Source: Escherichia coli
GTDB taxonomy: Bacteria > Pseudomonadota > Gammaproteobacteria > Enterobacterales > Enterobacteriaceae
Assembly: GCF_016903815.1 (NCBI RefSeq)
Contig: NZ_CP069974.1
DNA: 64,000 nt
Reading direction: 5' to 3' (one strand)
In this document: one piece after another, positions 1 through 64,000 of the stretch
Position numbering within the stretch: position 1 is the first letter of the stretch
Layout of the letters: each line of letters starts with the position of its first letter
Notes under the pieces: model-generated
Databases searched by the model: none
Seen by the model: only the letters and a program-made list of their open reading frames with translations
Told to the model about the DNA's origin: nothing
Position numbers and translations under genes: made by a program

Positions 1-7
1 CGCCGGT

Positions 8-934
8 GTGGCCTTCGGCAAGCAATTTCCCGAGCAGGGCCCGCTCACTGCTGACAGCTTCTCCGGTGGCGAGGCGACCGTCGTTCCGGCGCTGACGCGG
101 CTCGGGTTTCGCATCATTCGCATCGGCGAAGACTGGTCCGAAGAAGAGGTCCTGGCCACGGTCGAAGACTATTTCGACATGCTGCGTGCCGAGGCGGCTG
201 GGGAGCCGTACAACAAGTCCGAGCACAACCAGGCACTGCGCCAACTGCTGAACGGTCGCAGCAAGTCTTCAGTCGAGCTCAAGCACCAGAACATTAGCGC
301 CGTACTCGATGCCCTGGGCCTGCCCTATATCAACGGCTACAAGCCACGCGGCAACAGCCAACTGCTGCTGCGTAAATCCGTACACGCCTACGTTCTGGAA
401 CATCAGCAGACGGTCGGCGCTCTTGTCGATGCCCTGGAGGAGGTAAAACTTCCGGGTGACAAAACCTACCGAGCGGCTTTGGTAGAACCACCCGCCCGTG
501 AAGTGCTTGTGCGTACCCCGGCATCTCTACGGCAACGCCTACCGCGAAAGTTCGATTATGCCGCTCGCGATGAAGCCAACCGCAAGCTGGGCCGGGCAGG
601 GGAGCAGTGGGTGATTGGCTACGAACAGCAACGCCTGACCGAGCTCGGCCACCCAGAGCTTTTTCAGCGGCTGGATTGGGTGTCCGACACCCAGGGAGAC
701 GGTGCGGGGTTCGACATCCTGTCGTTCGAAGAGGACGCCCATGAGCGCTTCATCGAGGTGAAAACCACCAATGGCGGGGTAGGCTCGTCTTTCTTGGTCA
801 GCCACAACGAACTCGAATTCTCCAAGGAGGCGGGCGATCAATTCCATCTGTATCGCGTGTTCCAGTTTCGGGACGGTCCGCGCCTGTTCACGCTACCCGG
901 CGACCTCAGCCAACATGTGCATCTCAAGCCGACG
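8..934 (+). pseudogene. DUF3883-like domain protein, 3' end interrupted by IS26; 5' end probably outside window
   Basis: ORF 8-961 runs directly into the IS26 left inverted repeat at 935; C-terminal part has the FIEVKTT...SHNELEFS...YRVF pattern I associate with DUF3883; ORF opens on a non-ATG codon at the window edge. Confidence 0.45.
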
Positions 935-1754
935 GGCACTGTTGCAAATAGTCGGTGGTGATAAACTTATCATCCCCTTTTGCTGATGGAGCTGCACATG
1001 AACCCATTCAAAGGCCGGCATTTTCAGCGTGACATCATTCTGTGGGCCGTACGCTGGTACTGCAAATACGGCATCAGTTACCGTGAGCTGCAGGAGATGC
1101 TGGCTGAACGCGGAGTGAATGTCGATCACTCCACGATTTACCGCTGGGTTCAGCGTTATGCGCCTGAAATGGAAAAACGGCTGCGCTGGTACTGGCGTAA
1201 CCCTTCCGATCTTTGCCCGTGGCACATGGATGAAACCTACGTGAAGGTCAATGGCCGCTGGGCGTATCTGTACCGGGCCGTCGACAGCCGGGGCCGCACT
1301 GTCGATTTTTATCTCTCCTCCCGTCGTAACAGCAAAGCTGCATACCGGTTTCTGGGTAAAATCCTCAACAACGTGAAGAAGTGGCAGATCCCACGATTCA
1401 TCAACACGGATAAAGCGCCCGCCTATGGTCGCGCGCTTGCTCTGCTCAAACGCGAAGGCCGGTGCCCGTCTGACGTTGAACACCGACAGATTAAGTACCG
1501 GAACAACGTGATTGAATGCGATCATGGCAAACTGAAACGGATAATCAACGCCACGCTGGGATTTAAATCCATGAAGACGGCTTACGCCACCATCAAAGGT
1601 ATTGAGGTGATGCGTGCACTACGCAAAGGCCAGGCCTCAGCATTTTATTATGGTGATCCCCTGGGCGAAATGCGCCTGGTAAGCAGAGTTTTTGAAATGT
1701 AAGGCCTTTGAATAAGACAAAAGGCTGCCTCATCGCTAACTTTGCAACAGTGCC
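935..1754 (+). mobile_element. IS26 (IS6 family), complete 820 bp
   Basis: Terminal inverted repeats GGCACTGTTGCAAA at 935-948 and TTTGCAACAGTGCC at 1741-1754; internal 234-aa Tnp26 ORF. Confidence 0.95.
998..1702 (+). CDS. tnpA: IS26 transposase Tnp26
   Basis: Protein MNPFKGRHFQRDIILWAVRWYCKYGISYRELQEM... matches Tnp26 from memory; 234 aa from ATG at 998. Confidence 0.95.
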   Translation: MNPFKGRHFQRDIILWAVRWYCKYGISYRELQEMLAERGVNVDHSTIYRWVQRYAPEMEKRLRWYWRNPSDLCPWHMDETYVKVNGRWAYLYRAVDSRGRTVDFYLSSRRNSKAAYRFLGKILNNVKKWQIPRFINTDKAPAYGRALALLKREGRCPSDVEHRQIKYRNNVIECDHGKLKRIINATLGFKSMKTAYATIKGIEVMRALRKGQASAFYYGDPLGEMRLVSRVFEM

Positions 1755-4468
1755 CTTTTTTCTGCCTCATACGACGCACGGGAAACCAGCAGACCTGTGC
1801 CATAGCCTTTTGCCACATCCACATACAGTAAGTCACCGCGTTTTATCTGCGCATTGATTTCCCCTCCCAGTTCAGTAAAACCGGTTCCTTCTGCAGCAAA
1901 CGACTTCGCCTCTGTCAGCAGGTCCACCATGCTGAAGGCCAGGTTTTTACTTTCCAGCACAGGAAGGGCCAGATGAATGGCCTGCTGTGCCGGCGTGTGA
2001 AGCCCGGCTTTCTGCAGACTGATAGCGGTTTCCAGCAATGTCTCACCGGCACGCGCCTTTATCTGATCAGAAACCACCGTAAAGGAGGGATGGCGGGCAA
2101 GTTTTTCCGCAGTACGGGGTTCATCCAGCGAGGAATACAGCCGGACATCACGACCACTGCGGGCCAGACCGTTCAGGGTCGCGTTGTCCATCGCCATCTG
2201 TGTGACGGAGGCAAAAACCGTCGCACTGTCGCTGACGGAATGCCCGGGCGTTTCCACCCAGCCGTTCTCCAGCTTCAGTGCCGTGAATGGTGAATCAGCC
2301 ACAGGCAGGGTGGCCGGTTCAGCCCGCCCCGGCACAACAACCGTCATCGCATCTTCACTGACGGATGCCACCTGCAGGCGGTCACCGCCGGAGACGCGGA
2401 GTCCGGGAATTTTCCCTGTCACCCTCAGTCGCTCGCCGTCTGCCACCGGCATTTTTTCCGGCCGGAACAGCGACCAGCTGCTGTCCAGGGAGGAAATACG
2501 CACCACCTGCGTTTCGCCCTGCGCATCCCGCAGGTTCAGGCTGTGACTCTGCGCTGTCACCCGGTCTATCACATAGCGGTCATGACTGCGTGTCTCCGGG
2601 TTCCACTGCTCCATCACCATCCCCGGTCGGTACATATCCCGCAGATAACGGCTCCGGCTGTCCAGCCAGACCGGTGACAGTGCAGTCATGGTCACCTCAG
2701 GGTGTCCGAGCACGCCCTGCGTTTTCAGCTCACTGCGAATGGCCTCTGTCAGTATGGCCTGTTCCCGTACCCCGCTGACCTGTGCCACGCTCTCTTCTCC
2801 GGCTTTCACGCTGGCCGCAAAATCTCCGGCCAGCCGGGCATAGCGGACATTACGGTCCGGTTCACTGATGATGGTGGCCGGTCGCTGTTCTCCCCCCTGC
2901 CAGCGATATGTGTTCACCCCGGCATCCTTCATGGCCATCAGTGCACTGCCTGTACCGGTTCGCTGCCCGCTGTCGGTTATCAGGACCTGTACGTTATGAC
3001 GTGCGGCACCATCCAGCAGGGTTAACGTCTCTTTCAGGGAGAGTTTTTCGCCCTGGTCGACGATAACGGTACTGCCCGGCGGGAAGGCCATGCCTTCCAG
3101 CAACTGACGACGTCCGGTTATCAGTTCACCGGACAGCCGTTCATCCTGCTTCAGGTTCATCTGCGAGCGACGGTCAGCAGCGATAATCTGCACCTCCCGC
3201 CCCTGCTCCCGGGCCATCATGACCAGTTCAGCCACCCGCTCACGCTGCCCGGCTGCACCGCCCTGCCCGGACACAATGGCCAGCGACGGGCGATCCTGTG
3301 CCAGAACACTGACGGCATCGCTGTAACCGGCCGTCCGGGGGACACTTTTCTCCGGATGTACGGTCACCCGGTTCTGTTTCATGATGTCACGACTGAGTGC
3401 CCGGACTGACAGCTCATCGAGCACATGAATCCCGGACGTGAACAGCCCCTTCTCACGATCGAGGGGGATAAGCTGCTCACGGCTGATGGCCTCATCGATA
3501 CCGGCGCGTGCCCGTTCAATCACACCATTTTCCGGCGGCAGTATGCCGACCGTCCTGGCCAGCACGTCCGTATACGTGAACTGCACTTTTCGTTCACTTA
3601 ATCCGGCAATGGCCTGTGTCACCGCCTGCTGCACATCCGGCCCGTCCTGTGAAGCAGGCCCGGGCGCCTGCGTGCGGATCTCCGCACGCTGATCCGCCGC
3701 GTCACGATATGCCCGGATGTCGAACCCGGTTTCCTTCAGCGTCTGCATCCATTCAGCCATTCTGACTTCAGGATCGACGTGCTGTTTGGATTTACGCGTA
3801 TCCAGTGCCGCCACATCCCGGGATTTCAGCGAGGCGTCTTCACCGACGGCCTCCCGGATAGCCTGTGAGCGTCCGGAGAAGGCTTCCACCGGTACGCCCG
3901 GCATCTCCCACATACCGTGCTTACCGACCACTTCGGTTTCATAACCCAGCGCCTCAACGCGCTGACGTAACTCACTCTGATATATTTTCCCGAACGCAAT
4001 CCGGTTCGCGAGCACGTTCTCGGAAAATCCGGTTTTCCCCACTTTGTCACTGCTCAGTGTCTTCCATTCGCCGTTATGCTGCGTGACATTAGCCACCACC
4101 ACATGCGTGTGTAACTGTGGGTCCTGATCGCGACTGGTGTCATGGTTAAACAGTGCCATCACCAGATTACCGGTCAGCACCGTTTCTGACTGTCCGTCCG
4201 TCATCACCCGTGTGGAAGCCAGCGCCTCCACCTGACGGACAGCAAAATCCACAGCCTGGTTATGTGCATCAATAAGACGTTTATCCCCCCCGAGCATGGC
4301 CATCATGGAGACACTTTTGGGGGCGGAGAAGGTCAGGTCGTAGCCGGGACGATGCTTATTACTGCCATCCTGCATGCGGCTTAAATCCGCCCCGTCCGGC
4401 AGCCTGCCCTCCAGAAGACGGGTAAAAACATCCTTATCGACGCTGCCCTGCAGCCCAAGCTGTTCAGC
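1755..4468 (-). pseudogene. traI: traI relaxase/helicase fragment (about residues 36-947), truncated at both ends
   Basis: ORF 1736-4489 matches F TraI from ...[55 protein letters not shown] onward; 3' end cut by IS26, 5' end fused to a traD fragment. Confidence 0.85.
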
Positions 4469-4643
4469 CCCCTGAACGGAAAAAAGCACGGGTGTTCATG
4501 ACGTCAAACAGCGTGGCCGCCGCTTTCTCACCGTAGATATCTTCCAGCTGGGCATAGGACTGGATACCAAACACATAACAGCCACCGAACTTACGGGCTT
4601 CCGGCAGGATCTCCACCAGGTCCGGCAGTTTGTGTAACGTGGG
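4469..4643 (-). pseudogene. traD: traD internal fragment (coupling protein), deletion remnant
   Basis: Minus-strand translation [52 protein letters not shown] matches an internal TraD segment; flanked by traU and traI fragments. Confidence 0.7.
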
Positions 4644-4809
4644 TACCCTGGCTGACTTTGATACTGCCCAGCGAGAGCGGGAAAATACAGCTCCAGCAGA
4701 TATCCGTGATCGGGTTTACAAAACGCCCCTCACAGGCAGAATCCGCAGACGCCGCAGGGACATGACCGGCGAGAAGGAATAACATCAGCAGCCACAGTCT
4801 TCGCTTCAT
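4644..4809 (-). pseudogene. traU: traU 5' fragment (signal peptide plus first ~55 codons)
   Basis: [55 protein letters not shown] matches the TraU N-terminus, then the frame runs into traD-derived sequence. Confidence 0.75.
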
Positions 4810-5150
4810 TTTCTGCCCTCCTCTGCCGGAATAAATTCCACCTTCAGGAAGCGATCGCCGGGAACGGCGCTCACCCGTGCCGGGACCTGATCAATGCCGA
4901 GGCGCTGGCAGAGCACACCGTTCTGGTCAAAGTAAATACGGCTGTCCAGCGCTTTCTGCATCTCCGGGATACTGCCCTGCACGAGGATAATTTTGCTCTC
5001 CAGTGTGGGCGGCGTCTGGCGTTTCATCCAGGCCACCTGCGCCGGATCATCGCCATTGATGAAATACAGCGTCTGGTTAAAAGGAACATACTGCAGCGGA
5101 TTCATCACTTCACCCTGACGGGCAAACACCCGCCCTTCGTTATCCCGGAT
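4806..5150 (-). pseudogene. traW: traW 3' fragment (C-terminal ~100 codons), N-terminal part deleted
   Basis: IRDNEGRVFARQGEVMNPLQYVPFNQTLYFINGDDPAQVAWMKRQTPPTLESKIILVQGSIPEMQKALDSRIYFDQNGV... matches the TraW C-terminus; the upstream part of ORF 4806-5384 is out-of-frame traC sequence. Confidence 0.7.
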
Positions 5151-7467
5151 ACAGCTGGTTGTATTTTGCGAACTCCTTCGCACTCTGTTTGAGGATAATT
5201 TTGTAGGAGGAGTTACCCCATGCCGCACGGGCCGCACTGGAGGCCTTGTCAGAGTCAAAGTCGACGATGTTCTGTGTGATGGTGATATAAGCACCGGTAT
5301 GACGACGGGCGGTACGGTAACCTTTCTCAATAAACTCACCGACCTTGTAATTTTTGAAGTCCAGCAGACGCCAGCCTTCATCAATGACGTTCAGTTTCTT
5401 GAGGTTACGCGGCGTGCGGTACATCCTGTTCTCGATGTAGATAATCAGGGAGAACATCACCGCAACCAGCAGTGACGGACGGTCTTCCAGTCCGCCCAGC
5501 TCCAGCACCACCATTTTTGCGTCATCCCGCAGGGACGGCTCATCAGAGTTAAAATACTGACCGTAAGTGCCGTTGGCAGTGTACTGGTCAAGCAGCACAA
5601 TCATTTCGTCCAGACGGCTGCGGATAGTCGGTGACCCGGCATACTGCTCGCTGTCACTGGCGTTTTTCAGGAAATCCACCACGTCATCAATACGTGCCCT
5701 GTTCTCTTTGGCCAGCCAGGAGGCCCTGACCGCCTGCAGCAGCAGACCTTCATGCACTTCATCCAGGTTACCGTTGGGGCTGGCCATCACTGACAACTGG
5801 TCACGGACACGCTCCGCTGACTGGTCGATATCGGTGATATTCGCAAACGGGTTAAAACGCAGGGTTTCACCGTCCAGATATACGCCACCCATGTTCTCAC
5901 ACAGGGACTTGTAGCCATCCCCCATGTCGAACACCACGGCAAAGCCCCCGGAGTCCAGCACGCTGCGGATAAGGGGCTGTATCAGTCCGGTTTTACCGGC
6001 CCCGGAGGTGCCACAGACCGCCATGTTGTAGTTGGTGTTATTCATCCCCCGGAAGAAAATATCGATAAACGCCAGCTGGTTACGGTAGGTGGGTGCCAGC
6101 AGACCTGCCGGTGTCAGGGGGTTATCCGCCACTAACGGCATCAGGTTGGCAACATTAAAGCTCTCTGCGCGCTGAACCACACCGGCCTCTTTCAGCTGTT
6201 TAAACAGCCCTTTCCCGGCCATAAAGGGCAGGCAGGTCAGGAAATTGCGCATGTGGTTAAAGCGCGGTGAAATCAGCTCAAAACCGTTTTTACGGAAGCT
6301 GTTCAGGATGTCCTGCTCCACTTCCAGTGCCGTTTCATTATTGTCCTTGCAGAAGGCTGTGATGTTGAGGAAGTAGGACACGACAGAAGACTGACCGGAG
6401 CCCAGCCGCTGACGCAGTTCCCCCCACTCCTTCGCCTCTTTCTCCACGGACGGAAACCATTTGGCATAGGAGGTCTTCGACTTTTTCTCCAGGTCCATGT
6501 ACTTCAGGTTGGCTTCGCTGTGGGTTTTCACCTGGTCTTCCACCACCAGAGTCAGCGTCAGGATGAACGGACAGGAGATGGACAGTTCCGGGTTCAGCAG
6601 GTTGCTGTAGTTGTCGGCCATATTCCACAGGAAGGCGATTTCCGGGTTACGGGCCAGATGGAAATTCAGGATGCGGGCCGTGCTGTTCCTGCCGTTCTCA
6701 CGCAGGCCCAGCGTCAGGTAATCAGCCCGGACTTTCAGGTCAAAACTGTCCTCCACACACTGATAATTCAGATCAGAATACGGGTCCAGCTGACGTCTTT
6801 TCGGGTACAGGGAGTCCGGGTTATGATTAATCATCTCCCCGACAATATCGATAAAGGCCTGTGCATCCACCGTCTGTGTGGCGATACTGGCCCCCTGTAA
6901 CGACGCCCGGATGATTTTCACCAGGTTTTCCATTTCCAGAATGTCAGCCCGGCTTTTTTTCTTCGAGGGAGAACAGTACGAGAAGAATACCCGGTAATGG
7001 CGCAGGGTCAGGGGCAGATTCATCCCCTCCGGCAGCGGAAACTGTGTCGCTGCCGCGTTCATATAATAGGCACGGGTAATGGCGTTAAACCGTTCAGCCT
7101 GTTCACCGGACCAGGAGAACTCACGCAGCCCGTATTCAATTCTGTCACCAACAAGCTGGCTGGACTTCAGATGGATGCAGAACGGCACTCCGCGTGGCAG
7201 TTTGGTGCGCAGCATGTGGTCGAGCGCCTCCACAATGGACTCATTCGCCCCATTGATGGGAATGGCTTCCAGCATAAAGCCCATCGTGGTGTCATTCATG
7301 AACAGACCGGACTCCTGGTTGTAATCACGGTACGGCAGCAGACGGCTGAACTGCGGGAAGCTCATTTCGCCCAGAACTTCATTGGCCTTTGCGGATTCGT
7401 CAGGCAGTTTCAGTGCTGTGACGAGGGAGTTAACCGCCTGAGTGACGGCCTCAAGTGGGTTATTCAC
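5140..7467 (-). CDS. traC: TraC (VirB4-like pilus assembly ATPase), C-terminally truncated at 775 aa by deletion
   Basis: MNNPLEAVTQAVNSLVTALKLPDESAKANEVLGEMSF... matches F TraC; ORF stops at ...KYNQLYPG where the traW fragment begins; no room for trbI. Confidence 0.8.
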   Translation of the reverse strand: MNNPLEAVTQAVNSLVTALKLPDESAKANEVLGEMSFPQFSRLLPYRDYNQESGLFMNDTTMGFMLEAIPINGANESIVEALDHMLRTKLPRGVPFCIHLKSSQLVGDRIEYGLREFSWSGEQAERFNAITRAYYMNAAATQFPLPEGMNLPLTLRHYRVFFSYCSPSKKKSRADILEMENLVKIIRASLQGASIATQTVDAQAFIDIVGEMINHNPDSLYPKRRQLDPYSDLNYQCVEDSFDLKVRADYLTLGLRENGRNSTARILNFHLARNPEIAFLWNMADNYSNLLNPELSISCPFILTLTLVVEDQVKTHSEANLKYMDLEKKSKTSYAKWFPSVEKEAKEWGELRQRLGSGQSSVVSYFLNITAFCKDNNETALEVEQDILNSFRKNGFELISPRFNHMRNFLTCLPFMAGKGLFKQLKEAGVVQRAESFNVANLMPLVADNPLTPAGLLAPTYRNQLAFIDIFFRGMNNTNYNMAVCGTSGAGKTGLIQPLIRSVLDSGGFAVVFDMGDGYKSLCENMGGVYLDGETLRFNPFANITDIDQSAERVRDQLSVMASPNGNLDEVHEGLLLQAVRASWLAKENRARIDDVVDFLKNASDSEQYAGSPTIRSRLDEMIVLLDQYTANGTYGQYFNSDEPSLRDDAKMVVLELGGLEDRPSLLVAVMFSLIIYIENRMYRTPRNLKKLNVIDEGWRLLDFKNYKVGEFIEKGYRTARRHTGAYITITQNIVDFDSDKASSAARAAWGNSSYKIILKQSAKEFAKYNQLYPG

Positions 7468-7626
7468 ATGAATTCCTTAGTTGAAAAATAAAGCGAGAAA
7501 TGCGGTAGCCATGAAGGGAATACCTGTAATTAACGCGCCATTTCCCGGCGCATATACAAAGATTTCGGTTTTCTGAATATCAACTCATGTTCATCCGGAA
7601 TTAAATCAATATGTTCTGCGACTGAC

Positions 7627-7848
7627 TTATGCATAATGTTTTCTCTGCTTTTCCTGATACGCCTGACATTCAACGCACAACGTCACACCGGGAAATATTT
7701 TCCGCCGGGCTTCCGGAATAGGATTTCCGCATGCTTCACAGAGATAAACAGGAATACCATGAACATTTATTTTCTGGCGTATCCGGTTTATTCCTGTCAT
7801 GGTCAGTTGTTCTGTCACTGAATATGCTTCATCGGCTTCATCACTCAC
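7627..7848 (-). CDS. traR: TraR
   Basis: 73 aa MSDEADEAYSVTEQLTMTGINRIRQKINVHGIPVYLCEACGNPIPEARRKIF... matches F TraR. Confidence 0.85.
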   Translation of the reverse strand: MSDEADEAYSVTEQLTMTGINRIRQKINVHGIPVYLCEACGNPIPEARRKIFPGVTLCVECQAYQEKQRKHYA

Positions 7849-7982
7849 GGAATATTCCTCCCGACATGTTCTGACACGCTACCGCCCATCCCTTTTCACG
7901 CACAGGGCACTCGTTTTACAGGCAGATTTTGAATACAGAAAGCCCGCCGGCATTGCCGGCTGATATACAACTTCAGGGCCAG

Positions 7983-8498
7983 TTAATTAATACGTGGTTT
8001 TCCCCACGCAGACGGTTTAATAACAAAAAACACACTGGATGGCTGATGATAAACATCCTGATTATCAATATAAGGCGCTATCCATAATGCAGCCGTCTGC
8101 TCACCCGTTCTTAGCGGGCGGGGAGGTGTTACCGGCGCAACTGAACTGACCGGAACAATCGTTTTCACTTCCCGGGCAGCCGTAAACAACGGACGTGGTG
8201 CCAGCAGTTTCTGCTCCGGAAGTGCCGTCACCGCAGGTCTGCTGCCGGACGGAGGGGTCGCGGTGACGGTCTGCACCGGCATTGTCCGGAAGTTCCCTTC
8301 AGCCAGGCGCGGCAGTGATGCCGCAACCGGCTTTGCTTCTGAGGACTGCTCCAGTTCTTTGGCCTTCTCATTGGCCTGCTCCATCGTCATACAGGTATCG
8401 GATGTGGTGGCGTTACACTCAAATTCCGTACTGGTTCCGGCACAGCCGGAAAGTAATAACGTTCCCAGCAGAGGAATAAATAAAGAAATCTGTTTCAT
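7983..8498 (-). CDS. traV: TraV lipoprotein
   Basis: 171 aa, lipobox LLSGC, matches F TraV; position between traR and traP region. Confidence 0.8.
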   Translation of the reverse strand: MKQISLFIPLLGTLLLSGCAGTSTEFECNATTSDTCMTMEQANEKAKELEQSSEAKPVAASLPRLAEGNFRTMPVQTVTATPPSGSRPAVTALPEQKLLAPRPLFTAAREVKTIVPVSSVAPVTPPRPLRTGEQTAALWIAPYIDNQDVYHQPSSVFFVIKPSAWGKPRIN

Positions 8499-8857
8499 TA
8501 CCCTTCTCCTTTTTTATTACTCTCCACAACAGCAGAAATTAACTCTACTGTCAGATTTGTTTTTCCTGCACAGGGTTGTCCGGAGACTACTGTATTTCCC
8601 GGAGAAGAAAATAAGCTCATCGACATACCCTTCTTCATCACACCGACAGCTGCCATATTAAAATTGTGCGGCAATGATTCAGAACCGAATTCCTTCAGTG
8701 CAGGAAGTACGATTCTTGTGGTGCAGTTACTGAGAACAGCATTCATAAAATCATCTGATACGCTTTTATCCGGTACAGAGCGTGCAGTAATAATATTACG
8801 CATGTTCATTTTTATCTCCGTTGTTTCTGTTTGCCCTGTCATCAGGGAAATAAACAT
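8498..8857 (-). CDS. small ORF in the trbD/trbG position of the F tra operon
   Basis: Position between traP and traV as in F; identity of the product not verified. Confidence 0.35.
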   Translation of the reverse strand: MFISLMTGQTETTEIKMNMRNIITARSVPDKSVSDDFMNAVLSNCTTRIVLPALKEFGSESLPHNFNMAAVGVMKKGMSMSLFSSPGNTVVSGQPCAGKTNLTVELISAVVESNKKGEG

Positions 8858-9383
8858 GGCATTTCCTGATTTTTTCCGACAGAGAAGTATCTTCCGTATA
8901 AACTTCCTTCAGATGTTCATCTGCGGTTCCCACCCGGACACATTTCATTTTTCCGGGTCGCACCGGATATTTCCCGGTGATCGCTGCCAGCGAGACATAC
9001 ATCAGTGCCAGTGTTGCCCAGAATGCGGTGACCAGTTGCATCAGTGACCGGTCAGTCTCCCTGACATAATCTGCAGCATCAGCCGCGCGGTAATGGCAGA
9101 TATCCTGTATTTCTGATCTGCCTGAAGAATCAGAGGAAGAAAACCAGCATTCACTGACCGGGAACTGTCCGGCAGGTGCTGTTTGTCTTACGAAGTTAAT
9201 CTCCTTAACCAGTAATTTCCCCGGCGTGGTGTTGTCCTTCCATAAAACAAACAGAGCCATCAGGGCCATTGTGGCCAGCGGCCAGATAACCACAAACCTG
9301 ACGACCCACAGCAGCCAGCGAACGACAAACGCCACACGGAATGTCAGTGCATCACCCGCCATTTCCGCCCTCCTTGCCGGCAT
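8796..9383 (-). CDS. traP: TraP
   Basis: 195-aa hydrophobic protein in the traP position downstream of traB; length matches F TraP. Confidence 0.55.
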   Translation of the reverse strand: MPARRAEMAGDALTFRVAFVVRWLLWVVRFVVIWPLATMALMALFVLWKDNTTPGKLLVKEINFVRQTAPAGQFPVSECWFSSSDSSGRSEIQDICHYRAADAADYVRETDRSLMQLVTAFWATLALMYVSLAAITGKYPVRPGKMKCVRVGTADEHLKEVYTEDTSLSEKIRKCHVYFPDDRANRNNGDKNEHA

Positions 9384-10803
9384 CCCCGCCCTGCGGGTTC
9401 TTGTCTCCGGACATAAACTGCTGCGGATTCAGATTGCCCAGCTGCTTCAGCATCTGGTCGGTGTTAAAACCGTTCAGGTGGCTTTCTGCCGAGGGAGGAT
9501 TCGGCACAGGGCTTTCCGGGTTACCCTCTTCCGCTGTACTCTGTGACTGCTCCAGCGCCATTTCCTCCACGGTTTTCAGCTGGAAGCCGTCCTGGAACAC
9601 CACTGTCACTTCGTTGCCCGCACCAATCGGTATCACCGGGTGATACTGTTCGGCACGTTTGATGTAGTAGTCACTGAGCGTCTGTGCGGCTTTCGATGCG
9701 CCGCCACCGATACCCATTTTAAGGACATCGCCGGCCCCGTAAGCGGCTGTGGCACCCAGCCCGACAGCCGGCTGGGAGGCGCGCTCCATTCCCTGACCGA
9801 TACCGTCAACAAATCCCGCGCCCCATGCCCAGCCGAGGATTTTGCCGTTACGCATCACCACTTCGCCCTTGATACCGTTTTTACCCCGGAAGCTGACATG
9901 CCCCTTAATCGGCATATCAATGGTTTTGCCATTCTTCAGGCAGCTGATATTACGGGTGCGAACAATAGCACGTTCACTGGAGACATCCCCCCAGGCTTCC
10001 AGCCCCACAAAACATCCCGTTGCGTCATACGTCTTGCTGTTCGGCATTTCCACCAGACCGGTGATACGCAGCTGCATCGGCACCGTGGATTCATTACCGG
10101 TGACTGAGGCATTGGCATCCGCCCCTTCAATCAGCATGGCTTTCGCAAAACTTCCTGACGGAATGTACGGCAGCGATGGTCCCTGTTTTCCCTCATTACG
10201 GGTAAACACCTTACGCTGTATCCGGTTAGGCACCGGCACAGACTGGTACATCACCTGTGGTGGTGGCGTGACACCATTCCCGGGATAAAACGCCGTCGGC
10301 GGTGGAACAGCAACGCTGCCCTGCGGCGGGAAGGATACGGGGGTGTTTCCCGGCTGTGGTTCGCCTTCCGGCCCGGGCGGTGAGGCTGGCGTCTGCGGTA
10401 CAGGCTCACCGGTCGCCGTGACGGGATTAGCACCCAGGGCTTTTACCTGCTCTGCCAGGGCGGCATTGTCCTGTCCCAGTTTTTCAATACGACGCTGGTC
10501 ATCACCGCGCTGTTTGTTCAGGACATCCAGTTCACGACGGATTTCCTCATACTGCTTCTGCATCTGCGCTGCCGTCACCTGCATCTCTGTGGTGGCATGC
10601 TGACGCACCTTGTCATCAAAGGTCGTATCCACCACACCGGTCATATCCGGCACAGGCTCCTGTTCAGCCACGGTTTCCCCGTTACCGGACATGTCCACAT
10701 CAGACAGATACAGTGCCCCACCAATCGCGGAGGCTGTACCGACAACCACAATCCCCAGCCACAGGTACTGCTTGCGTTTCACAATGGTGTTGATACTGGC
10801 CAT
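9352..10803 (-). CDS. traB: TraB (VirB10-like)
   Basis: Pro-rich middle region and conserved C-terminal domain; matches F TraB. Confidence 0.85.
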   Translation of the reverse strand: MASINTIVKRKQYLWLGIVVVGTASAIGGALYLSDVDMSGNGETVAEQEPVPDMTGVVDTTFDDKVRQHATTEMQVTAAQMQKQYEEIRRELDVLNKQRGDDQRRIEKLGQDNAALAEQVKALGANPVTATGEPVPQTPASPPGPEGEPQPGNTPVSFPPQGSVAVPPPTAFYPGNGVTPPPQVMYQSVPVPNRIQRKVFTRNEGKQGPSLPYIPSGSFAKAMLIEGADANASVTGNESTVPMQLRITGLVEMPNSKTYDATGCFVGLEAWGDVSSERAIVRTRNISCLKNGKTIDMPIKGHVSFRGKNGIKGEVVMRNGKILGWAWGAGFVDGIGQGMERASQPAVGLGATAAYGAGDVLKMGIGGGASKAAQTLSDYYIKRAEQYHPVIPIGAGNEVTVVFQDGFQLKTVEEMALEQSQSTAEEGNPESPVPNPPSAESHLNGFNTDQMLKQLGNLNPQQFMSGDKNPQGGDAGKEGGNGG

Positions 10804-11531
10804 CAGTTGCCCTCCCCGTCACGGATGACATACACATCCATGCACGCACCTGCCAGTAACTGGCTGGCAGGCTGGCTGAACATCACGGCACGGGTTCCCG
10901 GCTGCCAGAAGTCACTTTCCCGGATATTCAGGGCAGACAGCGTTTTATTTTCCACGGCAAAGCGGACCATCTTCAGGTGATTCCCCGTCCATACGGCATC
11001 TGCCACTGAAGACAGCCCCGCCGGGGCCTGCAGGGTTTCCTTTGTCACAGGAACCTGATACCAGCCTGCAGGTAATTTTCCGCCACGGACAGCCTGGCTG
11101 ATGGTCACAAGCAGGGATTCGTAAGGCGTGGACGTTTCCCACGCACCGGCTTCTTCTCCGGTTCCGCGCAGGTCACTGACCAGCTGAATGGTACGCCCCG
11201 CGCCTTCACGGGGAACGGCCTGAATGGAAAGATTCAGACCACGTTCTGTTTCCAGAATGAACGTAAAGGGCTTTTTGTTGACGGTGGCAACCACCACACC
11301 GCCGGAGGCGGTCTGCTCATTATTGGTCAGGGCACCATCCAGACTGTTCACGGCGATAATCCGGTCACCGGGAACGGTAAACAGATTCGGGCTGGTATTG
11401 CTGATGGCAATACTGGCCTGACCACCGTTCACCATTGGCACCACGGTGGGGGACAGCGTACCGTTTGCGGCCATCACGCTGCAGGAAAAAAACAGGCTGC
11501 CGAATATTATTGCCGTATTATTTTTTCTCAT
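10803..11531 (-). CDS. traK: TraK (secretin-like)
   Basis: 242 aa with signal peptide; matches F TraK; operon position. Confidence 0.85.
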
Positions 11532-12084
11532 CGTCTGTTTCCCCGAAATTATCCAGCCAGGTCACCCCGTTTTCCCGCTTCAGAATAAGGATGTAATGTT
11601 TGATATCAGTGAAAGGTTTTGAATCACCAATCCAGGTTTTAAGCACACCACGAATTTCCACACGGCCATACTGAGGCCAGACACGAACACTGGTCTGGAA
11701 AAAGGCTGAGTTCACGTTATCGTTTTTAATACGCTTCGCTTCTTCAGCCAGAATAACTTTCATCTGGTTCTGTGCGCCCGGGCGGATATATTTCAGAAGC
11801 GCCTGATGTGAGGCATCGACGGTTTCTGATGAAACATTCAGACGGAGGGCAATAAATGACAGCGCCATCTGCTGTAAATAAGAGGCGTCGGCACTGTTCT
11901 GTGACACGGCAAAGGGGGCATTAAATGCCATTGGCGTCACGGCAGTGCGTTGCTCATTCTGAAGACGGTAGTTATTCACCCCCTGAATGACGTTAACAGA
12001 GAGGCTGAGAACAATAAGCACTGACATAAATATAAAGGCGATGGCCATTACACGACTGGTACTTAAACGGGCACCGTGTTCCAT
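11518..12084 (-). CDS. traE: TraE
   Basis: 188 aa with N-terminal TM segment; matches F TraE. Confidence 0.85.
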
Positions 12085-12105
12085 ATAACAATCCTGGTAT
12101 CAGTT

Positions 12106-12417
12106 CTATTTAACCCACTGCCGGAAACACGAATCGGGAACATTATGAAAAATACCGCGCAGCAGGGCTGTTGGCATATACCAGTAAATCAGGTCTCGTA
12201 ACCAGGAACTGCCCCGCCCTTTTTTCAGTTTTTTAATCCCGAAATAAACCAGAACCGCTGCACCAATACCGAACAGATATTTTGATGTTGTGATACCCCA
12301 GCCAATACAGATTGCGGCGGGGATCAGTTCATCCAGTGGCAGGCCAAACCAGCGGCTCTGGTTGGTCAGTGTTTCCGGGAAACGATATTTCTTAAGTTTA
12401 TTCTCGTCTCCCGACAT
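12106..12417 (-). CDS. traL: TraL
   Basis: Small membrane protein downstream of traA; matches F TraL. Confidence 0.8.
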
Positions 12418-12421
12418 CGTT

Positions 12422-12784
12422 TTATTTCAGGCCAACGACGGCCATACCCACAGCAATAAATACAGAGATGATGGCAAAACCGGCCAGGAACTTGACGTTT
12501 TTGGTCATCATGTACATGACCGCACCGACCAGAACTTCAGCCAGAACAACCCATTTAACAACACTGGAGTCCTTACCGAAGGTCGCCTTAACCGTGGTGT
12601 TACCGCTTGCCATCAGGTCCTGGCCCTGTGCTGCCATTGCCAGTTGCGGGAAGAACATCATCAGAACAGCAGCAGGGATCACAGCGCGAGCCAGGCGAAG
12701 CATATTCAGACGAGTGAATTTAGAAAAAAACGATTTCTTTTTGACGGGCGCAGAAGCACCCTGAACACTTAAAAAGGCGTCCAT
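12422..12784 (-). CDS. traA: TraA propilin (F-pilin)
   Basis: ...[48 protein letters not shown]...[55 protein letters not shown] matches F propilin. Confidence 0.9.
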
Positions 12785-12817
12785 ATGATTCCTCTGTTTA
12801 ATATTGATAGATAAAAA

Positions 12818-13045
12818 CTAAAGTTCTTTAAATGTTGACTCGTTCTCTTCGATCACCTCCCTGAATATTTCTTCATTATAGAAATCAGGAAACCGTTTCA
12901 GATGATCTCTGAGACGGATCTGAACCTCTATAGTTTTACTTCTACCGCTACGATCTTTGGCCCGAATAAGTCGGTTATTTGTATCTTCATCGAGATACAC
13001 TGAGACTGTTCTGCTTATCCCGCCTCTCGCGTTACGCCTCCTCAC
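12818..13045 (-). CDS. traY: TraY (ribbon-helix-helix oriT/PY binding protein)
   Basis: 75 aa basic protein between traJ and traA; resembles R100-type TraY. Confidence 0.75.
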   Translation of the reverse strand: MRRRNARGGISRTVSVYLDEDTNNRLIRAKDRSGRSKTIEVQIRLRDHLKRFPDFYNEEIFREVIEENESTFKEL

Positions 13046-13132
13046 TCAATTCACCTCTGTTTCCTGACCAATAAAATCATGATTGCACAGAAATGGCCTG
13101 TCGAAAATGGGCCCAAAACGAGCCCTGCTTTA

Positions 13133-13810
13133 TTACATTTTTTTAACACCCATATATTCACTCAAAACATTTAATATTTCGTACATTACACCTGTCTTAA
13201 TACATTTATTCCTGAACAAATCGAAGGAACCCAATCTTTTATTGATATCCGCATTAATCTTTTTAATCCTTTTTTTAGAAGCCACTTCTGTGATTTTTAA
13301 TTCTTTAGCTATATTTATATGTTTATACCCTAATGCATAGAAACAAAAAACAACCAATGATTTTGCTGTCATATTCGATATAACAGACTGTACATAGCTA
13401 TCACGATGATAATAATTTTCTTTTTCCACACGAAAGAATGGATAGTCAGGAAATATATTAATTTGCCATAGAACAACAGATTCTTCATTATAAAATGAAA
13501 CATTTTCCATCCTTATTTGATAGATTTCTCCATGAAAATTAAAACGACGACAAAATGCGGAACCATGCCCAAGAGACTGGCATTCAAGCTCAAGTGATGA
13601 AAGAAAAATTTCAACCTGCAGACGTACATAACTTTCACCAGAGAAGGGTTTATCTTCTTTGGAAAAGAGTTCAATAAAGGCCCCATTGGCATAAAGGATT
13701 TTCCTTTTTTTGTTACGGACACAAACAGGAACAGGAGAATTCCTGTAGATATTTTGAACGTTAAGAATGTATTTATTTACAGATTGACTGTTAAGTGGCC
13801 TTTCTCTCAT
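13133..13810 (-). CDS. traJ: TraJ transfer activator (variable allele)
   Basis: 225-aa AT-rich ORF between traM and traY; C-terminal HTH-like region; TraJ alleles are highly divergent so the call rests mainly on position. Confidence 0.65.
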
Positions 13811-13885
13811 CGGCGATTTTTAATATCAAGTTTTAACGTGGCATTAACCACATAATTAATATAACCTTTATGCGGTTAATTGTCA
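13800..13885 (+). ncRNA. finP: putative FinP antisense RNA region (antisense to traJ leader)
   Basis: Placed by F-plasmid organisation, opposite the traJ RBS and first codons; no structural verification. Confidence 0.25.
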
Positions 13886-13943
13886 TCAAATTGAACCAGA
13901 TCAAAATCCTGTTATTTGAAGCAAATCAACTTTTAATTCTTTT

Positions 13944-14327
13944 TTAACCCTCATCATTTTCTGGAAAGAACCTCTCCATCTCAGATGACACCTTCTCCCT
14001 GATATCTTCGACCATATTCGCATATTCAAACTTTGGATTTCCGGAGACATGAGGACTGAGAGACTCAATACCCAAAATTTTCGCTACTGATGATTGTGTT
14101 TTTACAACGCATTCAAGAAGCAATTTATTAAACTCAGTCTGATTAAATGCAGACTCTTTACGCTCCATCTGAGTCTCATATACACGAAGCCCTAATTCGA
14201 GAAGCATAGTGGATATGCTTGAGAAACTTACATCTGTACTTTTAGCTCCTTCTGCACGTCTTCTTTCCACAATTTTATTTATTTTATAGACAATTTCGTC
14301 ACTGACATAAGCCTGCACTTTCGCCAT
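13944..14327 (-). CDS. traM: TraM (oriT-binding relaxosome protein)
   Basis: 127 aa MAKVQAYVSDEIVYKINKIVERRRAEGAKSTDVSFSSISTMLLELGLRVYE... matches F-family TraM. Confidence 0.9.
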   Translation of the reverse strand: MAKVQAYVSDEIVYKINKIVERRRAEGAKSTDVSFSSISTMLLELGLRVYETQMERKESAFNQTEFNKLLLECVVKTQSSVAKILGIESLSPHVSGNPKFEYANMVEDIREKVSSEMERFFPENDEG

Positions 14328-14329
14328 AT

Positions 14330-14700
14330 GTATACCTCTTTATTTTCTTATCGCATCAAATTTATTTCACATATAAAAAAAAGACAATTCATCGATGAAT
14401 CGAATCGTGACGCAAGTTACGAAAATTACGATTCATGCAGCAAATCACATCACGAATTGAATCTAGAGTCAATTCGCTTTAACTCGTTGTTTTATTATTA
14501 CTGATTCATCTATGAGTTGTGTTAAATTCATTGGTGAATCATATGCGATTCACCAATGAATCCTTTTTATAATGTAAAATAAATTAAAATACATTATTTA
14601 AAACATAAGTTAATGATTCAAGTAGCAAATCAGCAAAAACTTGTTTTTGCGTAGTGTGTGGTGCTTTTGGTGGTGAGAACCACCAACCTGTTGAGCCTTT
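14330..14700. other. oriT region with predicted nic site near 14660/14661 and TraM-binding inverted repeats
   Basis: GCGTAGTGTGT/GGTGCTTTTGGTGGTGAGAACCACC resembles the F nic region; AT-rich IHF-like tracts; inverted repeats TTCATTGGTGAATC...GATTCACCAATGAATC around 14530-14570. Confidence 0.6.
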
Positions 14701-14750
14701 TTGTGGAGTGGGTTAAATTATTTACGGATAAAGTCACCAGAGGTGGAAAA

Positions 14751-15260
14751 ATGAAAAAATGGATGTTAGCCATCTGCCTGATGTTTATAAATGAGATCTG
14801 CCAAGCCACTGATTGCTTTGATCTTGCAGGCCGGGATTACAAAATAGATCCTGATTTACTGAGAGCAATATCATGGCAAGAATCCCGTTACCGGGTTAAT
14901 GCCATCGGTATTAATCCGGTAACGGGATATGGCAGCGGACTGATGCAGGTAGATTCCCAGCATTTTAACGAACTGGCCCGCTACGGAATTAAGCCAGAAC
15001 ATCTGACAACAGATCCCTGCATGAACATTTATACCGGTGCTTATTATCTGGCAATAGCATTTAAAAAATGGGGCGTCACCTGGGAGGCCGTTGGTGCATA
15101 CAATGCCGGATTCAGGAAAACCGAACGCCAGAACCAGAGACGTCTTGCCTACGCATCAGATGTTTACCGGATTTATACCGGGATAAAAAGCAGTAAAGGT
15201 ATCCGGCTTCCGGCCACGAAGAAATCACTTCCGGAAATTAACAGCGTGCAGAACAATTAA
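14751..15260 (+). CDS. gene X / orf169 lytic transglycosylase (P19 family)
   Basis: 169 aa from [11 protein letters not shown] with signal peptide and SLT-like ...[14 protein letters not shown]...GLMQV... motif; adjacent to oriT as in F/R1. Confidence 0.8.
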
Positions 15261-15528
15261 TCTTACAGACATTGTCAGATACCGGTTATGCCGCAAAAGC
15301 GGCATGGAAGGCCACACACAAAAATATCATATGAGTGACAATACTGACTGGCCGAAGCCCCGCGAAGCGGGAACCCATCTTATATATACCCGGTAACTGC
15401 GCAGCCTCCTGCCAGACCATTTTTCGCAGGCACAATATTTACAGACAACCGGAAAGCCGGTTGATGAAATTGAGGTATATCAGACGACACAGCAATGCCG
15501 AAAAATGATAATATAAGTAAAGCCCCGA

Positions 15529-15558
15529 AAATTTTTTCGGGGCTTTACTTATATTATC
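15529..15558. terminator. bidirectional rho-independent terminator hairpin
   Basis: Near-perfect palindrome AAAGCCCCGAAAA/TTTTCGGGGCTTT with flanking A/T runs between convergent gene X and orf273. Confidence 0.5.
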
Positions 15559-16378
15559 ATGACTTCCACTTTCTGAACTGTTCGGCAATCACCCATAACG
15601 CCTTGTTGATTCTTATATCACCATCAATACCTGTAATGGCTCTTGTCCTGGTATTTTTCCCGGAGGCACTTCGCCCCGATAATCCACCTTTTATCATATT
15701 CTCCTGAACCCGCTGCCAGGTTGTCCAGAGATCGTTCTGTTTGTCTTCCCGACGACGGGGAGTAATTATCTGTTCAGGTGTCACTGGCGTTTTATTTTCA
15801 TCTTCATACCTGACCATCAGTGCAGCTCTGCCAAATAAATGTTGCTCGTCACTGTTAAGATGAATTTCTTTCATCGCCTCCATATTATCAGTGACCTTAT
15901 CAAAGACACCGAGCACTTCATACGCTCCCTCGATAACCTGCCCGACAATATCACCTTTATGTGGAACGCGGATTTCGCCAAAATTATTTCCGCACACCAG
16001 GCCATTTGTGCAGACAAAACGAAAAATTCCGGGGATCATCTGATAACTGGATGAACCATCATGTGAATTAAGCAGGATAATTTCAGGAACTTCCTGTCCG
16101 TTAATATGCCCTTCCCTGCGAAGACGTAACATATGTTTACTGTATTCGCGACGTCCCAAATCACGAACCCGACTCTGACAGGCAAAGAATGGCTGGAAAC
16201 CTTCATCACGTAACTTATTGATGATATTGATTGTTGGAATATACGTATAACGTTCACTCCGGGACTCATGTTTATCACCGGAAAATACCGAAGGCACGAA
16301 CTGCATTAATTCATCATCCGTTAAAGGACGTTCACGGCGGATGGAATTATACCGACCAAAACGGGAAGCTAATCGCAT
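15557..16378 (-). CDS. leading-region orf273-like protein (DUF932-like)
   Basis: 273 aa from MRLASRFGRYNS...; position next to oriT as in the F leading region. Confidence 0.6.
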   Translation of the reverse strand: MRLASRFGRYNSIRRERPLTDDELMQFVPSVFSGDKHESRSERYTYIPTINIINKLRDEGFQPFFACQSRVRDLGRREYSKHMLRLRREGHINGQEVPEIILLNSHDGSSSYQMIPGIFRFVCTNGLVCGNNFGEIRVPHKGDIVGQVIEGAYEVLGVFDKVTDNMEAMKEIHLNSDEQHLFGRAALMVRYEDENKTPVTPEQIITPRRREDKQNDLWTTWQRVQENMIKGGLSGRSASGKNTRTRAITGIDGDIRINKALWVIAEQFRKWKS

Positions 16379-16496
16379 AACAGCTACTCCTTTATGAAAG
16401 AATAAATTTAATAAAAAATTTTTCCGCTTAATATCATCCCCCCCGATCTCCATTAACAAGATTGCAACAATCAGGAGGGGTATTCATCACATCCGG

Positions 16497-16784
16497 TCAG
16501 CAGATCGCCCGGATATCGAGGCCGGCACGCTTAATCTGACGCAGGAACTGTTTGAAGTGATCGGCTTCCGCAATGTTGATATGGCGGAACTGCTTATCCA
16601 CACCCTGACTGAGCGCGTAGCTATAACTGAAGGCCATCTTTTCCGGGTGGCTTTTGCGATATTTTTTCAGCTCAGTCAGGCTGCTGAATTCCAGGACGTC
16701 CCACTCTTCCCCGGTGTTTTTTTTCTTCCCGGCAACAAGAAGCGTGTACGACGCGGTGTTAACGTGGATATTTCGGGTACTCAT
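16497..16784 (-). CDS. leading-region orf95-like small protein
   Basis: 95-aa ORF with RBS GGAGAAAGCAGG immediately downstream (minus strand) of the GC-rich repeat. Confidence 0.55.
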   Translation of the reverse strand: MSTRNIHVNTASYTLLVAGKKKNTGEEWDVLEFSSLTELKKYRKSHPEKMAFSYSYALSQGVDKQFRHINIAEADHFKQFLRQIKRAGLDIRAIC

Positions 16785-16810
16785 CCTGCTTTCTCCTCTC
16801 TCTGGTTTTC

Positions 16811-17392
16811 AGCCCCCATCATCTGTTGAGTTTCGGGAGCCGCGGTTTTGACGTTTTGCGGGGACCTGCCTTTTGTTCCCTCCGGTATTCACCATCACCT
16901 TTTTGAGAACCTTCGCCGCAAGGGGCATCACTGCCACGGACGGAAACGACTGTCCGGGGGCAGACCGCAAAAGTTTTTGCCTGCTTCTGGGCAAAAAGTT
17001 TTGCGGGATGTGCATTTCACCCCTGGACTGGCGGAGACGGTTGTGGCTGTCTTTGCCCCCGGCGACAGGGGCTTAAACAGGTGAATGGCACCGGACAGAA
17101 CAACGGGCAGGGACCCGCCGCAACGACGTGAAGCGCGGTTTGCGAAACGGCGTTGCCCCTTACATCCCGGCGGTCTTTTGCCGGGATGCCAGGAGCGCAG
17201 GCCACGGCGCGACAGAGGCGGCGCGACCGGAACGGTCGCTGCAAGCCAGGGGTTTTCACGCATCGGACCGTAGCGACAGCCCGAAACCGCGCCAGCGGGT
17301 TCGGCGGAGACTGGCAGGTGCGCCAGCAGCTGCCTGTCGGAGTCGGGCCTGACGACCGGATGCCGCCAGGCAGCCGGGAGCCGAAGGTGCGC
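16811..17392. repeat. GC-rich structured repeat copy 1 (candidate Frpo/ssi-type ssDNA promoter), abutting intron copy 1
   Basis: ~0.57-kb sequence repeated at 28596-29177 (near-identical) and 34285-34848 (diverged in the first ~250 nt); sits ~27 nt upstream of the orf95 start on the minus strand; multiple hairpins, e.g. GCGACCG-GAA-CGGTCGC. Confidence 0.45.
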
Positions 17393-19776
17393 GTGCGACA
17401 GGAAGTCGCTTAACGTATTGTTTTACATTGATAAAACCAGCTATCCCATTAGCTGTAGCCTACCGGGACAGGCGTTGCCGGCAACGGCGGGGTCTGAAGC
17501 TCCCGGGACAACGAGAGCCGGGCGTCAGCCCGGGTAATGCCCCGTGAGGGGCTTTACCTTGCTGCAAGCATCATGCGGCAGGAGAGCAAGGCTGGTCAGA
17601 AGGGTTAACACATGTGAACTGTTGATAAACACCGTTATCGGCAACAGGCCAAAGATGCTGACAGGCCTGAACCAAAAGGTACGGGGTCCGGTTGCTACCT
17701 CGCGCACAGGGAGCACATGGGCGCAGAGACCCCCGGTGAAGAGACAGAACCCGCCCTGACCCTCTGTATGTTAAGCGGAACCTGGTAAACCCGTATCGCT
17801 GCCTCACAGGCAGGTGAACCGCAAGGAACACTGTTAGCGGTGCGGGCATAGGAGGACGGAAAAAGCGAATGCCCGGCTGTAATAACCGGGATACGGGGCA
17901 GGTTCCCCGACGCGAAAGCGGGCAGACTTCCGTCTGGTCTTTAATTGCATGAAAAGCTGTAAAGCAGTCAAAAGGATATCAGCGAGATGAATACACACAT
18001 CAGTGTGTCCACGATACCCCACCCGACAGGCTGGCACACCATAAACTGGAAAGCATGCCATGCCCGGGTGCGAAAGCTACAGTTACGGATTGCAAAGGCA
18101 ACCCGACAGCAACAATGGCGGCAGGTCAGAGAACTACAGCGCATCCTCACCCGCTCATTCTCCGGCAAAGCCGTGGCTGTCAGGCGTGTAACTGAAAATA
18201 CCGGTAAAAGGACACCCGGTATTGACGGAAAAATATGGCACACACCGAAGGAGAAATGGGAAGGAATATGCAGCCTGAATCTGTGTGGTTACAGGCCACA
18301 GCCACTACGGCGAATACATATCCCAAAATCAAACGGCAAAACGCGACCGCTGGGCATACCCACAATGAGGGACCGGGCCATGCAGGCACTGTGGCTGCTG
18401 GCTCTGGAACCCGTATCCGAGACCACTGCTGACCATAACAGCTATGGTTTCAGACCAATGCGCAGCACGCATGACGCCATTGAGTCCATTTTTCTGCGGA
18501 TGAGCCAGAAAGTATCGCCCAAATGGATACTGGAGGGCGATATTAAAGGGTGCTTCGATAACATCAGCCATGACTGGCTGCTTTCCCATATTCCGATGGA
18601 CAGGAGACTGCTTAAAAAATGGTTGAAAGCAGGTTACATGGAAAGAGGCGTGTTTAACCATACGAACAGCGGGACACCGCAGGGAGGCATCATATCCCCT
18701 GTTCTCGCCAACATGGCTCTGGACGGACTGGAGAAGGAACTGATGCAAACGTTCAGGAAAAGTGGTTATCACAGTGCAAAGCACCAGGTGAATTATGTGA
18801 GATATGCTGATGATTTCATCTGTTCAGGCAGCTCCCGTGAATTGCTGGAAAATGAGGTCAGACCACTGATTGCAGCTTTCATGCGCGAACGAGGGCTGGA
18901 ACTGTCGGAAGAAAAAACAGCGATCACACATATAGATAAAGGCTTCGACTTTTTAGGGCAGAACGTCAGGAAGTACAACGGTAAAATGCTGATTAAACCG
19001 TCGAAGAAAAACCTGAAGAACTTCCTCTGTAAAGTCAGAGAAATAATTAAACGCAATCCGACGCTCCCGGCATGGAAACTGATAGGCCAGCTAAACCCGG
19101 TGATCCGGGGATGGGCTACCTATCACCGACACGTCGTGGCGAAAGAAACATTTAATTATGTCGACACCCAAATCTGGCGAGCTATATGGCGATGGTGTGT
19201 AAGACGGCATCCCCGGAAAGGATTGCGGTGGATCGCCGGACGATACTTCTCCTTTGAAGGCAGGCGCTGGATCTTTAAAGCCATAACCCCGGAAGGGAAA
19301 ATTCTGACACTCTTCCGGGCAATGGAAACACCGATAAAGCGCCATATAAAAATCAAAGGCGAAGCAACACCATACACCCCCGGAATGGAAATCTACTTTG
19401 AACGTCGTCTGGATCTAATCTGGAAAGGCAAATCAAAGAAGATGAAGACAGTAGTTCAACTCTGGAAGAGGCAGGGGAAACACTGTCCGCAGTGCGGACA
19501 ACTCATAACCAACCAGACCGGATGGAATATACATCACCGGATCAGGAAAGTTATGGGCGGCAGTGACGAACTGACCAATCTCGAGTTGTTACATCCGAAC
19601 TGCCACCGACAGTTACACAGCAGGGAAGCCGGTGCTCACCGAAAGCACTTATAAAGGCTTGAGCGGAGTGCGGGGAAACTCGCACGCTCCGTTCTTAGGG
19701 GGCGGCGGCGCAGCAATGTGCCGCTGCTACCCGACCCGGCAGACAGGACAACACTGCAGTAGTCAGAATCAGAGCA
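17393..19776 (+). mobile_element. group II intron copy 1 (RT-maturase-HNH IEP); 3' boundary approximate
   Basis: Starts GTGCGACAGGAAGTCGC; 555-aa IEP in domain IV; domain V-like hairpin GAGCGGAGTGCGGGGAAACTCGCACGCTCCGTTC at 19661-19694; identity with copies 2 and 3 extends to ~19776, true 3' splice site probably within 19735-19776. Confidence 0.75.
17987..19654 (+). CDS. group II intron-encoded reverse transcriptase/maturase with HNH endonuclease domain
   Basis: RT motifs (GTPQGGIISP, YVRYADDF), maturase region, C-terminal CPQCG...HH...HPNCHRQLH. Confidence 0.9.
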   Translation: MNTHISVSTIPHPTGWHTINWKACHARVRKLQLRIAKATRQQQWRQVRELQRILTRSFSGKAVAVRRVTENTGKRTPGIDGKIWHTPKEKWEGICSLNLCGYRPQPLRRIHIPKSNGKTRPLGIPTMRDRAMQALWLLALEPVSETTADHNSYGFRPMRSTHDAIESIFLRMSQKVSPKWILEGDIKGCFDNISHDWLLSHIPMDRRLLKKWLKAGYMERGVFNHTNSGTPQGGIISPVLANMALDGLEKELMQTFRKSGYHSAKHQVNYVRYADDFICSGSSRELLENEVRPLIAAFMRERGLELSEEKTAITHIDKGFDFLGQNVRKYNGKMLIKPSKKNLKNFLCKVREIIKRNPTLPAWKLIGQLNPVIRGWATYHRHVVAKETFNYVDTQIWRAIWRWCVRRHPRKGLRWIAGRYFSFEGRRWIFKAITPEGKILTLFRAMETPIKRHIKIKGEATPYTPGMEIYFERRLDLIWKGKSKKMKTVVQLWKRQGKHCPQCGQLITNQTGWNIHHRIRKVMGGSDELTNLELLHPNCHRQLHSREAGAHRKHL

Positions 19777-20048
19777 GGAAGAAAAAGAGAATAATCACAG
19801 GGAAGGTGATGTGATTTCTGACAGGCCATAACCAGAGAAGGCGGGGGAAAAGAACGGGCGCCGCAGGCGCGCGTTCATCCCCGTTCCTGAAGGGAAACGA
19901 CCTTCCTGAAGTCAGGTTGTTCATGCCCGTACAACATCAGCAAGGAGAAAGGGGCTACCGGCGAACCAGCAGCCCCTTTATAAAGGCGCTTCAGTAGTCA
20001 GACCAGCATCAGTCCTGAAAAGGCGGGCCTGCGCCCGCCTCCAGGTTG

Positions 20049-20207
20049 CTACTTACCGGATTCGTAAGCCATGAAAGCCGCCACCTCTCTGTGTCCGTCT
20101 CTGTAACGAATCTCGCACAGCGATTTTCGTGTCAGATAAGTGAATATCAACAGTGTGAGACACACGATCAACACACACCAGACAAGGGAACTTCGTGGTA
20201 GTTTCAT
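20049..20207 (-). CDS. hok: Hok-family type I toxin (hok/flmA)
   Basis: 52 aa [52 protein letters not shown] matches Hok. Confidence 0.9.
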
Positions 20208-20313
20208 GGCCTTCTTCTCCTTGCGCAAAGCGCGGTAAGAGGCTATCCTGATGTGGACTAGACATAGGGATGCCTCGTGGTGGTTAATGTACTGACCCCA
20301 AAAAGTTGGACAG

Positions 20314-21165
20314 TTAAACACGAGGCATATAGGTCTGATTCCGATATTCAATTGGAGTCAGACCTTTTAATTTCAGGCTAATTCTTCTGCTGTTGTAGTA
20401 TTCAATATATTCCGTAACAGCATCCTTCAGTTCGCTTATATTACTGAACTCATCAAGATAAAAACACTCCGACTTTAAGGTTCCAAAGAAACACTCCACC
20501 ACAGCATTATCCAGACAATTGCCTTTTCTGGACATGCTTTGTTTAATACCATGTTCTTTAAGGATATTTTGATATCTTCTCATACGATACTGCCATCCCT
20601 GGTCAGAGTGCAGAACAGGATGCTCGTGAGGATTAAGCTTTTTGAATGCCTGATCGAGCATATTCTCAACCATGTTCATCACTGGTCTTTCCGAAAGGCT
20701 GTAAGAAATAACTTCGTTGTTGAAGAGATCTATTACTGGAGACAAATACAGCTTGCGCCCATTGACTGCAAATTCAGTAACATCGGTAACCCACTTCTCG
20801 TTTGGCCGCGTAGCCTTGAAATCTCTTTGGAGAACATTAGGGGCGGTTTGCCCTACCTCTCCTCTGTAAGAGCGGTATCGCTTGACCTTAATCGCTGCTT
20901 TAAGTGAGAGGGTTCCCATCAGGCGCTGAACAGCTTTATGGTTAATCTGTTTCCCTTCTCGATGAAGAGACAGCGTTACCCTACGGTATCCGTATCGGCC
21001 TCTATTCTCGTGATAAATCTCACTAATACGCTTTTTAACGTCCGCATACTTGTCAGGCTTGCTGAGAGCCTTTAGATGATAATAAAACGTACTGCGCGGT
21101 ATCTCCGCAGCCCTGAGAAGCTCATCAAGAGGATAAAACTGCCTTAGCTCGTTGAGTACTTTCAC
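20314..21165 (-). CDS. insK: IS150 OrfB (InsK) transposase catalytic part
   Basis: 283 aa with DDE integrase-like region; overlaps orfA as in IS3-family frameshift arrangement. Confidence 0.85.
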
Positions 21166-21683
21166 TTTTTCGTGGGATGAGCTAAGGCTTTCAGCTTTTT
21201 TAGATACATAAGCCGCGTTTCAAGAAATCGAACTTGCCTTTCAAGATCCTCAATGCGTCGGTCTTTTGACAGCTCCAATGCTGATGCCGCTTTTTCTGGA
21301 TCAACTGATATTGCAATGTTTCTTTTGGTGCCAATCTTGAGCGCGCGTAAACCAGCTTCTCCGCGCTCTTCATAGACCTTCAGCCACCTGGCTACAGAAC
21401 CACTACCAGCAAGCATAAAGTGAGCAGCAGCCTGATTAAGGGACATGTGCTGCTCGATCACAGCTTTCACGACCTTAATACGCAACTCTGGATCAGCACT
21501 AACGCCTTTAGGTTTGGGAATTAAACCTTTTTCTCCATGTTTTTCATAGAGGGCAACCCATGTCCTGACCTGGGTTCGGGGGACACCAAAACGTGCCGAG
21601 ATGATCCTGTAACCATCATCAGTTGTGAAGTAGTGATTCACGACTTCAAGGCGCTTTTCAAAAGGGTATTTTGGCTTTGACAT
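21162..21683 (-). CDS. insJ: IS150 OrfA (InsJ)
   Basis: 173 aa MSKPKYPFEKRLEVVNHYFTTDDGYRIISARFGVPRTQVRTWV... HTH, leucine-zipper-like C-terminus. Confidence 0.85.
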   Translation of the reverse strand: MSKPKYPFEKRLEVVNHYFTTDDGYRIISARFGVPRTQVRTWVALYEKHGEKGLIPKPKGVSADPELRIKVVKAVIEQHMSLNQAAAHFMLAGSGSVARWLKVYEERGEAGLRALKIGTKRNIAISVDPEKAASALELSKDRRIEDLERQVRFLETRLMYLKKLKALAHPTKK

Positions 21684-21842
21684 ATTAGGGGCTATTCCAT
21701 TTCATCGTCCAACAAAATGGGTGCAGTACAAGCGCCGGGCACATCATAGCCCATATACCTGCACGCTGACCACACTCACTTTCCCTGAAAATAATCCGCT
21801 CATTCAGACCGTTCACGGGAAATCCGTGTGATTGTTGCCGCA

Positions 21843-22562
21843 TCACGCTGCCTCCCGGAGTTTGTTCGGCACCATCCACCGCTCCATCTCACGAACAGCA
21901 TGACCGACCACCCTTGCCGCCATACCAGCCTCTGCGATGACCTGCCAGAATGGCATATCCTGCCACTGCCAGCGTTCCATTCCGGCCAGTGACGGAAAAC
22001 GCTCGCCCCACTGCCAGAACAGGGTTTCCAGGTCATGCTCTGCCACCCGGTCACTCCAGCGTGCATGCCAGCTTCCGACTGTTTCCGGCGAATGGAATGC
22101 CAGTTCGATTTCAGCCTGAGCGACCAGCGCCTGGTACGCACGGGCTTTCTGCTCTGCCTCCCTCGCCTGCTGGCGGCTGTACTTCTGCATGACCAGCGCG
22201 GATTTATGGCGACTGCGTTCCCTGACACGAAACCGCACCGACGGGAACAAGCGCTCTGCTGCATCACCGGGAAGGGGAAGGAGGCAGACCTCGCCCTGTG
22301 TTTCAATCAGCACATCGATGGCATACAGCCACTGAAGACGGTTGCCGTGCAGTTCTTCTGCGGTCAGGGACGGCATGAAAAATCGCAGGTCAGACAGCGA
22401 TATCCTGCGGCTTCCGTTCAGACAGCGGAAAAACGCCCCCGCATACGGATATTCAGCCAGCGTGTTACCCTGATGGCGGCGTTTTTCGGTCTCCGCCACC
22501 GCCCGCCATGCGGCCTGTTGCTCTGTGCTGAGAGGAACCAGTGCCTGTGAACGTGCGCTCAT
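21843..22562 (-). CDS. psiA: PsiA
   Basis: 239 aa, matches F PsiA by recall; adjacent to psiB. Confidence 0.8.
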
Positions 22563-22993
22563 GCCTGACCTCCTTCCGCCATCAGGATATGGATGATGTC
22601 ACTGACGCTGTACCCCTGCGCGTCCAGTGACGCCGCCAGTGCCAGTGAATGGCTGACGGCTTCCGGTGCAAACCGCCGCTGTACCTGAACCACCGCAAAC
22701 GGCTCACCACCGGCATTCACCAGAACCAGCACCCAGACCTGAGAGACATCGCCCGGTGAACATAACGCCAGGTGGAAACGTTCGTGGGCTGGCGTGAAAC
22801 GAACCTGGACGGGGAAAAAGCCCCCGAACTCACTGCCATACTCGCCATTCATCATCCAGTTGTCCGGCGCATCCAGTTCCCGCATCACGGCGTGTGTCAG
22901 CTCACGACGTTCATCACTTCCGGCTGCCCGGATATCTTCATATTCCTGTGCGCTCATGGTCTGTAATACATTCAGGGTCAGTTCAGTTTTCAT
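22559..22993 (-). CDS. psiB: PsiB (SOS inhibition, RecA-binding)
   Basis: [66 protein letters not shown]... matches F PsiB. Confidence 0.9.
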
Positions 22994-23047
22994 CACGGTA
23001 TCTCCCTTGCTGCCGCCCCGTCTCCGGCGGGGCGGTGTGGTTGTTTA

Positions 23048-25006
23048 TCAGGCGGCATCAGCCAGGTTATCGGTGCGTTCAGTGGTATCCGTCTGTGGAT
23101 GTGGTGCACACATCCAGCCAGGCACCCAGCAGTTGTCTTTCATATGGTGCTCTGCATGTTCAGCCGCATCACCTTTCTTCATCTTCTCTGCATCCCGTGC
23201 AGCACCGGACAGTCCTGCCTCATTCAGGGCTGCGATAATCTGCGGCTTTTTCAGGTGTCCGAAGAAGTTTGCTTTTGTCGGCTGCCACCAGTCGCGCATG
23301 TGGAATCCGATAGCGGTTTCCAGCGAGTCAAGCGGACTGCGTGACGTGTGACCACACTCACGGGTCTGGACACCGTTAAGGCTGCATGCGGTGCAGAAAC
23401 TGAGCAGGGACAACAGCACCTCCTGACTGAGTGACAGGAATGTCGTCATGTCTCGTGACCATCCCTCCGGTAACAGGGCAGCAAGACGGGCTTTTTCTGC
23501 CATCAGCGCCATGAATGCGACACCTTCCTTCCCTGACGGCGCATCGCTGGTCAGCGAATAATGTTTACATTCCAGGCTGATTTGTGCCGGTTTACTGTAC
23601 GCTCCGCTGCCAAACACATTCAGGCAGAGCGTCCATGCCAGCAGTGCCAGAGATTTGTCCGGTTGCTGCATAAGCGCCGCCTGGACTGCCAGCGTGCGTT
23701 CGGAAGACATTTTCGTCAGCAGTGGCAGACTGATTCCCCCCACTGACGCTTTCTCCTGCACCTGTTCCGTGCGGTCAGCGTCGTCAGCCACGTCATCCTC
23801 ACTGCGCAACTGCACACCTCGCTGGACACACACGTTGCCATAACGCCAGGACACCACCACTCCACCTCCGGCACGCATCTCCGGCGTCCACGCTCTGACC
23901 TTCGCCATGCAGCGCATCAGCTTCATTTCTGCTTCCAGCAGGTCAGATTCCTCACACTGGTTTTCCAGCGCGTCGTAACGCGTCATCAGTTCGTTCAGAC
24001 GTTCTTCTTCCGCCTCCGTCAGCACCGCTTCCGGCTCCGGCAGACAGCGGTATGTTCCGGCATCCTCACGGCACTCACCTACAGGCTCCATGCGTCCGGC
24101 ACACCATCCCCAGCCTTCGGCTTCCCGAAGGAACTCTGCGACAGCCTGGAGTTTTTCCAGCAGGGCGGCATCGAGCGCCACGCAGTCCACATAGCCACCC
24201 TCGTCGTCGCTGAACAAATCGGTGCGCAGTTCGTCTGGCGAGAAGGCATCAGCCCCCACGAAGCGGAATTTACTGTTCCCAGCCACCGCCACTTCACTTT
24301 CGGTAATCAGGTTGCGGATAACCCGCACATCCGGTTTACCGCCCCATCCTGACTGGCAGGCGGCTTCAAACACCTGCACCTGACGCGCGGTGTCGTTCTC
24401 CAGCGCCAGCGCCTGACAGTGTTCGGTGGTGATGCGGTCTTCTGCCAGCGCATCAAGGATGACGGGTGCAAGGTCTGCCAGTTTCAGCATTCGCTGGACG
24501 TGGCGGGGTGAATAGCCCAGCAGGTCGCCAGTCTGCGCAGGTGTTTTGCCTTCCTGCGCCATTGCGCGGAATCCGGCAATCTGTTCGGCAGGGTGCATAT
24601 CCCGACGATGACCGTTTTCAGTCATTGATGCGGCAGTCGCCAGTTCCTGCAGAATAACCTTCACGCGTACAGGCCAGTCAGCCGGAAGGATGTTGCGCTC
24701 TGCCAGCATGTTGAGTGCAGCCAGTCGGCGACCACCTGCGGCGACACCGTAACGGTCACCAGGCAGGGTATGCACGACCAGATTCTGCAACAGGCCAACG
24801 CCCTTAATGGACTCAGCCAGTTCGCTGACGGACTCCACAGAATACGGCACCGTGCGCACATTCAGCGGTGATTTAATCAGTGAGGCCAGCGGCACGCTCA
24901 CTTCCTCCGTCTGCGCCAGCAGGGCAGACAGGACTGTTTCCTGCGTTTTTGCAGGTTTACGGCTGGATTTACGCTCCGTTTTTGCCTTAGACTCTGTAAC
25001 TGACAT
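23048..25006 (-). CDS. ParB-like nuclease domain protein of the leading region (652 aa)
   Basis: Large acidic ORF between psiB and ssb; N-terminal ParB/Srx-like region (GGRRL-type motif); position as in F-like leading regions. Confidence 0.55.
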   Translation of the reverse strand: MSVTESKAKTERKSSRKPAKTQETVLSALLAQTEEVSVPLASLIKSPLNVRTVPYSVESVSELAESIKGVGLLQNLVVHTLPGDRYGVAAGGRRLAALNMLAERNILPADWPVRVKVILQELATAASMTENGHRRDMHPAEQIAGFRAMAQEGKTPAQTGDLLGYSPRHVQRMLKLADLAPVILDALAEDRITTEHCQALALENDTARQVQVFEAACQSGWGGKPDVRVIRNLITESEVAVAGNSKFRFVGADAFSPDELRTDLFSDDEGGYVDCVALDAALLEKLQAVAEFLREAEGWGWCAGRMEPVGECREDAGTYRCLPEPEAVLTEAEEERLNELMTRYDALENQCEESDLLEAEMKLMRCMAKVRAWTPEMRAGGGVVVSWRYGNVCVQRGVQLRSEDDVADDADRTEQVQEKASVGGISLPLLTKMSSERTLAVQAALMQQPDKSLALLAWTLCLNVFGSGAYSKPAQISLECKHYSLTSDAPSGKEGVAFMALMAEKARLAALLPEGWSRDMTTFLSLSQEVLLSLLSFCTACSLNGVQTRECGHTSRSPLDSLETAIGFHMRDWWQPTKANFFGHLKKPQIIAALNEAGLSGAARDAEKMKKGDAAEHAEHHMKDNCWVPGWMCAPHPQTDTTERTDNLADAA

Positions 25007-25071
25007 AGTTAGTACCTCCCAAAACGGTAATAATGATTGTCTGCCGGACGTGTCCCCGTCCGGCACCTCTC

Positions 25072-25868
<797 letters not shown>

Positions 25869-28529
25869 GTAGGGTAGGGTACGTGTGGTCTTTCAAGATA
25901 AATGGCGAATATGTCCTGCTTATCTTGAGTTAGATCACCGTTACCCCCCCTCCGAACCGTACGTGCACCTTTCAATGCATACGGCTCTCCATTGCTAGCT
26001 TATTGGGGATAAACTCATTTAGCAGAATCCCCACTTGAGACAGGTGGTTGCAGGAGTATTCTTCCCTTTTCCTGTCTCAGATCGGGTAGTTTTCCGCTAT
26101 GTAACTTGTCGTGGCAACTTGCGCACAAAATCATCGTTTTCCGGCGGCGTGCGATCATCATTAGTTGCCACAGGCTGGGTTTATATCCGGCCTTACGACC
26201 TTTCTTCAGGTCTTTTAGCTTTCTGACATGATGTACTTCGCAGCGCCCAGTCTTCGCACAATACTCGCAGATCCTTGCCCCTAATCGACGCATGATCTCT
26301 GTTGTGCGGGTTGTGATATGTGCGGTTCTCGGTTCCGTATCGACAATCGTTGTTCGGTTGCGATTGACATGTTTGAGTTTGAAAACCTCAATCTTTCGGG
26401 ATCCATTTTTGGCCTGAACGGTAATAGCCAGATCTCCATTATTTTGCCGTAGCGATTTGGCGACTTTATTCACTGAACTACGTCGTTTATTCGCTAGGGT
26501 CTTAAAAAGGCTTATTTGCCATATGAAATATAATTTTGATAATTTATATTTCATGTCCAGCGCCAGACTGTAGTAGTTCGCCAATCCGCGCATTTCCGCG
26601 TTGAAAGTCAGAACAATTTCAGCTTCACTGAGATTTTGTAGACTTGAACGATGTACAGCCTTCACATTCTCATAACAGCCATATTTCTTTTGGTGACAAA
26701 ATTTAGCGGCTATATTGTCAGGAACGAAGAGCTGCACAATTCCTGTGGTGGATCTCCGGAGAGCGTGCCGCCCTTGCATTTTCTGCTTCAGCAATTTCTT
26801 TGCATCTGCCTGTCTGATTTCATAGCCTAAAAAATTAACTCCTTCTGAGATATGGCGGATCCTGGTCTTTGCTTCATTAACTTCCAATCCCAGTGAAGTA
26901 GTAATAAAGTTTCTGACCTGTCTTGATATATGTTCAGCATCTTTCTTCGAGCCGATGACACCAATTACGAAGTCATCAGCATATCGAACATAGTACATAC
27001 GCCTGAAGTTTGGATCGTTCATGACCTGAGATGGTATAGAACGTTTTTCTTCAAGCAGTCGTTCAATTTCTTTCTTTATGGCTTCTTTTTCTGATTCAGA
27101 ATCAGTTGCCATACCGTCTACTTTCTTTCGTAGTTTATGAATCTTATGGGCCAGCCTGTTCATATCTGGATTCGCTCTTCGTTTTGTACCGCTTGTATAT
27201 GCAGGAATTAAGTTCTGTTCTACAAAACGGTCCAGTTTGTCGAGGTATATATTTGCCAGTAAGGGAGAAATTATCCCACCTTGTGGCGTGCCAGAATATG
27301 AGCGATGGTATTTCCAATTGTCCACATATCCTGCCTTCAGCCACTGTTCGATTAATTTCAGGAAATTCTTATCCTTAATTTTCTCTGCCAGTGTATTCAG
27401 CAATAGTTTGTGGGGGATATTGTCAAAGAAACCTTTGATATCAACATCCACGATCCATTTAACTCCGTTCCAGACTGGACGAATAGATCTGAGCGCAGTT
27501 TCACACGAACGTTTTGGTCTGAATCCATGAGAGTGTTCAGAGAATACTGGTTCATAAACCCTTTCCAGAATAATTCTTGCTACTTCTTGCGCCAGTTTAT
27601 CGTCTCCACCTGGAATCCCCAGCGGTCTGGTTTTTCCGTCCTTTTTTGGGATCTGAACTCTGCGTACAGGTTTCGCTACGTATTCTCTACTCCGCAATGT
27701 TTTTGCCAGCTTCTCTGCTCTTTCGATAGAGAAGCCATCAATGGTATCTGTTGATACACCTTGAGTCAGTGCACCTGCATTGGCCCGTATATTCACGTAG
27801 GCTTGCAGCCACAGTCCGGGCTCACACGCAATTTTGTATAGATTACGTACTGGATACCCTTTTTTTGAAGCATCCTCAATTCCATCTAATCTTTTCTCAA
27901 GTTCATCAGGCAGCATTGGCTAACCCTCCTCTTAGAGATTGATGTATCTAACAACTGTCTCCCTTCCCCGCAGCACTGTGAGGCTTTCATCTCCCTTCCG
28001 GTTGATTTATACCTTTGCTGCTTCCGTATAATGCGGACTGCCGTAGCCCATTACAGGCCGACCTTGAGTACTATGGAGACTCCGCTACCATGCTGGGTAT
28101 AAATCCAGTTTAGGTAGTCCCGTAGTTTCACGGTGTGGAGATGCGATGTACTTAGGATGTCTTTCGATCGTTTAACTATTTCATCAATAGCTGGCCCGTT
28201 AGAGTGGTCACAATCAACGTAGGGCGGATTTCTTGTGCTATTACGGGAATAACGCTTCAATCGTTCTGCGTTATTGGTTTCCTGTTTCCCACATAGATCT
28301 CGACTTCAACAAACCCAGTTTATCCATATACATCTTGCATTGAGTGGTGATACTTATAACGATTTCCGTATTCACCACCCTTTTCTGTGGATGCTATGTT
28401 CACCTCTCCTTTTCAGGATCTCCGAGCCTGTTACCAAGCGAGGCTAACCACAGTATGCAATGGCTATACCACTAAGCCATGTTGCTTTTCATGCAACACT
28501 CCATAAAACACCGCGCTTCAACGGCGCAC
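25869..28529 (-). mobile_element. group II intron (LtrA-like IEP, IIA-like) inserted in ssb in sense orientation
   Basis: Minus-strand 5' end GTGCGCCGTTGAAGCGCGG directly after ssb codon 13; IEP 26015-27916; canonical domain V GAGCCGTATGCATTGAAAGGTGCACGTACGGTTC at 25954-25987 (minus); 3' end ...CCTAC followed by ssb exon 2. Confidence 0.85.
26015..27916 (-). CDS. group II intron reverse transcriptase/maturase (LtrA-like) with C-terminal HNH-like domain
   Basis: YSGTPQGGIISPLLANIYL, YVRYADDFVIGV, maturase region, C-terminal CEYC...HH...CASCHDKLH; closely resembles Ll.LtrB LtrA by recall. Confidence 0.9.
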   Translation of the reverse strand: MLPDELEKRLDGIEDASKKGYPVRNLYKIACEPGLWLQAYVNIRANAGALTQGVSTDTIDGFSIERAEKLAKTLRSREYVAKPVRRVQIPKKDGKTRPLGIPGGDDKLAQEVARIILERVYEPVFSEHSHGFRPKRSCETALRSIRPVWNGVKWIVDVDIKGFFDNIPHKLLLNTLAEKIKDKNFLKLIEQWLKAGYVDNWKYHRSYSGTPQGGIISPLLANIYLDKLDRFVEQNLIPAYTSGTKRRANPDMNRLAHKIHKLRKKVDGMATDSESEKEAIKKEIERLLEEKRSIPSQVMNDPNFRRMYYVRYADDFVIGVIGSKKDAEHISRQVRNFITTSLGLEVNEAKTRIRHISEGVNFLGYEIRQADAKKLLKQKMQGRHALRRSTTGIVQLFVPDNIAAKFCHQKKYGCYENVKAVHRSSLQNLSEAEIVLTFNAEMRGLANYYSLALDMKYKLSKLYFIWQISLFKTLANKRRSSVNKVAKSLRQNNGDLAITVQAKNGSRKIEVFKLKHVNRNRTTIVDTEPRTAHITTRTTEIMRRLGARICEYCAKTGRCEVHHVRKLKDLKKGRKAGYKPSLWQLMMIARRRKTMILCASCHDKLHSGKLPDLRQEKGRILLQPPVSSGDSAK

Positions 28530-28568
28530 TCCTACGAGAATGACCTTGTTAATGCCACGAACTGCCAT
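28530..28568 (-). CDS. ssb: plasmid SSB, exon 1 (codons 1-13, MAVRGINKVILVG)
   Basis: RBS AGGAGG then ATG at 28568; 13 codons matching the SSB N-terminus, followed immediately by intron 5' GTGCG. Confidence 0.8.
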
Positions 28569-28595
28569 GATGTGCCTCCTTCTGTTGATGTTTTC

Positions 28596-29177
28596 AGCCC
28601 CCATCATCTTTTGAGTTTCGGGAGCCGCGGTTTTGACGTTTTGCGGGGACCTGCCTTTTGTTCCCTCCGGTATTCACCATCACCTTTTTGAGAACCTTCG
28701 CCGCATGGGGCATCACTGCCACGGACGGAAACGACTGTCCGGGGGCAGACCGCAAAAGTTTTTGCCTGCTTCTGGGCAAAAAGTTTTGCGGGATGTGCAT
28801 TTCACCCCTGGACTGGCGGAGACGGTTGTGGCTGTCTTTGCCCCCGGCGACAGGGGCTTAAACAGGTGAATGGCACCGGACAGAACAACGGGCAGGGACC
28901 CGCCGCAACGACGTGAAGCGCGGTTTGCGAAACGGCGTTGCCCCTTACATCCCGGCGGTCTTTTGCCGGGATGCCAGGAGCGCAGGCCACGGCGCGACAG
29001 AGGCGGCGCGACCGGAACGGTCGCTGCAAGCCAGGGGTTTTCACGCATCGGACCGTAGCGACAGCCCGAAACCGCGCCAGCGGGTTCGGCGGAGACTGGC
29101 AGGTGCGCCAGCAGCTGCCTGTCGGAGTCGGGCCTGACGACCGGATGCCGCCAGGCAGCCGGGAGCCGAAGGTGCGC
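28596..29177. repeat. GC-rich structured repeat copy 2 (candidate Frpo/ssi-type ssDNA promoter) immediately upstream of ssb
   Basis: Near-identical to 16811-17392; begins ~28 nt upstream of the ssb start codon on the minus strand. Confidence 0.45.
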
Positions 29178-31561
29178 GTGCGACAGGAAGTCGCTTAACG
29201 TATTGTTTTACATTGATAAAACCAGCTATCCCATTAGCTGTAGCCTACCGGGACAGGCGTTGCCGGCAACGGCGGGGTCTGAAGCTCCCGGGACAACGAG
29301 AGCCGGGCGTCAGCCCGGGTAATGCCCCGTGAGGGGCTTTACCTTGCTGCAAGCATCATGCGGCAGGAGAGCAAGGCTGGTCAGAAGGGTTAACACATGT
29401 GAACTGTTGATAAACACCGTTATCGGCAACAGGCCAAAGATGCTGACAGGCCTGAACCAAAAGGTACGGGGTCCGGTTGCTACCTCGCGCACAGGGAGCA
29501 CATGGGCGCAGAGACCCCCGGTGAAGAGACAGAACCCGCCCTGACCCTCTGTATGTTAAGCGGAACCTGGTAAACCCGTATCGCTGCCTCACAGGCAGGT
29601 GAACCGCAAGGAACACTGTTAGCGGTGCGGGCATAGGAGGACGGAAAAAGCGAATGCCCGGCTGTAATAACCGGGATACGGGGCAGGTTCCCCGACGCGA
29701 AAGCGGGCAGACTTCCGTCTGGTCTTTAATTGCATGAAAAGCTGTAAAGCAGTCAAAAGGATATCAGCGAGATGAATACACACATCAGTGTGTCCACGAT
29801 ACCCCACCCGACAGGCTGGCACACCATAAACTGGAAAGCATGCCATGCCCGGGTGCGAAAGCTACAGTTACGGATTGCAAAGGCAACCCGACAGCAACAA
29901 TGGCGGCAGGTCAGAGAACTACAGCGCATCCTCACCCGCTCATTCTCCGGCAAAGCCGTGGCTGTCAGGCGTGTAACTGAAAATACCGGTAAAAGGACAC
30001 CCGGTATTGACGGAAAAATATGGCACACACCGAAGGAGAAATGGGAAGGAATATGCAGCCTGAATCTGTGTGGTTACAGGCCACAGCCACTACGGCGAAT
30101 ACATATCCCAAAATCAAACGGCAAAACGCGACCGCTGGGCATACCCACAATGAGGGACCGGGCCATGCAGGCACTGTGGCTGCTGGCTCTGGAACCCGTA
30201 TCCGAGACCACTGCTGACCATAACAGCTATGGTTTCAGACCAATGCGCAGCACGCATGACGCCATTGAGTCCATTTTTCTGCGGATGAGCCAGAAAGTAT
30301 CGCCCAAATGGATACTGGAGGGCGATATTAAAGGGTGCTTCGATAACATCAGCCATGACTGGCTGCTTTCCCATATTCCGATGGACAGGAGACTGCTTAA
30401 AAAATGGTTGAAAGCAGGTTACATGGAAAGAGGCGTGTTTAACCATACGAACAGCGGGACACCGCAGGGAGGCATCATATCCCCTGTTCTCGCCAACATG
30501 GCTCTGGACGGACTGGAGAAGGAACTGATGCAAACGTTCAGGAAAAGTGGTTATCACAGTGCAAAGCACCAGGTGAATTATGTGAGATATGCTGATGATT
30601 TCATCTGTTCAGGCAGCTCCCGTGAATTGCTGGAAAATGAGGTCAGACCACTGATTGCAGCTTTCATGCGCGAACGAGGGCTGGAACTGTCGGAAGAAAA
30701 AACAGCGATCACACATATAGATAAAGGCTTCGACTTTTTAGGGCAGAACGTCAGGAAGTACAACGGTAAAATGCTGATTAAACCGTCGAAGAAAAACCTG
30801 AAGAACTTCCTCTGTAAAGTCAGAGAAATAATTAAACGCAATCCGACGCTCCCGGCATGGAAACTGATAGGCCAGCTAAACCCGGTGATCCGGGGATGGG
30901 CTACCTATCACCGACACGTCGTGGCGAAAGAAACATTTAATTATGTCGACACCCAAATCTGGCGAGCTATATGGCGATGGTGTGTAAGACGGCATCCCCG
31001 GAAAGGATTGCGGTGGATCGCCGGACGATACTTCTCCTTTGAAGGCAGGCGCTGGATCTTTAAAGCCATAACCCCGGAAGGGAAAATTCTGACACTCTTC
31101 CGGGCAATGGAAACACCGATAAAGCGCCATATAAAAATCAAAGGCGAAGCAACACCATACACCCCCGGAATGGAAATCTACTTTGAACGTCGTCTGGATC
31201 TAATCTGGAAAGGCAAATCAAAGAAGATGAAGACAGTAGTTCAACTCTGGAAGAGGCAGGGGAAACACTGTCCGCAGTGCGGACAACTCATAACCAACCA
31301 GACCGGATGGAATATACATCACCGGATCAGGAAAGTTATGGGCGGCAGTGACGAACTGACCAATCTCGAGTTGTTACATCCGAACTGCCACCGACAGTTA
31401 CACAGCAGGGAAGCCGGTGCTCACCGAAAGCACTTATAAAGGCTTGAGCGGAGTGCGGGGAAACTCGCACGCTCCGTTCTTAGGGGGCGGCGGCGCAGCA
31501 ATGTGCCGCTGCTACCCGACCCGGCAGACAGGACAACACTGCAGTAGTCAGAATCAGAGCA
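29178..31561 (+). mobile_element. group II intron copy 2
   Basis: Identical to copy 1 across the IEP and flanking RNA domains; same junction with the upstream repeat. Confidence 0.75.
29772..31439 (+). CDS. group II intron-encoded RT/maturase/HNH (copy 2)
   Basis: 555-aa protein identical to the copy 1 IEP. Confidence 0.9.
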   Translation: MNTHISVSTIPHPTGWHTINWKACHARVRKLQLRIAKATRQQQWRQVRELQRILTRSFSGKAVAVRRVTENTGKRTPGIDGKIWHTPKEKWEGICSLNLCGYRPQPLRRIHIPKSNGKTRPLGIPTMRDRAMQALWLLALEPVSETTADHNSYGFRPMRSTHDAIESIFLRMSQKVSPKWILEGDIKGCFDNISHDWLLSHIPMDRRLLKKWLKAGYMERGVFNHTNSGTPQGGIISPVLANMALDGLEKELMQTFRKSGYHSAKHQVNYVRYADDFICSGSSRELLENEVRPLIAAFMRERGLELSEEKTAITHIDKGFDFLGQNVRKYNGKMLIKPSKKNLKNFLCKVREIIKRNPTLPAWKLIGQLNPVIRGWATYHRHVVAKETFNYVDTQIWRAIWRWCVRRHPRKGLRWIAGRYFSFEGRRWIFKAITPEGKILTLFRAMETPIKRHIKIKGEATPYTPGMEIYFERRLDLIWKGKSKKMKTVVQLWKRQGKHCPQCGQLITNQTGWNIHHRIRKVMGGSDELTNLELLHPNCHRQLHSREAGAHRKHL

Positions 31562-31577
31562 GCAGGAAAAAGAAGAA

Positions 31578-31616
31578 CAGTAGCAGTAGCAGTAGCAGTA
31601 GCAGTAGCAGTAGCAG
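31578..31616. repeat. hexanucleotide simple sequence repeat (CAGTAG)x6
   Basis: cagtagcagtagcagtagcagtagcagtagcagtagcag directly 3' of intron copy 2; not expanded at the equivalent position after copy 3. Confidence 0.9.
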
Positions 31617-31791
31617 GAACAACAACATCAGTAACAGACAAATGACAGGCATGAAGAAACAGAAGCCCCCATCAGAACGTCCGCGTAATGAAAGGGGCGG
31701 CGCGTGAGCGCGGCCCCTTTCAGCGCCACCGGCGCGCGTTTTTTCCCGGCGCGGGCAGACAGGCATTTATCCTCCCGCCGGCCCTGTGTCA

Positions 31792-32355
31792 TCAGGCACG
31801 CAGACGAATAATCATCGTCGGGACATCGGTATAAGCAAACGTGCCGCGCGGCAGCTCCTCGCGGACGTCAGAAAACGGTAACAGCTTCTCCTGCTGGCGT
31901 GGTCCGTTGAGACAGACGGCGACCAGCACGCCACCCGGACGCAACAGGGAAAAGGCCCGCAGGATATGCCGGATATCCTGCCCGTGGCTGAACGGCGGAT
32001 TCATGATAACCCGGCTGTAATACTGCACCGGCAGCCATTCCATGAAGTCGCCACACTGAACCCTGACACCGTTAAAATTTTCCCGCAGATACCGGACCAG
32101 CCCGCTGTTGATTTCCACCGCATCACACATGGCCCCCGGCGCGGTATCCCGAATCGCCCGCAGTATGGCCCCGGTGCCGGCAGAGGGTTCCAGAATGTGA
32201 TCACGGTTGCTGATCTCCGCCAGCATCACCAGGCGATCACAGACCGGGGCAGGAGTCACAAAAAGCTGAGATTCAGCCCGGATTTCAGCAACCGGCGCGG
32301 CGTTATCCAGCCTTGCGCGCATCAGCCGGATACGTTCTCTTAACTGACTGTGCAT
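31792..32355 (-). CDS. small orphan methyltransferase (putative DNA N6-adenine MTase)
   Basis: 187 aa with AdoMet motif EPSAGTGA followed by NPPF motif; no adjacent restriction gene. Confidence 0.6.
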   Translation of the reverse strand: MHSQLRERIRLMRARLDNAAPVAEIRAESQLFVTPAPVCDRLVMLAEISNRDHILEPSAGTGAILRAIRDTAPGAMCDAVEINSGLVRYLRENFNGVRVQCGDFMEWLPVQYYSRVIMNPPFSHGQDIRHILRAFSLLRPGGVLVAVCLNGPRQQEKLLPFSDVREELPRGTFAYTDVPTMIIRLRA

Positions 32356-32402
32356 ATCATTATCTCCGTCATCCCCCGGGGATTTTCCCGGGGGGATATA
32401 CC

Positions 32403-33764
32403 TTATTTCTGTGGGATTTCCGTGATTTTCATGTCGGAGATATACACATTCACCAGGCGGAAATTATTGTCCATTGTGCGGCGGTACCGGTATGCCCCGT
32501 GGTCTTCTGCTTCTGCCACACTGCGCACGGCCTTACAGTCCCGGGGCAGGGCGGCCCACTGTGCCTTTGTCATTTCCCGGAAACCTTCCCCCGGATAGTT
32601 GACTACCGGCGGACGCTTCGCGGCCTGACTGGCGACGGCAGCCTCTTCTGCCGATGGTGCTTTGTAGTCCGTGATGCGATCGGGCGTCACTTTCATCGTG
32701 CCGCTGTACCCGAGAAAACTGTAATTTGGCGTTGTGACTGAACTCACCGCCCCGTTGCTTTTGTTCACACGGATGATGGTCAGCCACTCGCCCCGGCTGA
32801 AAACCTGTCCGCCCGGCTCAAAATCCTGTGTCCGGGTAACCACGCCGCCGCTTTCGTCCAGCATGGCACGCTCATAGATCAGGCGGTTCTGATAGTGGTT
32901 AACCCAGCGTTGTTGATGCTGAATCTGCCGTTCATGACAGCGGATCGCAATTTCGCGGGCCTGCTCCGTGGTGATGATGTCATCATCCAGGGCCGACCAT
33001 AACGATCGACTTCCTTCATACTGGCTTTTTTCTGCCGGGCGCGGATACGTATCCAGCGGGAAACAGGCGCTGATATGGTCATGACTGCTGATGAGTTTTG
33101 CCATATTCAGATCCAGCGATTCAGCCCGCCACATCGTCAGATATTTCTGCGACTGCGCGATGGTCTTTTCAGCCTTGCGCAAATCAGCTTCGATTTTTTT
33201 GATACGACGCCAGCGAACGTCCGGACGTTCTTTATACTTCGCGTGAAGCAGTGCCGACCGCGCCCGCTCTTCCCAGTATTCCGCACGTTCAAAGAGCATC
33301 ACGGCTCGTTTCATGCCGTTTTCAATACGCTGCGCATCACGACGGGCGCGGCGTTCGCTGTGATGCCCCACAAGAATGGGCTGACCGGGCGGGATCATCG
33401 CGGCCAGTCTTTCCACTTCATCAAGTGCCTGTGCGGATTCACTGGCCCGCTTTCCGCTGTATCCGGTAAACCGCTCCGCCCGTGCTTCCTGACGTTCAGC
33501 GAGCGTGCTGTCTTCATCCTCAATCTCTCCGGCAAGTGAGAGGAGCACGTCTTCCCGGCCCGGTGTCCAGGCTGGCGCGACAAACAGCGCCTGTTTTGGT
33601 GCCCAGCGGAAACCGGCATCATGCACTTTTTTATACGTCTCCGGGTCAAGACGTGACACGGCATACAGGCGCAGTTTGTTGTCATCCGGTGAGTAGGTCG
33701 CGCGGTACATCTGCACAGGGCTGGCGGCTTCCGGGGCGGTCATGGTGATTGCTGCTAATGTCAT
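32403..33764 (-). CDS. hypothetical leading-region protein (453 aa)
   Basis: Long basic/acidic ORF with coiled-coil-like central region; same strand as the neighbouring methyltransferase. Confidence 0.5.
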   Translation of the reverse strand: MTLAAITMTAPEAASPVQMYRATYSPDDNKLRLYAVSRLDPETYKKVHDAGFRWAPKQALFVAPAWTPGREDVLLSLAGEIEDEDSTLAERQEARAERFTGYSGKRASESAQALDEVERLAAMIPPGQPILVGHHSERRARRDAQRIENGMKRAVMLFERAEYWEERARSALLHAKYKERPDVRWRRIKKIEADLRKAEKTIAQSQKYLTMWRAESLDLNMAKLISSHDHISACFPLDTYPRPAEKSQYEGSRSLWSALDDDIITTEQAREIAIRCHERQIQHQQRWVNHYQNRLIYERAMLDESGGVVTRTQDFEPGGQVFSRGEWLTIIRVNKSNGAVSSVTTPNYSFLGYSGTMKVTPDRITDYKAPSAEEAAVASQAAKRPPVVNYPGEGFREMTKAQWAALPRDCKAVRSVAEAEDHGAYRYRRTMDNNFRLVNVYISDMKITEIPQK

Positions 33765-33815
33765 AAAATGTTCTCCTTCCGTCTGTTGCCGCCCCTCGCG
33801 GGGCGGCTCACCTCA

Positions 33816-34046
33816 TCAGTTAAAAGCGCGTTTCAGTTCGAGTGTGCGGAGCACCTGCCCGAAGGCCGTGTTTTTCATGGCGGGGATGTGTACACCACGC
33901 CCCCGGTGAAAACTCCGGGCAATGTGTCGCCCGAAGGCTTTCAGCACGGGGTCAATTTCCGGCGCGGGGATGTCTTCGCGTCTGAAACGGGGATGACGGC
34001 GGGGCTTTACAGCCGCTGCGGAAGGTGAAACAATACTTACTGTCAT
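33816..34046 (-). CDS. small hypothetical leading-region protein (76 aa)
   Basis: ORF downstream (minus strand) of repeat copy 3; no motif recognised. Confidence 0.35.
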   Translation of the reverse strand: MTVSIVSPSAAAVKPRRHPRFRREDIPAPEIDPVLKAFGRHIARSFHRGRGVHIPAMKNTAFGQVLRTLELKRAFN

Positions 34047-34284
34047 AATTTAGCCTCTTATGACGTTAATTAATGAAACCGTAAAGACTGTTCGTGCAGT
34101 CTCTGCGGTGTGGATTAAGCAGGTCCCTGACCTGCTTTTTTCATATCTGCGTCTGACGTTCTCCGGTGTTTTCCTCCTTCTGTTCCTGCGTTCTCATTAC
34201 CTGCCAGCCGGATGACTGACAGAACACATAAATGCGTATTGCCGGAGCCTGAAATAAATCCTGATTTTTAAAGAACATCACCCG

Positions 34285-34848
34285 TTGAGTTTCGGGAGCC
34301 GCGGTTTTGACGTTTCGCGGGAACCTGCTGCTGTATACCCTGTGGTATGAACTTCACCCGTTTGAGAACCTTCGCCGCAAGGGGCATCACTGCCACGGCC
34401 TGACGCACCTGTCCTGGGCAGAACGCAAAATTTTTTACCGGGTTTTGGGTAAAAAATTTTGTGGGCTGTTCATTTACCCTGGACAGTCAGTGCGGCAGGT
34501 TGTGGCTGTATCAGCCCCAGGCGACAGGGACTCATACGGGTGTGTGGCACCGGCAGGCAATGAGCAGGGACCCGCCGCAACGACGGAGAGCGCGTGCGCG
34601 AAACGGCGTTGCCCCTTACATCCCGGCGGCCTTTTGCCGGGATGCCGGGAGCGCAGGCCACGGCGCGACAAGGGTGGCGCGACCGGAACGGTCGCTGCAA
34701 GCCCGGGGTTTTCACGCATCGGACCGTAGCGACAGCCCGAAACCGCGCCAGCGGGTTCGGCGGAGACTGGCGGGTGCGCCAGCAGCTGCCTGTCGGAGTC
34801 GGGCCTGACGACCGGATGCCGCCAGGCAGCCGGGAGCCGAAGGTGCGC
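34285..34848. repeat. GC-rich structured repeat copy 3 (diverged 5' part)
   Basis: Homologous to 16825-17392; first ~250 nt heavily substituted, remainder near-identical; abuts intron copy 3. Confidence 0.45.
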
Positions 34849-37233
34849 GTGCGACAGGAAGTCGCTTAACGTATTGTTTTACATTGATAAAACCAGCTAT
34901 CCCATTAGCTGTAGCCTACCGGGACAGGCGTTGCCGGCAACGGCGGGGTCTGAAGCTCCCGGGACAACGAGAGCCGGGCGTCAGCCCGGGTAATGCCCCG
35001 TGAGGGGCTTTACCTTGCTGCAAGCATCATGCGGCAGGAGAGCAAGGCTGGTCAGAAGGGTTAACACATGTGAACTGTTGATAAACACCGTTATCGGCAA
35101 CAGGCCAAAGATGCTGACAGGCCTGAACCAAAAGGTACGGGGTCCGGTTGCTACCTCGCGCACAGGGAGCACATGGGCGCAGAGACCCCCGGTGAAGAGA
35201 CAGAACCCGCCCTGACCCTCTGTATGTTAAGCGGAACCTGGTAAACCCGTATCGCTGCCTCACAGGCAGGTGAACCGCAAGGAACACTGTTAGCGGTGCG
35301 GGCATAGGAGGACGGAAAAAGCGAATGCCCGGCTGTAATAACCGGGATACGGGGCAGGTTCCCCGACGCGAAAGCGGGCAGACTTCCGTCTGGTCTTTAA
35401 TTGCATGAAAAGCTGTAAAGCAGTCAAAAGGATATCAGCGAGATGAATACACACATCAGTGTGTCCACGATACCCCACCCGACAGGCTGGCACACCATAA
35501 ACTGGAAAGCATGCCATGCCCGGGTGCGAAAGCTACAGTTACGGATTGCAAAGGCAACCCGACAGCAACAATGGCGGCAGGTCAGAGAACTACAGCGCAT
35601 CCTCACCCGCTCATTCTCCGGCAAAGCCGTGGCTGTCAGGCGTGTAACTGAAAATACCGGTAAAAGGACACCCGGTATTGACGGAAAAATATGGCACACA
35701 CCGAAGGAGAAATGGGAAGGAATATGCAGCCTGAATCTGTGTGGTTACAGGCCACAGCCACTACGGCGAATACATATCCCAAAATCAAACGGCAAAACGC
35801 GACCGCTGGGCATACCCACAATGAGGGACCGGGCCATGCAGGCACTGTGGCTGCTGGCTCTGGAACCCGTATCCGAGACCACTGCTGACCATAACAGCTA
35901 TGGTTTCAGACCAATGCGCAGCACGCATGACGCCATTGAGTCCATTTTTCTGCGGATGAGCCAGAAAGTATCGCCCAAATGGATACTGGAGGGCGATATT
36001 AAAGGGTGCTTCGATAACATCAGCCATGACTGGCTGCTTTCCCATATTCCGATGGACAGGAGACTGCTTAAAAAATGGTTGAAAGCAGGTTACATGGAAA
36101 GAGGCGTGTTTAACCATACGAACAGCGGGACACCGCAGGAAGGCATCATATCCCCTGTTCTCGCCAACATGGCTCTGGACGGACTGGAGAAGGAACTGAT
36201 GCAAACGTTCAGGAAAAGTGGTTATCACAGTGCAAAGCACCAGGTGAATTATGTGAGATATGCTGATGATTTCATCTGTTCAGGCAGCTCCCGTGAATTG
36301 CTGGAAAATGAGGTCAGACCACTGATTGCAGCTTTCATGCGCGAACGAGGGCTGGAACTGTCGGAAGAAAAAACAGCGATCACACATATAGATAAAGGCT
36401 TCGACTTTTTAGGGCAGAACGTCAGGAAGTACAACGGTAAAATGCTGATTAAACCGTCGAAGAAAAACCTGAAGAACTTCCTCTGTAAAGTCAGAGAAAT
36501 AATTAAACGCAATCCGACGCTCCCGGCATGGAAACTGATAGGCCAGCTAAACCCGGTGATCCGGGGATGGGCTACCTATCACCGACACGTCGTGGCGAAA
36601 GAAACATTTAATTATGTCGACACCCAAATCTGGCGAGCTATATGGCGATGGTGTGTAAGACGGCATCCCCGGAAAGGATTGCGGTGGATCGCCGGACGAT
36701 ACTTCTCCTTTGAAGGCAGGCGCTGGATCTTTAAAGCCATAACCCCGGAAGGGAAAATTCTGACACTCTTCCGGGCAATGGAAACACCGATAAAGCGCCA
36801 TATAAAAATCAAAGGCGAAGCAACACCATACACCCCCGGAATGGAAATCTACTTTGAACGTCGTCTGGATCTAATCTGGAAAGGCAAATCAAAGAAGATG
36901 AAGACAGTAGTTCAACTCTGGAAGAGGCAGGGGAAACACTGTCCGCAGTGCGGACAACTCATAACCAACCAGACCGGATGGAATATACATCACCGGATCA
37001 GGAAAGTTATGGGCGGCAGTGACGAACTGACCAATCTCGAGTTGTTACATCCGAACTGCCACCGACAGTTACACAGCAGGGAAGCCGGTGCTCACCGAAA
37101 GCACTTATAAAGGCTTGAGCGGAGTGCGGGGAAACTCGCACGCTCCGTTCTTAGGGGGCGGCGGCGCAGCAATGTGCCGCTGCTACCCGACCCGGCAGAC
37201 AGAACAACACTGCAGTAGTCAGAATCAGAGCAG
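34849..37233 (+). mobile_element. group II intron copy 3
   Basis: Identical to copies 1 and 2 except a single substitution in the IEP. Confidence 0.75.
35443..37110 (+). CDS. group II intron-encoded RT/maturase/HNH (copy 3, Gly to Glu substitution in RT motif)
   Basis: GTPQEGIISP instead of GTPQGGIISP (gga to gaa); otherwise identical to copies 1 and 2. Confidence 0.9.
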   Translation: MNTHISVSTIPHPTGWHTINWKACHARVRKLQLRIAKATRQQQWRQVRELQRILTRSFSGKAVAVRRVTENTGKRTPGIDGKIWHTPKEKWEGICSLNLCGYRPQPLRRIHIPKSNGKTRPLGIPTMRDRAMQALWLLALEPVSETTADHNSYGFRPMRSTHDAIESIFLRMSQKVSPKWILEGDIKGCFDNISHDWLLSHIPMDRRLLKKWLKAGYMERGVFNHTNSGTPQEGIISPVLANMALDGLEKELMQTFRKSGYHSAKHQVNYVRYADDFICSGSSRELLENEVRPLIAAFMRERGLELSEEKTAITHIDKGFDFLGQNVRKYNGKMLIKPSKKNLKNFLCKVREIIKRNPTLPAWKLIGQLNPVIRGWATYHRHVVAKETFNYVDTQIWRAIWRWCVRRHPRKGLRWIAGRYFSFEGRRWIFKAITPEGKILTLFRAMETPIKRHIKIKGEATPYTPGMEIYFERRLDLIWKGKSKKMKTVVQLWKRQGKHCPQCGQLITNQTGWNIHHRIRKVMGGSDELTNLELLHPNCHRQLHSREAGAHRKHL

Positions 37234-37423
37234 CAGATAAAGGAACAACAACATCAGGAACAGTTCCATAACATAAGAAAGAAACACTCCTGAGTCAGAC
37301 ACATCACAGACGGGAAGGGTAACGGGCGACGCGCCAGCGTGGCCCGCTTCCCTTCCGGCAGGCGTCAGCCTGCCAGGGGTTTTCGCGCGGACTGACAGGC
37401 GGCCTCCACCGCCTGCCCCTGTA

Positions 37424-37615
37424 TCACCTGTTTCTGCTACCCTGTAAGATGTAGTGACCGCCCAGGAAAACCGCCTGCTGATTCGCCACAAAATCGCAGA
37501 TTTCATCAACAATCTGCGCGGTGGTGAGCGGTTTCTGCCCCATTTCACGACGCCGCGCATTAATCACGGCCCTGTAATTACGCAGAATTTCGCGGGTTTC
37601 TGTGCTGATATTCAT
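37424..37615 (-). CDS. small hypothetical protein (63 aa)
   Basis: ORF with stop/start overlap to the upstream 140-aa gene. Confidence 0.35.
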   Translation of the reverse strand: MNISTETREILRNYRAVINARRREMGQKPLTTAQIVDEICDFVANQQAVFLGGHYILQGSRNR

Positions 37616-38034
37616 GACATCGTCTCCCCGTCCAGCGCCTGTAACACAACGTCCATTGCTTCGCGTTCCTCCCTGACGAATGCGTCACCGTCGCCCCCGT
37701 TCTCACTCCCGACGGCATACAGGCGCTTCATTTCACTGCCTGCCAGCGCCATCACTTTTTCCAGCATCACCGCCGGGACTGTCACCTGACGGCTGGCGCG
37801 CTTTTCTTCCATCAGTTCACGAACAACGCCGTGAACAACGCTGACATCCGCACCATATTCAAAGGCATCGTCCAGCCGCTGCATGACGGTTTCCAGCTCA
37901 TCGTCTGTCAGACTCCAGTCCTGGGCTATGTGACGCACATCCCCACGGGTCAGCACTACGGCAAAAACGCATTCACTGTCCGGCACGTCTGTATCCAGCA
38001 CTTCGCGGATAATTTCTTTAACAGTACAGTACAT
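37612..38034 (-). CDS. hypothetical acidic leading-region protein, paralog of 39750-40184
   Basis: 140 aa; shares an RQVTVPA..L motif and overall architecture with the 144-aa ORF at 39750-40184. Confidence 0.5.
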   Translation of the reverse strand: MYCTVKEIIREVLDTDVPDSECVFAVVLTRGDVRHIAQDWSLTDDELETVMQRLDDAFEYGADVSVVHGVVRELMEEKRASRQVTVPAVMLEKVMALAGSEMKRLYAVGSENGGDGDAFVREEREAMDVVLQALDGETMS

Positions 38035-38080
38035 GTTCTCGTCTCCTTTACAGGGGCGGCATTGCCGCCCCGTCCGTTAA

Positions 38081-38506
38081 TCAGTCCAGAGCCGCGTAAA
38101 TCGCGTTGCATTCGGGGTGAAATTCGATGTGACGCCACAACTGCGCATCGCGCATCCGGTAAAGCTGGGTCAGTCCTGCATCCCCGCTGTCGTGGTACAG
38201 CCACAACTGGCGGTTAATCACAAGGGAGGTCAGGATGATGCCTGCGGCATCAGCACTCACGGTACGGTCAAACCAGTTTGCACCGTTCACCATGTGGAAA
38301 CGGTCGCCATCCGGCATCATGTAACCGCCACCGTCCGGCAGGCGGATGAAGTGCCAGAAGCCTCCCTGATATTCCGGCATCATTTTTTGCGCCAGCGCGT
38401 ACACATACGCCTCGGCATACAGAAAATCGTTGCCAAACAGATACGGCAGAAAGGAGAGACGGTCGCACTCTTCAACATTCAGAGTGACAGGTTTCGCATA
38501 TTGCAT
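38081..38506 (-). CDS. putative antirestriction protein (ArdB/KlcA-like)
   Basis: 141 aa, size and leading-region position typical of KlcA/ArdB; family assignment by recall only. Confidence 0.4.
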
Positions 38507-38922
38507 GATGTTTTCCTCCGTTGTTCACATATTCCGCGACACCGGGCGGTGCCGTGCCTCCATAAAAGCCGGGCGAACAGGCGGGGATGCAGGGGCGCAA
38601 GGGAAGCCGCAGCCTGACGCACACGGCTGACGGGAGTTGCAGGGTGAGACCGCGAAATCTGAGCGGGTGAACGACCGGAAAATCACGGCAGACGGGAAGG
38701 AGGGACCGGGTGACCGCAGCGGCGAAGCGTACCCTTGCATCAACGCCAGCCCGGCTAAGATGGAGGCACGGCACAGCCCGCACACGACGCTGAGGCCACA
38801 TAACTGAAAAACCACAAGGCCATGCCCTGCATGGCCGGGTAAAGCGGAGCCGGCGGCGACTTCCTTTGTGCTCTGTCCGGGGACCGGCAGGAAAAAGGCG
38901 GGGATTTACCCCGCCAGTGTCA
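38507..38922. promoter_or_regulatory. GC-rich region with long imperfect inverted repeat (candidate ssDNA promoter-type hairpin) upstream of the ArdB-like gene
   Basis: Arms CCGGGCGGTGCCGTGCCTCCATAAAAGCCGGGCG (about 38540-38575) and GCCCGGCTAAGATGGAGGCACGGCACAGCCCG (about 38748-38785) are reverse-complementary. Confidence 0.35.
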
Positions 38923-39699
38923 TCATTTCCGGATTTTTGCCAGGGCATCCGCCATGCTGCGGATTTCGGTCCGGGCTTCCCGGACCACCTCCCGCAGAAC
39001 ACCACGGTCAAACCAGCGGCGGGGCGGTTCATCCGGTATACGCAGCACATCGCAGGCCAGCCCACTGGACAGGATATGCTCAATACACTCACTGACCAGA
39101 TACATTTCCACCGACGAAAAACGTGCTCCCCGGTTCACGATGGCATCGAGCACCACGGGCAGGTTTTCGTCATCTTCATCGAGCCAGCAGGGGTGATCGC
39201 TTTCCTTCACGACCAGGCGAAAGCGGCGCGTCTGGCGGGTCAGCAACGTCTGACCGGTGGTGGTCAGCGCCGCACGGATACGCCGCGCATCTTCTGCCAC
39301 CTGGTAACAGATGCTTCGTACCGCATCGTGCACCGCATCAAGAACAGCCCTGATTTCGTCTTCGGTCAGCCATTCTCCGGCATACGGGAAAGACACCTGC
39401 GTTCCGTCTGCCGGAAGTACCGGCAGCGACTGCCACTGACTGCCGGACAGTACCAGTTCCGCCCCGGTTCCGGTCAGTCTCTGAATGGCGGAGGCCAGGA
39501 GCGGCGGCAGTACGCCGCCGTGACGGTTGATAAGTAACGTCGCCAGCCGGGGCGCATCCAGCCGCACGTAAATGCTGATCCAGCCCGGATAGTTCGGATT
39601 TCGCTGGTCAACATCCGTCTCTTCCGGCCAGCCCTGCGCCAGCAGCAGGTTACGGGCGTGACGACAAATCAGTGCGTTCAGCGTGCTGTTTTCGTTCAT
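38923..39699 (-). CDS. hypothetical leading-region protein
   Basis: ORF from [14 protein letters not shown]...; no recognised motif. Confidence 0.45.
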
Positions 39700-39749
39700 G
39701 ATTAAGCGTTCTCCCTGTATCGCCGCCCGCAGGGCAGGCGGCGATAACA

Positions 39750-40184
39750 TCAGTTGTTTTCGTGTGTGTTGTTTTTCAGCAGGGTGCGGGCCTGATTAAC
39801 CACCGCCTGACGGCGGGTAACGCATTCCGGGACGGCGAGGCCGTTATCACGGGCGGCCCACTCACGTTTCCACAGTGCCTGTTCAGCGGTCTGAATCAGG
39901 GACGCCAGCAGTTCAGCAGGGACGGTCACCTGGCGGTTTTCGCTCACGTTGCTGATAATCTCCATCACCGCGGCGGAAGAAATACCGGATTCAGTCCGCT
40001 GGTCTTCCGGGATGTCCTCCATGCGCGCCAGGACGGTCCTGATTTCATGATCGGTCAGAGAAATTTCCATACCGTCAGCCAGTGCCTGAATCTCTTCCGG
40101 GGACCAGATAACCAGCATCAGCGGCGCGTCTCCCGGATACTTTGCTGCCAGCTCCCGGCATAGCGTTTCGCATGTTCCGTACAT
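39750..40184 (-). CDS. hypothetical acidic leading-region protein, paralog of 37612-38034
   Basis: 144 aa, shares the [10 protein letters not shown] motif with the 140-aa ORF. Confidence 0.5.
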
Positions 40185-40197
40185 TCTCGTCTCCTTC

Positions 40198-40419
40198 TCA
40201 ATCTTTGAAGCAGGAATCCAGTTCCAGAATTTCGGTATACGCCTCCATAAACAGGCGATTGGCGCGATACAGCGTCTGGCGTGTCAGGCGTTCAACAAGC
40301 ACATCGGAATCAAAGCGACAGCGATGCTCCATATCGTTCAGCCTGGCCCGAAGGTCACACATGGTGTTGGCCACCTCCGCCACGTCGGCGCGAAGTTTTT
40401 CGTGTCCGGCATAGTTCAT
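40198..40419 (-). CDS. small hypothetical protein (73 aa)
   Basis: ORF immediately downstream (minus strand) of the orphan methyltransferase. Confidence 0.4.
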   Translation of the reverse strand: MNYAGHEKLRADVAEVANTMCDLRARLNDMEHRCRFDSDVLVERLTRQTLYRANRLFMEAYTEILELDSCFKD

Positions 40420-41103
40420 TTACGCAGCCTCCGGCATAAACCAGTCATCATTCGCGGCCCCCTGCTGCATGGCCCGTTGCACGGCGGCAAGGCGTTGCTG
40501 CCCGGCACGGTGATACTGCTCAAGCAGCTCGATACCGATATACCGGCGTCCGGACTGGAGGGCGGCGACGCAGGTTGAGCCGCTGCCTGCAAACGGGTCC
40601 AGCACAATTGCGTTCGGGTGTGTGAAGCTCTCAATCAGCGGTTGCAGGCTGGTAACGGGCTTTTCCGTCGGGTGATGACGATTGCCAGAATATTTCCAGC
40701 CCAGCACGTCCGGCAGCGGGTTTTGTGGCAGACGTGGACGGCCTTTTGCCAGGATGTAGGCGCATTCGTGGCGATAGCCCACATATGCGGCCTTCGATGT
40801 GTAGTTTTTGGTGAAGACCAGGTGACCAACAACGCTGAATCCCGCATTTTTCCAGGCGGCCATAAAGCGATCGACGCGGTTCCAGCCGTAGAAGCTCACC
40901 ATCAGCGCGTCTTTTTTGAGTACGCGGTACATTTCATTACAGGCCGGTTGCAGCCATTCATCGGTTTTATCGCCGGCGATGGTGCGCCCGGAACGGTCAC
41001 GAAAACCGACGAGATATGGCGGGTCAGTTAATATGAAATCAATGGCGTTATCAGGGATACGCGTCATAACATCGATGCAGTTACCAAGGACAAAACGGGA
41101 CAT
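40420..41103 (-). CDS. orphan DNA methyltransferase (DPPY motif, N6A/N4C type)
   Basis: 227 aa with DPPY catalytic motif near the N-terminus and FAGSGST AdoMet-binding motif later; no cognate restriction gene. Confidence 0.75.
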   Translation of the reverse strand: MSRFVLGNCIDVMTRIPDNAIDFILTDPPYLVGFRDRSGRTIAGDKTDEWLQPACNEMYRVLKKDALMVSFYGWNRVDRFMAAWKNAGFSVVGHLVFTKNYTSKAAYVGYRHECAYILAKGRPRLPQNPLPDVLGWKYSGNRHHPTEKPVTSLQPLIESFTHPNAIVLDPFAGSGSTCVAALQSGRRYIGIELLEQYHRAGQQRLAAVQRAMQQGAANDDWFMPEAA

Positions 41104-41487
41104 AACAACGCTCCTTCTCTTACAGAGGGCACCGGGAGGGCCCCCCTGTGGTGCCCGTTCCCCGCTGCCTGTGGGCTGTTCACCGCGTCCGGTAACGGGT
41201 CAGGCCGACCGTGGAATATCGCAGCCGTCGTCTTTTTGACGGCGAGAATATGCCGCGAAAGCGGCTTGAAGGGCGTTCATCAGAAAAGGGCGACAGGCTG
41301 GCGTACACTGTCACCGGTGCCAGCCGGGAGCAGTAAAAGCGCCCGTCCCGTGCCCGCCGGACGCGGGACACTGACCACAGGCAGCGTTCCTGCCGCGCCG
41401 CGTCAGCCGGCGCAGTAAAAAGAGGAGCACGGCGACATCCTTTGTCGGAAAAGAAACGGGCGGTTGCCCGCCCGTCTCCGTCATACT

Positions 41488-42414
41488 TCATCCCCCGTAA
41501 TGCGCCACCTTGTCGACTATCCACTCCGGCGCGGTGACTTCCGGCAGCTCATCATCATCTGTCGGGGAAGACCATTCCAGTTCCCCCCACAGCACATCAA
41601 CAAGCTCTCCACGCTCATATCGCTGCCAGCCACAGAAATTGCAGCCCTGTTCGGCGTACCAGTGCTCCAGCGTGCAGCCGAAACGGCGGCTTAATTCTGC
41701 AACAACGTTGCTTTCCGGCTGACACCACGGCGTGTCGAAATCCACTTGAATGAAGTTTTCTCCCTGACGGCTGATATTCACCTCATACCCCACAGGCCAC
41801 TTCACGCCATACTGTTCCGTATACCAGTGATACGCAGAAGGAACACCGTTCAGAACACCACCGTTAAAGCCATTCACTTCAACATCCAGGCGGGTGGGCA
41901 GAACCGTCAGCAGGTCAAACGGCATGGTTTTTTCCGGCAGTACATTGTCACACAGACGGTTCCACCACACCGATACATCCTCGTTACTCCAGAAGCCACA
42001 CCAGTCACCTCTTTTTGCGGTGAAATGCACGGTGATGGTTTCCCTGACCTCATCCGGTAATCCTTCCCAGCGACGCTGGCCAGTACCACTCTGCAGCCAG
42101 AGTTCATGCAGCATCAGGCAGTTTTGCTCATCCAGCAGTACACCGTTCTGCAGGTGTGTCAGCCAGCGGGTGAACGCGATATTCTCCGGCGATACAACAC
42201 CACGTCCGGCATCCGTCAGTCCGGGGCACGGTTCAAACTGCACATCTTCAGTGGTCTGCAGAAGTCCGGCACTTCCGGCCAGAAACAGCTGAATACCTTC
42301 ATTTGTGGCGCGGCGATAAAGCGGTGTGACGGCACCGCTGGCCAGTCGTTTAATCTCAGCAATCTGTGCCGGTTCACCAGAAAAATGCATACGATTCGAG
42401 CACCAGTTTGGCAT
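41488..42414 (-). CDS. hypothetical leading-region protein (from MPNWCSNRMHF...)
   Basis: ORF with Trp/Cys-rich sequence; no motif recognised. Confidence 0.45.
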   Translation of the reverse strand: MPNWCSNRMHFSGEPAQIAEIKRLASGAVTPLYRRATNEGIQLFLAGSAGLLQTTEDVQFEPCPGLTDAGRGVVSPENIAFTRWLTHLQNGVLLDEQNCLMLHELWLQSGTGQRRWEGLPDEVRETITVHFTAKRGDWCGFWSNEDVSVWWNRLCDNVLPEKTMPFDLLTVLPTRLDVEVNGFNGGVLNGVPSAYHWYTEQYGVKWPVGYEVNISRQGENFIQVDFDTPWCQPESNVVAELSRRFGCTLEHWYAEQGCNFCGWQRYERGELVDVLWGELEWSSPTDDDELPEVTAPEWIVDKVAHYGG

Positions 42415-42785
42415 GGGAATTCTCCTCTCACATGCGGCCTCCATCAGGCCGTGCCGCACCTGTAACCGGGCGACCGCATACGAATGCAGGTGCGGCCCCG
42501 AAGCCGCAGCGCGTGGAGGAGGAACGACGAAACGTGACCGGGTGAGGAGGCCGGCGACAGCGACACACTTGCATCGGATGCAGCCCGGTTAACGTGCCGG
42601 CACGGCCTGGGTAACCAGGTATTTTGTCCACATAACCGTGCGCAAAATGTTGTGGATAAGCAGGACACAGCAGCAATCCACAGCAGGCATACAACCGCAC
42701 ACCGAGGTTACTCCGTTCTACAGGTTACGACGACATGTCAATACTTGCCCTTGACAGGCATTGATGGAATCGTAGTCTCACGCTG

Positions 42786-43180
42786 ATAGTCTGATCGACA
42801 ATACAAGTGGGACCGTGGTCCCAGACCGATAATCAGACCGACAACACGAGTGGGATCGTGGTCCCAGACTAATAATCAGACCGACGATACGAGTGGGACC
42901 GTGGTCCCAGACTAATAATCAGACCGACGATACGAGTGGGACCGTGGTCCCAGACTAATAATCAGACCGACGATACGAGTGGGACCATGGTCCCAGACTA
43001 ATAATCAGACCGACGATACGAGTGGGACCATGGTCCCAGACTAATAATCAGACCGACGATACGAGTGGGACCGTGGTCCCAGACTAATAATCAGACCGAC
43101 GATACGAGTGGGACCGTGGTCCCAGTCTGATTATCAGACCGACGATACAAGTGGAACAGTGGGCCCAGAGAGAATATTCA
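42786..43180. repeat. sopC: sopC partition centromere (tandem 43-bp repeats with internal GGGACCGTGGTCCC palindrome)
   Basis: About 8-9 tandem 43-bp units directly downstream of sopB. Confidence 0.9.
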
Positions 43181-43256
43181 GGCCAGTTATGCTTTCTGGC
43201 CTGTAACAAAGGACATTAAGTAAAGACAGATAAACGTAGACTAAAACGTGGTCGCA

Positions 43257-44228
43257 TCAGGGTGCTGGCTTTTCAAGTTCCTTAAGAATGGCCTCAATTT
43301 TCTCTATACACTCAGTTGGAACACGAGACCTGTCCAGGTTAAGCACCATTTTATCGCCCTTATACAATACTGTCGCTCCAGGAGCAAACTGATGTCGTGA
43401 GCTTAAACTAGTTCTTGATGCAGATGACGTTTTAAGCACAGAAGTTAAAAGAGTGATAACTTCTTCAGCTTCAAATATCACCCCAGCTTTTTTCTGCTCA
43501 TGAAGGTTAGATGCCTGCTGCTTAAGTAATTCCTCTTTATCTGTAAAGGCTTTTTGAAGTGCATCACCTGACCGGGCAGATAGTTCACCGGGGTGAGAAA
43601 AAAGAGCAACAACTGATTTAGGCAATTTGGCTGTGTTGATACAGCGGGTAATAATCTTACGTGAAATATTTTCCGCATCAGCCAGCGCAGAAATATTTCC
43701 AGCAAATTCATTCTGCAATCGGCTTGCATAACGCTGACCACGTTCATAAGCACTTGTTGGGCGATAATCGTTACCCAATCTGGATAATGCAGCCATCTGC
43801 TCATCATCCAGCTCGCCAACCAGAACACGATAATCACTTTCGGTAAGTGCAGCAGCTTTACGACGGCGACTCCCATCGGCAATTTCTATGACACCAGATA
43901 CTCTTCGACCGAACGCCGGTGTCTGTTGACCAGTCAGTAGAAAAGAAGGGATGAGATCATCCAGTGAGTCCTCAGTAAGCAGCTCCTGGTCACGTTCATT
44001 ACCTGACCATACCCGAGAGGTCTTCTCAACACTATCACCCCGGAGCACTTCAAGAGTAAACTTCACATCCCGACCACATACAGGCAAAGTAATGGCATTA
44101 CCGCGAGCCATTACTCCTACGCGCGCAATTAACGAATCCACCATCGGGGCAGCTGGTGTCGATAACGAAGTATCTCCAACCGGTTGAGTATTGAGCGTAT
44201 GTTTTGGAATAACAGGCGCACGCTTCAT
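43257..44228 (-). CDS. sopB: SopB (ParB-type partition protein)
   Basis: 323 aa matching F SopB by recall; adjacent to sopA and sopC. Confidence 0.9.
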
Positions 44229-45403
44229 TATCTAATCTCCCAGCGTGGTTTAATCAGACGATCGAAAATTTCATTGCAGACAGGTTCCCAAATAGAAAGA
44301 GCATTTCTCCAGGCACCAGTTGAAGAGCGTTGATCAATGGCCTGTTCAAAAACAGTTCTCATCCGGATCTGACCTTTACCAACTTCATCCGTTTCACGTA
44401 CAACATTTTTTAGAACCATGCTTCCCCAGGCATCCCGAATTTGCTCCTCCATCCACGGGGACTGAGAGCCATTACTATTGCTGTATTTGGTAAGCAAAAT
44501 ACGTACATCAGGCTCGAACCCTTTAAGATCAACGTTCTTGAGCAGATCACGAAGCATATCGAAAAACTGCAGTGCGGAGGTGTAGTCAAACAACTCAGCA
44601 GGCGTGGGAACAATCAGCACATCAGCAGCACATACGACATTAATCGTGCCGATACCCAGGTTAGGCGCGCTGTCAATAACTATGACATCATAGTCATGAG
44701 CAACAGTTTCAATGGCCAGTCGGAGCATCAGGTGTGGATCGGTGGGCAGTTTACCTTCATCAAATTTGCCCATTAACTCAGTTTCAATACGGTGCAGAGC
44801 CAGACAGGAAGGAATAATGTCAAGCCCAGGCCAGCAAGTGGGCTTTATTGCATAAGTGACATCGTCCTTTTCCCCAAGATAGAAAGGCAGGAGAGTGTCT
44901 TCTGCATGAATATGAAGATCTGGTACCCATCCGTGATACATTGAGGCTGTTCCCTGGGGGTCGTTACCTTCCACGAGCAAAACACGTAGCCCCTTCAGAG
45001 CCAGATCCTGAGCAAGATGAACAGAAACTGAGGTTTTGTAAACGCCACCTTTATGGGCAGCAACCCCGATCACCGGTGGAAATACGTCTTCAGCACGTCG
45101 CAATCGCGTACCAAACACATCACGCATATGATTAATTTGTTCAATTGTATAACCAACACGTTGCTCAACCCGTCCTCGAATTTCCATATCCGGGTGCGGT
45201 AGTCGCCCTGCTTTCTCGGCATCTCTGATAGCCTGAGAAGAAACCCCAACTAAATCCGCTGCTTCACCTATTCTCCAGCGCCGGGTTATTTTCCTCGCTT
45301 CCGGGCTGTCATCATTAAACTGTGCAATGGCGATAGCCTTCGTCATTTCATGACCAGCGTTTATGCACTGGTTAAGTGTTTCCATGAGTTTCATTCTGAA
45401 CAT
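44228..45403 (-). CDS. sopA: SopA (ParA-type partition ATPase); likely start at MKLMETL (45394)
   Basis: Walker [17 protein letters not shown]; matches F SopA. Confidence 0.9.
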
Positions 45404-45724
45404 CCTTTAATCATTGCTTTGCGTTTTTTTATTAAATCTTGCAATTTACTGCAAAGCAACAACAAAATCGCAAAGTCATCAAAAAACCGCAAAGTTGTTT
45501 AAAATAAGAGCAACACTACAAAAGGAGATAAGAAGAGCACATACCTCAGTCACTTATTATCACTAGCGCTCGCCGCAGCCGTGTAACCGAGCATAGCGAG
45601 CGAACTGGCGAGGAAGCAAAGAAGAACTGTTCTGTCAGATAGCTCTTACGCTCAGCGCAAGAAGAAATATCCACCGTGGGAAAAACTCCAGGTAGAGGTA
45701 CACACGCGGATAGCCAATTCAGAG

Positions 45725-46779
<1,055 letters not shown>

Positions 46780-46839
46780 CTAAATAAAAAAGAGTCAATA
46801 AGCAGGGATAACTTTGTGAAAAAACAGCTTCTTCTGAGG

Positions 46840-47045
46840 GCAATCTGTCACAGGGTTAAGGGCAATTTGTCACAGACAGGACTGTCATTTGAGGGTAATT
46901 TGTCACACTGAAAGGGCAATTTGTCACAACACCTTCTCTAGAACCAGCATGGATAAAGGCCTACAAGGCGCTCTAAAAAAGAAGATCTAAAAACTATAAA
47001 AAAAATAATTATAAAAATATCCCCGTGGATAAGTGGATAACCCCA
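46840..47045. other. ori2 (oriS) of RepFIA: four iterons, AT-rich stretch and two DnaA boxes
   Basis: Four direct repeats (GAGGGCAATCTGTCACAGG etc.) at 46840-46930, AT-rich region, GTGGATAAGTGGATAAC DnaA-box pair near 47023-47040. Confidence 0.8.
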
Positions 47046-47510
47046 AGGGAAGTTTTTTCAGGCATCGTGTGTAAGCAGAATATATAAGTGCTGTTCCCTG
47101 GTGCTTCCTCGCTCACTCGAGGGCTTCGCCCTGTCGCTCGACTGCGGCGAGCACTACTGGCTGTAAAAGGACAGACCACATCATGGTGCTGTGTTCATTA
47201 GGTTGTTCTGTCCATTGCTGACATAATCCGCTCCACTTCAACGTAACACCGCACGAAGATTTCTATTGTTCCTGAAGGCATATTCAAATCGTTTTCGTTA
47301 CCGCTTGCAGGCATCATGACAGAACACTACTTCCTATAAACGCTACACAGGCTCCTGAGATTAATAATGCGGATCTCTACGATAATGGGAGATTTTCCCG
47401 ACTGTTTCGTTCGCTTCTCAGTGGATAACAGCCAGCTTCTCTGTTTAACAGACAAAAACAGCATATCCACTCAGTTCCACATTTCCATATAAAGGCCAAG
47501 GCATTTATTC

Positions 47511-48317
47511 TCAGGATAATTGTTTCAGCATCGCAACCGCATCAGACTCCGGCATCGCAAACTGCACCCGGTGCCGGGCAGCCACATCCAGCGCAAAAAC
47601 CTTCGTGTAGACTTCCGTTGAACTGATGGACTTATGTCCCATCAGGCTTTGCAGAACTTTCAGCGGTATACCGGCATACAGCATGTGCATCGCATAGGAA
47701 TGGCGGAACGTATGTGGTGTGACCGGAACAGAGAACGTCACACCGTCAGCAGCAGCGGCGGCAACCGCCTCCCCAATCCAGGTCCTGACCGTTCTGTCCG
47801 TCACTTCCCAGATCCGCGCTTTCTCTGTCCTTCCTGTGCGACGGTTACGCCGCTCCATGGGTATTTTCAGTGTTGCCACCATCGTCTGCAGCTGGCTGAC
47901 GTACCAGGAGTCAGAGAGCGGAACCAGCCGGTGAGTCTGCTGACCGGCGGGCATTCTCCCCGCCGTCCTGGCAGCTTTTTCGGTCCGTTGTTTCAGGGTC
48001 GCAAGCTGCACAAACGGATACGGAGGCGCAAGCGAAAAATCCCCCCGCGTCAGCGCCAGTGCTTCATTAATGCGTGCTCCGGTGTTCCACAGTGTGGCCA
48101 GCAGCATCTTGCGGTGCAGATCCGGGACGTAATGGAGCAGGGCACTCACTTCCGGAGCCAGCAGATATTTTGGCAGTTCATCATGGACCATCGACATCTG
48201 GCGAAGTGCCAGAGCTGCCGGATAATCAATGGCAACAGGCAGCGATGCAGGCTGCCCGGCAGAATACACTGCCGGTACCATGACTGCAGACTGGCTGTGT
48301 ATAACGGAGCCTGACAT
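47511..48317 (-). CDS. resD: ResD (D protein) tyrosine site-specific recombinase/resolvase
   Basis: 268 aa with conserved R...HxxR...Y integrase motifs (HTFRHSYAMHM, Y near C-terminus); adjacent to ccdB. Confidence 0.85.
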   Translation of the reverse strand: MSGSVIHSQSAVMVPAVYSAGQPASLPVAIDYPAALALRQMSMVHDELPKYLLAPEVSALLHYVPDLHRKMLLATLWNTGARINEALALTRGDFSLAPPYPFVQLATLKQRTEKAARTAGRMPAGQQTHRLVPLSDSWYVSQLQTMVATLKIPMERRNRRTGRTEKARIWEVTDRTVRTWIGEAVAAAAADGVTFSVPVTPHTFRHSYAMHMLYAGIPLKVLQSLMGHKSISSTEVYTKVFALDVAARHRVQFAMPESDAVAMLKQLS

Positions 48318-48843
<526 letters not shown>

Positions 48844-49234
48844 AGCACACCTCTTTTTGACATACTTCGGGTATACATATCAGTATATATTCTTATGCCG
48901 CAAAAATCAGCGCGCAAATACGCATACTGCTATCTGGCTTTTAGTAAGCCTTATGTATTTTACCTTTCGTTATGTTAACCAATAAAAATTAAAATCTGAC
49001 TTATAAAAACAAAGCGTAATTACCGCATTCCCGTTTCGTATGGATCCGACTTTATTTGAATAAACGACTTTCCGGAAGTGTACAACGCTGAGAAAATCAT
49101 CATATCGCTGTTTTCCGCCCCTGCACGGCGCATCACAGGTCAGGGAAATAACACAACATATAGTGTCATCAGCAGCTGAATCCGGCACCACATGTTGTGC
49201 TTACAGGAAGTGGCGTTGTGTGGGGGGGAGAGGA

Positions 49235-49355
49235 AGATCCGTAACTGCCGGAAACCGGATCTCAGAAGAGAAAAAGAAGAGTTGTTGCAAGATAAGCACA
49301 AAAAATGGTGGTTTGTTGAGATATGGTAATTATTGCTCAGTGGGCAAAATTCAGA
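49235..49355 (+). repeat. island repeat R copy 1 (GATCCG-N13-CGGATC hairpin, purine-rich tract, mini-ORF)
   Basis: AGATCCGtaactgccggaaacCGGATCT then CAGAAGAGAAAAAGAAGAG...ATGGTGGTTTGTTGA...ATTATTGCT...GCAAAATT; homologous to the copies at 51190 and 57888. Confidence 0.6.
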
Positions 49356-49476
49356 ACAGAGTTAGCCTGAAATTGCAAAAAACAGGCCAGAAAAACTTTT
49401 TTCAGCTCATTTTCATCAACCGGCCTTAAAGGCTGCTTCGGATTTCCTAAATACAGTTTTACATAAGGAACATCGT

Positions 49477-49674
49477 ATGACTGTATTTCTCATGGCCGTT
49501 TTCTATGGCCTCTTAAAAACTGGCTCTCTCATTGCCCTACTTGTTGATGCCTATAAAGGCTGGACCTTGTTCTGGAAGAACTATGATCGACTCCCCCATA
49601 TCTACCGTTCGCAATGGCGATATCAGCGACGCTTCATTCTCAAAAGAATCTGGAAACGCATCAGAACCGGCTAA
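49477..49674 (+). CDS. small hydrophobic peptide (65 aa) with basic C-terminus
   Basis: MTVFLMAVFYGLLKTGSLIALLVDAYKGW... then RSQWRYQRRFILKRIWKRIRTG; downstream of repeat R1; coding status unverified. Confidence 0.3.
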   Translation: MTVFLMAVFYGLLKTGSLIALLVDAYKGWTLFWKNYDRLPHIYRSQWRYQRRFILKRIWKRIRTG

Positions 49675-49955
49675 GCCGGTTCTTCCAGCAGCATCCCCAA
49701 CCCGGCCAGCCAGCACAGACAGCACCAGGTGGTGAACACCATTCTGGTCTCGCCGGATTTCCACTTACGGATGGTGCGCTCGTCCACATCTAGCCGGTTG
49801 GCCAGCTGGATATCTGTGAGCGGGATCAGCGCCCGGACCACGCTGACTTCACTGGCTGAAGGTGCCATCCAGCTCTCGCCCGAGCACAGTGTTTCAGGGT
49901 TAAATTTCTCTAGTTCTATCAGCCCCTGAACCTGACGGGCATTTTCTGCCTTCAT
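49671..49955 (-). CDS. small HTH-containing protein with hydrophobic C-terminal tail
   Basis: LTDIQLANRLDVDERTIRKWKSGE HTH-like segment; C-terminal VFTTWCCLCWLAGLGMLL; 20 bp downstream of the DUF3800-like gene. Confidence 0.45.
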   Translation of the reverse strand: MKAENARQVQGLIELEKFNPETLCSGESWMAPSASEVSVVRALIPLTDIQLANRLDVDERTIRKWKSGETRMVFTTWCCLCWLAGLGMLLEEPA

Positions 49956-49974
49956 ATGCGGTTAACCTTTCTGA

Positions 49975-51108
49975 TCAGGATTGCGACACACTTTGTACAC
50001 GATGGGCAAGACGGCGCGTTTCTTCCACGGCCCTGAGTTCATTTGCTTTTTCTATCATTTCTGCGGTTGGTTCAGAAAGTTTTTCAAAAAACTCCTTAAA
50101 CCTCTTTGCAACTGACTGCAGAGAAACACTGTCAGTTCTCGCTGTTTTAAGATTGGTGTAGACGAGGCGGGAAAGGGGTTTGGTCAGTTCCTTCCGTTCC
50201 ATGTATCGTTTGAAGATCCAGAGATAAATATCAACCAGTTCCAGCCCGGCACTCATCGTTCCCGACTGGAAGACAAGCGGTTTTGCTGGCATGTTCTTCA
50301 TATCCATGACAGGCAAACCCGGCCCCAGTGCCCACGGCTGTTCGCGGATCTGGTAGTAAAACTCGTTCAACTCCCGCTGGGTGGTGTTGAACTGTGACTG
50401 CTGGTCAACAATGATATCTGCTTTCCGGTTCGGTGCCCCCAGACGAGAGCAGATCCCGTGCAAAACGGACTGAAAACCAATCATATTGGGCATGATCTGC
50501 AACTTTTCCTTATTGGTTTTGCAGTTGTACCCCAGCTCATCAAAGTTGACCATCGCCCAAGATAGGGCATCGGTAATGAGTTCAACTGAACGGGCATCAC
50601 CCAGAGAGTGAACGCGCTGAAGCAGCACTCCACAAACCTCACTGAATAATGAGCAAGAACGTTCATCATGAGCCTCAAGACGGGCACGCCACGCTTTTTC
50701 AGCCAGCTCATCATCAAACAGATTAGACAGATTCAGCAGCAGGGGATAGCGCAGAGGGGTCCAGTAGGCACTCCAGGGCACAACCGGATTCAGTCCCTGA
50801 TCAAACACCTGGTCGAAGAACGAAATAATGGCGTGATCGCGCTTAACCACCTGCCAGATATCAAACCGTATCCGGTGATTTTTCTGCAGGACCAGCAGCG
50901 TATCCACAACTTCTGAAAGGCGGTGCACGCCCAGTTCCGCAGCGTGCAGGCGCTCCACGCCCAGAGTTTTGCGTAATGCGGCAAGATCCGCTTCAGCAAC
51001 CTTATCTAGGTCAGCCTCTGAGGACAGTACTCCGTAGGAGAGGATTGGCTGGGTTTTGTCAAAAAGGTTTCGGCCAGTCTGGCCTGTTTCATCCACATAA
51101 AAGTGCAT
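49975..51108 (-). CDS. DUF3800-like protein (377 aa)
   Basis: N-terminus MHFYVDETGQTG resembles the y-DESG signature I associate with DUF3800; family assignment by recall. Confidence 0.45.
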   Translation of the reverse strand: MHFYVDETGQTGRNLFDKTQPILSYGVLSSEADLDKVAEADLAALRKTLGVERLHAAELGVHRLSEVVDTLLVLQKNHRIRFDIWQVVKRDHAIISFFDQVFDQGLNPVVPWSAYWTPLRYPLLLNLSNLFDDELAEKAWRARLEAHDERSCSLFSEVCGVLLQRVHSLGDARSVELITDALSWAMVNFDELGYNCKTNKEKLQIMPNMIGFQSVLHGICSRLGAPNRKADIIVDQQSQFNTTQRELNEFYYQIREQPWALGPGLPVMDMKNMPAKPLVFQSGTMSAGLELVDIYLWIFKRYMERKELTKPLSRLVYTNLKTARTDSVSLQSVAKRFKEFFEKLSEPTAEMIEKANELRAVEETRRLAHRVQSVSQS

Positions 51109-51189
51109 TCAGATATCCTTTTCAAGGCAGGAGGAAAAGAAACGGCATAATTCAAATCAATGTAAAACCTTCCTGTTGCCGGCTGCAAG

Positions 51190-51310
51190 TGATCCTCTTA
51201 AATGAGTTTTCGGATCTAAGGAAGAGAGAAGAGGGATTATTGTATGAATGGCACAAAAAGCGACGGATTGTTGCGGTGAATAGATTATTGCTTAGGAAGC
51301 AAAATTTATA
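51190..51310 (+). repeat. island repeat R copy 2
   Basis: GATCCtcttaaatgagttttcGGATC hairpin, AAGGAAGAGAGAAGAGGG tract, mini-ORF ATGAATGGCACAAAAAGCGACGGATTGTTGCGGTGA, ATTATTGCTTAGGAAGCAAAATTT. Confidence 0.6.
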
Positions 51311-51329
51311 GTAATTGATAACTCTAATG

Positions 51330-51360
51330 CAATTAAACAGCGACCCCATCAGGGGTCACC
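51330..51360 (-). terminator. putative terminator hairpin downstream of the 1039-aa gene
   Basis: GACCCC-ATCA-GGGGTC stem-loop at 51342-51357, followed on the minus strand by a T-rich stretch. Confidence 0.4.
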
Positions 51361-51370
51361 GTAATTTTGA

Positions 51371-54300
51371 TCAGCGATGTTCAAACCGCGCCACTGGAGT
51401 ATCAGTGATTTCCATCTCTATTTCCCAGAGCGTTTTCATCACACCTTCAAGTGGATCGTCGCTGCTGCGGTAGAAGGTATTGAAAAGGGTTCCATCCGGA
51501 TACCTGAACAGCCTGAGTTCACCAAAGGATTCAGCACTGACCATAAGCGAAAACTCCTGTTCGGAATTGAGGACAAGGTAAATAAGACAGTTATTGATCC
51601 TGAAGGGCAGAGAGCGGCTACCCCTGGCCGATACATCAACATGTATGCTAAACGCGTCATGCCTTTCCGGCTGATAGACCAGTTCCCTCAGTTCCTCGCT
51701 GAAGCGGGAACCATAGATCACCAGAATGTAGTTATTCTGATCAGCGGACCGTTGCGCGACTTCCATTAACAGCGTTTCGAGGTTATTGACCTCAATCGTT
51801 AATTTAGCCTGTGACTGCCACAGTACATAATGCAGTCTGCGGAGAATATTTCTGTTCACTTCTGATACCGAAGGGAAATCTCCGTAGTCAGTCTGATTAA
51901 GCTCTCTGGCAACATACTCTTTGGAAACACCAACAGGAATATATATCGCCAGCCAGTTGCGATCACATTCTGAATTTTGAGTAAACGTGAAGTATTTAAG
52001 CAGAACATCTTCAGACAATGCCCCAGGAAGTTCATTTGTAAGACGAGCATCAGTGTTTCTCAGTCGAGCCTGGTCTACTTCAGCAGCAACGATATCTGCC
52101 GTTTTACTACGACTGAATACATCTATGTATTTATCCAGAACATCATTAAAGAACACCACATTCGTTGCATAATCCGCTTCTGAAATGATATAACCTTCAT
52201 AGGGAACTGAAGGGTCTCGTTTCAGTCGTTTAAGAATAGAAATTATTCTGTCTTTACTGGAATAGGAAAACACCCCTCCAGCCAGGGCTTCATTAACACG
52301 CTGTGTAACCTGCTCCGCAGGCCTTGCGAGCTTTATAGCCAGCAAGGCAAACGCCCCGTAGAGACTCCCTAAATCTTCATATTCCCCTGTATACATACGC
52401 CCGGGAATGTAAGGCCTTTCATTATATGAGTTCATAACCTCAATGGTTTCTGATAACCCGCTGTACCAGCTTGTATTCGTATGCAGATTGCAGTGCTCAA
52501 TTCTCAGTATCATGTCAATGATATCGACAGAACGTCTGAATGCAGGCGTCAGCGTGTCATGTGTATCTCTATCTTCATATAATTCAGACATAATGAGATG
52601 ATTCACAAGATCGGCTAAGTCTATATTTTTTTGCGATTCAAAATGAGCAATAAGATACCCTGCCATTAACAACCGCAAATCGGATAAGGCATTTGCAAAC
52701 ATAATGGACAAAGCGGCATCTTTTTTATACTTGCTGCCCCTGAGTAACATATTCCACTGCGGTTCTGTCTCCTTCAGGGACAGATAATCCGGAGTCAGGA
52801 AGAAACTGTGCCAGCGGTACTCTTCCTCCCAGTAACGTGTAAACCGGCTCTGATTAAACCAGAGGCAGAGAACGTCGTGAGCATATCGCACGGAAGAGGC
52901 ATTATCGGCAACCACTGACGGAATAAGAAGCCTGGCGGTATTATGCAGATGATACATCAGGCGGCCAGTAGAATCTTCACTCCCGGGTTTGCCAGTGATC
53001 GTGGTCATACTCCAGCCTTCCCACAGTCCGATATACCCGCGGATAAGGGCCTGGTGAGTCAGCTCCTGGCTGGCCGAGAGGGGGCCCCCCAGTCCCGCTT
53101 TCCACTCGTTTAACACATGCCACACCCTGAAAAGCGAGAGTAAAAACTGTCTGAAATCGGTAAAACACGTGCTCTGTGTTTTTCTGTACACACGCAATGG
53201 AATGAGCATCGATTCACGGAAATATTCGCCTGAATATTCCGTTGATTTTACGGATTCACGAAAAAACTTTCTCAATTCATAATGGAATGAATCGCTGAAA
53301 GTATGGCTAAAACCTGATTCTTTTACTTCATCCAGATAATTTTTATCGACCTCGTAATTGTAACTTCTTTTGATAGAGGTATAGGTATCTGTTAATCGTT
53401 CAATCCCTGTTCTGAAGACGCTAATATTTTTATCGTTAAGCGCATCGTAAGCCTCACCAAAGAAATCAAAAGTAATATCATCCAGATCCCTTTTGTTCTC
53501 AGGGCGCCCTGTTACAATACAACGACGCAATAACCACCGCCACAATCCTGAAACAGGCTTGACATTTCTCGATGACAATAAAGTCAGTTCACCAGAACGA
53601 ACACCAAAGGAGGGCAGAATGATAATTTCCGCATCCTGCCCATCTACCGCCTCTAGCCTTCTCAGTAGGAATAAAAAAGGCCTTATATAAATATCAGTAA
53701 CAACATCACCTTTACTGATATTAGATTTAACATGAAGCATATCGTCTTTCTCAGAAATTGAGTAAGGCAGTATTTTAATATTACCGAGGTAATTTTGACC
53801 TACATGACCCCCCGGGTAACGCAGCCACGCCTGAATATATGCTTTTTGAATGTAGTCATCCACTATCTGAGATAAAAAAAACTTATTCATTAGTCGATCG
53901 CGTTTGCTCTCATCCAGGACATTCAGACTGGAGACGAAGAACCAGATAGACAGAATAATATTGAAAAGCATCCACACAAAAGCTGTTACGGCAAAAGAAG
54001 TATTAAGATATCCGTCACCTATAGATAACGTCATACCGCCCAGCACGACAAATGCAGCCAGTGAAAGACCACTCAGGCCCGCAAACATATATCCGGAATG
54101 AAGTTGATACGCGGACTGAATATGGATCCTTGCTGATTTCTTTTGAAATAAAACACTTATAAGCCCCACAACCAGCGGAAATACAATACCGATTATAGTC
54201 AACTGGCTACCCAGTAAATTAGACATCCAATCTGAAAGCTTGGTAATGCCCTTAAAATGCTGCACAGCGAAAGGTAGCAATACAGGGCGAAAATATTCGA

Positions 54301-54490
54301 CCACGCCAACAGCCCCGAAGGCTGCGGACCATAGAACCAGCATAGCCCGGACGTAATGGGTGGAGCAGGAAACAAGTATTCTCTCCACCGGGTTCCAGCG
54401 AAGTTTTTTGTAATCCCGGTTCGACTTCAGGCTCCGTCGGAGTTCAGCTCTCACCTGCCATGAGACACTTTTCAGAAGTTTTCCAAACAT
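51371..54490 (-). CDS. large membrane-anchored protein of unknown function (1039 aa, four N-terminal TM segments)
   Basis: Uninterrupted 3.1-kb ORF in an AT-rich island; four hydrophobic segments within the first ~200 aa, ~840-aa soluble C-terminal region with no recognisable catalytic motif. Confidence 0.7.
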   Translation of the reverse strand: MFGKLLKSVSWQVRAELRRSLKSNRDYKKLRWNPVERILVSCSTHYVRAMLVLWSAAFGAVGVVEYFRPVLLPFAVQHFKGITKLSDWMSNLLGSQLTIIGIVFPLVVGLISVLFQKKSARIHIQSAYQLHSGYMFAGLSGLSLAAFVVLGGMTLSIGDGYLNTSFAVTAFVWMLFNIILSIWFFVSSLNVLDESKRDRLMNKFFLSQIVDDYIQKAYIQAWLRYPGGHVGQNYLGNIKILPYSISEKDDMLHVKSNISKGDVVTDIYIRPFLFLLRRLEAVDGQDAEIIILPSFGVRSGELTLLSSRNVKPVSGLWRWLLRRCIVTGRPENKRDLDDITFDFFGEAYDALNDKNISVFRTGIERLTDTYTSIKRSYNYEVDKNYLDEVKESGFSHTFSDSFHYELRKFFRESVKSTEYSGEYFRESMLIPLRVYRKTQSTCFTDFRQFLLSLFRVWHVLNEWKAGLGGPLSASQELTHQALIRGYIGLWEGWSMTTITGKPGSEDSTGRLMYHLHNTARLLIPSVVADNASSVRYAHDVLCLWFNQSRFTRYWEEEYRWHSFFLTPDYLSLKETEPQWNMLLRGSKYKKDAALSIMFANALSDLRLLMAGYLIAHFESQKNIDLADLVNHLIMSELYEDRDTHDTLTPAFRRSVDIIDMILRIEHCNLHTNTSWYSGLSETIEVMNSYNERPYIPGRMYTGEYEDLGSLYGAFALLAIKLARPAEQVTQRVNEALAGGVFSYSSKDRIISILKRLKRDPSVPYEGYIISEADYATNVVFFNDVLDKYIDVFSRSKTADIVAAEVDQARLRNTDARLTNELPGALSEDVLLKYFTFTQNSECDRNWLAIYIPVGVSKEYVARELNQTDYGDFPSVSEVNRNILRRLHYVLWQSQAKLTIEVNNLETLLMEVAQRSADQNNYILVIYGSRFSEELRELVYQPERHDAFSIHVDVSARGSRSLPFRINNCLIYLVLNSEQEFSLMVSAESFGELRLFRYPDGTLFNTFYRSSDDPLEGVMKTLWEIEMEITDTPVARFEHR

Positions 54491-54796
54491 AGATATCCTG
54501 CGTATTACATAAGAAATTTTATGAATAATAAGCGGTAGGAACCTTTTTTTCTCTGGAAAATGTCACCCGATACCCTTCATACAGGCTTTGTCATCCTAAA
54601 ATCCGGTTTAACCTTTTTTCGGATCTCCGATAAAAAAGAAAGAAATAGAGATATGCATAAACATATGCCTGGCATCTACATATGCTACCGCTATACATAT
54701 GCCACACATCTGCCTATACTAAACATATGCACACACCCGGTGCTTTGAATATTCCGGATATGTTTCACATATCCATATGCTCGGGAGAGAAAGAAC

Positions 54797-55027
54797 ATGA
54801 GAACCGTATCGATATTTAAAAATGGCAACAACCGCGCCATCCGTCTGCCTCGTGATCTGGATTTTGAGGGGGTGAGCGAGCTCGAGATCGTCCGGGAAGG
54901 GGACAGCATCATCCTGCGCCCCGTCCGGCCAACCTGGGGATCATTCCTAGAGTACGAAAAAGCCGATCCAGATTTTATGGCGGAGCGCGAGGATGTTGTC
55001 AGCGACGAAGGGCGATTTAACCTGTGA
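54797..55027 (+). CDS. vapB: VapB/MvpA antitoxin (AbrB/SpoVT fold)
   Basis: 76 aa MRTVSIFKNGNNRAIRLPRDLDFEGVSELEIVREGDSIILRPV... matches VapB/MvpA-type antitoxins. Confidence 0.85.
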   Translation: MRTVSIFKNGNNRAIRLPRDLDFEGVSELEIVREGDSIILRPVRPTWGSFLEYEKADPDFMAEREDVVSDEGRFNL

Positions 55028-55440
55028 ACAAGACTTATATGCTTGATACCTGTATCTGCTCGTTCATCATGCGTGAACAGCCAGAAGCCGTCCTGAAGCG
55101 TCTGGAGCAGGCGGTGCTACGCGGCCACCGTATAGTGGTCTCGGCCATCACCTACTCTGAAATGCGCTTCGGGGCTACCGGCCCAAAGGCCTCACCACGT
55201 CACGTCCAACTGGTCGATGAATTCTGCGCCCGCCTCGATGCCATCCTGCCCTGGGATCGCGCCGCAGTAGACGCCACCACGAAGATTAAAGTGGCACTGC
55301 GGCTGGCCGGGACGCCGATCGGCCCGAACGACACGGCGATTGCCGGGCACGCCATCGCCGCCGGGGCGATACTGGTAACGAATAATACAAGAGAATTTGA
55401 GCGAGTGCCTGACCTGGTGCTGGAAGACTGGGTGAAGTAA
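55024..55440 (+). CDS. vapC: VapC/MvpT PIN-domain toxin (start GTG 55024 or ATG 55039)
   Basis: MLDTCICSFIMRE...VVSAITYSEMRFG...LVTNNTREFERVPDLVLEDW with PIN acidic residues; overlaps vapB stop. Confidence 0.85.
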   Translation: MNKTYMLDTCICSFIMREQPEAVLKRLEQAVLRGHRIVVSAITYSEMRFGATGPKASPRHVQLVDEFCARLDAILPWDRAAVDATTKIKVALRLAGTPIGPNDTAIAGHAIAAGAILVTNNTREFERVPDLVLEDWVK

Positions 55441-55601
55441 GACACTCTTTTCAAAGTCAGGAGATAAGGGCACCAAGAAACAGCCCGTATACGGGCTGTT
55501 TTAACAGATATCTACAGTAAGCGGTCCTAAACTGTAGGGTATCTTCGAAGATCAGACTATCAGGGAGCTAAAGCCTATCTTCCGGCGGCAAAAACAGTGG
55601 C

Positions 55602-57740
55602 TCAAGCGATACGGGCAACCGAGCTCTGGTTTGCTGCCGGTGGCAGGGCGATGAGCTTGTCACATTCCATAATCACGTACTCCGGGATGAGATCGAATCT
55701 GGACGGATCTAGTTGACAGATGAACTCATTTTCAATGTGGTACGTTTCGTTAACGAATTTTCGTATTACCGGATGGTCCTGATCCAGTTCCAGTAAACGG
55801 AATACCTGCAGTTTTTCATAGCCGTTACGACAGCGACGGTACAGGTTTTTTATTTCATCTGGGCTGCTGACGAGAGCCTGAAGTCGCGGGTAATCAAAAC
55901 TGTCCACATACTCCCGGATATCCCGCAAGGCCTGCTGAATTTTCTCAGGAGCCATTTTGGGATAGCCCGAGCCCGCAGCGGCAGGCTCGCGATAATCCAG
56001 CGGGGCGACGCGTCGATGGAATAGATTGGATAGAAGCTGATAAGCATCACCACGTTCGTCAACGATTTCAAAGTAGCGACGAAGATAGATGAGCTTAATG
56101 ATCTCCTCACAGTCTGCTGACGCGGTGATGGATTTGCAGATCTGCATGAATGTCATGATATCGCCGTCGTTAACAGGTAATTCTTCTATGACTCCAGCAG
56201 ACAGGCGCAGGCAGGAGGCGGTCACCTGATTACTGAACAACCTTCTGACTGACTTCAGCGTGTCAATCACAGGCTCCACGTCATGCGTCAGCATAAGTAC
56301 AGTCCGGTTCTTCAGGCATTCACCACTTGCACGTCTGAACAGCATTTCAAGAATGGCAAACTTCTTGTTTTTATCAAAAGAAGATATGGGATCATCAAGG
56401 ATAATCAGTCCCGGGTTTTTTGACAGGCATTCATACATGAATAACACAATCGCAAAGGCGTTCCGTTCTCCATAGCTGAGATGCTGGCTACCGCCGCTGA
56501 CGTACCCGTCAAAATCTATGTGTCGTAGCCTGAGTTTTCTCTGCTCTCCCTCGCCGGCTATATCCACCCTGTATTTATAGCCTGCATAAGTGAGGAAATT
56601 ATTGATGTTTGTTTTGTGCTGTGCGATCAGCCGGATCATGCTGTCCCGGTGCCGGTTAATTTTTCCCTGCAGCGGTCCGGCAAGGTTTATCAGGTCCATA
56701 AGGGCCGCGTTCAGTCTGTCGGTGATCCCCTGCATGAGTTCGGATTGCAGATCAGGGAAGAACTGCAGGTCAATCAACCTGGCAGTGAGCACCTCCCGAA
56801 CGTTCTGCTGTTCCTGCAGGCTGAAAACATTCAGGCCTCTCAGCGCAGTGAGTTTCTCTGTCAGCGTATCGGTCTGGCGTTTCAACGCCACTAGGTACTC
56901 GATATGTTCGGCTTCCGGACCGTTCTGAAGCATAGTAATGGCCAGAAGGCGTTCTCTGGCGCTCTCCGTCAGGTAATTACCGAGGTTTTCCACCAGTCTG
57001 ATGATAGCGGTCAGGTTTTTAATGGTGGATTTATCGTATTCCTCTCTGACTTGGCGAATTTGTGCTTCCTTTCCCGTGATATCACCGGTACAGAACGGAC
57101 AGCAGCCATCCGAAAGGGGCGAAAACTCGAGTCCCTTTGTCTGCCAGTCAATCCATTCCACGCGGCGTTCACTGCGGATGTAGGGTTGATAGTTCTCAAG
57201 ACCAGCCGGAATGTGGTGTATTTTATTTCCGCCTGACAGACCTCTCATGCCGGTTGAAGAACGTGAAATCCCGGAACTGGTTGATTTGAAAGCATTACTG
57301 AGTTCCTGTAGATGGTCTATCAGAGAGTTCAGCTCAGTGTGATCCGTGAAAACAGCCCGGATCTTTTGCGTCATTTCTTCTATTTCACGCTCTCTTTCCG
57401 CATGGGCTTGATTGCGGATAAGAATATTAAAGCTGTCACTGATGAGCTCGTCCGGTTGGAACGTAAACTGACTGACGTACTCCTCGTTGAAGCACATCAC
57501 GTCCCCAATCCCGTCAGCACCGATGACAATGGGCCCGGTGCTATCGGGGTTTTCTCCGCGCAGCCGGAAGGGCATCAGTGCCTGTAGTCCCTGAATGTCG
57601 TCCCGCGCCGCACAGCTTATGGCCCGTGACAGCGTACTTTTTCCAGTACCATTTGGCGCAAACTTAATGTTCAGTTTATCGGCAGTGAGGGTGATATGTG
57701 CTCGTACGATGTTATTGCAGTGGCGTATTTCAATGTCCAT
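55602..57740 (-). CDS. RloC/Rad50-like ABC ATPase with CxxC hook insert (candidate anticodon nuclease)
   Basis: Walker A APNGTGKST at the N-terminus, long coiled-coil-like insert with CCPFCTGD (CxxC), signature-like LSYGER, Walker B LIILDDP, C-terminal LRRYFEI...H region reminiscent of PrrC/RloC. Confidence 0.45.
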   Translation of the reverse strand: MDIEIRHCNNIVRAHITLTADKLNIKFAPNGTGKSTLSRAISCAARDDIQGLQALMPFRLRGENPDSTGPIVIGADGIGDVMCFNEEYVSQFTFQPDELISDSFNILIRNQAHAEREREIEEMTQKIRAVFTDHTELNSLIDHLQELSNAFKSTSSGISRSSTGMRGLSGGNKIHHIPAGLENYQPYIRSERRVEWIDWQTKGLEFSPLSDGCCPFCTGDITGKEAQIRQVREEYDKSTIKNLTAIIRLVENLGNYLTESARERLLAITMLQNGPEAEHIEYLVALKRQTDTLTEKLTALRGLNVFSLQEQQNVREVLTARLIDLQFFPDLQSELMQGITDRLNAALMDLINLAGPLQGKINRHRDSMIRLIAQHKTNINNFLTYAGYKYRVDIAGEGEQRKLRLRHIDFDGYVSGGSQHLSYGERNAFAIVLFMYECLSKNPGLIILDDPISSFDKNKKFAILEMLFRRASGECLKNRTVLMLTHDVEPVIDTLKSVRRLFSNQVTASCLRLSAGVIEELPVNDGDIMTFMQICKSITASADCEEIIKLIYLRRYFEIVDERGDAYQLLSNLFHRRVAPLDYREPAAAGSGYPKMAPEKIQQALRDIREYVDSFDYPRLQALVSSPDEIKNLYRRCRNGYEKLQVFRLLELDQDHPVIRKFVNETYHIENEFICQLDPSRFDLIPEYVIMECDKLIALPPAANQSSVARIA

Positions 57741-57887
57741 TTATCTGTCCTTTGCCAGTTATTCCGGGGGGATTCATATCCTGCCGCAAAATGTGCCCGC
57801 ATGCTGTGATGCAGATACATAATACATTTCGTTTATACCATTGCTTACACCTCTCCGAGATGTTCATATCAGAAACAAAGATTAGGT

Positions 57888-58020
57888 CGATCCGACTTTT
57901 ACTTTTTTCGGATCTCTGGAGAGGGGAAGAAGGATTTGTGCTGATGATGCAATACTAATGATATATTTTGAACTTAATTGCATTATTGCTTATCTGGCAT
58001 TAATAACTGAAATACTTTGC
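57888..58020 (+). repeat. island repeat R copy 3
   Basis: GATCCGActtttacttttttCGGATC hairpin, CTGGAGAGGGGAAGAAGG tract, mini-ORF ATGATGCAATACTAA, ATTATTGCTTATCTGGCA...GCATAATTA. Confidence 0.6.
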
Positions 58021-58204
58021 ATAATTATCAATGAAAGAACGAGGCTCATATTTCCCATGTAAATTATATGCCCTTGCAGAGAGCGAGACGGTAGTGAACT
58101 TGCGGCACTAATAATAAACTGTACCGACTCTTCCCGGGCACTGGAATGTTCAGATGTACGACAGAGCCCCGCGCCTTTTGCAATAAATAATTAAAGGACT
58201 GAAC

Positions 58205-59200
58205 ATGGCGACCACAGTAATAGCTGCCTTTAACGAATTTATGAAAGATACCGTGAATCTCAAAAAGGCAGATACCGATGACGCGCGTGCAAGTCGCGAC
58301 TGGCTTATCGGTAAGATGAATGATTTTGAGAAGGACGATAAATTTCCGGTGAGTTTTCCAGCGATCCATATTGCCTTTGGCTCCTTTGCCAGAAGAACCA
58401 AAATCCGTCCGCTTGATGATATCGATCTGATGTTTGGCTTAACCGGGCAAGGTGCCACCTATACCATCCTGAGTGACCGGATAACTGTAACCTCCTCCGG
58501 AGAGGGGTCACGTCTGCACAGTTACCGCCATTCCGGAGCTGACACCGTCTGCTCCGTCAGAATTCTGAATGCCTTTAAAAACCGCCTGCAGGACATTGCC
58601 CAGTACGCCCAGGCTGATATCAGGCGTAACCAGGAAGCTGTCACGCTGAAACTGGTCAGCAAGGACTGGAATTTTGACATCGTCCCCTGCTTTATTACCA
58701 GCGAAGATGCCTTTGGACGGACTTACTACCTGATCCCCGATGGCAACGGCCACTGGAAGTTTACCGACCCCCGTAAAGACAGGGACAGAGTCACTACTAT
58801 CAATGTGCAGAATAACGGCAATGTGCTCAATGTCATCAGAGCAGTCAAATACTGGCAGCGGCGACCGACGATGCCATCCATGAGTTCCTACCTGCTGGAA
58901 ACGCTGATTCTGGACTATTACGCTGGCAGGACATCCTGCTCATCGTTTGTTGACATGGAGCTGGAAGCGCTTTTCCGCCACCTTGGTCAATCCGTGCGGT
59001 ACTCTGTCAACGATCCCAAAGGCATACAGGGTGATATCAACTCACTTTCAGCCGAGGCACGTAAGGCGATATCGGACAGATGTTATCTCGATGCGCAAAA
59101 GGTATCGGAGGCGAGATGGTTTGAAAATAATAAAGAGTATGAAAAATCCATCAATAAATGGCGCGATGTGTTCGGGCCATTCTTTCCTGTTTACGGGTGA
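58205..59200 (+). CDS. CD-NTase/SMODS-like nucleotidyltransferase (CBASS-type cyclase candidate)
   Basis: GS-x11-DID nucleotidyltransferase motif FGSFARRTKIRPLDDIDLMF and downstream third Asp KDWNFDIVPCF; 331 aa. Confidence 0.6.
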   Translation: MATTVIAAFNEFMKDTVNLKKADTDDARASRDWLIGKMNDFEKDDKFPVSFPAIHIAFGSFARRTKIRPLDDIDLMFGLTGQGATYTILSDRITVTSSGEGSRLHSYRHSGADTVCSVRILNAFKNRLQDIAQYAQADIRRNQEAVTLKLVSKDWNFDIVPCFITSEDAFGRTYYLIPDGNGHWKFTDPRKDRDRVTTINVQNNGNVLNVIRAVKYWQRRPTMPSMSSYLLETLILDYYAGRTSCSSFVDMELEALFRHLGQSVRYSVNDPKGIQGDINSLSAEARKAISDRCYLDAQKVSEARWFENNKEYEKSINKWRDVFGPFFPVYG

Positions 59201-59203
59201 ATC

Positions 59204-60136
59204 ATGAATGCCATTTACACAAACCAGTCGACCAGAGAAAACATGGATTTACTGTATGCGCAGGCCCGTGTCTACGACAGGGTAAAAAACTGGAACAGAC
59301 TGAATTTTCTCTTCAGCATCATCGTACCGCTCCTGCTTTCTTTCGTTACCGTATACAACCGGAGCCGGGAATTTGTCGATTCAGAGTTGTTGTCTTCGCT
59401 GTTGGGGTTATATGGACTCCTGGTGCTTACCTTTAACATTGTTATCAGTGGACACATCTCGGCTCTGCGCAGGAAGGCAGCCTCAATCCAGGAAATGTAC
59501 GACTGCCGGGTACTTGGCATCCGGCGTAATGAACTGAAGGTGGAGGAGATCCCACGGGATGACATCATCCGGGAAGCTGCATATTTTAGAGACAGCCCGG
59601 AAAAAGCACGAAAGCGATTTGGCGAAGAGGGGTGGTACGTCAGTAAGGTGTATGACGCGCCGCAGGCCGTAATGGCGCTCCTTTGCCACGGAAAAAATCT
59701 CGGCTGGGACAAATCGCTCAGGGAGGTTCTGCACGTATTTTATCTTTCCGCTTTTATTGTCTCGCCTGTCGCGATGCTTGTTTACGGCATCGTCATGAAA
59801 TCCGGGCTGAATGAGATCCTCTTCTATGTGGTGTTCACACTGCCGGTCATCCGCTATTTCTTGCTTCAGTTTCTGGATAATCGCAGCAGTATGAAAAGAA
59901 GCGAGAAGCTGAAAAAGTACGTTGAGAAGGAATTATCCGGCATAAGGGTGTCCGGAAGGGCAGAAGAAGAGCAACTGGCTTATACGCTCCGGAATATCCA
60001 AGATGAGATGTTTACCTACCGGGCCTCATGTCCGCCCGTACCCAACGGTATTCAGCTGATAATGAAGCCCAAAAATGAACGAATTTATGTTGATTACTTT
60101 GAAACAAATCTGAAGGAGCTGCACCTTCAGAAGTAA
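59204..60136 (+). CDS. 4-TM effector-like membrane protein (2TM-loop-2TM) coupled to the nucleotidyltransferase
   Basis: Starts 4 bp after the NTase stop; hydrophobic segments around residues 30-50, 60-85, 198-222 and 228-248. Confidence 0.55.
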   Translation: MNAIYTNQSTRENMDLLYAQARVYDRVKNWNRLNFLFSIIVPLLLSFVTVYNRSREFVDSELLSSLLGLYGLLVLTFNIVISGHISALRRKAASIQEMYDCRVLGIRRNELKVEEIPRDDIIREAAYFRDSPEKARKRFGEEGWYVSKVYDAPQAVMALLCHGKNLGWDKSLREVLHVFYLSAFIVSPVAMLVYGIVMKSGLNEILFYVVFTLPVIRYFLLQFLDNRSSMKRSEKLKKYVEKELSGIRVSGRAEEEQLAYTLRNIQDEMFTYRASCPPVPNGIQLIMKPKNERIYVDYFETNLKELHLQK

Positions 60137-60272
60137 TCCCTCCTTAGCTCCGGTGTAGGATTTACGTATGCCGGAGCACATCCGATAAACAATTCTTGGT
60201 TGCCTGAGTGTCAGCGTAAACCCATAGTCACCTTCGCCTCAGACGGTTAGTAACACAGGTAATGACTCCAAC

Positions 60273-60776
60273 TTACTGATAGTGTTTTATGTTCAGATAA
60301 TGCCCGATGACTTTGTCATGCAGCTCCACCGATTTTGAGAACGACAGCGACTTCCGTCCCAGCCGTGCCAGGTGCTGCCTCAGATTCAGGTTATGCCGCT
60401 CAATTCGCTGAGTGTAACGCTTGCTGATTACGTGCAGCTTTCCTTTCAGGCGGGATTCATACAGCGGCCAGCCATCCGTCATCCATATCACCACGTCAAA
60501 GGGTGACAGCAGGCTCATAAGACGCCCCAGCGTCGCCATAGTGCGTTCACCGAATACGTGCGCAACAACCGTCTTCCGGAGCCTGTCATACGCGTAAAAC
60601 AGCCAGCGCTGGCGCGATTTAGCCCCGACGTATCCCCACTGTTCGTCCATTTCCGCGCAGACGATGACGTCACTGCCCGGCTGTATGCGCGAGGTTACCG
60701 ACTGCAGCCTGAGTTTTTTAAGTGACGTAAAATCGTGTTGAGGCCAACGCCCATAATGCGGGCTGTTGCCCGGCAT
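60273..60776 (-). CDS. insB: IS1 InsB
   Basis: 167 aa matching IS1 InsB. Confidence 0.9.
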
Positions 60777-60970
60777 CCAACGCCATTCATGGCCATATCA
60801 ATGATTTTCTGGTGCGTACCGGGTTGAGAAGCGGTGTAAGTGAACTGCAGTTGCCATGTTTTACGGCAGTGAGAGCAGAGATAGCGCTGATGTCCGGCAG
60901 TGCTTTTGCCGTTACGCACCACCCCGTCAGTAGCTGAACAGGAGGGACAGCTGATAGAAACAGAAGCCAC
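60695..60970 (-). CDS. insA: IS1 InsA
   Basis: 91 aa [43 protein letters not shown]... matches IS1 InsA. Confidence 0.9.
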
Positions 60971-61183
60971 AGGAGCACCTCAAAAACACCATCATACACT
61001 AAATCAGTAAGTTGGCAGCATCACCGGCATTCAAAATCATTATGGCCGCGATCTATTTCTGGCTGTTCTCTATCACTTTTGGCGGCATCGTCGCTCATGG
61101 GTAAGGGGAGTATATTAGCCATTTGGAACCCCACGGTCTCTTGCGGGTTTAATTAAGAACCCGCAAGAAAAACACGAATTGGG

Positions 61184-64000
61184 CTATATTTTTCCGCCTA
61201 CGCCTTTAAACTTCTCAATAAACGAGACGATTTTCTGGAAAACTGCCTGTTTTTTCGTTTTATATTGCGGGTTTAACGGACTAAGTTTTGGTAATGTCTC
61301 GTTTAATTCTGTGCCATTTTCGGTGGCGTATTCGCGTTTTAAAGACGTGCGAATATAGCGTTTCGCCGCCTCTTCATTGAGATTTTCTTCTTTAATCAAC
61401 GCTTCTGCTTCACGTAGCTGTTCGTGTTGAGCAAAGGTAAAGAACGCGTCAATGATGCTGGCTTTGTCTGGTAAATCATCCAGGTTCGTTTGCTGAATAA
61501 AATCGACCACCAGGCCCTCTTTCGCCCGGTTCCCCAGGCTTGAACGAATTAAGCGTTTGACCTCTTCGATCATTTCGCCCTTGCCTTTATTTTGTCTGTT
61601 ATGTTCGAAAATCAGTCCAAGGATATAATCCAGGTTTATTTCCTGAGACTTCAGCAAATCGACCTCAAAAACCACGTCATCCCAGTCAGTGGTTGATTTC
61701 TCTTTTTTCTCAGCTTCTTTCTCACGGCGCTGCCAGTCGCGAATATCGTTATAGGCAGAACGATAATCCTGAATCTTGCGATCAGCAGGGAGACGAATTG
61801 TTTGCAATTCAGCGAGCTTTTCATCATCCACATAATGTTCTGCTTTGAATTTTTCTACTGCAACAGGATCGCTAAGATCGATTTGTTGCAGGGCTTTCAG
61901 CGTGGCAAATTCATCATAGTTTTGCAGGATGTTCTCGGTACGCAGGTATTCACCAAACAGTTTTACGAAGTCTTTCTTCTCTTTTTCACTTTCAATACTG
62001 GCAGGGTCAGGGAACCGTTGTTCCAGTTCTGCAACTACTGCCATAAAGCCGCGCTTAGCTTCACCAGTAGCAGCATCAGTAAAGCCTTCCATATACTCTG
62101 CATAACTCTTTTCTAACACTACATTTTTGGTGTTTTTGTCACCAAACAGCGTTATGGCATCAATAGTTGAGCGTTCCAGATCCCGGAAAGTGACGATATT
62201 ACCGAAGGTTTTAGTGGCGTCATAAATGCGGTTGGTGCGGGAAAATGCCTGCATCAGGCCGTGAAAACGTAAGTTTTTATCGACGAATAGCGTGTTCAAT
62301 GTTGGAGCATCGAAGCCGGTTAAGAACATCCCCACGACAATTAGCAGATCGATATCCTGATTTTTAACCCGCTGGGCTAAATCACGATAGTAGTTCTGAA
62401 AACCGTTACTGTCGGTGCTAAAGTTAGTTTTAAAATGGCTGTTATATTCACGAATTGCAGCGTCCAGAAACTCTTTAGCACTGCTGTCCATTGCGCTGGT
62501 ATCAAAAGTTTCATCGGAAATCTCACCAATGGCATTTTGTTCTTCATTGGCGGCAAAGGAGAAGATTGTCGCAATACGCAGCGGTTTATAGGTAGCCGAT
62601 TTATTAGCGGCTTCTTCTTGTAACCGTTTAAACGTCGCATAATAGGCTTTCGCGGCATCCACGCTGCTCACTGCCAACATAGCATTAAAACCTTTTGAGC
62701 CAGGGAAGGTACGGTGAGTTTTCTGGCGGAAATTATTCAGAATATATTGCGTAATTTCCTGTATACGCATGGGATGAAGAAACGCCTGCTGATTTTCAGC
62801 CGCACTCAGTTTTTTCTCGTCGGTTTCTGTCTCTAAAGACTTAAACTGTGGCCGCACATCGTTGTAGTCCACCTTGAATTTAAGCACTTTTTCATCTCGA
62901 ATCGCATCGGTAATAACATATGAATGCAATTCACGACCAAATACGCTGGCGGTTGTTTCTGAGCCTAAGGCGTTTTCCGGGAAAATAGGGGTACCGGTAA
63001 AACCAAACTGATAATAGCGTTTGAATTTCTTCTTCAGGTTTTTCTGTGCTTCTCCAAACTGGCTGCGGTGGCATTCATCAAATATAAACACCACTTGCTG
63101 ATTGTATACAGGCAGGTCGCTTTCTGCTTTCATCAGGTTATTGAGTTTCTGAATAGTGGTGACGATAATTTTGTTATCATCCTTATCCAGATTTCGTTTA
63201 AGACCTGCGGTATTTTCCGATCCATTGACACTGTCTGGCGAAAAACGCTGATATTCCTTCATGGTCTGGTAATCGAGGTCTTTCCTGTCGACCACAAAGA
63301 AGACTTTATCAATAAAGTCCAGTTCTGTTGCCAGACGCGCGGCTTTAAAGCTGGTCAGGGTTTTACCAGAACCGGTAGTGTGCCAGATAAAGCCACCACT
63401 TTCGGGGGTAGACCAGTTTTTCGCTTTATAGGAGCTGTTGATTTTCCATAAGATACGCTCAGTGGCGGCAATCTGGTACGGTCGCATCACCAGTAGCGTC
63501 TGGCTACTGTCAAAAACGCTGTAGTTCACCAGAACATTCAGCAGAGTATGTTTCTGGAAAAAGGTAGCGGTAAAGTCTTTGAGGTCTTTAATCAGCGTGT
63601 TGTCTGATTTTGCCCAATTCATGGTGAAGTCAAAACTGTTTTTATCGCGCTTTGTCGTGTTGGCAAAATAATGGGTATCGGTGCCGTTAGAAATGACAAA
63701 CAGTTGCAGATACTTAAACAGGGAATTTTCGCTGTTAAAACTCTCTTTACTGTAACGATGTATCTGGTTGAAAGCCTCACGAATCGCCACCCCGCGTTTT
63801 TTTAGTTCGATTTGCACCAGCGGTAAACCATTAACCAGGATCGTGACGTCATAACGGTTAGCATGAGAACCCGTCTGTTCAAACTGCTGGATAATCTGCA
63901 CCTTATTGCGCATGAGATTCTTTTTATCTATCAAATAGATGTTCTCAAGACGCTCGTCATCAAAAATAAAGTCGCAAATATAGTCGATATGGATTTTACG
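61184..64000 (-). CDS. hsdR: type I restriction enzyme R subunit HsdR, C-terminal ~916 aa (5' end outside window)
   Basis: Helicase motifs [22 protein letters not shown] (DEAH-like), QAFSRTNR; ORF continues past the window end. Confidence 0.85.

What the first reader, a model, noticed from the sequence alone, without database searches (positions are those of the whole stretch)
8..934. Truncated DUF3883-like gene at the window edge
DUF3883-like domains are, to my knowledge, usually C-terminal domains of large helicase or nuclease proteins. Here only the C-terminal ~310 codons are visible, cut by IS26, so a larger accessory gene was probably destroyed or continues upstream of the window.
Basis: partly seen in the sequence, partly recalled or inferred. 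Interest (0 to 1): 0.3.

Follow-up and report, generated by a model that had tools for sequence, protein, structure and literature searches.

The report
IS26-clipped orf1182 DUF3883 nuclease gene
The stretch is most of a small, already catalogued gene of untested function (a predicted DNA-cutting enzyme) that travels next to the gentamicin-resistance gene aac(3)-IId on over a thousand plasmids; here IS26 has clipped its last 11 codons, so it is an ordinary passenger and not the wreck of a large helicase gene.

Summary
Window 2-934 (+) is an open frame with a strong DUF3883/NOV_C hit (PF13020, E 8e-22). It ends exactly where a complete IS26 (935-1754) begins.

The sequence is 100% identical to codons 57-367 of a 378-aa stand-alone protein (WP_000080860.1, "orf1182"). 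This is the last gene of the known aacC2/aac(3)-IId-tmrB-orf192-orf228-orf1182-ISCfr1 module, which occurs at >=99% identity in 1,173 PLSDB plasmids. The window edge hides only 56 codons, and IS26 removed only 11. The same junction occurs in about 378 plasmids and is annotated as WP_014837927.1. There is no helicase domain and no helicase remnant.

The protein has three parts:
- a ScoMcrA-head-like N-terminal domain;
- a conserved helical, probably DNA-binding, domain;
- an Hjc-like PD-(D/E)xK nuclease with E257, D294, E308 and K310 intact.

It belongs to PADLOC's untested defence candidate family PDC-S36. Chromosomal orthologues (up to 90% identical) lie in Pseudomonas/Stutzerimonas islands, many next to defence-type genes. 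In two lineages they sit directly behind a separate 1,700-aa double helicase.

The most likely function is a single-gene defence endonuclease carried as a passenger. This copy has lost a near-invariant C-terminal aromatic residue. The finding is ordinary and already known.

The parts
2..934 (+). Codons 57-367 of orf1182 (WP_000080860.1, 378 aa, 'DUF3883 domain-containing protein'). The 5' 167 nt lie outside the window. The last 11 native codons (DYRASFRSLVG) are deleted.
   Evidence: 100% identical to L001 8001-8934, inside the CDS at 7834-8970.
2..124 (+). C-terminal part (residues 57-97) of the ScoMcrA-head-like N-terminal domain (PF26345 ScoMcrA_N).
131..448 (+). Conserved helical middle domain (residues 100-205) with invariant W101, Y113, K150, N153 and Q176. 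Its first three helices are probably a homeodomain-like DNA-binding bundle.
557..913 (+). PD-(D/E)xK nuclease domain (residues 242-360; Pfam NOV_C/DUF3883 at nt 599-892). Catalytic codons: E257 (602-604), D294 (713-715), E308 (755-757), K310 (761-763).
935..961 (+). IS26-encoded replacement tail (GTVANSRW plus the TGA stop) fused to the truncated ORF. The fusion allele is WP_014837927.1 (375 aa).
   Evidence: It is annotated in Shigella and E. coli plasmids that carry the identical junction.
935..1754 (+). Complete IS26 (820 bp). The transposase ORF is 998-1702.
   Evidence: Terminal repeats, ORF, and annotation in matching records.
1755..4489 (-). F-type traI truncated at its 3' end by the same IS26. 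This is the unrelated right-hand flank, with no target-site duplication.

Best explanation
**Shown.**
- Window 2-934 is the IS26-clipped copy of orf1182. This is the last gene of the well-known aacC2/aac(3)-IId-tmrB-orf192-orf228-orf1182-ISCfr1 resistance module.
- The intact gene encodes a 378-aa stand-alone protein, not a domain of a bigger one.
- The window edge hides codons 1-56.
- IS26 replaced codons 368-378 (and the downstream ISCfr1) with 8 IS26-encoded codons. The same allele sits in about one third of the plasmids that carry the gene, inside an IS26-bounded unit.
- The orf1182 + ISCfr1 part is related to Pseudomonas/Stutzerimonas island DNA. It is 89.6% identical to a Stutzerimonas kunmingensis assembly, with the IS at the same site.

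**Inferred.**
- The protein is a metal-dependent DNA endonuclease.
- Its parts are a ScoMcrA-head-like N-domain of unknown role, a conserved helical (homeodomain-like) DNA-binding domain, and an Hjc-like PD-(D/E)xK catalytic domain (E257, D294, E308-V-K310). It probably acts as a dimer.
- In its native hosts it serves as a single-gene anti-phage or anti-foreign-DNA defence. It belongs to PADLOC candidate family PDC-S36.
- On the plasmids it is a hitch-hiking passenger of the resistance gene.
- The copy in this window keeps the whole catalytic core but has lost the near-invariant tail motif [YFW]369-R-A371. It is probably weakened or inactive.
For: **Identity and module**
- Bases 1-934 are 100% identical to plasmid records.
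- The gene order IS26, aac(3)-IId, AAA ATPase (TmrB-like), two small ORFs, DUF3883 gene, ISCfr1 is seen in pEGY3, pS44-1 and pCTX-M3. It is described in the literature as aacC2-tmrB-orf192-orf228-orf1182-ISCfr1 (PMC7096625).

**Truncation**
- The native end compared with the window end is shown.
- 734 of 1,112 plasmids have the native 3' end, and about 379 have the IS26 junction.
- The fusion allele WP_014837927.1 is annotated.

**Origin**
- Homologues of up to 90% identity come from Stutzerimonas, Pseudomonas and metagenomic contigs.
- L001 7835-10620 aligns with L007 at 89.6%, including the IS.

**Architecture**
- Pfam NOV_C; ScoMcrA_N.
- Model with mean pLDDT 88.9.
- The invariant catalytic residues are present in the window.

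**Defence reading**
- PADLOC PDC-S36 at E 6e-107 over 276 of 280 positions. The nuclease domain also matches PD-T4-1 (E 1.8e-18) and Tiamat TmtA.
- Neighbours include Gabija-like genes, Mrr, C5-methyltransferase/HATPase, a DUF2075 helicase, YjiT/YjiV, a Druantia-like helicase and integrases.
- DUF3883 is the proven catalytic domain of the modification-dependent enzyme YenY4I (PMC6765204).
- PD-T4-1 is a validated defence system (PMC9519451 and bioRxiv 10.1101/2025.07.10.664194).
- The family is almost absent from phage genomes.

**Tail conservation**
- An aromatic residue at position 369 occurs in 62 of 63 sequences, and A371 in 56 of 63.
Against: - No experiment exists for this protein. PDC-S36 is one of 145 untested candidates predicted from genes embedded in BREX, DISARM or type I RM loci (bioRxiv 10.1101/2024.01.29.577857).
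- The similarity to PD-T4-1, TmtA and YenY4I covers only the nuclease domain.
- The plasmid copies are nearly identical to each other, so they say nothing about selection for function on plasmids.
- The ScoMcrA head domain has no known function (PMC6224610).
- The target, and the way self DNA is spared, are unknown.
- In the two closest chromosomal lineages the gene is tightly linked to a giant helicase that the plasmids lack. The plasmid gene could therefore be an orphan.
- The actual sequence upstream of this window could not be read. No record in PLSDB or in complete RefSeq E. coli genomes has the exact orf1182-IS26-traI arrangement.
Confidence: 0.7

Rival explanations
1. One reading: the fragment is the C-terminal DUF3883 domain of a large helicase-nuclease fusion (like Tiamat TmtA or Hma HmaA). 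The rest of that gene was destroyed or lies upstream of the window.
For: Such large DUF3883-ending proteins exist. TmtA profiles of 1,300-1,650 positions match the nuclease domain, and HmaA is annotated as a DUF3883 protein (PMC11232893).
Against: - In intact copies the gene is 378 aa, with its own ribosome-binding site and GTG start 167 nt upstream of the window.
- Nearly all of the 120 closest homologues are 378-380 aa, apart from a few fragments and alternative-start calls.
- Pfam finds no helicase domain.
- Upstream in the plasmids lie two small ORFs, tmrB and aac(3)-IId.
- tblastn with the neighbouring giant helicase finds nothing in the plasmids or in the window.
Confidence: 0.02
2. Orphaned effector: the protein works only together with the 1,714-1,729-aa double helicase (SF2 DpdF/RecQ-like plus SF1 UvrD/GajB-like) encoded just upstream in Stutzerimonas-type islands. 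The plasmid copies, intact or clipped, would then be functionless relics captured with ISCfr1.
For: - In L007-L009 the helicase stop codon and the nuclease start codon are 1 nt apart. In L003 they are 93 nt apart on the same strand.
- The two helicases are 88% identical to each other, and their downstream nuclease orthologues are each 88-89% identical to the plasmid protein, consistent with inheritance as a pair.
- Nuclease-NTPase pairs are a common defence design (bioRxiv 10.1101/2025.07.10.664194).
- Homology between plasmid and chromosome stops about 35 nt upstream of the start codon.
Against: - Orthologues of 65-87% identity stand without that helicase in Pseudomonas sp. gcc21, P. nitroreducens, P. 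aeruginosa, P. putida, Pseudomonas sp. TE3786 and Variovorax.
- Many family representatives are about 280-aa core-only proteins.
- PADLOC classes the family under a PDC-S name; that 'S' stands for single-gene is my own reading.
Confidence: 0.2
3. Specifically a type IV (modification-dependent) restriction endonuclease: the N-terminal or middle domains read a DNA modification and the DUF3883 domain cuts.
For: - The N-domain is homologous to the head domain of the phosphorothioate/5mC-dependent enzyme ScoMcrA. There is also a weak PADLOC mREase_IV hit at E 0.0013.
- DUF3883 is the catalytic domain of the 5mC/5hmC-dependent YenY4I/McaZI group.
- One family member carries a borderline EVE (PUA-like reader) domain in front of the same core (P0218).
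- Two orthologues sit next to C5-methyltransferase genes.
Against: - The ScoMcrA head domain is not the modification reader. The SBD and SRA domains are, and both are absent here.
- No DUF3427, PUA, SRA or SBD domain was detected.
- The conserved core also exists without any N-terminal domain.
Confidence: 0.2
4. A housekeeping or mobile-element function rather than defence, for example a Hjc-like junction-resolving or repair nuclease, or an accessory gene of ISCfr1.
For: - ISCfr1 abuts the gene both in the plasmids and in a Stutzerimonas assembly.
Against: - Most orthologues have no ISCfr1 next to them.
- The gene's neighbourhood changes from genome to genome, typically integrase-bearing islands with restriction-like genes rather than conserved repair operons.
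- The Hjc similarity reflects the shared minimal PD-(D/E)xK fold (9-18% identity).
Confidence: 0.06

Closest known systems
orf1182 / WP_000080860.1 of the aacC2-tmrB region (pEl1573 JX101693, pCTX-M3, pEGY3 and others)
   Same: 100% nucleotide identity over window 1-934. Same gene, and the same module in all intact copies.
   Different: The window copy lacks the last 11 codons and the downstream ISCfr1. Its first 56 codons lie outside the window.
WP_014837927.1, the IS26-fused 375-aa allele (e.g. Shigella flexneri NZ_CP020338, E. coli pEcIMT16316)
   Same: Identical junction and identical replacement tail. It lies in an IS26-bounded aac(3)-IId unit and is present in about 378 PLSDB plasmids.
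   Different: In those plasmids the right-hand IS26 abuts mph(A) or other DNA. Here it abuts a truncated traI. That exact combination was not found in PLSDB or in complete RefSeq E. coli genomes.
PADLOC phage-defence candidate PDC-S36
   Same: The match covers residues 98-373 against 276 of 280 profile positions, at E 6e-107.
   Different: The profile lacks the ScoMcrA_N domain. The PDC systems are untested candidates.
PD-T4-1 (E. coli anti-phage system; Vassallo et al. 2022)
   Same: Related PD-(D/E)xK/DUF3883-type nuclease domain at the C-terminus of a profile of similar length (383 positions), E 1.8e-18. It is a validated defence system with a predicted dimeric nuclease core.
   Different: Only the C-terminal 140 or so residues align. 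The N-terminal two thirds are unrelated.
YenY4I/McaZI modification-dependent restriction enzymes (DUF3427-DUF3883 fusions)
   Same: They share the DUF3883 catalytic domain and the design of a sensor or DNA-binding module in front of the nuclease. They also lie in defence islands.
   Different: No PUA or DUF3427 reader domain is present here.
ScoMcrA (PDB 5zmm)
   Different: ScoMcrA continues with SBD, SRA and HNH domains. This protein continues with a helical domain and a PD-(D/E)xK nuclease. The function of the head domain is unknown.
Large ATPase/helicase proteins ending in DUF3883 (Tiamat TmtA, Hma HmaA)
   Same: The C-terminal nuclease domain is related.
   Different: No ATPase or helicase part is present. 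The protein is 378 aa, against 1,200-1,650 aa.

Membership tests
Pfam PF13020 NOV_C (DUF3883) / PD-(D/E)xK nuclease | Score above the Pfam gathering threshold over the full domain model | tested here: met
   77.5 bits against a cut-off of 22.1, covering model positions 1-90 of 91.
Pfam PF13020 NOV_C (DUF3883) / PD-(D/E)xK nuclease | Catalytic E...D...E-x-K residues on an alpha-beta-beta-beta-alpha-beta core | tested here: met
Pfam PF13020 NOV_C (DUF3883) / PD-(D/E)xK nuclease | Nuclease activity | not testable with these tools
   This needs biochemistry.
aacC2(aac(3)-IId)-tmrB-orf192-orf228-orf1182-ISCfr1 module | Near-identical DNA to orf1182 of reference plasmids | tested here: met
   100% identity over 934 nt, and 1,173 records at >=99%. 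Module order is shown and in the literature.
aacC2(aac(3)-IId)-tmrB-orf192-orf228-orf1182-ISCfr1 module | The upstream genes of the module are present in the same record | not testable with these tools
   They would lie upstream of window base 1. All plasmids inspected with the same IS26 junction have them.
IS26 | 820-bp element with 14-bp terminal inverted repeats and a 234-aa Tnp26 ORF | tested here: met
   Repeats at 935-948 and 1741-1754. ORF at 998-1702.
PADLOC PDC-S36 | Full-length match to the family profile | tested here: met
   E 6.1e-107, residues 98-373 against profile positions 4-279 of 280. The window copy ends at residue 367, so it lacks the last 6 matched positions.
PADLOC PDC-S36 | Anti-phage activity | not testable with these tools
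   The PDC systems are untested predictions.
PD-T4-1 | Homology over the whole protein | tested here: not met
   Only residues 233-373 align, to profile positions 231-377 of 383.
   The intact protein is 378 aa with no helicase domain. No helicase remnant was found in the plasmids or the window.
Type IV modification-dependent restriction enzymes (ScoMcrA; YenY4I/McaZI) | A recognised modification-reader domain (SRA, SBD, PUA/EVE, DUF3427) | tested here: not met
   None was detected by Pfam. Only the ScoMcrA head domain, of unknown function, is shared.
Pfam PF26345 ScoMcrA_N | Homology to the ScoMcrA head domain | tested here: met

The most novel reading that the evidence does not exclude
Intact orf1182 is an active single-gene anti-phage or anti-plasmid endonuclease. 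In that case one of the commonest gentamicin-resistance modules, present in about 1.6% of PLSDB plasmids across Enterobacterales, Acinetobacter and Aeromonas, also spreads an immunity gene. The recurrent IS26-clipped allele, as in this window, would be a natural loss-of-function or altered-function variant.
Probability: 0.3. Interest if true: 0.45.

Novelty: already known. Interest (0 to 1): 0.15.

Why it matters
As a sequence feature it does not matter much. It is a catalogued hypothetical gene (orf1182) at a routine IS26 junction in a multiresistance F-type plasmid.

The one useful outcome is a functional annotation for an ORF that has sat unexplained in the aacC2-tmrB module for about twenty years. 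It is predicted to be a stand-alone ScoMcrA_N-HTH-PD-(D/E)xK nuclease of the PDC-S36 defence-candidate family, with its closest chromosomal relatives in Pseudomonas/Stutzerimonas islands.

If the intact gene were shown to restrict phages or incoming DNA, it would be another example of defence and resistance genes spreading together. The two natural alleles, intact in about 734 plasmids and IS26-clipped in about 378, would then form a ready-made comparison.

Tried and rejected
- NCBIfam gave no hit. PHROGs gave nothing significant.
- A single-sequence PDB search gave only E 0.39 to ScoMcrA. A profile was needed to reach significance.
- The literature search for 'PDC-S36' found nothing.
- The search for the window's exact arrangement (orf1182-IS26-traI) found no record covering more than 82% in PLSDB and none covering more than 69% in complete RefSeq E. 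coli genomes. The true upstream sequence therefore could not be read.
- The 12 nt of extra match left of IS26 in NZ_CP020519 and NZ_CP020496 turned out to be a different junction, in which IS26 cuts tmrB.
- tblastn for helicase remnants in the plasmids and the window was negative.
- Pfam scans of ten family members with longer N-termini showed only one borderline EVE domain, so they did not settle the modification-dependent reading.
- I did not run the costly genome-wide locus scan. Eight hand-picked chromosomal contexts already showed that the helicase linkage is not universal.
- An ISCfr1 accessory role was rejected because most orthologues lack the IS.

Full report
**1. The observation**

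Frame 2 of the + strand is open from the first base of the window to a TGA at 959-961. Translation of 2-934 gives a clear Pfam hit to PF13020 (NOV_C, the former DUF3883). The E-value is 8.4e-22, with 77.5 bits against a cut-off of 22.1, covering 90 of 91 model positions at window nt 599-892.

The two perfect 14-bp IS26 terminal repeats lie at 935-948 and 1741-1754, with none expected by chance. They delimit a complete 820-bp IS26 with the Tnp26 ORF at 998-1702.

The 8 bp on either side of IS26 differ (AGCCGACG against CTTTTTTC). The right flank is an F-type traI truncated at its 3' end. IS26 therefore joins two unrelated segments and is not a simple insertion.

**2. What the gene is**

- **Distribution.** Bases 1-934 are 100% identical to many plasmids. 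1,179 of 72,556 PLSDB records carry the sequence, 1,173 of them at >=99%. They come from Escherichia, Klebsiella, Salmonella, Acinetobacter, Enterobacter, Citrobacter, Shigella and Aeromonas.
- **Full length.** In pEGY3, pS44-1 and pCTX-M3 the complete CDS is 1,137 bp, encoding 378 aa (WP_000080860.1 / WP_000080861.1, 'DUF3883 domain-containing protein'). It begins 167 nt upstream of the window and ends 36 nt beyond the IS26 junction.
- **What the window holds.** The window contains residues 57-367. IS26 removed the last 11 codons (DYRASFRSLVG) and supplies GTVANSRW plus a stop.
- **Gene order.** It is always IS26, aac(3)-IId, AAA ATPase (TmrB-like), a 192-bp ORF, a 228-bp ORF, this gene, then ISCfr1. 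The literature describes exactly this module as aacC2-tmrB-orf192-orf228-orf1182-ISCfr1 (PMC7096625).
- **Frequency of the two alleles.** Junction probes show that 734 of 1,112 plasmids keep the native 3' end and about 379 have the identical IS26 junction. RefSeq annotates the fused allele as WP_014837927.1 (375 aa), inside an IS26-bounded aac(3)-IId unit in Shigella and E. coli plasmids.
- **The exact arrangement here.** The combination orf1182-IS26-traI was not found in PLSDB or in complete RefSeq E. coli genomes. E. coli plasmid NZ_CP020519 shares the IS26-traI junction, but there IS26 cuts tmrB.

**3. Why it is not a broken large helicase**

- Nearly all of the 120 closest homologues are 378-380 aa, apart from a few fragments and alternative-start calls, and 119 of them carry the same two domains, ScoMcrA_N (PF26345) plus NOV_C.
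- Pfam finds no helicase or ATPase domain in the full-length protein.
- The gene has its own ribosome-binding site and GTG start, shared with a chromosomal orthologue.
- tblastn with the neighbouring giant helicase finds nothing in the plasmids or in the window.

**4. Origin**

- The closest non-plasmid relatives are 84-90% identical at the protein level. The named ones come from Stutzerimonas kunmingensis, S. degradans, Pseudomonas sp. gcc21 and P. nitroreducens; the closest (89-90%) are unnamed contigs.
- At the DNA level, pEGY3 7835-10620 (orf1182 plus ISCfr1) aligns at 89.6% with an S. kunmingensis assembly. The IS sits at the same site behind homologous flanking bases.
- Homology stops about 35 nt upstream of the start codon.
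- The 3' end of the resistance module therefore looks like a piece of a Pseudomonas/Stutzerimonas island captured together with ISCfr1. This is an inference.

**5. Native neighbourhoods**

- In two lineages (L003; L007-L009) the orthologue lies 1-93 nt downstream of a 1,714-1,729-aa protein. That protein combines an SF2 helicase (best PADLOC hits DpdF and PsyrT) with an SF1 UvrD/GajB-like helicase.
- The two helicases are 88% identical to each other.
- In L003 a Gabija-like gene pair and an integrase are adjacent.
- Orthologues of 65-87% identity in P. aeruginosa, P. nitroreducens, Pseudomonas sp. gcc21, Pseudomonas sp. TE3786, P. putida and Variovorax lack that helicase. Their neighbours include Mrr, C5-methyltransferase plus HATPase, MazG-like plus a DUF2075 helicase, YjiT/YjiV, HNH, helicase IV, a Druantia-like helicase, PIN toxins and integrases.
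- The gene thus behaves as a single-gene cassette that moves between mobile islands, many of them carrying defence-type genes.

**6. The protein**

- **Family structure.** A search of 50%-identity cluster representatives finds 8,116 relatives. The conserved core is residues 98-373. In many relatives the core stands alone at about 280 aa, and in others it is preceded by various N-terminal extensions. One of ten such longer members has a borderline EVE domain.
- **Invariant residues.** In a 63-sequence alignment they are W101, Y113, K150, N153, Q176, G253, G256, E257, L268, G288, G292, D294, E308, K310, T312 and R341.
- **Model.** The AlphaFold2 model (mean pLDDT 88.9) shows three modules. There is an alpha/beta N-domain (1-97), a helical domain (103-202), and, after a less confident linker, an alpha-beta-beta-beta-alpha-beta domain (242-355).

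**7. Links to known systems**

- PADLOC places the protein in PDC-S36 (E 6e-107, 276 of 280 positions). The nuclease domain alone also matches PD-T4-1 (E 1.8e-18) and Tiamat TmtA.
- The PDC systems are 145 untested candidates, derived from genes embedded in BREX, DISARM or type I RM loci (bioRxiv 10.1101/2024.01.29.577857).
- PD-T4-1 is an experimentally selected E. coli defence system with a PD-(D/E)xK nuclease predicted to dimerise (PMC9519451; bioRxiv 10.1101/2025.07.10.664194).
- DUF3883 is the catalytic domain of the modification-dependent enzyme YenY4I and of the McaZI-like DUF3427-DUF3883 fusions (PMC6765204).
- The family is nearly absent from phage genomes: 9 of 50,697 records, all partial matches.

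**8. Most likely mechanism**

*Shown:* this is a stand-alone, three-module protein with an intact PD-(D/E)xK site. It lies in mobile islands, many of them carrying defence-type genes, and is carried as a passenger in the aac(3)-IId module.

*Inferred:* it binds DNA through the helical domain and cuts it with the Hjc-like domain, probably as a dimer, to restrict phage or other foreign DNA. How it spares host DNA is unknown. Dependence on a DNA modification, or control by a partner helicase, are the two live alternatives.

*For the copy in this window:* the catalytic core is complete, but the conserved tail L364-x-P366-x-x-[YFW]369-R-A371 is cut after T367. An aromatic residue at 369 occurs in 62 of 63 sequences and A371 in 56 of 63. 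The IS26-encoded tail puts T at 369. Reduced or lost function is therefore likely, though not shown.

**9. Verdict**

The finding is real but ordinary. It is a known hypothetical gene at a recurrent IS26 junction. Its picture of a destroyed large helicase-type gene is wrong, although a separate giant helicase is the next-door gene in the closest chromosomal relatives.

- Novelty: already known.
- Interest: low. The modest upside is that a defence-candidate nuclease co-travels with a very common resistance gene.

Noticed in passing
window 16805-19654, 28590-31439, 34264-37110 (+); also 26015-27916 (-): There are three near-identical copies of a group II intron. Each has a 555-aa RT/maturase/HNH ORF, and the upstream repeats are 98-100% identical. 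A different group II intron RT of 633 aa is also present. This is an unusual intron load for one plasmid segment.
   Followed up: partly
window 1736-7467 (-): traI is cut at its 3' end by IS26, and the next large ORF is traC. The F-type transfer region therefore carries internal deletions and is probably non-functional. E. coli plasmids NZ_CP020519 and NZ_CP020496 share the same IS26-traI junction.
   Followed up: partly
window 49975-63934 (-): This may be a defence cluster at the right end of the window. It holds a DUF3800 protein (377 aa), a 1,039-aa ORF with no Pfam hit (51371-54490), an AAA_13 ATPase (712 aa, 55602-57740) and a type I restriction HsdR (61184-63934).
   Followed up: no
L003 4763-9907; L007/L008/L009 4810-9999: A 1,714-1,729-aa protein fuses an SF2 (DpdF/PsyrT/RecQ-like) helicase and an SF1 (UvrD/GajB-like) helicase. 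It is encoded directly upstream of the orf1182 orthologue in Stutzerimonas-type islands. No full-length match exists to any PADLOC model, so this may be an undescribed helicase-nuclease pair.
   Followed up: partly
L002 9026-14048 and L008 11875-16865: A Tn5563-like mercury transposon (merR-merT-merP, Tn3-family tnpA, PIN, RHH) lies just downstream of orf1182 in Aeromonas plasmid pS44-1, where it interrupts the first 16 bp of ISCfr1. The same transposon lies downstream of the 88%-identical orthologue on a metagenomic contig.
   Followed up: partly
L010-L012 7430-9699 and L016 5563-7832: In P. aeruginosa and P. nitroreducens the orthologue is divergently paired with a MazG-like gene plus a DUF2075/SLFN-g3 helicase. 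This recalls the DUF2075 association reported for DUF3427-DUF3883 enzymes (PMC6765204).
   Followed up: no

What the first reader, a model, noticed from the sequence alone, without database searches (positions are those of the whole stretch)
935..1754. IS26 joins an unrelated DUF3883-like gene to traI with no target-site duplication
The 8-bp sequences flanking IS26 differ (…GCCGACGG on the left, CTTTTTTC… on the right) and the two flanks are unrelated genes, both truncated. This is the signature of IS26-mediated deletion or cointegrate resolution rather than simple insertion. It marks a backbone/accessory junction.
Basis: seen in the sequence. Interest (0 to 1): 0.3.

Follow-up and report, generated by a model that had tools for sequence, protein, structure and literature searches.

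The report
IS26 edge of resistance island in traI
This is an ordinary IS26 copy forming the right-hand edge of an IS26-bounded gentamicin-resistance segment that sits inside the conjugation gene traI of an E. coli F-type plasmid. Its "missing" 8-bp duplication is expected, because in the closest relatives the matching copy lies beside the IS26 at the other edge of the segment.

Summary
A complete IS26 lies at 935-1754 (820 bp, perfect 14-bp inverted repeats, the only copy in the window).

The left flank is the 3' end of a DUF3883/NOV_C gene. The right flank is an internal traI fragment on the minus strand.

Both junctions already exist elsewhere:
- **DUF3883|IS26** is the fixed end of the widespread aac(3)-IId-tmrB module. 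It is base-for-base identical in all 13 other copies examined.
- **IS26|CTTTTTTC-traI** occurs in four near-identical F plasmids. In the three whose far boundary I checked, a second, directly oriented IS26 4.9 or 24.3 kb away is preceded by the rest of traI ending in the same CTTTTTTC. An intact traI carries that octamer once.

So the target duplication brackets the whole IS26-bounded region, not this single copy. No deletion of traI is needed to explain the junction. The mate lies left of the window and cannot be seen here.

The element is the IS26-v1 (Tnp26 G184N) variant. No searched record holds this exact three-part combination, but the biology is textbook IS26. Low interest.

The parts
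1..934 (+). 3' 934 bp of the DUF3883/NOV_C gene, the last gene of the aac(3)-IId-tmrB module. The window starts inside the gene. The native reading frame ends at codon T367 (932-934).
   Evidence: 100% identical to pMB9880_1 L005 9427-10360 and p253 L002 5302-6235. Pfam NOV_C E=1e-21 with the model complete at 1-90/91. Native homologues are 378 aa.
927..934 (.). Left 8-bp flank AGCCGACG (the inner flank of the resistance segment).
   Evidence: The same octamer abuts IS26 in all 13 other copies of the module examined.
935..1754 (+). IS26, variant IS26-v1 (A459, AA613-614; Tnp26 G184N). IRL is 935-948 and IRR is 1741-1754.
   Evidence: The variant definition comes from PMC9412624.
998..1702 (+). 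tnp26 (234 aa), with Asn at codon 184.
   Evidence: Translation; codon 184 = AAC.
1755..1762 (.). CTTTTTTC, the right-hand copy of the 8-bp target-site duplication in traI. Its mate is expected beside another IS26 to the left of the window.
   Evidence: Duplicated on the outer sides of the two boundary IS26 in CP020519 (L003 7914-7921 and 12831-12838) and in pMB9880_1 (L005). It is single in intact traI (L006 4001-4008).
1755..4479 (-). Internal traI fragment (nt 101-2825 of the 5271-nt gene, about codons 34-942).
   Evidence: blastn and tblastn against pEc184__IncF traI. RefSeq annotation of the identical segment in relatives reads 'missing N-terminus and C-terminus'.
4474..7467 (-). Decayed tra remnants joined by three deletions: traD fragment 4474-4645, traU'-'traW 4644-5151, and traC lacking its 3' end 5145-7467.

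Best explanation
This IS26-v1 is the right-hand boundary copy of an IS26-bounded resistance segment: a pseudo-compound transposon or IS26 array carrying at least aac(3)-IId-tmrB-orf-orf-DUF3883'. The segment is embedded in traI of an IncFII/FIA/FIB E. coli plasmid.

Shown:
- Both junctions pre-exist elsewhere.
- In the closest relatives the 8-bp target duplication CTTTTTTC lies on the outer sides of the two boundary IS26 copies.
- An intact traI has a single copy of that octamer at this site.

Inferred: an IS26-v1 copy-in event duplicated CTTTTTTC in traI. This was either the whole aac(3)-IId pseudo-compound transposon entering by cointegrate formation and resolution, or a lone IS26-v1 that later received the aac(3)-IId translocatable unit by the Tnp26 targeted conservative reaction or by RecA recombination. 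Either route places unrelated DNA on the inner side of each boundary IS26, so neither copy is individually flanked by a repeat.

The window appears to keep the full right end of the canonical module. Its sister plasmids have changed only the inner flank:
- CP020519 has a 2,284-bp deletion adjacent to the IS26, reaching into tmrB.
- pMB9880_1 has about 17 kb of extra IS26-bounded modules (mph(A), sul2-strAB, blaTEM-1) inserted at this same IS26.
For: 1. IS26 identity and ends are established.

2. Window 1755-64000 is collinear with CP020519 85348-120667 plus 1-26925 at 99.8-100% identity. The backbone is therefore the same lineage.

3. In CP020519, CP020496 and CP103763 both outer junctions are present in the same orientation...GAAGAATACTTTTTTC|IS26 and IS26|CTTTTTTCTGCCTCAT....

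4. The empty site GAAGAATACTTTTTTCTGCCTCATACG occurs once in intact traI of pEc184__IncF.

5. pMB9880_1 carries DUF3883'|IS26 as an internal junction of the same traI-embedded island.

6. The boundary IS26 copies in the relatives are IS26-v1, like the window's copy. The internal copies in pMB9880_1 are standard IS26.

7. DUF3883'|IS26 is invariant in p253, in pMB9880_1 and in 10 of 10 other genomic places. Across those places seven different right flanks follow the IS26, and none shows a duplication.

8. The inner flanks differ between the relatives by 52 bp and 2,284 bp, while the outer flanks are constant.

9. Published mechanism: copy-in duplicates the IS and 8 bp, with the duplication surrounding the whole insertion (PMC7885326). 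IS26 arrays need not carry flanking repeats (PMC7986276).
Against: The left boundary (the second IS26, the traI 3' part, traX and finO) is not in the window. The mate of the duplication is therefore inferred from relatives and not seen in this replicon.

No record in PLSDB or in the complete E. coli genomes holds the three-part combination DUF3883'-IS26-traI, so the arrangement has no independent confirmation.

The direction of evolution relative to pMB9880_1 (ancestral form versus a deletion derivative) is not resolved.
Confidence: 0.8

Rival explanations
1. Secondary loss. The source descends from a pMB9880_1-like island (DUF3883'-IS26-mph(A)...blaTEM-1-IS26v1-traI). About 17 kb was then lost by recombination (RecA or Tnp26) between two directly oriented IS26 copies, fusing the two junctions onto one IS26.
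For: pMB9880_1 and p98210 contain both junctions, about 17 kb apart, on direct IS26 copies. The identity to CP103763 is 100% over the shared backbone.
Against: The window IS26 carries all three v1 markers, so a crossover would have to fall within the first 458 bp. CP020519, whose simple island has two v1 copies and no trace of the extra modules, fits the simple form being ancestral. This rival is compatible with the main explanation, because IS26 is still the island boundary and the duplication still lies at the far end.
Confidence: 0.25
2. IS26-mediated adjacent (cis) deletion. An IS26 at the end of the aac(3)-IId module attacked traI and deleted everything in between, including the 3' half of traI.
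For: The flanks are unlike, and traI is truncated at the junction. The traI 3' part, traX and finO are not found in the window. Such deletions do happen in this lineage on the inner flanks.
Against: It would require the attack to land on exactly the nucleotide and orientation at which four relatives have an IS26 insertion with a proper 8-bp duplication. IS26 has little target specificity, so an independent coincidence is very unlikely.
Confidence: 0.05
3. Assembly artefact. The assembler collapsed or mis-joined IS26 repeats, skipping modules that lie between two IS26 copies.
For: The exact three-part join is absent from 72,556 plasmids and 5,426 E. coli genomes. An 820-bp identical repeat is a classic site of mis-joins.
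Against: The arrangement is the simplest biologically expected one: the canonical module end lies next to the lineage's boundary IS26. The rest of the window is perfectly collinear with a finished plasmid. There are no sequence anomalies at the junctions.
Confidence: 0.07

Closest known systems
IS26-v1 (IS26 variant, Tnp26 G184N; IS6/IS26 family)
   Same: 820 bp with 14-bp perfect inverted repeats and a single 234-aa transposase. It shows the three diagnostic nucleotide differences from standard IS26 (A459, AA613-614).
   Different: Nothing at the sequence level. This copy is not individually flanked by an 8-bp repeat, which is usual for IS26 copies in arrays.
IS26-bounded aac(3)-IId-tmrB-...-DUF3883' module (pseudo-compound transposon / translocatable unit), as in p253 and pMB9880_1
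   Same: The last 934 bp and the DUF3883'|IS26 junction are 100% identical, and the IS26 orientation is the same.
   Different: Only the right end is visible in the window. Here the IS26 copy is v1, as in p253; in 10 other contexts and at the internal pMB9880_1 junction it is standard IS26.
traI-embedded resistance islands of E. coli IncFII/FIA/FIB plasmids CP020519/CP020496 (strains 222/103) and pMB9880_1/p98210
   Same: They share an identical IS26|CTTTTTTC-traI junction, an identical decayed tra region and a 99.8-100% identical backbone.
   Different: The inner neighbour of the IS26 differs. It is tmrB' in CP020519 (2,284 bp deleted), blaTEM-1 in pMB9880_1/p98210, and DUF3883' here.

Membership tests
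IS26 (IS6/IS26 family) | 820-bp element with 14-bp perfect terminal inverted repeats GGCACTGTTGCAAA | tested here: met
IS26 (IS6/IS26 family) | Single tnp26 gene (234 aa) with near-identity to the reference IS26 | tested here: met
   100% identity to IS26 in at least 5000 plasmids. Translation. Three nucleotide differences from standard IS26, which defines IS26-v1.
IS26 (IS6/IS26 family) | 8-bp target-site duplication flanking the individual copy | tested here: not met
   AGCCGACG versus CTTTTTTC. This feature is not required for IS26 copies in arrays (PMC7885326, PMC7986276).
IS26 pseudo-compound transposon / IS26-bounded resistance island | Two directly oriented IS26 copies bounding the passenger DNA | not testable with these tools
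   There is only one IS26 in the window, and the window starts 934 bp to its left. The feature is met in relatives CP020519, CP020496 and CP103763.
IS26 pseudo-compound transposon / IS26-bounded resistance island | 8-bp duplication on the outer sides of the boundary IS26 copies, with the target gene reconstructable | tested here: inconclusive
   The right half (CTTTTTTC, 1755-1762) is present. The left half is outside the window. Both halves are present in the relatives, and a single copy is present in intact traI.
F-type traI (MOBF relaxase/helicase) | Sequence identity to F-like TraI | tested here: met
   99.7% amino-acid identity to residues 36-944 of the 1756-aa TraI of pEc184__IncF. It is a pseudogene fragment only.
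aac(3)-IId-tmrB module | Terminal DUF3883/NOV_C gene truncated by IS26 at ...AAGCCGACG|GGCACTG | tested here: met
   Identical junction in p253, in pMB9880_1 and in 10 of 10 other places. aac(3)-IId itself lies outside the window.

The most novel reading that the evidence does not exclude
The window preserves a configuration not present in any searched record: the undeleted right end of the aac(3)-IId module directly abutting the lineage's traI boundary IS26-v1. If this is the ancestral state, then together with CP020519 (inward adjacent deletion) and pMB9880_1/p98210 (accretion of standard-IS26 units at the same IS26-v1) it forms a natural series. That series would document how the hyperactive IS26-v1 boundary copy remodels only its inner flank while the outer, duplication-bearing flank stays fixed.
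Probability: 0.5. Interest if true: 0.15.

Novelty: already known. Interest (0 to 1): 0.1.

Why it matters
This matters mainly for annotation. An IS26 without its own 8-bp repeat should not be read as evidence of a deletion until the outer flanks of neighbouring IS26 copies have been checked.

The junction locates the boundary of an aminoglycoside-resistance island in a clinically common E. coli F-plasmid lineage. That lineage's transfer region is already non-functional. The finding also adds one more configuration to a set of sister plasmids that differ only on the inner flank of IS26. It opens no new biological question.

Tried and rejected
1. **Looking for the source record or any record with the whole DUF3883'-IS26-traI join.** None covers 80% or more of a junction-spanning query in PLSDB or in the complete E. 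coli genomes. An exact look-up of the 375-aa fusion protein returned only other contexts.

2. **The 12 extra bases matched left of IS26 in CP020519 (query from 224).** Reading the sequence shows this is a chance BLAST extension: ctcaacgagggg versus ctcaagccgacgg, lying in tmrB. It is not a DUF3883 remnant.

3. **Two-piece hits (CP023854, CP147531, CP076699, MK295830 and others).** I checked CP023854 only. There traI runs through this site and is cut by IS26 at a different position, so it is not the same junction. The others were not examined and are not counted as the same junction.

4. **Searching the window for the other half of the duplication, the traI 3' part, traX and finO.** No hits.

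5. **An inversion signature (GAAAAAAG next to an inverted IS26).** This cannot be tested, because the window holds only one IS26.

6. **Counting how many plasmids carry each junction.** Only full-length junction hits were counted.

Full report
**Observation**

The sequence at 935-1754 is a complete IS26. It is 820 bp long, with GGCACTGTTGCAAA at 935-948 and its perfect inverted copy at 1741-1754. Those are the only two matches in the 64-kb window, where 0.03 would be expected by chance. The element is 100% identical over its full length to IS26 in at least 5000 plasmids.

tnp26 runs from 998 to 1702 on the + strand. Compared with the standard IS26 copies in pMB9880_1, this copy has A459 and AA613-614, so codon 184 is AAC (Asn). 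That is the published IS26-v1 variant: three nucleotide differences, two of which cause Tnp26 G184N, reported to have enhanced activity (PMC9412624).

The 8 bp to the left are AGCCGACG (927-934). Either way there is no direct repeat around this copy.

**The left flank**

Window 1-934 is the 3' part of a DUF3883/NOV_C gene. It occurs at 99% identity or better in 1,173 PLSDB plasmids from many genera. It is 100% identical to the last gene of the module IS26-aac(3)-IId-tmrB(AAA ATPase)-orf-orf-DUF3883'-IS26 in p253 and pMB9880_1.

Native homologues in Stutzerimonas and Pseudomonas (85-90% identity) are 378 aa long. The plasmid copy keeps 367 native codons and then reads GTVANSRW* from the IS26 end. 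Its Pfam NOV_C domain is complete. The gene is therefore truncated, but by only about 11 codons.

The exact 375-aa fusion protein is indexed in 5,104 blocks of the public collection. In all 10 places retrieved, the junction AGCCGACG|IS26 is identical while the DNA after the IS26 varies, with six different right-hand octamers and none matching the left flank. This truncation is an old, inherited feature of the module. It is not an event on this plasmid.

**The right flank**

Window 1755-4479 (minus strand) is nt 101-2825 of a 5,271-nt F-type traI, at 99.7% amino-acid identity. IS26 cuts the gene at codon 942 of 1756. The first about 33 codons are missing because of a separate deletion that fuses traI to a 172-bp traD fragment. 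That fragment is followed by a traU'-'traW piece and by a traC that lacks its 3' end.

Window 1755-64000 is collinear with E. coli plasmid NZ_CP020519.1, positions 85348-120667 plus 1-26925, at 99.8-100% identity. The backbone is therefore a known IncFII/FIA/FIB lineage.

**Where the duplication went**

The exact junction IS26|CTTTTTTCTGCCTCAT occurs as a single aligned piece in CP020519, CP020496 and CP103763 (pMB9880_1) in PLSDB, and additionally in CP173527 among the complete E. coli genomes.

All three PLSDB plasmids also carry ...GAAGAATACTTTTTTC|IS26 in the same orientation. It lies 4.9 kb upstream in CP020519 and CP020496, and 24.3 kb upstream in CP103763. In each case it is preceded by the 3' 2.45 kb of traI, then traX and finO.

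An uninterrupted traI in pEc184__IncF reads GAAGAATACTTTTTTCTGCCTCATACG, with a single CTTTTTTC. CTTTTTTC is therefore a genuine 8-bp target duplication, and it brackets the whole IS26-bounded segment. traI is reconstructable across that segment.

This is what IS26 copy-in chemistry predicts. The IS and 8 bp are duplicated, and the duplication surrounds the whole inserted molecule (PMC7885326). IS26 copies in arrays need not carry their own repeats (PMC7986276).

**Relation to the sister plasmids**

- **pMB9880_1.** The island reads traI3'-IS26v1-ISVsa5'-aac(3)-IId-tmrB-orf-orf-DUF3883'-IS26-mph(A)-mrx-mphR-IS6100-IS26-strBA-sul2-repC-IS26-...-blaTEM-1-IS26v1-traI5'. The window's join is that structure without the about 17 kb between the second and the last IS26.
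- **CP020519.** The right IS26-v1 abuts a truncated tmrB. Its inner segment equals the first 3,217 bp of the 5,501-bp module plus 52 bp at the left end that pMB9880_1 has lost.

The outer flanks are therefore constant, and the inner flanks vary by deletions adjacent to IS26 and by the addition of units. Both boundary IS26 copies are v1 in the relatives, as is the window's copy, whereas the internal copies in pMB9880_1 are standard IS26.

This fits an original IS26-v1-bounded aac(3)-IId unit in traI (the window-like form), with later accretion of standard-IS26 units. A deletion derivative with a crossover within the first 458 bp of IS26 is not excluded.

**Limits**

The window begins 934 bp to the left of the IS26 and contains no second IS26, no traI 3' part, no traX and no finO. 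The mate of the duplication is therefore inferred from relatives and not observed in this replicon.

No record in PLSDB or in 5,426 complete E. coli genomes has the three-part join. A mis-join across the 820-bp repeat is thus formally possible, although the arrangement is the simplest one expected.

**Verdict**

This is a backbone/accessory junction made by IS26 cointegrate-type chemistry, but it is not the scar of a deletion. The apparently missing duplication is the normal state of a boundary IS26 in an IS26-bounded resistance island.

Everything here (IS26-v1, the aac(3)-IId module end, and the traI insertion site) is already represented in public records. Only the combination is new, so interest is low.

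Noticed in passing
window 17437-19735, 29222-31520, 34893-37191 (+ strand); 25869-27916 (- strand): There are three copies of one group II intron (Rfam D1-D4-7 plus domain V; ltrA WP_012372796-type) in the plasmid leading region. Each sits inside a repeat of about 2.98 kb (16805-19791, 28590-31577, 34276-37250; 96.6-99.1% identical), so the flanks are repeated too. A fourth, different group II intron on the minus strand interrupts ssb. These copies explain the AT-skew spikes in the composition profile.
   Followed up: partly
window 4474-7467: The tra operon is decayed by three internal deletions with short overlaps at the joins (4474-4479, 4644-4645, 5145-5151): traC'-'traW, traU'-'traD and traD'-'traI. 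trbI, trbC through traG, traS and traT are gone. The plasmid cannot be self-transmissible, even though PLSDB/MOB-suite labels its relatives 'conjugative'.
   Followed up: yes
window 1-934 (gene continues left of the window): The DUF3883/NOV_C gene that travels with aac(3)-IId matches the PADLOC candidate anti-phage defence family PDC-S36 (E=6e-104, model 4-274/280). It also has a ScoMcrA_N-type N-terminal domain. It is nearly full length (367 of 378 codons), and its closest native homologues are chromosomal in Stutzerimonas and Pseudomonas. It may be a still-functional defence gene hitch-hiking with a resistance module in thousands of genomes. No solved structure matches it by sequence.
   Followed up: partly
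window 58205-60136 and 61184-64000: By transfer of annotation from the 100%-identical CP020519 segment, this region holds a SMODS nucleotidyltransferase plus an S-4TM effector (a CBASS-like pair). An IS1A follows at 60273-60970, then a type I restriction hsdR that runs off the window end.
   Followed up: no
window 20314-21683: An IS150 copy lies between the hok/mok locus and psiA in the leading region. It is shared with relatives.
   Followed up: no
L019 (NZ_CP023854.1 p2_0.1) 6555-10941: A different IS26-v1 boundary lies inside traI at another position (3,618 bp of the traI 3' end retained). traI is therefore a recurrent edge of IS26 resistance islands in related F plasmids, through independent events.
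   Followed up: partly
window 34041-34140: Rfam hit to AS-pc01 (antisense RNA to pHK01_035), 98.9 bits, in the leading region just upstream of the third intron copy.
   Followed up: no

Follow-up and report, generated by a model that had tools for sequence, protein, structure and literature searches.

Positions 1755-7467 of the window, the whole 64,000-nt stretch of DNA that we have analyzed, hold the decayed remains of the distal part of a tra operon of R100/F type (MPF_F, MOBF), carried by a multireplicon IncF resistance plasmid. The replicon is a multidrug-resistance plasmid of E. coli. The decayed segment and its left border contain the following features:

1..961, plus strand: 3' part of a gene with a DUF3883 (NO VEIN) domain, the last gene of an aac(3)-IId resistance module
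935..1754, plus strand: IS26-v1, 820 bp, with 14-bp terminal inverted repeats GGCACTGTTGCAAA and tnp26 at 998-1702
1755..1762: 8-bp IS26 target sequence in traI, CTTTTTTC
1755..4479, minus strand: traI remnant, traI nt 101-2825, codons 34-942 of 1756, within a 917-aa ORF (1736-4489)
4474..4479: joint J3, from traD nt 1451 to traI nt 101, microhomology GA (5/6 bases over GAACGG)
4474..4645, minus strand: internal traD fragment of 172 bp, traD nt 1280-1451, codons 427-484 of 732
4644..4645: joint J2, from traU nt 166 to traD nt 1280, microhomology TA
4644..4809, minus strand: traU 5' end, codons 1-55, signal peptide included
4806..5151, minus strand: traW 3' fragment, codons 96-210 and the stop codon, lacking its own start codon
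5145..5151: joint J1, from traC nt 2323 to traW nt 288, 7-bp microhomology CCGGATA
5140..7467, minus strand: truncated traC, a 775-aa ORF with TraC residues 1-774 and one foreign residue

When compared by blastn with pEc184_IncF, F and R100, positions 1755-7467 form four collinear blocks on the minus strand. The tra blocks of the window are 100% identical to pEc184_IncF, a plasmid in which traC-trbI-traW-traU, traD, traI and traX are intact, and the remnants are 95-99% identical at the nucleotide level to both R100 (NC_002134) and F (NC_002483). The traC block (5145-7467) covers traC nt 1-2323, codons 1-774 of 875: The VirB4-type ATPase TraC is incomplete, without its last 101 residues. The next block (4644-5151) is made of traU nt 1-166 and traW nt 288-633. 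The traU 5' end is read as a 72-aa ORF (4591-4809, minus strand), which ends in an out-of-frame tail of 17 amino acids. The traD fragment is out of frame with both of its neighbours, and is only a small part of the coupling protein gene. RefSeq (PGAP) calls these fragments pseudogenes in identical DNA, the traI remnant included.

Minus-strand ORFs are present at 5140-7467 (775 aa), 4806-5384, 4591-4809 and 1736-4489 (917 aa), and the fragments have reading frames 0/2/0/2/1. As a result, traC runs into the traW fragment out of frame and stops at 775 amino acids. The sequence-only reading had described this end of traC and the absence of trbI, and the ORFs, the frames and tblastn bear it out. 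It had also proposed a chain in which the traU signal peptide region, traD and traI are fused. The order of the fragments is correct, but they are fused only physically, and traI resumes at codon 34/35 instead of 36. In fact, none of the joints is an in-frame fusion, all of them are physical and not translational.

None of the joints J1, J2 and J3 has IS ends, they show microhomologies of 7, 2 and 2 bp, respectively. According to alignment offsets, the J1 deletion measures 978 bp whether F, R100 or the closest relative is taken as the reference, and it eliminates the 3' end of traC, the whole trbI and the 5' end of traW. The J2 deletion is much larger: It amounts to 14,350 bp by R100 coordinates and to 13,542 bp by those of F, and extends from traU nt 167 to traD nt 1279, a span that holds trbC through traT. 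At J3, the 3' end of traD and the first 100 nt of traI have been lost, a deletion of 853 bp with respect to the closest relative, 871 bp with respect to R100 and 1524 bp with respect to F. The blastn blocks and the mapped joints thus confirm the three deletions and the IS26 boundary suggested from the sequence alone, and the alignments give their sizes: 978 bp, about 14.35 kb (R100) and 853 bp (closest relative). Relative to R100, the window lacks 978, 14,350 and 871 bp and has IS26 at traI codon 942. In total, about twenty transfer genes have been lost or damaged through the three deletions and the insertion of IS26.

A tblastn search of the whole 64-kb window with the R100 and F Tra proteins gives no match for trbI, trbC, traN, trbE, traF, trbA, traQ, trbB, trbJ, trbF, traH, traG, traS, traT, traX or finO. 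No further tra segments are found when F, R100-like and sibling regions are compared with the window by blastn. The predicted lack of everything from trbC through traT therefore holds for the window. The genes for pilus assembly and mating pair formation are either fragments (traW, traU) or absent from it (trbC, traN, traF, traQ, traH, traG).

The traI remnant lacks the 33 N-terminal residues, which hold the Tyr16/17/23/24 cluster, and positions 1-31 of the TrwC profile are unmatched in a domain search. The same search finds neither an AAA_30/AAA_19 helicase domain nor TraI_C in the remnant, which is far from a full-length TraI relaxase/helicase. As previously noted from the sequence, traI is cut by IS26; the alignment places the cut at codon 942. 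The copy (935-1754) has three nucleotide differences from canonical IS26 and its Tnp26 carries G184N. By its 820 bp, its 14-bp inverted repeats, the G184N change and the 8-bp target duplication it is IS26-v1, a variant name taken from PMC9412624. Only the right-hand copy of CTTTTTTC is in the window, in siblings the second copy adjoins distal traI. The duplication borders an IS26-bounded insert in the plasmids of strain 222 and pMB9880_1. On the other side of IS26, the last 27 bases of the DUF3883 gene extend into the element. The gene part in the window is 100% identical to positions 48926-50000 of pMB9880_1 and 99.8% identical to the AR_0015 plasmid.

The absence of traX and finO, also part of the sequence-only reading, is correct for the 64-kb window (tblastn). 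It may not hold for the replicon, since three relatives with complete annotation and IS26 at this position keep distal traI, traX and finO beyond an IS26-bounded resistance segment. What looked like an IS26 truncation is probably an IS26-bounded interruption of traI, because in the siblings distal traI-traX-finO lies next to another IS26 with the same 8-bp target duplication.

Upstream of traC lie the proximal block and oriT, which contain the following features:

7627-7848, minus strand: traR, intact
7983-8498, minus strand: traV, intact
8498-8809, minus strand: trbD, intact
8796-9362, minus strand: traP, intact
9352-10803, minus strand: traB, intact
10803-11531, minus strand: traK, intact
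11518-12084, minus strand: traE, intact
12106-12417, minus strand: traL, intact
12422-12784, minus strand: traA, intact
12818-13045, minus strand: traY, intact
13133-13810, minus strand: traJ, a diverged allele annotated as a PAS-domain protein
13721-13853, minus strand: traJ 5' UTR/FinP region (Rfam traJ_5, 41.2 bits, E 7.5e-5, below the gathering score)
13944..14327, minus strand: traM, intact
14328..14700: oriT region, 100% identical to pEc184_IncF

The order is that of R100 and F: oriT-traM-traJ-traY-traA-traL-traE-traK-traB-traP-trbD-traV-traR-traC. All twelve genes from traM to traR, which include the core envelope genes traA, traL, traE, traK, traB and traV, are full length, have no internal stops and are identical to those of pEc184_IncF. 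The proximal genes (7627..13045) are for the most part 83-99% identical to F, and RefSeq gives them as CDS in identical DNA. The R100-type 22-nt nic-region motif TTTGCGTAGTGTGTGGTGCTTT is found once, on the plus strand at 14646-14667 (0 expected by chance). The motif matches R100 completely and F at all but two bases. Neither of these plasmids has the traJ, traY and traM alleles of the window or its TraM/TraY-binding part of oriT. At least 80% of this oriT allele is covered in 674 PLSDB plasmids. The pilus and pore genes and oriT are thus intact, as had been proposed: The genes are full length and the nic motif is present. Nevertheless, this does not imply that pili are made, since TraQ, TraF, TraH, TraG, TrbC, TraW and TraU are missing or broken.

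All three joints are found at 100% identity in five complete public plasmids:

NZ_CP024863.1: E. coli AR_0015 unitig_1, without IS26 in traI
NZ_CP020496.1: strain 103, IS26-v1 at the same traI position
NZ_CP020519.1: strain 222, IS26-v1 at the same traI position
NZ_CP103763.1: pMB9880_1, IS26-v1 at the same traI position
NZ_CP173527.1: strain 98210, IS26-v1 at the same traI position

The ORF specific for J2 is present on 52 contigs and the truncated TraC specific for J1 on 53. The lineage with this scar comprises about 50-90 public assemblies. No PLSDB record contains any one joint alone. The DNA to the left of IS26 is variable: Strains 103 and 222 have aac(3)-IId/AAA' there, pMB9880_1 has blaTEM-1 and the window has DUF3883. 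The exact DUF3883-IS26-traI' junction of the window is in no public record of the two collections searched. All four fully annotated siblings contain aac(3)-IId, and blaCTX-M-15, blaOXA-1 and tet(B) are present as well in the two whose resistance regions are annotated throughout. The AR_0015 plasmid and several draft/Logan contigs (L012, L014 and L021, plus 11 similar places) have the three joints followed by an uninterrupted, N-terminally deleted traI of 1726 amino acids and then traX. In this form, finO is seen beyond traX only in the complete AR_0015 record. Among the relatives, IS26 is found in the traI remnant at window-equivalent positions 1755, 1921 and 4055; it has hit the remnant at two, possibly three, positions. 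One relative (L019) has an extra loss of 166 bp.

These data allow us to propose a history. Illegitimate recombination mediated by microhomologies, without any IS at the joints, would have deleted three internal segments from an ancestor whose operon was complete. This deletion form would at first have kept the N-terminally deleted traI, traX and finO in one piece. IS26-v1 would later have entered the traI remnant at codon 942, with duplication of CTTTTTTC, and IS26-bounded resistance DNA would then have built up: the aac(3)-IId module, and more in some relatives. IS26 is placed last because many relatives have the three deletions without it. The deletions cannot be ordered among themselves and may represent one single event.

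From its gene content, the plasmid is predicted with good support not to be self-transmissible, since an active relaxase/helicase, a coupling protein and a complete type IV secretion/pilus apparatus are all lacking. The plasmid keeps oriT along with traM and traY, the accessory genes of the relaxosome, and traJ, the activator. Functionally, it would be equivalent to an oriT-only "hitcher". Mobilisation in trans by a co-resident F-like plasmid is plausible; its sequence prerequisites (oriT, traM, traY and the many plasmids which share the oriT allele) are present. It would occur only if the helper supplies TraI of R100 specificity, TraD and the transfer apparatus, and IncF incompatibility may limit stable co-residence. 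Taken as a whole, we consider it highly probable that this is a decayed R100/F-type tra operon, shaped by deletions and then IS26, with no self-transfer and, at most, mobilisation by a helper.

The strongest competitor is a pure dead end, where oriT is never used, the plasmid spreads vertically with its host clone and the proximal tra genes have simply not yet been deleted. We regard it as a serious possibility, somewhat short of an even chance. Epidemic IncF plasmids with truncated tra regions have been described as clone-fixed and vertically inherited (PMC10147871; bioRxiv 10.1101/2021.08.17.456450), the scar lineage is small, and decay goes on, as the IS26 at 4055 and the loss in L019 illustrate. 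However, oriT, traM, traY and traJ are 100% conserved with respect to relatives with far more complete tra regions, the 674 plasmids with the same oriT allele are potential cognate helpers, and it has been argued that conjugative-type oriTs in decayed plasmids permit mobilisation in trans (PMC10123127). A further, unlikely reading takes the three IS-free deletions, never seen separately and with the 172-bp and 508-bp fragments kept in order and orientation, as one multi-jump template-switching replication event, with oriT-traM-traJ-traY selected for efficient hitch-hiking of the resistance plasmid on incoming R100-type IncF plasmids. The host would then be a good recipient for such plasmids, because the traS/traT exclusion genes are gone.

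That the tra functions survive, with the missing genes in cis outside the window, is very improbable. Only about half of the roughly 120-kb plasmid is visible, and the MOB-suite typing in PLSDB labels the siblings as conjugative. Nevertheless, the complete strain 222 plasmid has no tra genes on its remaining part other than distal traI', traX and finO: Its full annotation there contains only these together with resistance, replication and maintenance genes, and trbC, traN, traF, traQ, traH and traG are not found on it either. The picture is the same in the part of pMB9880_1 that was compared, its first 50 kb (up to position 50,000 of the record). As for collapsed or chimeric contigs, nothing specific points to them, and we practically discard assembly artefacts: Different laboratories have obtained the identical joints in five complete plasmids, and about 50 further contigs contain them, some from independent Logan assemblies. 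Among the sources of the assemblies are the CDC AR Bank, Houston and Boston.

Epidemic IncF plasmids whose tra region is truncated are already well described, and so are "decayed conjugative plasmids". The latter arise from conjugative plasmids by deletion and keep conjugative-type oriTs (PMC9185392, PMC10123127). Like the decayed conjugative plasmids (pdCONJ) of PTU-FE and the oriT-only plasmids (pOriT) (Coluzzi et al. 2022, PMC9185392; Ares-Arroyo et al. 2022, PMC10123127), our plasmid is large and of IncF type, has several MPF genes but an incomplete system, comes from a conjugative ancestor by deletions, is rich in transposable elements and still has an oriT of conjugative type. Its gene content is that of a pdCONJ sensu PMC10123127 (traA, traL, traE, traK, traB and traV intact, the rest missing), and its kinship is clear from remnants 100% identical to pEc184_IncF and mapped deletion joints. 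The difference is that the relaxase is also inactivated, so it would behave as an oriT-only element and not as a relaxase-bearing mobilisable plasmid. In IncF plasmids of ST131/ST410 a truncated transfer module is a typical finding (PMC10147871), and five other tra-defective CTX-M-15 IncF plasmids are non-conjugative by mating (bioRxiv 10.1101/2021.08.17.456450). In tra-defective CTX-M-15 IncF plasmids of E. coli ST131 H30Rx such as pOV24 and pM70 (bioRxiv 10.1101/2021.08.17.456450), tra is broken by IS26/blaTEM-1 units, traC is truncated and traW/traU are lost, and matings have shown that they do not conjugate. Their breakpoints are different and bounded by IS26, whereas the three internal deletions described here left microhomology joints without IS, and IS26 forms only the fourth boundary.

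The value of this case is practical, not conceptual: It leaves our knowledge of conjugation and plasmid evolution unchanged. It defines a resistance plasmid lineage confined to vertical inheritance or helper-dependent transfer, and the steps of tra decay can be read from it cleanly, first three deletions and then independent IS26 hits. It also illustrates an annotation pitfall: In PLSDB these plasmids are typed as conjugative by MOB-suite, and for PGAP the traI of the AR_0015 plasmid counts as intact in spite of its N-terminal deletion, although the active site of the relaxase, the coupling protein and the greater part of the secretion system have been lost. The MOB-suite label evidently rests on matches to remnants.

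The tra genes of the window are found on its minus strand, as its list of open reading frames (ORFs) indicates. We have aligned this region to three reference plasmids: pEc184_IncF (NZ_CP072859.1), F and R100. The parts shared with pEc184_IncF, where traC-trbI-traW-traU, traD, traI and traX are intact, are 100% identical to the window. This plasmid, the closest relative in which traC-traU and traD-traI are intact, shows an independent decay of its own (8023-9944 in its locus): IS1 lies between trbC and traD, and traN through traT are missing. Comparison with the three references by blastn defines four collinear blocks in 1755-7467, which meet at three joints, J1 (traC/traW), J2 (traU/traD) and J3 (traD/traI).

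Reading frames, blastn blocks, deletions and IS26 of the tra remnant
5140-7467, minus strand: traC ORF, 775 aa, TraC 1-774 plus one foreign residue
4806-5384, minus strand: traW-fragment ORF, 192 aa
4591-4809, minus strand: traU ORF, 72 aa, TraU 1-55 plus 17 out-of-frame residues
1736-4489, minus strand: traI-remnant ORF, 917 aa, GTG start five codons upstream of the remnant, end inside IS26
5145-7467: block, traC nt 1-2323 (codons 1-774 of 875)
4644-5151: block, traU nt 1-166 and traW nt 288-633
4474-4645: block, traD nt 1280-1451 (codons 427-484)
1755-4479: block, traI nt 101-2825 (codons 34-942 of 1756)
J1: loss of the traC 3' end, trbI and the traW 5' end; 978 bp relative to pEc184_IncF, R100 and F alike; 7-bp microhomology, CCGGATA
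J2: loss from traU nt 167 to traD nt 1279; 14,350 bp relative to R100, 13,542 bp relative to F; 2-bp microhomology, TA
J3: loss of the traD 3' end and the first 100 nt of traI; 853 bp relative to pEc184_IncF, 871 bp to R100, 1,524 bp to F; 2-bp microhomology, GA (5 of 6 over GAACGG)
935-1754: IS26, canonical 14-bp inverted repeats, the sole copy in the window

All three deletions could be sized against F and R100, from the alignment offsets. A size for the J2 deletion relative to pEc184_IncF is not applicable, as that plasmid has its own IS1-associated gap. The larger J3 figure for F is due to an extra vapBC-like insert between its traD and traI. The fragments lie in frames 0/2/0/2/1, therefore no joint produces an in-frame fusion. 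The sequence-only reading had traC ending at 775 aa where an out-of-frame traW fragment begins, with trbI gone, and blocks, frames and tblastn agree on this. It also had traU fused to traD, and traD to traI from about residue 36: The fragments do adjoin in this order, but they are not fused in frame, and traI begins at codon 34. In tblastn, the matches to TraW and TraD, which start at residues 62 and 393 respectively, reach past the joints; we consider them low-identity extension artefacts, because the nucleotide alignments fix the breakpoints.

The whole window was also searched by tblastn with all R100 Tra proteins and with F TraN, TraS and TrbG. No match was found in the 64 kb for trbI, trbC, traN, trbE, traF, trbA, traQ, trbB, trbJ, trbF, traH, traG, traS, traT, traX or finO, so the reported absence of everything from trbC through traT holds. 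A blastn search with the reference regions did not reveal a second tra segment in the window. According to Pfam, the TraI remnant matches the TrwC relaxase profile from position 32 only and lacks AAA_30, AAA_19 and TraI_C. The YY...YY cluster (residues 16, 17, 23 and 24) falls in the deleted N-terminus; it includes Tyr16, which we take to be the catalytic nucleophile of F TraI. Truncated TraC has lost 101 C-terminal residues, its P-loop_TraG match ends at residue 763 as in the intact protein.

The upstream genes and oriT are intact, as had been proposed. Full-length, stop-free copies of traM, traJ (annotated as a PAS-domain protein), traY, traA, traL, traE, traK, traB, traP, trbD, traV and traR are identical to those of pEc184_IncF. 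The 22-nt nic-region motif occurs once in the window, at 14646-14667, in its R100 version, TTTGCGTAGTGTGTGGTGCTTT. The F nic region differs from it by two bases, with GG in place of AGT-type positions, a difference which sets TraI specificity. No FinP or traJ element reaches the Rfam gathering threshold. A permissive search gives a sub-threshold match to the traJ 5' UTR at 13721-13853, consistent with a traJ/finP allele which has diverged rather than been lost.

The relaxase active site, the helicase, TraD, full TraC, TraW and TraU are absent or broken, and TrbC, TraN, TraF, TraQ, TraH and TraG are also absent. The roles of these proteins in the F system are well established. With these losses, DNA processing, coupling, and pilus and pore assembly are all predicted to be impossible, which supports the view of a non-self-transmissible plasmid. 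The missing genes are not supplied elsewhere on the replicon in the complete sibling plasmid of strain 222, which carries the same three joints: Its remainder is limited to genes for resistance, replication and maintenance. Mobilisation in trans is plausible, because oriT, traM and traY are intact, because the full oriT allele is common to 674 PLSDB plasmids, and because entry exclusion, we infer, has gone with traS and traT. It would need a co-resident helper with R100-type TraI specificity, despite IncF incompatibility.

No IS ends were found at J1, J2 or J3. The joints, with the short microhomologies listed, correspond to illegitimate recombination, not to IS-mediated deletion; the sequence spanning J1 is ...AACCAGCTGTATCCGGGATAACGAAGG... 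The unrelated, R100-like plasmid pXZ (NC_019095.1) has a separate traC/traW deletion of about 0.9 kb (4564-4572 in its locus). Its traC breakpoint lies in the same GTATCCGGAC motif as J1 (window 5145-5151), while the traW partner site differs, 64 bp away, which suggests a small microhomology hot spot. A 973-bp trbI'-traW-traU' fragment (R100 locus coordinates 17210-18182) is also found within a P2-like prophage, between a terminase gene and tail gene I (GCA_000948905.1, JXWI01000001.1, 9195-10167). Its traU breakpoint is at most 1 bp from J2, and an independent Logan assembly has the same prophage junction. Protein clustering probably accounts for this find, as an ascertainment effect.

By megablast, window positions 1-12000 match F-like plasmids in PLSDB by the thousand; collinear matches across 1755-7467 are limited to a handful. 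The same three joints, 100% identical, are present in five complete plasmids: those of Boston urine isolates 103 (NZ_CP020496.1) and 222 (NZ_CP020519.1), pMB9880_1 of a Houston blood isolate (NZ_CP103763.1), and those of strain 98210 (NZ_CP173527.1) and CDC AR_0015 (NZ_CP024863.1). In a collection of 15 billion proteins, the J2-specific 72-aa ORF is found in 52 contigs and the J1-specific 775-aa TraC in 53. Junction-spanning queries detect no PLSDB record with only one or two of the joints, hence no intermediate that would order the deletions. In AR_0015, and in several contigs from draft or Logan assemblies (L012, L014 and L021, with 11 similar places besides), all three joints occur together with an uninterrupted traI that lacks its N-terminus, codes for 1726 aa and is followed by traX. 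Among these relatives, only the complete AR_0015 record shows finO past traX. Other contigs (L015-L018 and L020) have IS26 in the opposite orientation at the equivalent of window position 4055, with intI1-dfrA17-aadA5-sul1. Since some relatives have the scar without IS26 and others have IS26 elsewhere, the three deletions are ancestral to this lineage, and IS26 was inserted later at two positions (1755 and 4055). In L019, IS26 adjoins blaTEM-1 at the equivalent of 1921, apparently after a further deletion of 166 bp beside it; this boundary may derive from the copy at 1755.

The 917-aa ORF runs into IS26, so traI is indeed interrupted. This IS26 differs from the canonical sequence by three bases and encodes Tnp26 G184N, a form named IS26-v1 (PMC9412624). 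Canonical IS26 and IS26-v1 coexist on single plasmids among the relatives, where the traI insertion is flanked by v1 copies. IS26 might represent a terminal truncation: Compared with AR_0015, about 15 kb, with the IncFII replicon, may have been lost through an IS26-mediated deletion. The siblings favour an IS26-bounded insertion instead. In strain 222, an IS26-v1-ISVsa5'-aac(3)-IId-AAA'-IS26-v1 segment lies inside traI, flanked by a direct 8-bp duplication, CTTTTTTC, with distal traI, traX and finO on the far side. In pMB9880_1, distal traI likewise terminates in CTTTTTTC adjoining IS26-v1. Next come the complete aac(3)-IId module, with the DUF3883 gene at its end, and IS26, then about 17 kb more, and finally blaTEM-1-IS26-v1-CTTTTTTC-traI'. 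Positions 1-1075 of the window are 100% identical to the DUF3883-IS26 end in pMB9880_1. On the most economical interpretation, the window begins within an aac(3)-IId module which is bounded by IS26 and lies inside traI as an insertion, with distal traI-traX-finO a few kb to the left of the window. The reported absence of traX and finO is true of the 64-kb window, but siblings keep both genes beyond the IS26-bounded segment. With this caveat, the sequence-only reading is confirmed in its observation and supported in its interpretation. The DUF3883-IS26-traI' junction is absent from 72,556 PLSDB plasmids and 5,426 complete E. coli genomes.

Truncated transfer modules have been described as a hallmark of epidemic ST131 and ST410 IncF plasmids (PMC10147871), and mating experiments have shown that five CTX-M-15 IncF plasmids, with different tra defects, do not conjugate (bioRxiv 10.1101/2021.08.17.456450). 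Coluzzi et al. (PMC9185392) and Ares-Arroyo et al. (PMC10123127) have defined a class of decayed conjugative plasmids in PTU-FE, which arise by deletion and retain conjugative-type oriTs; the window offers a textbook example. The phenomenon is already known, and the exact sequence of the window is already public and annotated. Our literature search found no paper citing the sibling accessions, and nothing specific on ST410, traI and IS26 together.

PGAP calls the tra fragments of the siblings pseudogenes. In AR_0015 (21160-26340 in its locus), it calls the N-terminally deleted traI an intact CDS, WP_074168427.1, a 1726-aa protein which starts within the traD fragment and lacks residues 1-33. 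MOB-suite typing in PLSDB gives NZ_CP103763.1 and NZ_CP020519.1 as conjugative (relaxase MOBF, MPF_F), even though both have lost TraD, the active site of the relaxase and the majority of the MPF genes.

The leading region of the plasmid, downstream of oriT, contains four group II intron matches. Three are copies with identical Rfam scores, each with D1-D4 plus domain V/VI matches, and the fourth is a different intron. The relatives have ltrA annotated three or four times, plus IS150.

Group II intron matches in the leading region
17437-19735, plus strand: intron copy
29222-31520, plus strand: intron copy
34893-37191, plus strand: intron copy
about 25869-25989, minus strand: different group II intron match

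What the first reader, a model, noticed from the sequence alone, without database searches (positions are those of the whole stretch)
20049..21730. IS150 inserted about 80 bp upstream of an intact hok toxin ORF
The hok ORF is intact, but IS150 (20288-21730) lies between it and the psiA-proximal region where the hok mRNA promoter, mok start and sok antisense gene would be expected. The insertion therefore probably uncouples hok from its native control, either silencing the post-segregational killing module or placing the toxin under IS-derived transcription. No obvious target-site duplication flanks the element.
Basis: partly seen in the sequence, partly recalled or inferred. Interest (0 to 1): 0.45.

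Follow-up and report, generated by a model that had tools for sequence, protein, structure and literature searches.

The report
IS150-disrupted hok/sok plasmid killer locus
A mobile element (IS150) has landed in, and removed 87 bases of, the control region of a plasmid "addiction" toxin gene (hok), most likely disabling it; this is an ordinary kind of event, but the same short control region has been hit by IS150 at least three separate times in E. coli plasmids.

Summary
An intact R1-type hok ORF (20049-20207, minus strand) lies exactly 80 bp from an intact 1,443-bp IS150 (20288-21730, same direction as hok), with no target-site duplication.

Alignment with an uninterrupted copy shows that IS150 replaces 87 bp of the hok leader (mRNA +7 to +93).
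- **Lost:** the tac and ucb/anti-SD elements, and the 3' arm and terminator of Sok.
- **Stranded on the psiA side:** the hok promoter and the first 6 nt of the mRNA.

The missing duplication has an explanation. The left junction equals that of plasmids with a simple IS150 insertion (TSD TAA), and the right junction equals that of a second simple insertion (TSD AGCG). A third site (TSD GAA) lies 4 bp away. About 19 PLSDB plasmids carry the window's form, about 310 carry IS150 in this leader, and so do roughly 5% of complete E. coli genomes.

The killing module is most likely disabled. A rewired module is not excluded, because IS150's end supplies a terminator-like hairpin and a 10-nt anti-SD match. 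This is a new member of a known kind, of modest interest.

The parts
20049..20207 (-). hok toxin ORF, 52 codons plus stop. It is intact, with one synonymous change (20088, AGG>AGA, Arg40) relative to all related loci compared.
20053..20265 (-). mok reading frame (70 aa), intact, overlapping hok. Its Shine-Dalgarno GAGG lies at 20273-20276.
   Evidence: Numbering is collinear with R1 hok/sok as given in PMC9841398 (G105/A106 in GAGG, stop at 330-332).
19983..20048 (-). hok mRNA 3' UTR, with the terminal stem of the truncated mRNA and the fbi element (...CTGAAGCGCC). It is identical to the uninterrupted locus.
   Evidence: The position of the full-length 3' end (~+398) is from my own knowledge of the R1 literature.
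20221..20249 (+). Presumed sok promoter (TTGCGC-17-TATCCT), retained.
   Evidence: Read directly from the sequence. The assignment is from my own knowledge of R1 sok. It scores 8 of 12, below the threshold of the consensus scan, so one search did not list it.
20256..20287 (+). Remnant of the Sok antisense RNA gene: the 5' recognition tail and the 5' arm of its hairpin (~32 nt), antisense to the mok SD and start. The 3' arm and the U-tract are deleted.
   Evidence: The start site is inferred.
20288..21730 (-). IS150, 1,443 bp, complete. IRR is at 20288 and onward, orfB at 20314-21165, the frameshift motif AAAAAAG at 21195-21201, orfA at 21162-21683, and IRL ends at 21730. It is transcribed in the same direction as hok.
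20331..20365 (+). 15-bp hairpin inside the IS150 right end, followed by TTTAATTT on the + strand. It is terminator-like for transcripts that enter IS150 from the sok promoter.
20270..20322 (.). 10-nt perfect inverted repeat spanning the junction. ATGCCTCGTG (20270-20279, hok leader, contains the complement of the mok SD) pairs with CACGAGGCAT (20313-20322, the last codons of IS150 orfB).
   Evidence: for the folds. In one search, 63 of 20,000 shuffles gave a match at least as long.
21731..21772 (-). Stranded hok promoter (-35 TGGTCA 21772-21767, -10 TATGAT 21748-21743) plus hok mRNA +1..+6 (GGCGCT, 21736-21731). It now points into IS150 IRL and orfA.
   Evidence: The -10 TATGAT is validated experimentally in PMC9841398.
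21843..22562 (-). psiA (plasmid SOS inhibition protein A), the upstream neighbour. It places the locus in the IncF leading region.

Best explanation
This is an R1-type hok/sok post-segregational killing locus in the leading region of an IncF plasmid (order traM ... hok - psiA - psiB - parB-like - ssb). A complete IS150 has broken it, and 87 bp of the hok leader (mRNA +7 to +93) have been lost.

Shown:
- The hok promoter and the first 6 nt of the mRNA are now 1.44 kb from the rest of the gene, and they fire into the left end of IS150.
- The tac partner region, the ucb/anti-SD box (A70-C74) and the 3' arm plus terminator of Sok are deleted.
- The mok SD and start, mok, hok, the 3' UTR with fbi, the sok promoter and about 32 nt of Sok remain unchanged.

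Inferred:
- hok can no longer be made as its own discrete, long-lived mRNA that is locked by 5'-3' pairing. That mRNA is what makes killing post-segregational.
- Any hok RNA must arise by read-through across IS150, from the hok promoter and/or the promoter of IS150. Most of orfB is untranslated, so this read-through is probably weak.
- Native Sok cannot be made.
- The net result is a disabled addiction module whose toxin ORF merely has not yet decayed.

History (inferred from junction sharing): the state without a duplication arose in two steps from simple IS150 insertions. There are two candidate routes. One is homologous recombination between IS150 copies of a TAA-site insertion and an AGCG-site insertion. 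The other is an IS150-mediated adjacent deletion that started from the AGCG-site insertion and ended at the preferred site at the apex of the Sok hairpin.
For: Extent of the damage:
- Alignment with an uninterrupted, otherwise identical locus (NZ_CP024852) shows exactly 87 bp replaced by IS150.
- Positions map one-to-one onto the R1 numbering used in PMC9841398, where tac G4-T6, anti-SD A70-C74, SD G105-G108 and the -10 TATGAT were defined by mutation.
- The Rfam sok/hok-leader model scores 88.9 bits on the intact locus and 35.5 bits here, against a gathering score of 59.
- The promoter scan recovers the hok promoter on the far side of IS150. It finds no outward promoter at the IS150 right end and no minus-strand terminator inside IS150.

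Why hok is probably not expressed:
- R1 hok from its own promoter in single copy is lethal without Sok, and chromosomal Sok RNAs do not protect (PMC9841398). Plasmids with a truncated sok can therefore persist only if hok is not effectively expressed or if a substitute antisense RNA works.
- The window holds no second hok/sok copy. In the identical plasmids the 2,151-bp query, which spans both IS150 and the hok locus, matched at only one place per record.

History:
- The left junction equals that of NZ_AP022223 (TSD TAA). The right junction equals that of NZ_CP015086 (TSD AGCG). A further deletion variant exists in NZ_CP109875.
- The psiA-side SNP haplotype equals that of the AGCG type.
- In the long-term evolution experiment, IS150 adjacent deletions without a duplication are frequent and arise in two steps (PMC11708052).
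- Inactivation of hok loci by insertion elements has precedent in E. coli K-12 (Pedersen & Gerdes 1999, as cited in PMC7232551).
Against: - No expression or stability data were available, so silencing is an inference.
- hok, mok, the mok SD, the sok promoter and the 3' UTR carry no inactivating mutation. All IS150 copies are identical, however, so the events are recent and the lack of decay says little.
- IS150 runs in the same direction as hok and has no intrinsic terminator in that direction, so read-through into mok-hok is possible.
- The transcript from the sok promoter is predicted to gain a stable stem and a terminator-like hairpin from IS150. An antisense RNA covering the mok SD and start may therefore still be made.
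- No plasmid with two IS150 copies flanking the 87 bp was found, so the recombination route lacks its simplest intermediate.
Confidence: 0.6

Rival explanations
1. The module is rewired rather than dead. The sok promoter now makes a chimeric antisense RNA of about 118 nt (~20256 to ~20373). It keeps the 5' recognition tail and ~32 nt of complementarity to the mok SD and start. Its stabilising stem and intrinsic terminator come from the right end of IS150. hok is co-transcribed with the IS150 transposase genes. In that RNA a 10-bp stem, formed with the last codons of orfB, replaces the lost ucb box and sequesters the mok SD. A toxin-antitoxin relationship would therefore persist, possibly coupled to IS150 transcription or translation.
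For: - Fold predictions: the chimeric RNA folds at -46.4 kcal/mol (z = -5.5). Its 5' tail is largely unpaired, and it has a 10-bp AUGCCUCGUG/CACGAGGCAU stem and a 15-bp hairpin followed by UUUUAAUUU.
- The terminator scan lists that hairpin on the + strand.
- The sense read-through RNA is predicted to pair the same 10 nt across the mok SD.
- Complementarity of 10 nt or more occurs in 63 of 20,000 shuffles.
- About 200 further plasmids (TAA and GAA types) carry the same or nearly the same sok-to-IS150 fusion.
Against: - Everything here is predicted structure. There is no transcript evidence.
- The complementarity was noticed after the fact.
- Post-segregational killing needs a very stable, inert toxin mRNA pool. 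A read-through RNA about 1.9 kb long that lacks tac at a defined 5' end is unlikely to provide that pool.
- Untranslated orfB is a likely target for Rho termination.
Confidence: 0.2
2. hok is deregulated. IS-derived or hok-promoter read-through transcription expresses Hok without effective antisense control, which makes the locus costly or conditionally toxic to the host.
For: - The ucb/anti-SD box that normally hides the mok SD is deleted. PMC9841398 argues that loss of G71/C72 pairing would release the SD.
- Native Sok cannot be made.
- IS150 points toward hok with no intrinsic terminator in that direction.
Against: - Unrepressed R1 hok is lethal even in single copy (PMC9841398).
- This exact arrangement is nevertheless found at 100% identity in about 19-21 plasmids from birds, sewage and human urine, blood and stool. 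Related sok-truncating insertions occur in about 200 more plasmids.
- No compensating hok mutation is seen.
Confidence: 0.05
3. Alternative history: a single IS150 transposition created the insertion and the 87-bp deletion at once, for example by insertion into a break, rather than two steps from simple insertions.
For: IS insertions without a duplication that coincide with deletions have been proposed as single events for other IS families (PMC11708052).
Against: - Both junctions coincide to the base with junctions of simple insertions that carry duplications and exist in the same plasmid family. A one-step event would need two coincidences.
- All 14 IS150 deletion events in the long-term evolution experiment were traced to an earlier simple insertion.
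Confidence: 0.1

Closest known systems
hok/sok (parB) of plasmid R1, a type I toxin-antitoxin and post-segregational killing system
   Same: - The Hok protein is of the same family and length, and the mok overlap is the same.
- The SD, start and stop positions are the same (+105-108, +116, +174, +330-332).
- The -10 TATGAT is the same, as are tac G4-T6 and anti-SD A70-C74 in the uninterrupted relatives.
- The 3' stem and fbi are the same.
   Different: Here +7..+93 is missing and 1,443 bp of IS150 separate the promoter from the rest. The Sok hairpin and terminator, tac context and ucb are absent, and the Rfam model falls below threshold.
Chromosomal hok loci of E. coli K-12 inactivated by insertion elements (Pedersen & Gerdes 1999, as cited in PMC7232551)
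   Same: A hok-family locus with a preserved toxin ORF is rendered non-functional by an insertion sequence. IS150 is one of the elements involved, a detail that rests on my own knowledge.
   Different: - Those are chromosomal homologues.
- This is the plasmid R1-type locus in the conjugative leading region.
- The IS sits inside the 5' leader and the sok gene.
- It belongs to a series of at least three independent insertions within 95 bp.
IS150 'IS-del' adjacent deletions in the E. coli long-term evolution experiment (PMC11708052)
   Same: IS150 has no target-site duplication and a short deletion next to it, derived from an earlier simple insertion.
   Different: Here the deletion endpoint coincides exactly with the junction of another natural simple insertion. 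Recombination between two IS150 copies is therefore an equally good route.
flm (F leading-region maintenance) locus of plasmid F
   Same: The position is the same, immediately downstream of psiA in the leading region. This rests on my own knowledge, and the F sequence was not aligned here.
   Different: It was not compared directly. The uninterrupted relative used here is collinear with R1 hok/sok numbering.

Membership tests
[quoted passage not shown] | Hok-family toxin ORF | tested here: met
   NF007279 at 126.4 bits against a cut-off of 73. The ORF is intact.
[quoted passage not shown] | Overlapping mok frame with its own SD and start, to which hok translation is coupled | tested here: met
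   The 70-aa ORF runs 20053-20265, with GAGG at 20273-20276.
[quoted passage not shown] | hok promoter contiguous with the leader, so that a discrete mRNA of about 400 nt is made | tested here: not met
   The promoter and +1..+6 lie at 21731-21772, separated from +94 (20287) by IS150.
[quoted passage not shown] | 5' regulatory elements tac and ucb (anti-SD), which with fbi lock and unlock translation | tested here: not met
   +7..+93, which includes A70-C74, is deleted. The elements are as defined in PMC9841398. fbi and the 3' stem are present.
[quoted passage not shown] | Complete Sok antisense RNA gene: promoter, 5' tail, hairpin and terminator | tested here: not met
   The promoter and about 32 nt are retained. 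The 3' arm and U-tract are deleted.
[quoted passage not shown] | Match to Rfam RF01794 at or above the gathering score | tested here: not met
   35.5 bits against 59 here, and 88.9 bits for the intact relative.
[quoted passage not shown] | Post-segregational killing or plasmid stabilisation | not testable with these tools
   Needs plasmid-loss or rifampicin killing assays.
IS150 (IS3 family) | Element of about 1.44 kb with imperfect terminal inverted repeats beginning TGTACTG | tested here: met
   1,443 bp, with the repeats compared.
IS150 (IS3 family) | orfA and orfB in a -1 frame relationship with the A AAA AAG slippery motif, and an IS3-type DDE transposase | tested here: met
   ORFs, the motif at IS position 530, and NF033516 at 350 bits.
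IS150 (IS3 family) | 3-4 bp target-site duplication | tested here: not met
   The flanks are TAA and AGC. The feature is met in the related simple insertions: TAA in L002, AGCG in L003 and GAA in L005. Its absence here is explained by the 87-bp loss.
IS150 (IS3 family) | Near-identity to copies annotated as IS150 | tested here: met
   0-1 differences over 1,443 bp from copies that RefSeq annotates as IS150 family.

The most novel reading that the evidence does not exclude
IS150 insertion at the apex of the Sok hairpin may be a recurrent, tolerated way of converting hok/sok rather than destroying it. The IS150 right end would supply a replacement terminator and stem for a chimeric Sok. It would also supply a 10-nt anti-SD that re-hides the mok ribosome-binding site. 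That anti-SD lies in the last four codons of orfB. Ribosomes finishing the transposase frame would therefore open the stem, which would couple Hok synthesis to IS150 transposase translation. The toxin would then police, or be addicted to, the insertion sequence.
Probability: 0.07. Interest if true: 0.65.

Novelty: new member of a known kind. Interest (0 to 1): 0.3.

Why it matters
- **Plasmid surveys may overcount hok/sok.** Surveys routinely score hok/sok as present from the toxin ORF or a BLAST hit, for example the criteria in PMC10591226. Roughly 310 PLSDB plasmids, and between 243 and 276 of 5,426 complete E. coli genomes (about 5%), carry IS150 inside the hok leader. In those replicons the module is probably not the stabiliser it is assumed to be. 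That affects plasmid-curing designs that supply Sok and estimates of addiction load.
- **The leader is hit repeatedly.** Three independent insertions carrying duplications, all in the same orientation, lie within 95 bp, and two of them are 4 bp apart at a hairpin apex. This gives a natural case for asking whether IS150 prefers such targets or whether selection favours disarming hok/sok in one non-lethal step. Removing Sok alone would kill the host.
- **The event itself is ordinary.** It does not change what is known about either IS150 or hok/sok.

Tried and rejected
1. I looked for a second hok/sok or Sok source in the window and found none (Rfam at gathering threshold; Hok-motif ORF scan; Sok-region pattern search).
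2. I looked for an outward-facing promoter at the IS150 right end that could drive hok. The consensus scan found none.
3. I looked for the simplest recombination intermediate, two IS150 copies flanking the 87 bp. Of 270 matching PLSDB records, none covered the diagnostic 174-nt query.
4. I first read the many 95%-identity junction hits as a divergent hok allele. Fetching one (L005) showed a third insertion site 4 bp away, so that reading was rejected.
5. I suspected that the published pEC958 'hok/sok system' might be IS150-interrupted. It is not, and its locus is uninterrupted.
6. Literature searches for IS150 with hok, hokA or psiA found no description of this arrangement in the held library. 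The absence applies to that library only.
7. I tried to take the Sok promoter mutations from the supplement of PMC9841398, but no supplement is held. The sok promoter and start site therefore rest on my own knowledge plus the sequence.
8. Flanking SNPs could not separate recombination from adjacent deletion. The hok side has no informative site, and the psiA side fits a type B ancestor under both models.

Full report
**1. What is there**

On the minus strand, 20207->20049 encodes a 52-aa Hok protein ([52 protein letters not shown]). It matches the NCBIfam Hok family model at 126 bits against a cut-off of 73.

Positions 20288-21730 form a complete 1,443-bp IS150:
- The terminal inverted repeats begin TGTACTG.
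- orfA (21162-21683) and orfB (20314-21165) lie on the minus strand.
- The A AAA AAG frameshift motif is present.
- OrfB matches the IS3-family transposase model at 350 bits.
- The element has 0-1 differences from copies that RefSeq annotates as IS150.

Eighty base pairs separate the hok ATG from the IS end. The flanks are ...GGTTAA|IS150|AGCGCC..., so there is no duplication.

Upstream lie psiA (21843-22562), psiB and a ParB-like gene. In an identical plasmid the order is traM ... hok-IS150 ... psiB-parB-like-ssb (psiA itself is not listed in that record's feature table), which is the IncF leading region.

**2. Mapping the insertion against an uninterrupted locus**

I joined the two flanks and searched PLSDB. 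This returned 4,831 records, and the best spanned 895 bp for the 808-bp query. Alignment with one of them (NZ_CP024852, L001) shows that the window lacks exactly 87 bp, and that the flanks are otherwise identical except for one base.

The uninterrupted sequence is collinear with the R1 hok/sok numbering used by Le Rhun et al. 2022 (PMC9841398). The shared landmarks are the -10 TATGAT, tac G4-C5-T6, anti-SD (ucb) A70-C74, mok SD G105-G108, hok codon 2 at A177 and the stop at 330-332.

In that numbering the window lacks +7..+93. The consequences are:
- The hok promoter (21772-21743, also found by the consensus scan) and mRNA +1..+6 remain on the psiA side. They now point into IS150 IRL and orfA.
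- The rest of the tac-side 5' segment (+7 onward), the metastable 5' region, the ucb/anti-SD box and the 3' arm plus U-tract of the Sok hairpin are gone.
- The mok SD (20273-20276), the mok ATG (20265), the intact 70-aa mok frame, hok, and the 3' UTR with the terminal stem and fbi all remain.
- So do the presumed sok promoter (TTGCGC-17-TATCCT, 20221-20249) and about 32 nt of Sok.

The sok promoter and start site are assigned from my own knowledge of R1 plus the sequence. At 8 of 12 matches the promoter falls below the threshold of the scan.

The Rfam model RF01794 scores 88.9 bits on the intact locus and 35.5 bits here, against a gathering score of 59.

The promoter is indeed cut off, but the mok start and the sok promoter lie on the hok side of the IS. 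The event is also an insertion plus a deletion, not a plain insertion.

**3. Why there is no target-site duplication**

Related plasmids show simple IS150 insertions in the same leader. All have the same orientation and identical IS copies:

| Type | Example record | Duplication | Position (R1 numbering) |
|---|---|---|---|
| A | NZ_AP022223 | TAA | +94..+96 |
| B | NZ_CP015086 | AGCG | +3..+6 |
| C | NZ_CP028484 | GAA | +90..+92 |

- Types A and C are 4 bp apart, at the apex of the long Sok/sokT hairpin (fold).
- The window's left junction is the type A left junction, and its right junction is the type B right junction.
- A singleton (NZ_CP109875) keeps the type B right junction and lacks +7..+37.

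Junction-specific 80-nt searches of PLSDB gave these counts:

| Junction query | Records | Breakdown |
|---|---|---|
| Left, A/window | 217 | 30 at 99% identity or more; the rest are type C |
| Right, B/window | 108 | |
| Right, A | 202 | 11 at 99% or more (type A); 191 type C |
| Left, B | 69 | |

- The window's form therefore accounts for about 19 plasmids. This agrees with the 19-21 full-length 100% matches.
- About 310 plasmids carry IS150 somewhere in this leader.
- Among 5,426 complete RefSeq E. coli genomes, the two junctions occur in 174 and 102 genomes.

Two routes fit the junction pattern.
- **Recombination between IS150 copies of types A and B.** No plasmid carrying both copies was found.
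- **IS150-mediated adjacent deletion from type B, ending at the preferred hairpin-apex site.** IS150 'IS-del' events without a duplication are common. In the long-term evolution experiment they always followed an earlier simple insertion (PMC11708052).

The psiA-side SNP haplotype equals type B rather than the type A representative. That fits both routes.

**4. How it most likely works**

In the native system the long-lived full-length hok mRNA is locked by tac/fbi pairing, with ucb hiding the mok SD. Processing at the 3' end releases a translatable form, which Sok then targets for RNase III (PMC9841398).

None of the 5' half of this switch survives here, and native Sok cannot be made. R1 hok from its own promoter is lethal without Sok even in single copy, and chromosomal Sok RNAs do not cross-protect. 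The window contains no second hok/sok.

This arrangement nevertheless occurs unchanged in plasmids from birds, sewage and human infections. The simplest reading is that hok is no longer effectively expressed and that the killing function is lost. I put that at about 0.6.

Inactivation of hok loci by insertion elements has precedent in the K-12 chromosome (Pedersen & Gerdes 1999, as cited in PMC7232551).

**5. What keeps the alternative alive**

IS150 runs in the same direction as hok, with no intrinsic terminator in that direction. Transcripts from the hok promoter or from IS150 could therefore reach mok-hok.

A transcript from the sok promoter that reads into the IS150 right end is predicted to behave as follows:
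- Its 5' tail stays free.
- It forms a 10-bp stem (AUGCCUCGUG with CACGAGGCAU from the last orfB codons).
- It ends at a 15-bp hairpin followed by UUUUAAUUU.

In the sense direction the same 10 nt would pair across the mok SD and mimic the lost ucb. Complementarity this long occurs in 63 of 20,000 shuffles. It was noticed after the fact, though, and all of this is prediction. I give a rewired but working module about 0.2, and a deregulated, harmful hok about 0.05.

**6. Comparison and novelty**

- The toxin half belongs to the hok family. As a functional hok/sok locus it fails four defining features that I tested: a contiguous promoter, tac/ucb, a complete Sok gene and the Rfam threshold.
- The IS is a bona fide IS150 that lacks only the duplication, for a reason now explained.
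- The kind of event, a hok locus broken by an IS, is known. I found no description of this plasmid series in the held literature.
- pEC958, for which hok/sok was reported, has an uninterrupted locus.
- I rate it a new member of a known kind, interest about 0.3.
- The most useful by-products are the demonstration that this short leader is a recurrent IS150 target, and the caution that 'hok present' does not mean 'hok/sok functional' in about 5% of complete E. coli genomes.

Noticed in passing
window 17393-19734, 29178-31519, 34849-37190 (+ strand): There are three near-identical copies of a 2,342-bp group II intron with an LtrA-type reverse transcriptase (Rfam D1-D4 and domain V/VI hits; TIGR04416 at 385 bits). 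The first copy ends about 250 bp downstream of the hok mRNA 3' end. It is absent from an otherwise identical IS150-hok plasmid (L006, NZ_CP023816), which suggests recent intron spread within this plasmid. The repeats extend beyond the intron, so each copy sits in a repeated leading-region unit.
   Followed up: partly
window 25869-25989 (- strand): A fourth, different group II intron domain V/VI hit (RF00029, 65 bits) lies on the opposite strand. It probably belongs to the ltrA intron next to ssb that is also annotated in pEcIMT16316 and pEC958.
   Followed up: no
window 34041-34140 (+ strand): Rfam match to AS-pc01 (RF02875, 'antisense to pHK01_035') at 98.9 bits, above the gathering score.
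   Followed up: no
window 20270-20279 and 20313-20322: A 10-nt perfect inverted repeat joins the hok leader (covering the mok SD) and the last codons of IS150 orfB. The flank (TTAACCACCACGAGGCAT) also resembles the inner part of IRR (TTAAACACGAGGCAT). This could reflect target choice next to an IR-like sequence, or chance (63 of 20,000 shuffles).
   Followed up: partly
window 20088: A synonymous hok change (Arg40 AGG>AGA) is present in the window and in the identical window-type plasmid L006. It is absent from the intact, type A, type B and type C relatives, so it marks this lineage.
   Followed up: partly
L002 (NZ_AP022223), L003 (NZ_CP015086), L005 (NZ_CP028484), L004 (NZ_CP109875): These loci form a series of IS150 insertions in the same hok leader. 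Three are simple insertions with duplications TAA, AGCG and GAA, and one is a further deletion variant (+7..+37). All have the same orientation, and the IS copies are identical or differ by 1 nt.
   Followed up: yes
window 21731-21772: The stranded hok promoter now starts transcription 6 nt outside IS150 IRL, in the sense direction of orfA and orfB. This IS150 copy may therefore receive extra, constitutive transposase transcription.
   Followed up: no

Follow-up and report, generated by a model that had tools for sequence, protein, structure and literature searches.

Next to one of three copies of a group II intron in the window (the whole 64,000-nucleotide stretch of an Escherichia coli contig analysed here, NZ_CP069974.1) lies a perfect array of CAGTAG hexamers. 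The question raised by this locus is whether the array belongs to the intron, to a neighbouring gene or to a regulatory element of the region, or is simply a repeat in spacer DNA. We address it by describing the array and its surroundings, by comparing the array length among related plasmids, and by weighing the candidate functions against these data.

The repeat tract and its plasmid setting

The tract at 31578-31616 is a perfect (CAGTAG)6+CAG array of 39 nt, that is, a short unit repeated head to tail; according to TRF, it has period 6, 6.5 copies, 100% matches, no indels, a score of 78, and the consensus CAGTAG. It is embedded in the context gaaGAA(CAGTAG)6CAGgaac, with GAAGAA on the 5' side and GAACAAC on the 3' side. 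Arithmetic expectation for a perfect 39-nt array of period 6 arising by chance in 64 kb is approximately 64000 x 4^-33, or about 1e-15. No other short-unit repeat in the 64-kb window is perfect, and the only array scoring higher in TRF is sopC-like: it occupies 42796-43169 of the partition region, on the 3' side of sopB, comprises 8.7 copies of a 43-bp unit (94% matches), and looks like the sopC centromere array.

The window is the leading region of an IncF plasmid. The stretch around the tract is 100% identical to several E. coli IncF plasmids, among them NZ_CP020496.1, for which the RefSeq annotation gives a classical leading region with all genes on the minus strand, in the order repE, sopAB, DNA methylase, antirestriction protein, DUF3560, class I SAM-methyltransferase, ssb, ParB-like gene, psiB, and hok. 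The oriT nick sequence, followed by the inverted repeat GGTGGTGAGAACCACCAACC, is on the plus strand, which is therefore the one transferred in conjugation and serves as template for the leading genes. The features of the region are as follows.

14646-14668, plus strand: R100-type oriT nick region, TTTGCGTAGTGTGT/GGTGCTTTT, nic at 14659/14660
16805-17070, 28566-28855, and 34276-34531: Frpo2-like segments, 87-92% identity to the F-plasmid Frpo2 construct (PMC11541004)
28566-28855, minus strand: the Frpo2-like ssDNA promoter segment upstream of ssb, 88% identity to the Frpo2 construct
16805-19791, 28590-31577, and 34276-37245: larger repeats holding the introns (self-BLAST of the window)
17393-19735, 29178-31520, and 34849-37191, plus strand: three copies of one 2343-nt group II intron
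29178-31520, plus strand: intron copy 2, 2343 nt (Rfam RF02012, RF00029; empty site of CP054336.1)
31521-31562: conserved core, CCGGCAGACAGGACAACACTGCAGTAGTCAGAATCAGAGCAG, 42 nt (self-BLAST, alignment of the three junctions)
31521-31680: low-complexity spacer, about 160 nt, with many A and few T on the plus strand (AT skew, ssDNA folds)
31578-31616: (CAGTAG)6+CAG array, read as CAGTAG on the transferred (plus) strand and CTACTG on the gene (minus) strand (TRF, sequence)
31691-31720: GC-rich hairpin, AAAGGGGCGGCGCGTGAGCGCGGCCCCTTT, 3' of the methyltransferase stop codon (fold, terminator scan)
31723-31744, plus strand: small terminator-like hairpin with T6, after the GC-rich hairpin (terminator scan)
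31792-32355, minus strand: class I SAM-dependent methyltransferase, 187 aa (ORF list, Pfam MTS and Methyltransf_25, RefSeq annotation)

The Frpo2 reference was the published sequence of the F-plasmid construct (PMC11541004 supplement). The boundaries of intron copy 2 follow from intronless plasmids, which show the uninterrupted site ...GAAGGTGCGC/CCGGCAGACAGG...; its end at 31520 agrees with the end of the Rfam domain V/VI match, and a 2,343-bp intron, equal to it in length, has been described in FII-33 plasmids (PMC8765060). The intron encodes a protein of 555 aa (29772-31439) with the Pfam domains RVT_N, RVT_1, GIIM, and HNH, i.e., reverse transcriptase, maturase, and HNH domains, and is convergent with the methyltransferase gene. 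In each of the three Frpo-associated repeats, the intron is inserted at exactly the same site, some 325 nt away from the Frpo2-like segment; it has the sense of the transferred strand and is antisense with respect to the leading genes. The intron, its occurrence in IncF leading regions, and the Frpo repeats have already been published (PMC8765060, PMC10104558, PMC3817090, PMC9849209, PMC11541004).

The conserved core is common to the three Frpo-associated repeats and forms the 3' side of the intron homing site. The three intron 3' flanks have their first 42-58 nt or so in common and then diverge, the CAGTAG repeats being present in the flank of copy 2 only, at +58 to +96 from the intron end. 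In intronless plasmids, the order in the gene direction is the methyltransferase stop, the GC-rich hairpin, which is terminator-like on both strands, the spacer with the tract (some 160 nt, poor in A on the gene strand), the conserved core with the homing site, a GC-rich stretch of about 250 nt, the Frpo2-like hairpin, and ssb, whose start codon is at 28568. The tract is 175 nt from the end of the methyltransferase gene (minus strand) and 75 nt from the GC-rich hairpin.

Two further features of the region were observed. Firstly, ssb (25869-28568, minus strand) is itself split after codon 13: after exon 1 (28568-28530), which encodes MAVRGINKVILVG, comes another group II intron, distinct from the one above and in the sense orientation (5' GTGCGCC, reading down from 28529; domain V match at 25989-25869), exon 2 restarting near 25868, where the RefSeq annotation has only a shortened ssb. 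Secondly, the antisense RNA AS-pc01 of plasmid pHK01 (Rfam RF02875) matches at 34041-34140 on the plus strand with 98.9 bits, in the gap that separates the third Frpo-like segment from the start of the first downstream gene, and hence is antisense to the leader of that gene.

The spacer is composed of short triplet and hexamer repeats (GAA, CAG, CAGTAG, AAC, ATC), and the AT skew across 31520-31700 amounts to 0.5-0.73. In ssDNA folds, the spacer is unpaired, the tract being unpaired in both the MFE and the centroid structures. When folded as ssDNA, the uninterrupted ssb-methyltransferase intergenic region adopts a long Frpo-type hairpin (z = -9.4), and the tract falls within a large unpaired stretch of this fold.

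A preliminary description of the locus had noted a perfect six-unit hexamer repeat just 3' of intron copy 2, and had pointed out that the equivalent position after copy 3 lacks such an expansion. Both the repeat (by TRF and from the sequence) and its placement (intron end at 31520, tract from +58) were confirmed, and the remark on copy 3 holds for copy 1 as well. The assignment of the tract to a structured region is not upheld, as the tract occupies the only stretch without structure, with a structured block on either side.

Copy number among related plasmids

A metagenome scan with the 24-nt centre of the conserved core yielded 120 stretches in three contexts, the same as in the window; a scan of viral contigs with the conserved core gave no matches. 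The methyltransferase-ssb context was represented by 28 metagenome sites and the window, 29 in total. At these sites, the number of units n = 1, 2, 3, 4, 5, 6, 7 was seen three, five, three, three, five, six, and four times, respectively, which is a near-flat distribution. Eleven plasmid records were fetched, ten of them with n = 2, 4, 6, 6, 7, 7, 8, 9, 9, and 10, and one (NZ_CP067431.1) with the variant array CAGTAG(CTGTAG)7. In the lineage of the latter, the mutated unit has spread through the array, and thus the unit sequence is not conserved. Overall, the tract ranges from 1 to 10 units across the 28 metagenome contigs and 11 plasmid records. Among the matches listed for a spread sample of the 1253 matching PLSDB records, a 151-nt query corresponds to spans of 130-172 nt.

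Copy number differs even between sites whose surroundings are the same. One haplotype with identical 246-nt flanks, found in six records, has n = 3, 4, 5, 6, 7, and 9; a second flank haplotype has n = 1, 2, 5, and 6; and a third, n = 2, 4, and 7. Similarly, n is 6, 7, 8, and 9 in four plasmids that contain the intron and agree exactly in the right flank. In three plasmids from human blood whose accession numbers are close together (NZ_CP103558, CP103756, CP103571), the tract has the same plasmid coordinate, the spans being 151, 157, and 145 nt and the identities 100%, 96.2%, and 96.0%, respectively, which fits a pure 6-nt gap, one unit up or down. Copy number thus changes in unit steps between conserved flanks, as in a VNTR, and since flanks remain identical while n differs, the tract changes much faster than the flanks gain substitutions. 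The proposal in the preliminary description that the tract is slippage-prone is strongly supported by these data (n from 1 to 10, whole 6-nt steps, differences among records with identical flanks), and the comparison with related plasmids that it had suggested as a check shows that the repeat length is not invariant.

The tract length varies independently of the intron. The latter is absent at 27 out of 29 tract-bearing sites of the metagenome scan and the window, and intron-occupied sites have n = 2, 4, 6, 7, 8, 9, and 10; in the metagenome sample, 12 core-bearing sites are occupied by the intron (seven in the copy-1 context, one in the copy-2 context, and four in the copy-3 context, the three sites of the window included). 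A link between the tract and the intron is ruled out, as most tract-bearing sites are empty and n is unrelated to occupancy, and the association with copy 2 that had first drawn attention to the repeat is a coincidence of position. The span normally recognised by group II introns ends short of +58. The tract, at +58 to +96, would be outside the exon positions normally recognised, and it shows no covariation with occupancy, and the earlier suggestion that it modulates the 3' exon is likewise left unsupported, the tract starting 58 nt beyond the insertion site.

The paralogous spacers vary where they contain repeats. The copy-3 spacer has a small VNTR of its own, (AAC)3 at 37244-37252, with 3-6 units and some AAC/GAC mixtures in metagenome contigs; the copy-2 spacer has (AAC) in one or three copies and (ATC) in one or two; and the copy-1 spacer, with no tandem repeat, has point changes only. 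Thus, the length variation follows the presence of a repeat and not the position within the element, as predicted by slippage.

Probable slippage and the alternative explanations

Taking all this into account, the tract is most likely a neutral, hypermutable VNTR driven by slippage in a non-coding spacer of the IncF leading region, and very probably it has no function. We infer both slippage as the mechanism and the lack of a phenotypic effect of the tract length. The proposed course of events is as follows. The array, which is located between the terminator of the methyltransferase operon, on one side, and the conserved core, the GC-rich block, and the Frpo2-like ssDNA promoter driving ssb and psiB, on the other side, would gain and lose whole 6-nt units via slipped-strand mispairing at replication; the minimal allele CAGTAGCAG, with 1.5 units, may be enough to seed the process. 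When the complement of the F strand entering the recipient is synthesised, the polymerase is reported to stall at the foot of the Frpo2 (ssp2) stem (bioRxiv 10.64898/2026.01.09.698686). In the orientation observed here, the polymerase would cross the tract a few hundred nucleotides before the Frpo2 stall, and we suggest that conjugation, with its additional rounds of single-strand replication and the reported Frpo2/ssp2 polymerase stall, might raise the slippage rate.

Some properties of the spacer as a whole speak against complete neutrality. Almost all of its length variation is in multiples of three, and even with the hexamer array removed, the copy-2 spacer has 20 out of 38 triplets in phase as A-R-N (p ~0.0008 in mononucleotide shuffles); A-R-N triplets on the plus strand correspond to Y-T-N codons on the minus strand. 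Such a 3-nt periodicity is the pattern expected of a coding region or of an (ARN)n RNA motif; however, the patchwork of GAA, CAG, AAC, ATC, and CAGTAG repeats yields it by itself. The plus strand is strongly enriched in A and has only about 10% T in all three spacers (31521-31680, 19736-19845, 37192-37315), although their sequences differ, and the same bias is seen in a Klebsiella lineage with a different core. The recurrence of this bias in the paralogs and in the Klebsiella lineage suggests that some compositional constraint on the whole spacer is possible. It is quite unlikely, though, that the spacer is an element of variable length, namely, a poly-Leu/Phe micropeptide on the gene strand or an (ARN)n+terminator Hfq module in a plus-strand antisense RNA, with the hexamer acting as a length dial. 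Were either of these the case, the dial would diversify the element from one plasmid lineage to another, and its obvious candidate target would be early expression in the leading region, which is speculation.

Distinctly improbable, too, is a role of the tract as a contingency or spacing element, whose length would alter the distance between the terminator and Frpo2 or the folding of this segment, and thereby read-through, ssDNA folding, SSB loading or the stall, and early expression of ssb and psiB. The tract is indeed hypervariable, the T-poor, unstructured character of the spacer is common to the paralogs, and on the transferred strand the tract is template-upstream of a promoter hairpin that is active only as ssDNA and is reported to stall complementary-strand synthesis (bioRxiv 10.64898/2026.01.09.698686). 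On the other hand, the distance between the tract and the Frpo2 homology is about 380 nt without the intron and 2.7 kb with it; plasmids typed as conjugative have a 2343-nt insertion between the tract and the promoter; the Frpo2 fragment sufficient for early expression excludes the tract (PMC11541004 supplement); and the copy-1 paralog has neither the repeat nor length variation. Features of known phase-variable loci are likewise missing from this non-coding, promoter-free DNA: the unit of 6 nt is divisible by three, the ORFs over the tract show no coding signal, and there is no promoter whose -35/-10 spacer it could alter.

The tract itself is not a part of the Frpo ssDNA promoter, which is ruled out by homology mapping and folding: the Frpo/ssi homology maps to 28566-28855, 16805-17070, and 34276-34531 and not to the tract, and the tract is unpaired, forming no long ssDNA stem-loop that would rebuild -35 and -10 boxes.

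Very unlikely as well is a hydrophobic Leu/Phe-rich peptide encoded on the minus strand, MPVICLLLMLLFL(LL)6FFFFLLL*, a leader or a type I-toxin-like product in which the repeat, read as (CTG CTA)n, would set the poly-Leu length. In support of it, all three paralogous spacers are runs of Leu/Phe codons in frame with the TGA of the conserved core, indels inside the frame are multiples of three, a divergent copy-3 variant retains both the ATG and the frame (MTLFLLLLLFFSLLL vs MELFLMLLFLYLLL), and gene callers have annotated a 70-aa version of the frame. Signals for translation and transcription are missing, however: no Shine-Dalgarno sequence was found at a workable distance before any candidate ATG, and no promoter-like site. 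The first ATG is lost in several lineages (GGCATG changed to GGTCTG or GATCTG), GCG replaces ATG in a copy-3 variant, and copy 1 has no ATG. Among the few substitutions in the Leu frame are non-conservative ones: NZ_CP067431.1 reads (Leu-Gln)7, and two lineages have Pro in place of Leu. Moreover, nearly all codons are YTN, a regularity at the nucleotide level that differs from the codon mix expected of a membrane helix, and no Pfam or NCBIfam family is matched. The minus strand has about 10% A, and two of its three frames are open across the tract; at this composition, stop-free frames are expected on the gene strand from composition alone. For a type I toxin, neither a conserved start codon with a ribosome-binding site nor an overlapping antisense RNA was found, the latter by the promoter scan and Rfam.

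Highly improbable is the reading of the plus-strand RNA as the 3' module of an Hfq-binding class II-like sRNA or antisense RNA, or of the intron 3' exon, with (A-R-N)n followed by a hairpin and a U-run and with n tuning the affinity for Hfq. Several consecutive A-R-N triplets, as on targets of the Hfq distal face, are present on the plus strand: in-phase triplets account for 32 out of 50 in the copy-2 spacer (the tract included) and 36 out of 52 in the Klebsiella lineage, values reached by none of 5000 mononucleotide shuffles. They are followed by the plus-strand terminator-like hairpin with T6 at 31723-31744. AS-pc01 (RF02875), on the plus strand, maps beside the third Frpo repeat, and hence plus-strand transcription does occur in the region in related plasmids. 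Still, nothing points to a conserved motif in an expressed RNA: the empty intergenic region contains no plus-strand promoter-like site along its whole length, the periodicity falls short of significance for the spacers of copies 1 and 3 (p ~0.2), the CTGTAG variant breaks half of the triplets, the T-run is interrupted (GTCTTTT) in other lineages, no Rfam family is matched, and the patchwork of triplet and hexamer repeats gives the periodicity by itself.

More generally, no sigma-70-like promoter was found on either strand of the intergenic region, intron-bearing or empty; Rfam gave no match over the tract at the gathering threshold, and at E<=1 only a weak chance match at the empty site. Terminator-like sites of the region are confined to the hairpins at 31691-31744, none of which overlaps the tract. 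A role of the tract as part of the methyltransferase terminator is thereby ruled out, the tract being unpaired and 75 nt away from the hairpin, and the modulation of this terminator envisaged in the preliminary description finds no support. Three motifs were considered and dropped from the sequence alone: CTG sites of the DnaG primase (the transferred strand has CAG, not CTG), YC dimers of the rut type (none in (CUACUG)n), and Chi within the repeat.

In many records, two "hypothetical proteins" are annotated over the tract, both on the minus strand, overlapping, and in different frames, where the repeat is read as (Leu-Leu)n and (Ala-Thr)n, respectively; e.g., the overlapping pair is found at 2365-2622 and 2535-2747 in one public record and at 1065-1340 and 1235-1465 in another. 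Neither of the two ORFs matches a Pfam or NCBIfam family, and they are probably gene-caller artefacts of the A-poor strand. It is extremely improbable that the tract is a genuine part of the second of them, an annotated protein of 77-85 aa with a TTG start and (Ala-Thr)n, said to be interrupted by the intron. This ORF is annotated in many GenBank/RefSeq records, the intron has been described as interrupting a 77-aa ORF (PMC8765060), and the CTGTAG variant leaves the amino acid of this frame unchanged (ACT to ACA). However, 64 distinct sequences of the portion downstream of the core have indels of 1, 2, 4, 5, 7, and 14 nt, and there is no codon-phase bias, the variable columns numbering 58, 72, and 65 of 108 per phase. 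The copy-3 paralog has no start codon in the frame, the ORF overlaps the second annotated ORF by 88 nt on the same strand in another frame, no family is matched, and the antisense intron disrupts the ORF in conjugative plasmids; transfer has been shown experimentally for two intron-bearing FII-33 plasmids (PMC8765060). The 85-aa (Ala-Thr)n version, running on into the GC-rich block, is ruled out by the frameshifting indels and the lack of codon-phase bias. Two other frames were also rejected: a Ser-rich ORF on the plus strand is open in the window only because it starts inside the intron, the empty site listing no such ORF, and the third minus-strand frame (Cys-Tyr) has a stop just upstream and no start after it.

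Comparison with known systems

As an ordinary slippage-prone spacer repeat, the tract is biologically of little importance. It could nevertheless be of practical use. The differences in n between otherwise identical IncF plasmids make it a possible marker of plasmid transmission, very fast and prone to homoplasy, and the spurious overlapping "hypothetical proteins" could be flagged in annotation pipelines. The location of the tract on the transferred strand near the reported Frpo2 stall could also make it a convenient natural reporter for comparing slippage in conjugative single-strand replication and in vegetative replication.

Several known systems resemble the tract in part. Like the contingency loci of Haemophilus, Neisseria, and Helicobacter, where simple repeats reside in ORFs or promoter spacers, it is a hypermutable repeat generated by slippage; unlike them, it lies in no functional ORF and no -35/-10 spacer, and no gene is switched. 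Since the unit is 6 nt long, no frameshift arises, in contrast to contingency loci.

Similarly to the Frpo/ssi repeats (R1-R3 of IncF and IncI plasmids), the tract is found inside a larger unit present three times with an Frpo-like promoter, and the core borders it; but it is outside the promoter hairpin of about 330 nt, is unpaired, is limited to a single repeat out of three, and does not form part of the functional Frpo2 fragment. With group II intron homing sites it shares the location in the 3' flank ("3' exon") of a mobile intron, yet it starts only at +58, and n is unrelated to occupancy. As for the type I toxins (Ibs, ShoB) and leuL leaders, one minus-strand frame would give a Leu/Phe peptide of 20-40 aa with the rare CTA codon, whereas a ribosome-binding site, a promoter, and a conserved start codon are all missing from this frame, which also tolerates non-conservative changes.

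The closest counterparts are the simple-sequence repeats and VNTRs of the MLVA type, which are likewise perfect head-to-tail intergenic arrays changing by whole units between close relatives with identical flanks, and in which, as in one lineage here, a variant unit can spread through the array; the CAGTAG tract differs from them in being carried by a conjugative plasmid and not by the chromosome. A full-text search revealed no mention of a CAGTAG tandem repeat of plasmids in the literature, nor of its use as a typing locus. The tract fits the VNTR class, and does not fit the classes of contingency loci, Frpo elements, intron target determinants, or type I toxins.
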